Assembly: GCA_030587475.2 (NCBI GenBank)
Contig: JAUQYZ020000125.1
Coordinates: forward strand, 1 to 19,706
Direction: 5' to 3'
Length of the DNA: 19,706 nt
Source: Candidatus Sigynarchaeum calidifontis
Lineage (GTDB): Archaea; Asgardarchaeota; Lokiarchaeia; Sigyniarchaeales; Sigyniarchaeaceae
Every line of letters begins with the position of its first letter. Positions within the stretch are counted from its first letter, which is position 1. The notes beneath the pieces were generated by a model, which was not told the origin of the DNA, did no database searches, and saw only the letters and a list, made by a program, of their open reading frames with translations. Below are positions 1 to 19,706 of the stretch, in pieces. Position numbers and translations under genes: made by a program.

Positions 1-288
1 ATGATCTACGCGACCCAGCTCGCGGATAAATTCATGCCGATCTTGATAGGTGGGCTGGTCGGCATCCTGGCGGGCATCATTGCCGGGTGGATAGCTACGA
101 CCACCATCGCCTTGAACTTCGTGCCGTTTAACCCGTTACTGCATTACCCTATAGGATTGACCGTCACGGGCGAGACTATCTTGATCCAAGCAATCATCCC
201 CATGGTGTTATACCTGGGGGTCATCTTGGTCGCAATACAAAACGAAATACGACAAAGCCTTGGCTCGATCATGGACGAGGAGGATTAG
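1..288 (+). CDS. C-terminal fragment of an ABC transporter permease (FtsX/MacB-like), 5' truncated by the window edge
   Basis: Two hydrophobic helices (ILIGGLVGILAGIIAGWIA; ILIQAIIPMVLYLGVILVAI), directly upstream of a LolD/MacB-type ATPase. Confidence 0.65.
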   Translation: MIYATQLADKFMPILIGGLVGILAGIIAGWIATTTIALNFVPFNPLLHYPIGLTVTGETILIQAIIPMVLYLGVILVAIQNEIRQSLGSIMDEED

Positions 289-320
289 AAGATGATTACA
301 AGAACAGAGGTTAAAAAGAA

Positions 321-1352
321 ATGATAGACGGAGAACGGAAACTGAAAGTAGAGGACGAAGCAGGAAAACGGTACGATCTCGATCCCGCCGCTTGCATCAA
401 CATTTTCAACTTGTACAAGGTTTACAAGCGGGACAAGATCGAGGTCGTCGCCTTGCGTGGCCTCAACTTGCGCGTGAAACGTGGGGAAGTCTTGATGGTC
501 GTTGGCCCATCTGGATGCGGGAAAACCACGCTACTCAACTTGATCGGCGGGCTCGACAAGCCAACGGCGGGCAAAATATTCATCGACAATGAGGACATCA
601 CGGATCTCAATTACGATGCGCTGACAGTTTATCGCAGGAAAAAGATCGGTTTCGTGTTCCAATTCATGAATCTCGTGAGATCGCTTAATGCTTACGAGAA
701 CGTTGAACTGCCGCTCATATCGCTTGGCGTTCCAGACAGCGAACGAAAACAAAGGGTTAACGAATTGCTTGATGTCGTTGGCTTGCGGGATAGAAGGCTC
801 CATTACCCGACAGAGCTCAGCGGCGGGGAACAGCAGCGGATTGCCATCGCCACGGCGCTCGCGAACAACCCGTCCATCATCCTGGCCGACGAGCCAACAG
901 GCGAGCTCGATTCGACCAACGCGCACGAGGTCATGGCCGTGTTCAAGTCGCTCGTCGCCAAGTACCCGAACATCACGGTCATCATCGTGACCCACGATCT
1001 CTCCTTGAAAAACTACGCCGACCGGCTGGTCCGTATGCGGGACGGCATGGTCGACGAGGCCTTGCAGTTACATTACTTGAAAGATGGAAAAAACGTCCAA
1101 GGGGAAGTAGAAAATGGACTTGCCCAATTGACAGGCAAGATCGGTGACGTCGGCAGTTTACTTCCGCAATACCCGTCAATCGCGGATATCAAGTATTGCT
1201 CGAAATGCAACGATACGCGGATACAAGTAAACATTCTCAAAGCTATCAACGTCGATAAGCCACATCCTTTATTCCAGATTCGCGATGCTGTTGTCATTTG
1301 CAATGAATGCCAAAACGTCGAGAAGATAAAGGTGAAAGTCTTTCACCAATAA
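321..1352 (+). CDS. ABC transporter ATP-binding protein, LolD/MacB family, with C-terminal CxxC-x30-CxxC extension
   Basis: Walker A GPSGCGKTT, Q-loop GFVFQFMNL, signature LSGGEQQR, Walker B IILADEPTGELD, H-loop VTHD; tail CSKC...CNEC. Confidence 0.93.
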   Translation: MIDGERKLKVEDEAGKRYDLDPAACINIFNLYKVYKRDKIEVVALRGLNLRVKRGEVLMVVGPSGCGKTTLLNLIGGLDKPTAGKIFIDNEDITDLNYDALTVYRRKKIGFVFQFMNLVRSLNAYENVELPLISLGVPDSERKQRVNELLDVVGLRDRRLHYPTELSGGEQQRIAIATALANNPSIILADEPTGELDSTNAHEVMAVFKSLVAKYPNITVIIVTHDLSLKNYADRLVRMRDGMVDEALQLHYLKDGKNVQGEVENGLAQLTGKIGDVGSLLPQYPSIADIKYCSKCNDTRIQVNILKAINVDKPHPLFQIRDAVVICNECQNVEKIKVKVFHQ

Positions 1353-1420
1353 TCGGGGTCCAACCTTCATTTCAAGGAGAGAAGGAACTGTCACAAGATC
1401 ACCACCATAAACCGAAAATT

Positions 1421-1449
1421 ATTTATTTTCGTTGCCTTTTTTGTCTTTC
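1421..1449 (+). terminator. Possible T-rich archaeal-type terminator after the ABC ATPase
   Basis: ATTTATTTTCGTTGCCTTTTTTGTCTTTC tract about 70 nt after the stop; it also abuts the next promoter. Confidence 0.3.
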
Positions 1450-1454
1450 ATAGG

Positions 1455-1462
1455 TTTAAATA
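1455..1462 (+). promoter_or_regulatory. TATA box for the PKD/DUF4430/ECF operon
   Basis: TTTAAATA about 75 nt upstream of ATG 1536; AGGTGA RBS-like motif about 10 nt before the ATG. Confidence 0.5.
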
Positions 1463-1535
1463 ACTGGCACAAGATCTCGAGCCGAACCTCGAGCCTCGAT
1501 TCATGACTTTGGAAAGAAGAAGGTGAAAATCGGCA

Positions 1536-2783
1536 ATGCAGAGAAAACCCACAGCGTTCATTATTTCCTTGATTTGCATCTCGACCTTGCTGGCGGTCAT
1601 GCAGCTGAACTTGCCTCGTGCAACAGCTGGTCCGATTCCCACGCCGGCACCGGATGTTTCGTACACGTGGAACGTGCTTGCTTCGAGCGGGGATGTCTGG
1701 TGGTTCAACAATGCTTATGGTGACGAGGGCCATCATGCCATAGAGACGGGCGGGCGCATCACCTACAACTTGACGGGCAAATATCCCAACGATGCATCGT
1801 GGTCGATCATTTCGGGCAACGTCTGGTACGGGAATTTCAGCATATACTATGCCAACGCGACGCTAAACTGGACCAAAACGAACTGCTCGTCGACGGAGGT
1901 CGGGAGCAACCTCGTGCTGAGCGTCTACTCGTGGCAAGGTAGCTTGATCGCCCCGAGTAATTGGTCACAAAACAAGATTGACATGGAATCGCAGCCCGCG
2001 GACCATTTCTTGTACCGGGACATCAGCGACACCATTATCATCGATTACACGTATGGCGGCCAGATCACGCACATGGAATACAACAAGACGACGAGCGTGC
2101 TCACCTATGCCAAGACATCGGCGTTTGGTTTCTCGCTTGAGATCCAGCTCGCGGGCCTGGCGTCCTTGCCCGTGGCAGCCTTGAGCGTGAACGAGAGCAC
2201 CTTGGTCGAGGATTTCCCCGTGCAATTTACCGACATGAGCTTTGCTGGCGTGCGGCCGTACGTATACTCGTGGGATTTTGGAGACGGATATTCATCGCCA
2301 AGCCAAAATCCATCGCATGTTTATGCATCGCCAGGCAGCTATAACGTCAACCTCACGATCACCGACGCGGCATCGAACACGAGCTCGCAAATCCTTTCGA
2401 TCGTGGTGCAAGCCGACACCCTCCCTACCGCCGATTTCATCATGACAGGCACGCCAGGCGTTAACAAGCCCCTCGTTTTCACGAGCACGTCGCATGGTGG
2501 CAACATCGGCCTCACTTTCACGTGGAACTTTGGCGACGGATCCCCGGTTTCACACTTGCAAAACGTGACGCACACGTTCAACCGCACTGGCTCGTTTACC
2601 GTGACGCTCACGGTCCGGGACGTGGACGGGGACGAGGACACCAAGACCCAAGTTATCGTCATCCAAGCGGAGATCCCTGGGGCAGATATTGTTCTGGTGA
2701 CTACGTGCGTGCTGCTAACTGCAGGGATCACGGCAACGATAGTATCTCGGAAAATATCACGAAGCAAACGGCAAGAATCATGA
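1536..2783 (+). CDS. Secreted, C-terminally anchored surface protein with two PKD domains
   Basis: N-terminal signal peptide; PKD motifs YSWDFGDG...PSHVYASPGSYNVNLTITD and TWNFGDG...VTHTFNRTGSFTVTLTVRD; IPG + TM helix + basic tail; many N-x-S/T sequons. Confidence 0.88.
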   Translation: MQRKPTAFIISLICISTLLAVMQLNLPRATAGPIPTPAPDVSYTWNVLASSGDVWWFNNAYGDEGHHAIETGGRITYNLTGKYPNDASWSIISGNVWYGNFSIYYANATLNWTKTNCSSTEVGSNLVLSVYSWQGSLIAPSNWSQNKIDMESQPADHFLYRDISDTIIIDYTYGGQITHMEYNKTTSVLTYAKTSAFGFSLEIQLAGLASLPVAALSVNESTLVEDFPVQFTDMSFAGVRPYVYSWDFGDGYSSPSQNPSHVYASPGSYNVNLTITDAASNTSSQILSIVVQADTLPTADFIMTGTPGVNKPLVFTSTSHGGNIGLTFTWNFGDGSPVSHLQNVTHTFNRTGSFTVTLTVRDVDGDEDTKTQVIVIQAEIPGADIVLVTTCVLLTAGITATIVSRKISRSKRQES

Positions 2784-3199
2784 CCGAGCAGCGAAACACC
2801 AGGGCCATCAACAAAAAGGCGACACTGGTCCTCTTCATCGTGTCTTTTTCATCGCTGGTCGTGGTCTATTCATCTTTAACCTTTTTTCTTGGAGGAAGCA
2901 ATCGAATCGAAACGGACCGCATCACGCTTTCAAACGTCACGGTCTGGGTTTATTTCAAGGAGAAACCACCAGCTCACAAGGAGGGCGTGACCTCCCGCGT
3001 CCTCAACGCGACGGTTTTCGACGTGATGCACGACGAGTTTTCTATCAGGTATAAGCAGTATCCGACGGGGTATTTCATCGAGTGGATCAACGATGCAGGG
3101 CCAAGCTGGACATACATGGTCAACAACGTGTCTCCCCTCATAGCATGCAATAAATTCGTGTTGTCGAATGATTCCGTGATTGTTTGGACACAAGAATGA
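2780..3199 (+). CDS. Membrane-anchored DUF4430 / transcobalamin C-terminal-like protein (possible corrinoid binding)
   Basis: True start is probably ATG 2780 (ATGA overlap with the PKD stop), not 2522. N-terminal TM, then TVFDVM...GYFIEWIND...WTYMVN...L.NDSVIVW, the DUF4430 pattern. Confidence 0.75.
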   Translation: MTEQRNTRAINKKATLVLFIVSFSSLVVVYSSLTFFLGGSNRIETDRITLSNVTVWVYFKEKPPAHKEGVTSRVLNATVFDVMHDEFSIRYKQYPTGYFIEWINDAGPSWTYMVNNVSPLIACNKFVLSNDSVIVWTQE

Positions 3200-3807
3200 T
3201 GGCAATGACCGAAACCACCATGCCGACTACAAGTTCTCGCCTGGCGCGAGATTCGAAAATGACGTTAAAATTGGCGATAGTTGCGAGCTATGCAGGCCTG
3301 AGCGTCGGAGGCGCATACATGCTCACGCTGATTCCGAACATAGAAATATTTTCAGCGCTTCTTTTTCTTGGAGGCATGTTATTTGGGAAGAAATTGGGGG
3401 TGTTCATTGCCCTGGTTGCAGCATTGATATACGGACTCTTCAACATCTATGGAGCGTCCCCGTGGCCCCTCTTGATCGTCCAGCTTGGCTGCTATGCCGG
3501 TTTAGGGCTAATCGGAGGCTTCTGTAAAGAATCGAGAGCCATCCAGCCGATCACCCGACGAACACAAGGAATTTTCGGCTTAATTGGTATAAGTTTCGCC
3601 TTCGTGTACACGATGCTGGCCGACATCATTTTCCCGCTCTTCACGGGGGGACAATACACGATTACCTTGTGGATTCTTTACGGCATGCCAATGCGATTCG
3701 TATTGATGACGTGCGACTTGATCACGTTCAGCCAGCTCGTGCCGTTGGTGTATATCGCGACGGAAAAGCATCTTCGAAGCATATTTCCACACGCGCTGGA
3801 ATTATGA
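3196..3807 (+). CDS. ECF transporter S component, CbrT-like (cobalamin predicted)
   Basis: ATGA overlap with the upstream stop; about 6 TM helices; IPNIE motif followed by LFLGGMLFGKKLG; adjacent to a DUF4430-like gene. Confidence 0.75.
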   Translation: MMAMTETTMPTTSSRLARDSKMTLKLAIVASYAGLSVGGAYMLTLIPNIEIFSALLFLGGMLFGKKLGVFIALVAALIYGLFNIYGASPWPLLIVQLGCYAGLGLIGGFCKESRAIQPITRRTQGIFGLIGISFAFVYTMLADIIFPLFTGGQYTITLWILYGMPMRFVLMTCDLITFSQLVPLVYIATEKHLRSIFPHALEL

Positions 3808-3945
3808 TGGGATCGGCGATCAAGAAGGGGTGATTTCAAGAAGGATGGACGTGTGAGGAGCCATTTCTACATCCTAGCAGAATACCCCGTTCTTGACACC
3901 AACCTTTATTTCAAGCCCACTCCGGTCATCGGATGCCTTGTTGGT

Positions 3946-4989
3946 TTAGACCTTGATGATTGTATCGGCCGCCTTCCGGAGGCGGTTCGCGACTGCCCGC
4001 CCGAGGCCATCTTCGGTCGTGCAGTCAGCGAATATGATGTCGACGCGAAGGTCATCCATTTCCCGGAAAGTGCTAAACAAGTTCCGGGCGACTTGCTCGT
4101 CATTGGCACCGATGCGGCGGCATATCACTCCATCGACTCGGATGTCCATCGTACATGACAGTATCGCGACTTTCTTTGCTTCCCCGGTGGCCGACTTCGC
4201 GAGTGCCATGATCTTTTCAATAACGCGCTCGCGCTGGCCTTCCACGAGAACGAGGGTAGCTTCGGGCGCGTAATGCTTTGTTTTCATGCCCGGCGACTCG
4301 ATCGCCCCCTCTTGCGCTTTACCGCGGGCGGACGGGTGGATATCAACCTGCCCGACGACCGCCTCGATGCGCTCGAGCGGGATCCCGCCAGGGCGGAGGA
4401 GTATTGGCGTTTTCTTTGTCAGATCGATGATAGTCGATTCGACGCCGATGTTCGAATCCCCGCCGTCGATCACCGCGTCGATGCGCCCGTCCAAATCCGC
4501 GAGAACGTGGCTTGCCCTCGTCGGGCTGGGATGCTCGAATAAATTGGCCGACGGCGCCGCGATGGGCACGCCAGATCTCTCGATGAACGCGCGGGCAACG
4601 GGATGGCTCGGCATGCGCACGGCGACCGTGTCAAGCCCCGATGTAACGATGTCTGGAACCCGGGGGGATTTCTTGAACACCAGCGTGAGTGGTCCTGGCC
4701 AGAAAGCCTTCATAAGTGCTTGAGCTGTGCTGCCAACCGCGCCGGGTACCACGAGATTTGCAACCATCGAATCGTTCGACACGTGCACGATGAGCGGGTC
4801 ATCGGCGGGTCGTTTCTTTGCAGCGAAGATCCTCGCTACTGCCGCGGCATCAAACGTGTTCGCGCCGAGACCATAGACGGTCTCCGTTGGAAAGGCAACG
4901 ATGCCACCATTCTTGATGATAGCTGCCGCTGGTGCGACCTGGCCAGCGATGTCCTTGCCGGCCTCGATTTTAAAAACGCGTGTTCTCGT
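3946..4989 (-). CDS. sua5: L-threonylcarbamoyladenylate synthase Sua5 (YrdC + SUA5 domains); start uncertain
   Basis: The frame stays open upstream of the tracked GTG 4788 and encodes TRVFKIE...IIKNGGIVAFPTETVYGLGAN...KKRPADDPLIVH; then PGPLT, AVRMP, APSAN, GVESTIID, LRPGG, PGMKTKHYAP, NRLRKA. No ATG/GTG/TTG lies in frame between TGA 5010-5008 and 4788; ACG 4989 is used as a provisional start. Confidence 0.92.
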   Translation of the reverse strand, partial: TRTRVFKIEAGKDIAGQVAPAAAIIKNGGIVAFPTETVYGLGANTFDAAAVARIFAAKKRPADDPLIVHVSNDSMVANLVVPGAVGSTAQALMKAFWPGPLTLVFKKSPRVPDIVTSGLDTVAVRMPSHPVARAFIERSGVPIAAPSANLFEHPSPTRASHVLADLDGRIDAVIDGGDSNIGVESTIIDLTKKTPILLRPGGIPLERIEAVVGQVDIHPSARGKAQEGAIESPGMKTKHYAPEATLVLVEGQRERVIEKIMALAKSATGEAKKVAILSCTMDIRVDGVICRRIGANDEQVARNLFSTFREMDDLRVDIIFADCTTEDGLGRAVANRLRKAADTIIKV

Positions 4990-5083
4990 CCGCGTGCACC
5001 ATGCCGGTCAAGCATCCGACTTGCAAAAAACATTATCAAGACTCGTGCCCGATACTCTATTCTGTTGAACGAGGTGTTGGAAA

Positions 5084-6391
5084 ATGTGCGATACGATCGT
5101 TGCATACACGAAAGATGGCATGATTTTCGGGAAGAATTCCGACCGGGATCCAGACGAGGTGCAGAACATCGAGATCGTGCCAGCCCAGGATCATCAGGCG
5201 GGCGAGAAGGTCAAGTGCACCTACATCGAGATCCCGCAAGTCGACCACACGCACGAGGTGTTCCTCTCAAAGCCGTACTGGATCTGGGGTGCCGAGATGG
5301 GCGTGAACGATCATGGCGTGTGTATCGGAAACGAGGCTATCTTCACCAAGGTCAAGCCGGTGAAAGAAAAGCGACTCTTGGGCATGGACTTGCTGCGGCT
5401 CGGCCTCGAGCGGGGAAGGACGGCGAAAGAAAGCCTGGACGTGATCGTGGACTTGCTCGTGACGCATGGCCAAGGCGGTAACCACGGGCACTCGCACAAG
5501 GTATTTTACAACAACGAGTACTTGATCGCCGATTGCAAGGAGGCTTACGTGCTCGTGGCCATCGACCGCATGTGGGCCTGGAAACGGGTAACGGGGGCAT
5601 ATAGTATCTCGAACGCGATCAGCTTCGGTACCGATTTCGATGCTGCATCGGACGATCTCGTGAAACACGCGGTGAAAAAGGGCTGGGCATCGGGAAAGGA
5701 AACGCTTGACATGAAGCACTCGTATTCGGCGGGGTTCATGACCCGCATGGCCAAGTCGGATGATCGCGCTGCCTGCACGTTGGCTGCCGTCTCCAAGGAA
5801 GGGCTGCAAGTAACCGACGTCATGGACGCGCTCCGGTCGCACGGCGCCCGGGACGCATCGCCTGGGTATAACCCGATGCAAAACAACAGGATAGCCGTTT
5901 GCGCCCACGAAACCAGCATCACGAGCCCTTCCCAGACGACCGGCTCCATCGTGGCATGGTGCCCGCCTTCGGGGGACTTCCATGTATTTGCCACAGCATC
6001 GAGCACGCCGTGCGTGTCCACGTTCAAGTACGTGTATTCGAAGGCCGCGAGATTGCCGGCGTCGTACAAGCCAGGAACAAAGCAGCCCGACCGTGTCGCG
6101 TATTGGTGGAAGTGCGAGCGGGCGAATCATATTGCTATGCTGCATTATCAAAAGTTTATCGAGGAGATCGTGCCCGATCGACGCCAAATCGAGAAAGAGA
6201 TGGTTGCAAAGGTGCTTCAAGGCAAGGGTTCGCAGGATCTCGTGGATGAATCGTTCGCCAAGGCAGATGCCTTGATGAAAAAATTCACCAAGAAGCACGA
6301 GATCGAGCCACCAGAGCCGGCTGCTAAAAAAGGCGCGAAGCACCTCCGGAAACTCGACGCGAGAACAGGCCTGCTCTCGCTGCACCCGTGA
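5084..6391 (+). CDS. Peptidase family C69 (dipeptidase/secernin-like Ntn hydrolase)
   Basis: MCDT N-terminal Cys nucleophile, GKNSDRDPDE, CTYIEIPQV, WIWGAEMGVNDHGVCIGNEA, LLGMDLLRLGLERG; GAGGTG RBS at 5071-5076. Confidence 0.9.
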   Translation: MCDTIVAYTKDGMIFGKNSDRDPDEVQNIEIVPAQDHQAGEKVKCTYIEIPQVDHTHEVFLSKPYWIWGAEMGVNDHGVCIGNEAIFTKVKPVKEKRLLGMDLLRLGLERGRTAKESLDVIVDLLVTHGQGGNHGHSHKVFYNNEYLIADCKEAYVLVAIDRMWAWKRVTGAYSISNAISFGTDFDAASDDLVKHAVKKGWASGKETLDMKHSYSAGFMTRMAKSDDRAACTLAAVSKEGLQVTDVMDALRSHGARDASPGYNPMQNNRIAVCAHETSITSPSQTTGSIVAWCPPSGDFHVFATASSTPCVSTFKYVYSKAARLPASYKPGTKQPDRVAYWWKCERANHIAMLHYQKFIEEIVPDRRQIEKEMVAKVLQGKGSQDLVDESFAKADALMKKFTKKHEIEPPEPAAKKGAKHLRKLDARTGLLSLHP

Positions 6392-6438
6392 TGCTCACGG
6401 ACGAGATTCTTCCATTATCCAATTTTCATCTCGTTCGA

Positions 6439-7230
6439 TCAGTTACCGGAAGAAAGCCGCTCTGCGGCGATGATCGCCGAACCCAAGGCACCCGTGATCT
6501 GGGGATCCTTGGGGAGATATATCTTGGAGCCTAATTCCTTCTCGAGAGCGCGCACCATGCCCTGGTTCTTCGCCACGCCGCCGCAAAACACGACATCTGG
6601 GATAACGCCCATCCTACGAACCATCCCGTTAACGCGCGACGCGATGGCACGGTGCAAGCCGTGGATGATGTTGGGCTTGGACTCGCCGGATGCGATGAGG
6701 CTGATGACCTCTGACTCGGCGAATACCGTGCACGTCGACGATATCGTGACCTCCTTGGTCGATTTTGAATCGAGATCCCCGAGATTATCAAGTTCCACGT
6801 CGAGCGTTTTTGCCATGACCTCCAGGAACCGCCCAGTGCCTGCAGCGCACTTGTCGTTCATCTGGAAATCGAGCACCTTTCCCCCCTTGCCGAGCAAGAT
6901 GACCTTCGTGTCCTGGCCACCCATGTCGATGACGGTCTTGGCATTCGGGAGAAAGTAAGCAACGCCCTTCGCGTGGGCCGTGATCTCCGTGACAGGCGCT
7001 TGACCATAGATGTCCTTGATCGAGTGGCGGCCGTAGCCGGTGCCGAGGATCGAATTCACGTCCTTCATGGTCAAGTTCTGTTTCTTCAACATCTCGTCGA
7101 CGAGCTCCTTCGCGCGTTCTTTAAAGGAATGGCGACTGCGCTCTATCACATAATCCAGGATCGCATTGTCCTTGAGAAGTACAACCTTGGTAGCGAGCGA
7201 TCCGATGTCGATACCGACTGTGATCGTCAT
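6439..7230 (-). CDS. 2-hydroxyacyl-CoA dehydratase activator (HgdC / BadF-BadG-BcrA-BcrD ASKHA ATPase, [4Fe-4S])
   Basis: Start at ATG 7230 (MTITVGIDIGS); TGYGR, TEITAH, DMGGQDTK, MNDKCAAGTGRFLE, ISSTCTVFAESEVIS, GGVAKN, TGALG. Confidence 0.92.
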   Translation of the reverse strand: MTITVGIDIGSLATKVVLLKDNAILDYVIERSRHSFKERAKELVDEMLKKQNLTMKDVNSILGTGYGRHSIKDIYGQAPVTEITAHAKGVAYFLPNAKTVIDMGGQDTKVILLGKGGKVLDFQMNDKCAAGTGRFLEVMAKTLDVELDNLGDLDSKSTKEVTISSTCTVFAESEVISLIASGESKPNIIHGLHRAIASRVNGMVRRMGVIPDVVFCGGVAKNQGMVRALEKELGSKIYLPKDPQITGALGSAIIAAERLSSGN

Positions 7231-7382
7231 GAACGCTGTCCTCGTGAAGTAAGCTACAAAAGCTCGGGGCGATAATAAACCCGGCCTGGAGCATGGCCGG
7301 GTCAATCTCTCCCGAGAACCATTCAACCTTCTGGAACCGCAGTATGTTTTTTTATGGAACAGCTCCCCATCATGACTCGATT

Positions 7383-9239
7383 ATGCCAGCTCAGGAAATC
7401 CGCGGCTATTCACTTTCCTTGTACCATTTCAACCTGCAATATGTTGCGGGTAACCTGGCCGCGTATCATGCCCTTGCCACGAAAAGTTTCCGCCCGTTCC
7501 TTGATTTCTACATGGCATATCCCCAGTTCAAAGCATCGTGCGAAATTCAAGGCCATTTCATCGCCTTCCTGGGACGTTACTACCGGGACGACCTGGCCAA
7601 GCTCGTCGAGCTCGTCATGAAGCGGAAACAGATCGAGCTCGTTTCGGTGCATTATTCCGACCAGATATATCTCGCATACCCGCGCCGAGACATGGAAGAG
7701 TCCATACGTATTAATGATGAGACCCTCGCTCGATACGGCTTGGTTCGCGGTGGTACTTTTTTCGCGCAAGAGAATTTTTTCGGCCCTGGCATCATACCGC
7801 TCATGAAGGAGCACGGGTTCAAGGTCGCCTTGCTCAATCGCCATTATTTGCGGCATTATCAAGGCGAGCTCCCCTCCGTGCCGTACTACGAGCGAGACGG
7901 GGTATATTTCCTGCCCGGCGGCGGCTTCACGGCGAGGGACAAGGAACGGCTCGGTGCCGGGTACGAACACGTGCCAGAAGTCGGATACGATTACTGGGGC
8001 GACGGCGAGCTCGCGTTCACGAAGGGAAGCAATTACTTGCCCGGACACGGGCCGAGCGAGGCGAAGCGGCTCAAGCGGTTGGCCCTCTACATCAATCGCC
8101 ACAAGAGCGGGTTCAGGACCGAGTTTTGCACCGCTTATGTTGACAAGTTGCTGGAGCTCGGCGTGAAGCCGGCGCCGCTGCCGCTCGTGCTGGACGGTTC
8201 CTGGAACTATCCATCGTACGGGGGCGTGTACTTGTGGATGGGACGGTACCGGCTACCTTGGGAAAGGGACGGCCACGTGCGAACGCACACGTTCGTTACG
8301 CGAGCTCGTGTCCTCGCCGCGGAAGCGCTTGTCTCCCATGTACAGCTGGTTCCGTGGGACATCACGAAAACACTCAAGATGGCATGGCGCCACTTGCTGC
8401 TTGCCGAGGTTTCGGACTCCACGGGGCAGACACCCGTCCCGATCGAGGTGCAATACTCGTTCATGGAATCTGGCAAGGCAAGGGATGCCGCGGACTACGT
8501 GATCGCTTGGACCAGGGGTCAATTAGGCATCCCACCAGGCGCGAAGGTGCTGGTCGATTGCAAAACGAAGGGTTTCGAGATACTGGATGACAACGCTTTC
8601 CGGGATCTCGTTTGGCAAGAAGCGGGGAAGGCTTCGAGCCTCTCGAACCTCGAGCGTGACGTGGGTACCTTGCACGCGTCCGCGTGGAACGTGAAGCGCG
8701 GCCGCCTTTCTGTGGCCAAGCCACCGCGTTCGTCCAAGAACCTCATAGAATACTACATCTACTTCGACCACGTTGGCCGCCCGTCCCGTGTCTTGAGCAG
8801 GCTCATGGGCATCGCCAGGTCGAACGGGAAATTCGGCTACCACGCGATGTATGACAAGCATTTTTCCAACTTCGTCGGTTTCACGTTGCCACTAAAGCAA
8901 GATCGCATCATCGCGTCGCTGGCACTTGATGAAGGCCGCGTCGTCGACCATGCGATTGATGAGTTCAAGATCGATGAAACGATCGGCAAAACCTTCTTAC
9001 CACTGCCGAATGGACTGGTCGGCATTGGTGACGACGTGTACATCATCAAGCACAACCTCCACGGCAACACTCACGTTGCCGCCACGATCAACGTGCGGGA
9101 GAAGACGGTCGGATTCCTCCAGGACAACCCCCCGAGCAGGATGCGTACCGAGTGGAAGTTTTCTATCGTGAAAGGGCCTCCCCAGGCAGTTATTGACCGT
9201 GCAAACGAGATCAACGTGTGGCCAAATGTTCTTGTGTGA
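7383..9239 (+). CDS. Divergent glycoside hydrolase family 57-like protein
   Basis: Segments resembling the five GH57 conserved regions, in order: HFNLQY, QIELVSVHYSDQI, FFAQEN, GDGELAF, AEVSD. Start could be 7293, 7344 or 7383; no signal peptide. Confidence 0.62.
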   Translation: MPAQEIRGYSLSLYHFNLQYVAGNLAAYHALATKSFRPFLDFYMAYPQFKASCEIQGHFIAFLGRYYRDDLAKLVELVMKRKQIELVSVHYSDQIYLAYPRRDMEESIRINDETLARYGLVRGGTFFAQENFFGPGIIPLMKEHGFKVALLNRHYLRHYQGELPSVPYYERDGVYFLPGGGFTARDKERLGAGYEHVPEVGYDYWGDGELAFTKGSNYLPGHGPSEAKRLKRLALYINRHKSGFRTEFCTAYVDKLLELGVKPAPLPLVLDGSWNYPSYGGVYLWMGRYRLPWERDGHVRTHTFVTRARVLAAEALVSHVQLVPWDITKTLKMAWRHLLLAEVSDSTGQTPVPIEVQYSFMESGKARDAADYVIAWTRGQLGIPPGAKVLVDCKTKGFEILDDNAFRDLVWQEAGKASSLSNLERDVGTLHASAWNVKRGRLSVAKPPRSSKNLIEYYIYFDHVGRPSRVLSRLMGIARSNGKFGYHAMYDKHFSNFVGFTLPLKQDRIIASLALDEGRVVDHAIDEFKIDETIGKTFLPLPNGLVGIGDDVYIIKHNLHGNTHVAATINVREKTVGFLQDNPPSRMRTEWKFSIVKGPPQAVIDRANEINVWPNVLV

Positions 9240-9265
9240 ACGTGGCCGAATGACGTTTCTTGATG

Positions 9266-9272
9266 TTTTTTT
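9266..9272 (+). terminator. Oligo-T terminator candidate after the GH57-like gene
   Basis: T7 run 27 nt after the stop, in a 63-nt convergent gap. Confidence 0.4.
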
Positions 9273-9302
9273 AACCAGAGCAGGGAGAACGGTTTTTCTT
9301 CC

Positions 9303-10562
9303 CTAATCGATGGCTTGCTTCCCGAGCTCGTCGATGGTTTTCAAGACACCCTCGCCCTTGACGGTGAGAACATGGTACTTGCGTCCCTCAGTTTCCTTGA
9401 TCTCGATGATGTCGTCATCGACGAGGCGCTGGGCGTGGTACCGGATCGTCTTTTTTTCGACGTCGAGGATTGACGCGAGCTCGGCTTGGAATTTCGGGCC
9501 CTCGTCCTTGATGAGACGCAAGATGCGCAGCGCCGTCTCGTTTTTCATCAACTTTACCGCGTCAAGATAGAGCGGGAGATCATTTTTGATTGGAAGCCGG
9601 GGAAAATAAGCATTGTATTGACCGACTTTTTCCATCTTGACGAGCTGGTAGTCCATTAGGATCTGCAAGTGCCACGAGAGCGCGCCGGAATCGAGGTTTA
9701 CCTGCCGCATGAGCTCGTTGAGGTGGATGCCGGGCTGGGAGAGCACGAGGTCGAGGATTTTCTCGCGCACGGGATGCTGGACCGCCTTTTCAAACGACAT
9801 GCGATGGATCCGGACACCCTCGCCGCGCACTTTAATCGCTGCATTGCGGAAGTAATCGACCTTCGATATCACGAGCCCTGTGACGCCAACGACGGCGACG
9901 ACCGCTACGATGATGACGATCCACCAGTAGTCGAAAGGCGTGTATTGCTCGACGATCGCGGCATAGGACGACGCGGTCACGGTCGTGTAGAGGTCGTCGC
10001 CCGAGATCTCGGTCGATGACAGCGTCCACGGATCATCCACGGACGCCGCCACGTCCTTCGTGATCCAACGCAACATGTTTTTCTGTGGCGCGAGTCCACC
10101 AAGCGCCGCGCCGAGTCGCGTCGTCCCTTGTGTATTGTTCGACTGGATACGGAATGCCACGCCGAAAGAGAACTTGTACCGTGCCCCCTGTGAATTCAGC
10201 ACGTTCACGTCCTGCCCCGCCGAGAGGCGGCGGTCGGGGAAGTCCCGCTCCATCGTGAAATCGATATCGAGAGCACCCGGTCCCGAGATGTTGAGAAAGA
10301 TCTCCTGGTTGCGGAGGTTGTTGTTGATCGTGATGGTCAAACTCGTGGTCACGTTGGCTCGGGCGTGGACAGTGATAGACATAAATGTTATGTCTTGCGG
10401 GATGCCGGGAGACAAGGAAACGGTCGTGGTATAACCGGAAACGTAGCGTGGTTCAGCGAGCATGAACATGCCAAGCCCGACGAGCACGCTCAAGAAGACG
10501 ATACTCGCCTTCCGCCGGATCCCGCTTTTTTCCCTCACGCGATTCCACTCGTTAGTTATCAT
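9303..10562 (-). CDS. Transmembrane one-component regulator: signal/anchor, beta-rich ectodomain, TM helix and cytoplasmic tandem winged-HTH (archaeal COG3398-like)
   Basis: Probable start ATG 10562 (MITNEW...RRKASIVFLSVLVGLGMFML); TM WWIVIIVAVVAVVGVTGLVI; wHTH1 HPVREKILDLVLSQPGIHLNELMRQVNLDSGALSWHLQIL; wHTH2 TALRILRLIKDEGPKFQAELASILDVEKKTIRYHAQRL. Confidence 0.85.
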   Translation of the reverse strand: MITNEWNRVREKSGIRRKASIVFLSVLVGLGMFMLAEPRYVSGYTTTVSLSPGIPQDITFMSITVHARANVTTSLTITINNNLRNQEIFLNISGPGALDIDFTMERDFPDRRLSAGQDVNVLNSQGARYKFSFGVAFRIQSNNTQGTTRLGAALGGLAPQKNMLRWITKDVAASVDDPWTLSSTEISGDDLYTTVTASSYAAIVEQYTPFDYWWIVIIVAVVAVVGVTGLVISKVDYFRNAAIKVRGEGVRIHRMSFEKAVQHPVREKILDLVLSQPGIHLNELMRQVNLDSGALSWHLQILMDYQLVKMEKVGQYNAYFPRLPIKNDLPLYLDAVKLMKNETALRILRLIKDEGPKFQAELASILDVEKKTIRYHAQRLVDDDIIEIKETEGRKYHVLTVKGEGVLKTIDELGKQAID

Positions 10563-10574
10563 GTCGTGTATGGT

Positions 10575-10584
10575 AAAAAAAAAA
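10575..10584 (-). terminator. T10 tract between the two ectodomain genes (possible leaky terminator)
   Basis: A10 on the + strand (T10 on the coding strand), 17 nt after the stop at 10601. Confidence 0.4.
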
Positions 10585-10600
10585 TATGGGGAATAGAAAT

Positions 10601-11290
10601 TTACTGGATCGCCTTGCGCTTCTTGATCAAGACGCCGACGACGCCCGCGGCCGCCGCGATGGCGACGAGCAAGCCGATCGTCTCGATGCCGATGGCATTC
10701 TCGGTCTGGAGCAGCGTCCACACGGAGAAGTGGTTGACGACGGCGACGGCCTCGCCGTTGGCCGTCGTGGTCGGGACGACCTCCCAGGCATCCACGTCCT
10801 CGTTGTAGAACGCCCACGTGTACCCGCTTGCATCGCCAACTTGTGCCCGCAGCCTGGCCTGGAAAGTCGTGCAGTTGCACGTGATGTTGGCCATGAAGCC
10901 ATAGTTCACCCGGTACCGGGCTTGCGTCCGTGTCTGGACCGTGTTGCCGTTCTGGAGACCGAGCTCAGCGCAGGTCTCCCGGCAAGTGATGTTCAACTCG
11001 CAGTCCGTGCTGCAATCCAGGTCGATCGCGATGGATTTATCGCCGATCGCGTCCGCGTCGACATCCATGTTGAGCGTCAAGTCCGACGTGGTGTTGAACT
11101 GCAACCGGACGTGGGCGCGGAACCGGAACGCAATGGTTTCGCCGGCATTCATGTGCTGGGTCGAGAGATTGGTGTTTATTGGTACCTCGGGAACCACGGC
11201 TTGGACGATTGGGCTCGCGATCATGACGGCCAGGAAGATGCTTACGAAGGCCAGTCCGAGTATGGCAGTGGTTGTCTTTTTCATGTGCAT
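10601..11290 (-). CDS. Secreted, C-terminally membrane-anchored protein with Cys-rich ectodomain and membrane-proximal HFS motif
   Basis: Signal peptide MKKTTTAILGLAFVSIFLAVMIASPIVQA; W...W...VNHFSVWTLL; TM IGLLVAIAAAAGVVGVLI + KKRK; GGTGA RBS; alternative start 11284. Confidence 0.85.
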   Translation of the reverse strand: MHMKKTTTAILGLAFVSIFLAVMIASPIVQAVVPEVPINTNLSTQHMNAGETIAFRFRAHVRLQFNTTSDLTLNMDVDADAIGDKSIAIDLDCSTDCELNITCRETCAELGLQNGNTVQTRTQARYRVNYGFMANITCNCTTFQARLRAQVGDASGYTWAFYNEDVDAWEVVPTTTANGEAVAVVNHFSVWTLLQTENAIGIETIGLLVAIAAAAGVVGVLIKKRKAIQ

Positions 11291-11306
11291 TTTTTTTCAC
11301 CATGTG

Positions 11307-11378
11307 GCAATTGGATTTAATTGCAAGTAGGTTCTCACAATTGTATATTTAAAGAATTGAGGGGGGGTTTTTCCCCCC
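11307..11378 (-). promoter_or_regulatory. Promoter of the ectodomain pair: TATA box with flanking inverted repeats
   Basis: TTTAAATA on the - strand at 11353-11346; G7-T5-C6 dyad at 11361-11378; GCAATT-N6-AATTGC at 11307-11324. Confidence 0.55.
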
Positions 11379-11472
11379 GTGGTTAAACCCGATTTTCACC
11401 GGCAATCAAAATCGTTAAATCCCCGACTCCGAATCATCTACTCGCATCAACAAACCAGAAAGGGTGAATCTC

Positions 11473-11769
11473 ATGGTCGAGTCGTTCGCCGTGATATCAA
11501 AAGCTGGCTGTCATAAATGCGAGGATCTCAAGGCATGGCTGAAGAACAACAACGTGAAATTCGAAGAGTGGAGTCTCGAAGATGAGGCCGTTAAGAAGAA
11601 GCTGATCTCGGATCCCAAGTTCACGGACAAGTTTTGCGACATTGACGGGTGCATGGTGTACACCCCGGTCATCCGCTTGGCCAGGTCGGGCGATTATTAC
11701 TTCAAGGAACTCTTCAACCAATCGGGCTTGCGTGTGGACGCAGTCAAGAAGATATTGAAGATGAAATGA
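11473..11769 (+). CDS. Glutaredoxin/NrdH-like thioredoxin-fold protein (CHKC) with extra CDIDGC motif
   Basis: VISKAGCHKCEDLKAWLKNNNVKFEE and cis-Pro-like TPVI; GGTGA RBS at 11463-11467 supports ATG 11473. Confidence 0.8.
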   Translation: MVESFAVISKAGCHKCEDLKAWLKNNNVKFEEWSLEDEAVKKKLISDPKFTDKFCDIDGCMVYTPVIRLARSGDYYFKELFNQSGLRVDAVKKILKMK

Positions 11770-11787
11770 AGACAAGTCAGTCGGATC

Positions 11788-12183
11788 CTATTCCTCTTTT
11801 TTATTAAGACCGAGGGCCTCGCACCGGGCTATCCATTTTACCTTGTACGACGCGTCGTCGATGATGCGGCCTGCCAGGTCCGCGATCGTGCGGATGCTCT
11901 CTTGGTGGCACCAATCGAGGCATTGGAGATATGTCCCTATGTCAAGCTCCGAGTCGTCCCAGTACGCCGCGATCTCGACGAGCCCGCGCTTCCACGCCAG
12001 GAATGCGCGCGTGTGGCCGTCAGTAAACGCGATCGCCCCGTGCAACCTCGTGACGGGCACGGGCTCCATCCTGGCCTTGGTGCCGGGTGGGTACCGCGTT
12101 TCGAGGGCGGCGAGCTTCCGCTCGTTGATGTAGAGCTGCGTCGGCCGGGCAGCGAGGAGTGGAAGGGGGAATGTTATGACCAT
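11788..12183 (-). CDS. Small ParB/sulfiredoxin-fold-like protein of unknown function
   Basis: PTQLYI...PVPV...FTDGHTRAFLAW pattern resembles the ParB/Srx core; C-terminal YLQCLDWC...WIARC. Confidence 0.6.
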   Translation of the reverse strand: MVITFPLPLLAARPTQLYINERKLAALETRYPPGTKARMEPVPVTRLHGAIAFTDGHTRAFLAWKRGLVEIAAYWDDSELDIGTYLQCLDWCHQESIRTIADLAGRIIDDASYKVKWIARCEALGLNKKEE

Positions 12184-12323
12184 GTCTTAGCTTGGGAAGC
12201 ATAGCCGGCCAATCAACCTAACGGCATAAGAGAAACCAGCATTGATGCGATAATCTATAATCGAAGCGTTCAATAAATCGGATGGGATGAATCAGCTCAG
12301 CAAGAACGAAGGGGTTTTGTGAG

Positions 12324-12617
12324 ATGAAAAAGATCCAGGTCATCGGTGTTCCGAATTCCAAGAAAGTGCGGGAACTATCGGAGTTTCTCAAGAAGAACAA
12401 GGTCAAGTACACGCTCTGGTCTATTGACGACAGCGATGTCAAGCGTAGATTGCTTGATGACGAAAAGTTTACCGAGAAATACTGCGATGTGTTGGGCTGT
12501 ATGTCCAAATTGCCGATGATACGACTTGATGACACCGGCGAGTACATCGCTGAAGATCTGTTCAAGGGCGATGTGCTACAAGTCGACGCTACTCGGAGGG
12601 TTATCGGGCTGGGATGA
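12324..12617 (+). CDS. Glutaredoxin-fold paralogue lacking CxxC but retaining CDVLGC
   Basis: Collinear with 11473-11769 (LKKNKVKY..WS.DD..VK..L..D.KFT.K.CD..GCM...P.IRL...G.Y...LF); SKKV in place of CHKC. Confidence 0.78.
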   Translation: MKKIQVIGVPNSKKVRELSEFLKKNKVKYTLWSIDDSDVKRRLLDDEKFTEKYCDVLGCMSKLPMIRLDDTGEYIAEDLFKGDVLQVDATRRVIGLG

Positions 12618-12665
12618 ACGAGTTCCGCAAAATCCTTTTTTTCACCCTTATCGGAGTTTTAAATT

Positions 12666-13802
12666 ATGAACAAGTTCGACAAGGCAGCCGGCCTCCTCAA
12701 GCAGCGAGGCATCGATGGATGGCTCATCGCATGCAACGAGGGCAGCGATATGCATTCCCCGTATTTTCTTGGCATCAAGTCCCACGCCCGCCATTTCATA
12801 CTCATCGATGCAAATGGCAACCATCAAGTCATTGCCGTGCTCATGGAGGCGCCGATGATAAAGAAGGCAATCGATGCCATGAAGGCGAACGTTACCGTCC
12901 GGGCATTCAATACTGGCGAGGAAATGCTCGTATTACTCAAGGATGTACTGAAAAAGCCGACCATAGCCGTGAATTACGGGGAGGATTCCTTGCAGAAAGC
13001 GACCGGCTACGCCGACTACATCAAGGCCGGCGAGCTCCAGAGCTTGCGGCTCATAGCCCCGGGCACGCGTTTCGTCTCGGCCGCCGACTTGATCGAGGGC
13101 ATGCGCGCGGTGAAGACGCCTGACGAGCTTGCCTCGTTGAGGGAGGCCGTCAAGATGACGATGGAAGTCTTCGAGTCGATACCCGAGTGGACCAAGGTTG
13201 GCATGACCGAGCAAGAGGTCATGGCGAGGTTGCATTACGAGTTCTTCAAGATCGGGGAGCCATCATTCGAGGCCATCGTTGCATCGGGCGAGAACACGGC
13301 CGACCCGCACCACAACTCCAGTAGCAAGCGGATCACCCCCGGTGCATTTTTGGTGGACGCGGGGGTGCGGTACGGGCAGATGAGCTCGGACATCACGTGG
13401 ACCTTCTGGATCGGGGGAAGGCCACCGCAGGAATTCCTCGACGCCTACGACGTGCTCTATGAAGCGAAGAAGATCGCCAACGAGCACATGCACGCGGGAT
13501 TGCCAACTGCACTGCCTGACCAGGAATGCCGCAAGTACCTTGAATCGAGAGGCTACGATCACAAGAAGCTCTTCGTGCACGGACTCGGCCATTCTATAGG
13601 TTACGATGTCCATGACGTCGGTCCCAGGATATCCGCCTCCGCGCGGCCCGGCGATATCTTTAAAGAGAATATGGTCTATTCAAGCGAGCCTGGTCTTTAT
13701 TGGCAAGGGACATGGGGCTTGCGCCTCGAGGACGACATCATCATCAAGAAGGACACGTGCGAGCAGGTCTCCTATAACCATAAGGATCCTATCGTGTTTT
13801 GA
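12666..13802 (+). CDS. Xaa-Pro aminopeptidase/dipeptidase, peptidase family M24B
   Basis: MRAVKTPDE, IVASGENTADPHH, VDAG..Y....SDITWT, HGLGHSIGYDVHD, SEPGLY, GLRLEDDI; TTTAAAT just upstream. Confidence 0.92.
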   Translation: MNKFDKAAGLLKQRGIDGWLIACNEGSDMHSPYFLGIKSHARHFILIDANGNHQVIAVLMEAPMIKKAIDAMKANVTVRAFNTGEEMLVLLKDVLKKPTIAVNYGEDSLQKATGYADYIKAGELQSLRLIAPGTRFVSAADLIEGMRAVKTPDELASLREAVKMTMEVFESIPEWTKVGMTEQEVMARLHYEFFKIGEPSFEAIVASGENTADPHHNSSSKRITPGAFLVDAGVRYGQMSSDITWTFWIGGRPPQEFLDAYDVLYEAKKIANEHMHAGLPTALPDQECRKYLESRGYDHKKLFVHGLGHSIGYDVHDVGPRISASARPGDIFKENMVYSSEPGLYWQGTWGLRLEDDIIIKKDTCEQVSYNHKDPIVF

Positions 13803-13835
13803 TTAAAGCGCATCAAGAGAAGAAAATCGGGAATG

Positions 13836-16800
13836 TTAATGTTCCGGCTCGAACCGGACCACACGCTTGGCCACGATCGCCGCCGGGCCGATCAAACCCG
13901 CTGGCATGAGAGGTCTCCCCTTGTGATGCCGATAGGGCTTGCCTTCCTTGCCTTTTTTCGCGTACCCGACGAGTGCATTTCGTAGCGTGCAATGCACGAC
14001 CACCTCGATCAAGTTTTCCCCCTCCTGGATTAGGCCGGTCACGTTCACCCGGTAAGGTGGAACAAGCAATGTCGCTGCATACTTTCCGTTCACTTTGACC
14101 TCTGCGACATCGTGCACGAGACCAAGATCGAGGAACAACTTGATATCCTTGGCTAGGTGAGCCGTCACCGGTTGGAACGTGGTCGTGTAAATGCCGGGCC
14201 CTGATACGTGGCGCAATTGCTTGTTTGATCGCCAGTCTCCAAGGCGGGTTGCGTCTAGCTTTACTGTGATCACCTTCCCGTCTATCTCCCGGTGAGAAAC
14301 CTCCAACCGCCAGATATCGAGCACGACGGGGGCAGGTGGTGCCGTGACCATCTCGGTCATCTCGCGCCCGTCGCTGAACGTCGCCCGGAAAATGCCGCCG
14401 TTCTCCACCTCCGCGATGAATGCCTTGCCATCACGCGATAGCTCGAGCTCGGCCTCGTTGACGTGCATCGCCGGCGTGCCGGGTAGTGCACTGGCCGGGA
14501 ACCAGATCATGCGCGACCCGTAGGGTTCCAGGAACAGATCAATGGTTTGCTTGTCCATGCTTCGACCCAGCGAAACCGTGGCCTTGCGCAGTGTCGCGGG
14601 CTGGTACATGGTCACTGGTTCCACTTTCCCCGTCCACAAGTCGATGTAATAGGGGATCTTGCCCGCCTCTCTGAACCCGACCGAGTGCCGCGTGGCAACG
14701 GGGGATGTAGAGCGGATGAAATAGAACCGGCCGTCAGGAGTCTCCTTGCAAATCGAGTGCAGGTCCGGATTGGCCTTGACGAAATCGATGTTGGGTACAA
14801 CGTGCAGTTCACCCCATAGCGTCATGCCCACGTCCTTGCCGCGCTCCACGAAGATAAACTCGTTTTCTCCTATGGAATTGACGATAGCTTGGATCTTTGG
14901 GTCATTCTTTGCTGCATCGAGGAACCCGGGCTGGCCGTCCGGGATGGTACCCGTGAAGATGATCTTGATGCCGGCTTTCCTGCAATCCCGCAGCTTTTCG
15001 GCGAGCGGGAGCGTGATCTTTTCGATGCCGGGAAAGATGATCACTTCCAGAGCGGCTTGTCCAACACGCAATTTTCCCTCGTCGATCCTTCCCGCGAGCA
15101 ATGCCTCGTCGTTCACGTAGGTGTAAAAATACCCGCGGGCCGCGAGCTGCTCCCCGAGCACGTGATAGCCGAGCGTGAGCCGGTCGATGCGATTGGAGAC
15201 CCGCTGCAAGAACCAAGCGATCGGCCCGCGTGGTGGCGGCCCGTCGAAACCATCGAGCCATCCAGCGACGAGATCTTCTTTCTTGGGCACCTTGTGGTCA
15301 AAGTTCCAGTGCGGGTAATACACGCCGACATTGCAGCGGGTGATGCCTTGCTGCATGATGTACTGGAGCCGGGTCACGTACGCGTTTATAGCCGGGAAAA
15401 ATGCCCAGAACGGGTTGTGATGGTTCAAGTTCGAGCTGTATTTCGGCGGTGACCACGGGTAATGGCCGGGAAAGGCCTTCCACGGGACGTCGGGCCCGTA
15501 CGGGAAGCCGTGGTAGATCATCTGGTTGATGCCGGCGACGGCAAGCTTGTCTGCGGCGACCTTGATCTTGAACGGCGTGGTCATGTAGTCCCGGTCCATC
15601 CACACGAGCGATTCCGATGTCACGAGGGGCTTGTTGTAAATGATGCCGGCCGAGCCCGCGACCTTCAAGAAAGCCGTGATGCCTCCGGCGAAGAGCTGCT
15701 CGGTCTCTGGAATGTCGGCAGCACCGTAGGCCTTGAGTAAATCGACACGGATGCCGTATGCCTGGATGCGATGCTGCAAGCCATGATCGCGAGCAAGCCG
15801 GGCGATCCCGCCGCAGTACCGCTCGGCAAACAGGTCAGATAGCGTCTCCTCCCAGTCGTGGCGGATTCGCTCGCCATCGCCGCCTACAAAGTCATAGCAC
15901 GGTTTTTCATTCATGACCGCGACGTAGGTGAACTGGTTGTCACGGTTCGGCACATAGCATACCGGGAGGTATGGTCGCACGTCGTACCCGCGACGCTTCT
16001 TGAACTCATCGAAAAAATCTCCGGTCCAATACCACTCGCACGAGATCTCTTGGCTATCTGTGAAGAGTGCCCGCAAGGTTTTGCCCGCGTGTGGCTTCCA
16101 GCAAGCCATCCCTGTTCCCACGTGGCCATCGAAAAACCGCTTCAACGCGATCTCGTTGAACATGTCAACGACCCGGCTCTCTGCAGTGGGCGCGGACTTG
16201 GCATCCGAGATCGGGGTCATGCCGCTCGGCCCCGCGTAGACCGCGAAGATTTGCCACTTGCCTGGCGGGGCGTCCCACGAGATCCACGACGGGTCGTTTC
16301 CTTTCGGGGTGATGTCGACGGCAGTGGCGATATCCAGCGGCGCGGCCTTGGGTTTGAAAAAATTCATCTTGGTTCGCGGCTTGCCAACTGGTTTCACCGC
16401 GACGACCGCGACCGGCTTGAACTCTGCAGGATCAAACCACGGGTTGTGATTGCCGGCGAGTTTCCTGACGAGACCTGGCTTGAGAGCCACCGGCACCTGG
16501 AACGGCGGGACCTTCATCTCGATCCTCGATCCCCCGTTCACGACGACCGATCCCATTAGCAATGTCCGCATGGAGTCATCGCGGGACACCCAACTGCCGC
16601 CCGGAGGCCATGCAGATGAGATCGTGAGATCGATCACGAGTCCAAGGCGCTCGGCCTCCGCGAGCGCTGCTTTAACGGCCTCGAAATAATACGGGTGCGG
16701 GGCGAACCGGTGCTTCAGATCCTCGTTCGGATCCGGAGTGCCGATGCAGAAAGCTTGCACCTCTGCCCCGCCGAACCCGCGATCTTCTAACTCTTGTAAT

Positions 16801-16907
16801 TCCCTGATCAGCTCGCTCTTTTCCACGTCGACGCCGGGCCACCACCAGCGCACCATGGGGCGGTATTTCTTCGGTGGTGCGGCGATGTTTTCCAAGAGAT
16901 CAGACAT
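13836..16907 (-). CDS. Glycoside hydrolase family 106-like (alpha-L-rhamnosidase-like) with C-terminal GH2-type beta-sandwich
   Basis: [88 protein letters not shown]...PPYRVNVT...[9 protein letters not shown], GLIGP; start ATG 16907 or GTG 16916. Confidence 0.82.
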   Translation of the reverse strand: [1023 protein letters not shown]

Positions 16908-17141
16908 GCCCTTCACGATCCGCGTTATTATCTATCATTTCCTATCAAGAGGAATTAACGATTGTGTCTTGAGAGGATGAAAGGACGAATGTGCGATGCT
17001 CGATAGGATTTTCCCCATTTCACGAGAGCATAGTTGAGCTTTGTTTCGTTATTGGTACCTTGAAGTTATCCCGCTGCCTTTTTTGTCGAAACTGCCGGGA
17101 CGAGCTTGGAAAGCGCCCTGGGAAGTCTTAACAAGAGAATA

Positions 17142-17231
17142 GCATGTTATATATACATGCGAGTGAAACACACTATCGCGGATATCATTAGATGGCAACA
17201 TGACGATGTTACGACATTTTAATTCAAAATG
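17142..17231 (+). promoter_or_regulatory. Promoter/operator region of the amino-acid ABC operon
   Basis: TTATATA box embedded in GCATGT-N7-ACATGC (17142-17160); further dyads AACAT-N4-ATGTT (17197-17210) and CATTTT-N5-AAAATG (17215-17231). Confidence 0.5.
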
Positions 17232-17286
17232 CAATATCAATGACACCTTCTAGCCAATTTGTTCGCCCAACTGGCACGTGAAACAC

Positions 17287-18105
17287 ATGGCCTCGCGCAA
17301 TCTCCTCAAGATCGTCATCGTGACGATCATTTGCTCCGGGTTGACGAATTCCGGGGTTTTTCTGTTCCTTTATTATGTTGAAAACAATCCGAATGAAACA
17401 ACGCTCGAGCGCGTGATGCGGAAGGGCGTGATACGACTTGGAACCAGCCCGGACTATCCGCCTTTCGAGTCGATACAACAGACCGGTCAAGGCTTAACCG
17501 TAGTAGGTTTTGACATCGAGCTCGCCAAGCTCCTCGTCGCCAACCTTTCCCAGCATTTGAATCGAGAAGTCAAGCTCGAGATCGAGGCCGGTTTCTTCAA
17601 CGCGCTCATGGCCGGGTTGCAATCAAATTCCTATGACATTGTCATCGCGGCTTTCGCCATCCGGCCGGAACGCGAGCTCCAGGTCGATTTTTCGGTGCCG
17701 TATTACTACAGCCAGCAATGCTGCCTGGTGCGGGCCAACGATTACAGCATCGCCAACGAGTCTGACCTCGCAACGAAGAAGCTCGCCGTGCAAACGGGGA
17801 CATCAGGGGAGGAACTCGCGGGCGGTATCGCGTGTGCGGGAAAGCAATCCTTCCCCACGGTCGACATGATACTGATCGACATCATGAAAGGCGATTCCGA
17901 CGCGGCGATCATCGACATCCCGGTCGCACAACACTTGGCAAGAGCAGGCAACGTGAAGATCGCCTTTAACTTTACCCAGCCCCCTGAAGGGTTCGGGGTC
18001 GCGATGCGTGAAGGGGAAGGGGGGTCCATCATCATGGGCGTCTTCAACAGCACGATCGCCTGGTTAAACGCCACGGGACAGCTACAAACCCTTTTTAACA
18101 CGTGA
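17287..18105 (+). CDS. Polar amino-acid ABC transporter substrate-binding protein (family 3), N-terminally TM-anchored
   Basis: IRLGTSPDYPPFE, VGFDIELAK, ERELQVDFSVPYY, LAVQTGTSGE, DAAIID; start ATG 17287 or GTG 17278. Confidence 0.9.
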   Translation: MASRNLLKIVIVTIICSGLTNSGVFLFLYYVENNPNETTLERVMRKGVIRLGTSPDYPPFESIQQTGQGLTVVGFDIELAKLLVANLSQHLNREVKLEIEAGFFNALMAGLQSNSYDIVIAAFAIRPERELQVDFSVPYYYSQQCCLVRANDYSIANESDLATKKLAVQTGTSGEELAGGIACAGKQSFPTVDMILIDIMKGDSDAAIIDIPVAQHLARAGNVKIAFNFTQPPEGFGVAMREGEGGSIIMGVFNSTIAWLNATGQLQTLFNT

Positions 18106-18128
18106 GATAGGAACGGGAACCGAATGAA

Positions 18129-19172
18129 GTGAACAAAGGAACGTATATCATGATGAAAAACAACAAGGGCATGTTTTCGATAATCCTTGCCATCCTCGCA
18201 TTCTTCATGGGATGGCCGTTCTTTATCTACCCTTCGAACCCAACTGGCGAATTGGAATTCTTGTTAGTGGCAGGCGTTCAAGTCGCATGCTATGCCATCG
18301 GCATACTGGCAATTGTCCTCGCCATCTTGTCGATCGCGAAGCGGGAACCAGGCCGCAATGATGCAATGCTGGCCCTGGTCCTTGGGTGCATTGGCATCGC
18401 CCGCCCCGCAATCGCTTTTCTCATCTCGGCACTTGGTGGATCGGAAGGGAAATTCTTGATAGAAACGGCGATTCCCCGGTTCAGCCAAGGATTCGGGACG
18501 ACGGTCACCATCGCGGCCTTCGGTATCTTGATCGGTTTTTTGCTTGGCATCGCCGCCGGGATAGGCCGGTCGTTTGGGAATAGCTTCGTTCGCGGCGTGA
18601 GTGCCGTGTACGTGGAGATCGTGCGTGGTGTACCGCTCATCGTCCAGATCCTCATCTGGCGATATGCCTTCTCAGGCTTGTACACGGGCATAGAGATGTT
18701 GTTGGATGCAGTTTTCGGACACCCCGTTGATATCCCTGATGGCATGATCGCTGCCATCCTTGCCATCGGCATCAATTCTGGCGGGTACCAGGCGGAGATC
18801 ATTCGGGCGGGTGTCAACGCCTTGCCCGTCGGCCAGACCGAGGCCGGCTTGTCCCTCGGCATGCGAAAGAAACAGGTCATATCGGCCATCTTGTTGCCAC
18901 AAGCGCTCCGGCTTGCCATCCCGCCGCTCATCAACGAGTTCGTCATCGTGATCAAGGACACGAGCCTCGCACTCGCCATCGGCATCCTCGAGCTGGCCGG
19001 TATTGCCCAGAGCCTCACGTCGCAATTTCCGGGCAGCGTCTTCACCATATACATCACCAACGCGGTCGTGTACTGGATAATCTGCACCATGGTCGCGATT
19101 CTCTCGCGGGTGGCCGAGAAGCGCCTCGCGATCGCAGGTATCGGAGTCAAAGGGAGGAAAAGCTTGCTGTGA
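18129..19172 (+). CDS. Polar amino-acid ABC transporter permease (HisM/GlnP family) with N-terminal TM extension
   Basis: YVEIVRGVPLIVQI, EAA loop YQAEIIRAGVNALPVGQTEAGLSLGM, LPQALRLAIPPLINE, IKDTSL; start may be ATG 18150. Confidence 0.9.
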   Translation: MNKGTYIMMKNNKGMFSIILAILAFFMGWPFFIYPSNPTGELEFLLVAGVQVACYAIGILAIVLAILSIAKREPGRNDAMLALVLGCIGIARPAIAFLISALGGSEGKFLIETAIPRFSQGFGTTVTIAAFGILIGFLLGIAAGIGRSFGNSFVRGVSAVYVEIVRGVPLIVQILIWRYAFSGLYTGIEMLLDAVFGHPVDIPDGMIAAILAIGINSGGYQAEIIRAGVNALPVGQTEAGLSLGMRKKQVISAILLPQALRLAIPPLINEFVIVIKDTSLALAIGILELAGIAQSLTSQFPGSVFTIYITNAVVYWIICTMVAILSRVAEKRLAIAGIGVKGRKSLL

Positions 19173-19706
19173 TCGCGCTTAGAACCAGTCCCGCACAAGA
19201 AGTTCCGATTATCCAAGTGGATAACTTGCACCTCTCGTACAACGTGGGCACGGCCGAGGAGTTGCATGTCATCAAGGGCATGAGTTTCGCCGTGCAGAAA
19301 GGCGAGGTCATCTGCGTACTTGGCCCATCGGGAACTGGCAAATCCTCCCTTATCCGTTGCTTGAACGGGCTCACGGTGCCACAAGAAGGCCGGATCTTGA
19401 TCAACGGGCGGGTGCTGGACCCGCAAGACAAGAACATCTCTACCTTGCGCAGGGATATCGGATTCGTCTTCCAGCATTTTGAATTATTCCCGCACATGTC
19501 AGTCTTGAACAACGTGTCGCTTGCCCTCCGGAAGGTGAAAAAAGTCCCGGCGCGCCTCGCGGAAGAAAAGGCCTTGAAGGCCTTGGACCAGGTAGGCTTG
19601 GCCGACAAGGCGCACGCCAGCCCCGCGGAGCTGTCGGGCGGCCAGAAGCAGCGCGTCGCCATTGCCCGTGCCCTCGCCCAGGAGCCGCAGATCATCTTGT
19701 TCGACG
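19169..19706 (+). CDS. Polar amino-acid ABC transporter ATP-binding protein (GlnQ family), 3' truncated by the window edge
   Basis: Not in the ORF track. GTGA overlap with the permease stop, GGAGG RBS; translates to GEVICVLGPSGTGKSSLIRCLNGL...IGFVFQHFELFPHMSVLNNV...ELSGGQKQRVAIARALAQEPQIILFD. Confidence 0.92.
   Translation, partial: MIALRTSPAQEVPIIQVDNLHLSYNVGTAEELHVIKGMSFAVQKGEVICVLGPSGTGKSSLIRCLNGLTVPQEGRILINGRVLDPQDKNISTLRRDIGFVFQHFELFPHMSVLNNVSLALRKVKKVPARLAEEKALKALDQVGLADKAHASPAELSGGQKQRVAIARALAQEPQIILFD

Follow-up and report, generated by a model that had tools for sequence, protein, structure and literature searches.

MAIN domains are cut at HF|S, and the resulting fragments stay associated (Brogan and Rudner, bioRxiv 10.64898/2026.05.12.724683). 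The same study names BAC as a MAIN-containing protein; it states that no signalling mechanism is linked to the anchored C-terminal MAIN fragment and does not mention Asgard archaea. In NLRP1 and GPR56, residues 1212 and 382, respectively, are the known scissile residues, lying directly before the cut. ToxR carries an N-terminal OmpR-type winged helix-turn-helix (wHTH) in a type II topology; its gene comes first, and its partner is of unrelated fold. Lokiarchaeial cells have no ordered S-layer, bear unidentified surface densities and crawl by a balance of adhesion and detachment.

Here we analyzed a window of 19,706 nt, positions 1 to 19,706 (forward strand) of contig JAUQYZ020000125.1 from Candidatus Sigynarchaeum calidifontis. 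Two neighbouring genes of the window, termed A and B, join parts of known kinds, namely, a MAIN-like domain (the most likely assignment), a transmembrane regulator and an activator-type promoter, in a combination that was not found in the literature searched. Across most of an Asgard order, one copy of a MAIN-like domain is joined to a transcription factor, and a second, bare copy that probably cleaves itself is its partner. The pair may be the first case in which a MAIN-like microbial fold is connected to signalling into the cell.

Architecture and conservation of the A-B pair

The first-pass annotation had described two co-oriented genes 38 nt apart, both encoding a signal or anchor segment, an ectodomain and a transmembrane (TM) helix, the second with a cytoplasmic tandem wHTH. 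All of this held. Both genes lie on the reverse strand (A, 11290-10601; B, 10562-9303) with a gap of 38 nt, both products have two hydrophobic segments (about 5-38 and 198-225 in A, about 17-39 and 207-238 in B), and B contains PF24266 at residues 265-322 and PF13412 at residues 341-387. The features of A are as follows.

10601..11290, (-): gene A (229 aa), encoding a signal peptide, a single GAIN/ZU5/MAIN-like beta-sandwich, a TM helix and a short tail of basic residues
11198..11290, (-): predicted signal peptide of A, residues 1-31; the pattern suggests a cut after V-Q-A
10700..11194, (-): ectodomain of A, residues 33-197; all-beta in the model, pLDDT mostly >90
10724..10732, (-): H187-F188-S189 of A, predicted self-cleavage site F|S, ahead of the last beta strand
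10619..10690, (-): C-terminal TM helix of A, then KKRK, from hydropathy and the model
11298..11302, (-): ribosome-binding site GGTGA, 7 nt 5' of the A start

The signal peptide of A and a C-terminal surface anchor directly after the domain are both present. A consists of the domain alone, without N-terminal adhesion or enzyme cargo, and its relatives are single or tandem copies, some of them ending in tails like Loki- or Heimdall-CTERM that score under the cut-off. Searches of Pfam, NCBIfam and PDB sequences returned no family name for A. Near-identical proteins carry the label Ca. Sigynarchaeum springense, Lokiarchaeia. The A gene of a single-contig genome (G011, L029:2393-2994) appears frameshifted near its start, through a sequencing error or as a pseudogene. 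The contrast in cysteines that had been pointed out, six in A and none in B, is correct for this pair and is not a family trait: A ectodomains hold 0-9, mostly 1-3, and B ectodomains 0-1. A disulfide-based difference between A and B was rejected for this reason.

The features of B are as follows.

9303..10562, (-): gene B, 419 aa from the first ATG (or 411 aa from the GTG at 10538); signal peptide, ectodomain without HFS, TM helix, amphipathic helix, tandem wHTH
9942..10445, (-): ectodomain of B (residues 40-207), paralogous to that of A, with A-S-S in place of HFS
9852..9929, (-): TM helix of B plus conserved I-S-K-x-D-Y juxtamembrane motif
9348..9779, (-): tandem wHTH of B, HVO_0163-N type plus HTH_24

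The public gene call for B (P0099) has 411 aa, which fits the GTG start at 10538 and a gap of 62 nt to A. A TM segment and a DNA-binding domain are found in one chain, as in transmembrane regulators, and B is, by its sequence and models, a type I transmembrane regulator with a C-terminal tandem wHTH that is predicted to bind DNA. No other strong member of the wHTH family of B was seen in this genome, where related double-wHTH proteins without a TM helix also occur.

We then asked how the two ectodomains are related. Local alignment of the A and B ectodomains scored 58, against a maximum of 57 in 3000 shuffles. HHalign comparison of the family profiles gave 99.6% (E 1.5e-23), and 99.5% (E 4.9e-22) when restricted to the ectodomains, bearing out the paralogy that had been noticed by eye. 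In a quick tree, which is unrooted and gives no order of events, a single branch (SH-aLRT 96) sets 59 B ectodomains apart on one side; P0059, a chimera with ribosomal S2, is in alignment A1 and was left out of the tree. These sequence comparisons are consistent with one old duplication behind the A and B ectodomains.

The co-occurrence of the two genes, proposed as a check at the outset, was evident. Gene A is present in 57 of 61 genomes of the order, and in a profile search 135/154 genomes of the order matched, a few solely at weak, B-like scores. B lies directly 3' of A on the same strand in 55 of the 57 Lokiarchaeia genomes with A, while the genes flanking the pair vary between genomes. The two genomes without adjacency are that of L. 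ossiferum, in which a two-domain A gene and B are about 2.9 Mb apart, and G059, in which the contig with B stops shortly upstream of that gene. A full-length B is likewise missing from the four genomes that have no A; in one of them (G044) the apparent absence is probably an assembly gap, with box matches (see below) at two contig ends. Both cultured Lokiarchaeia checked have the module: P. syntrophicum has two A genes followed by B (DSAG12_02936, DSAG12_02937, QEE17106.1), and L. ossiferum has NEF87_003083 and NEF87_000619. In the main texts and the portions of the supplements covered for MK-D1 and L. ossiferum, these locus tags were not found. Most Loki-type Asgard archaea thus keep, next to one another, a gene for a small surface protein, whose fold is likely to be the self-cutting one known from adhesion receptors of animals, and one for what appears to be a membrane-bound gene switch with an uncuttable copy of the same fold.

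Some A copies are duplicated, tandem-repeated or extended by Cys-rich insertions, with no B neighbour. In orphan A paralogues of family f4 (L060:1900-3105, L061:1899-2780, L062, L063, L064, L066; P0067), a long Cys-rich repeat insertion with metallothionein-like units such as C-x-C-D-C-E-C-Q-C sits in the loop matching residues 138-140 of the window's A; HFS is lost in two of them (L064, L066), and the promoter box is kept in all. Weaker matches in other Asgard families are surface proteins in which one to three domains end in HFS or HTS; in the loci read, these proteins had no neighbour with a B ectodomain. Surface proteins of only 2-3 tandem HFS-ending domains occur in other Asgard groups and probable Bathyarchaeia (L078:481-2046, L072:1501-2808, P0014, P0062, P0066, P0076), and each of their repeats could self-cleave. 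Another Asgard family has a TM plus double-wHTH gene directly 5' of a gene for a surface protein composed of two HFS-ending domains (L071:3-659 and 853-1941), a similar pairing in reversed order.

Elsewhere in the window, two small related glutaredoxin-like ORFs (11464-11769 and 12324-12617, both on the forward strand) share K-F-T-x-K-x-C-D-x-x-G-C; the former contains C-H-K-C and matches PF00462 at the cut-off, and the latter is without C-H-K-C. A Sua5/TsaC-like frame (3946-4980, reverse strand) is open well 5' of the listed GTG at 4788 with no in-frame ATG, GTG or TTG there, which probably reflects a non-standard start codon or a sequence error. Genes for a PKD-domain surface protein, a DUF4430 protein and a probable ECF-type S component are consecutive at 1536-3807 (forward strand), a row that looks like a vitamin or cofactor uptake module.

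Fold of A and its predicted self-cleavage

The main difference between A and B, absent from the first reading, is an HFS motif (10732-10724) found only in A. H187-F188-S189 is the most conserved motif of A: H is present in 65 of 66 A homologues, F in 63, and S in 64, with T in the other 2. H-x-(S/T) is kept in 65/66, in the turn preceding the last strand, and 65/66 sequences show conservative changes only. In contrast, this catalytic motif is present in 0 of 47 aligned B proteins, whose ectodomains do retain the pattern of the fold. Outside that 47-member set, the motif is kept in P0073 and P0029. P0073, a B-type regulator that has HFS, follows the A-type P0058 in one divergent lineage, which sits on a long branch that cannot be placed and may be either ancestral or a later copy from A. 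P0029 joins an A-type ectodomain to a B tail; it comes from one 2.5-kb contig and nests among A proteins, so that it may be a recent fusion or a misassembly, and it was given little weight. The B ectodomain also diverges fast, since a search with it finds 6/61 genomes, compared to 57/61 for full-length A.

The AlphaFold model of A is an all-beta sandwich with a mean pLDDT of 86. In two fold searches with this model, GAIN and FIIND/ZU5 domains ranked first at Z 6-7, under the value of 8 below which the tool calls matches common, and with Foldseek E values of >0.01. The GAIN matches were CELSR1 (Z 7.0, 3.2 Å, 128 aligned), CD97 (Z 6.8, 4.5 Å, 137 aligned) and BAI2 (6.5), and the FIIND/ZU5 matches were NLRP1 (6.3), CARD8 (6.2) and ankyrin (5.9). 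Such model-based scores are middling and alone would not settle the identity of the fold. However, structural alignments of the A model to cleaved chains stop at F188, and this residue superposes on NLRP1 1212 and GPR56 382. The A profile also matches an SLH-anchored bacterial surface protein with three HFT/HLT domains just ahead of the SLH anchor (E 2e-11), which itself has a weak ZU5 match, and the C-terminal end of the BAC model. Thus, the middling fold matches taken with the conservation of HFS, the placement of F188 at the scissile position and the profile links to BAC and the SLH protein suggest that A most likely consists of a MAIN-like domain alone, carried by a TM helix, and cleavage is predicted at its HFS motif. 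Neither the shared GAIN/ZU5/MAIN-like fold nor A as the copy predicted to cleave itself had been recognized in the first reading. By shape, the A model matches B-type Atlas clusters (TM 0.66 and 0.49), and a Bathyarchaeia-dominated Atlas cluster is likewise similar to A. In the fold search with full-length B, the matches were filled by the wHTH.

Promoter box and expression of the pair

Three elements outside the coding regions bear on the expression of the pair.

11358..11375, (-): operator-like box, candidate B binding site, directly 5' of the BRE/TATA; consensus GGGRA-A-A-x-T-R-T-x-CCTCA
11346..11353, (-): TATA box (TTTAAATA) of A, with a purine-poor BRE position ahead
10575..10584, (-): T10 run separating A from B; its sequence suggests that it is probably an oligo-T terminator or attenuator of the archaeal kind

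The GGGA-N-CCTCA box was found in all 46 A upstream regions examined, four bases 5' of the TATA box. Since the box model was trained on these 46 sites, recovering them is circular, and the informative part is the absence of the box elsewhere. In a scan of this genome, the window site scored 29.9 bits, and the second-best site, at 18.8 bits, was at the level of shuffles. A wide regulon was therefore rejected for this genome, as only the window site lies above shuffled controls. In five genomes of family f2 (three of them single-contig), all 8 matches precede A genes or the relocated B of L. ossiferum, and the reversed control yielded no matches. Orphan A paralogues retain the box. Variants of it are found at the neighbours of second B paralogues and, in family f4, ahead of a few other genes.

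The box is thus conserved and stands at a fixed distance 5' of the weak BRE/TATA of the preceding gene, as in the TFB-RF1 layout, and the BRE position of A is purine-poor compared to the VRAAA consensus. From its linkage to the pair, we consider the box a candidate binding site of B, which, by analogy with the TFB-RF1 arrangement, would most likely activate A. The early suggestion that the regulator might act on the surface protein itself gains from the conserved box at the A promoter, and B probably controls that promoter. In nearly all loci inspected, an oligo-T run lies 3' of A, so that read-through probably yields B in smaller amounts than A.

Several loci with box variants or B paralogues were also seen. 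In two f4 genomes (L095, L098), a 113-115 aa protein with a Cys motif (C-P-K ... C-x-x-C ... C) follows a box variant, and a large secreted protein does so in L097. Second B paralogues (L047-L051) lie 3' of a gene for a 182-196 aa N-anchored protein with a variant of the box upstream; the one such protein tested had no Pfam match. A third group of B paralogues (L052, L054, L055) is divergent from genes for repeat-rich surface proteins of 600-710 aa, which have a signal peptide and a C-terminal TM helix, and in L054 a box variant points at the surface gene beside the B paralogue.

A possible feedback module and its relation to known systems

The best explanation of the pair, which we put forward tentatively, is a two-gene feedback module for a sheddable surface protein. 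In its first step, which we consider highly probable, A would be exported, anchored by its C-terminal helix and self-cut at F188|S189 through an N-O acyl shift of the GAIN/MAIN type. The two pieces would remain joined until force or unfolding removes the 155-residue outer part, after which one beta strand would stay on the TM helix of A. In a second step that appears probable and is modelled on TFB-RF1 acting at its upstream gene, the tandem wHTH of B would bind the box by the weak BRE/TATA and activate the A-B unit, with the oligo-T run holding B scarce relative to A. The third step, to which we give a little more credence than doubt if the others are granted, is that B would sense whether A in the membrane is intact, shed or aggregated. 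It would do so either with its own, uncleavable version of the fold or by way of the TM helices, so that synthesis of A would be matched to its loss from the surface.

The feedback module is favoured by the probable single duplication, A-B adjacency amid varying flanks, the leading GAIN and ZU5 fold matches, the alignment at F188, the BAC/SLH profile links, the distribution of the box and P0073. Against it, B paralogues with the same ectodomain adjoin unrelated surface proteins carrying box variants, and the fast drift of the B ectodomain is untypical of a fixed binding partner. Moreover, unlike described MAIN proteins, A offers force neither an adhesion nor an enzyme domain to act on, box variants lie at other f4 genes, these genomes encode further double-wHTH proteins, and the fold Z-scores of A are under 8. 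Complex prediction of the A and B ectodomains scored 0.00, gave no verdict and was counted neither way. The homotypic ectodomain contact envisaged in the first-pass annotation is weakened, since B paralogues also pair with unrelated surface proteins. Of the duplicated signalling module proposed there, the paralogy, the co-occurrence and the transmembrane regulator stood; a paralogous partner next door is not required, as indicated by the B-type paralogues beside unrelated surface proteins and by the distance of about 2.9 Mb between A and B in L. ossiferum.

The main rival shares the first two steps and differs in what B senses: with a duplicated and repurposed ectodomain, B would perceive an outside cue (a ligand or envelope stress) and switch on A, which would be a sheddable surface glycoprotein, with no return signal. 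We regard this regulator-and-target arrangement as possible, if doubtful. It fits the unlinked A and B of L. ossiferum, the fast drift of the B ectodomain and the B paralogues whose apparent targets are unrelated neighbours with box variants, either N-anchored proteins of 182-196 aa or surface proteins of 600-700 aa, and a layout of target then activator occurs without paralogy in pf1089/tfb-rf1. However, it does not account for the retention in B, throughout the order, of the complete fold of the very protein it would regulate, nor does it explain why P0073 has an HFS ectodomain fused to a wHTH.

A could also be an obligate co-receptor or stabilizer of the ToxS/TcpH kind, forming a heterodimer with B that responds to a third signal and controls a wider gene set. 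Tight A-B linkage and the single-pass topology and similar ectodomain size of both proteins would agree with this, and partners of bacterial TTRs act in this way in the portion of the TTR literature covered here. Yet the box occurs at hardly any gene but A, the strong translation signal of A and the oligo-T run behind it suggest an excess over B, and A occurs duplicated, in tandem or with Cys-rich insertions where the B neighbour is missing; this makes such a co-component improbable. A Notch-like release, in which B is trimmed and then cut in the membrane so that a soluble double wHTH reaches the DNA, would suit the type I topology with its C-terminal DNA-binding domain, and a rhomboid would be a suitable protease for that topology. 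Rhomboid matches were found in 40/40 relatives (weak in two of the three closest), and this genome encodes related double-wHTH proteins without a TM helix. Nevertheless, we consider such release very improbable: the priming self-cleavage motif is absent from B (0/47), a protease gene is a conserved neighbour nowhere, a presenilin-type SPP match was found in 1/41 genomes and is weak, and many TTRs work while still in the membrane. Three genomes of the P. syntrophicum genus have a rhomboid gene at a distance of 6-10 kb from the pair (G021:C1:2686595-2686990, G025:C108, G029:C274), which may be plain local synteny.

A bolder reading of the pair would be an Asgard-archaeal mechanosensing or shedding-sensing pathway in which a self-cleaving GAIN-like surface protein sends its signal across the membrane via a catalytically dead paralogue fused to a transcription factor, a reading that we hold to be rather unlikely. 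Were it true, eukaryotic relatives that crawl and have no wall would use the logic of adhesion GPCRs, with DNA binding as the output. If only the first two steps hold, there is still a conserved family of surface proteins and one of the few predicted Asgard regulator-operator pairs. The candidate operator renders cleavage, DNA binding and coupling directly testable.

Among known systems, A resembles the MAIN domains of B. subtilis YfkN and S. agalactiae BAC (bioRxiv 10.64898/2026.05.12.724683), which have a GAIN_B-like beta sandwich, the fold predicted for A, with HFS before the last strand. Like A, MAIN proteins have a signal peptide and the domain beside a C-terminal surface anchor, and weak sequence links connect A to BAC and an SLH-anchored protein. 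MAIN proteins average 158 kDa, whereas A is a bare 229 aa anchored by a TM helix and carries neither adhesion nor enzyme cargo, and here a motif-less paralogue is fused to a transcription factor. The GAIN domains of adhesion GPCRs (CD97, CELSR1, BAI2/3, GPR56) and the ZU5/FIIND domains of NLRP1, CARD8 and ankyrin have an equivalent scissile position and leave the last strand on the membrane part, similarly to what is predicted for A. In contrast to these proteins, A has neither GAIN_A helices nor a 7TM region, and the response would come from a DNA-binding domain that belongs to a second paralogue and is not released by a cut in it.

On the regulatory side, the pf1089/tfb-rf1 operon of Pyrococcus furiosus (PMC5937170) shares with the pair a membrane-protein gene followed by the regulator gene (TFB-RF1, PF1088) and a box at a fixed distance 5' of a weak BRE/TATA. 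The likeness is one of arrangement; the TFB-RF1 box is another palindrome, TCTG-N5-CAGA, unlike the A box, and PF1089 has four TM segments and no paralogous ectodomain, unlike A (PMC5937170). ToxR/ToxS, TcpP/TcpH and other TTRs (PMC10269533) share a gene for a single-pass wHTH regulator next to one for a single-pass partner. In B, unlike in ToxR, the topology is type I, the tandem wHTH is C-terminal and ArsR/MarR-like, and the upstream gene encodes the partner, which is a paralogue. Since the wHTH pair lies C-terminal, after the TM helix, and its Pfam matches are HTH_24 and HVO_0163_N, the pair is, by topology and domain type, no member of the ToxRS group. Finally, RsgI/SigI systems with SEAL domains (bioRxiv 10.1101/2023.06.27.546760) also have a self-cleaving extracytoplasmic domain that is proposed to sense force and control transcription. 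The SEAL domain of RsgI has a SEA-like fold, and there the signalling protein is the one that is cleaved, with intramembrane proteolysis as the consequence, whereas in the A-B pair the cleavable and the DNA-binding functions would reside on two proteins.
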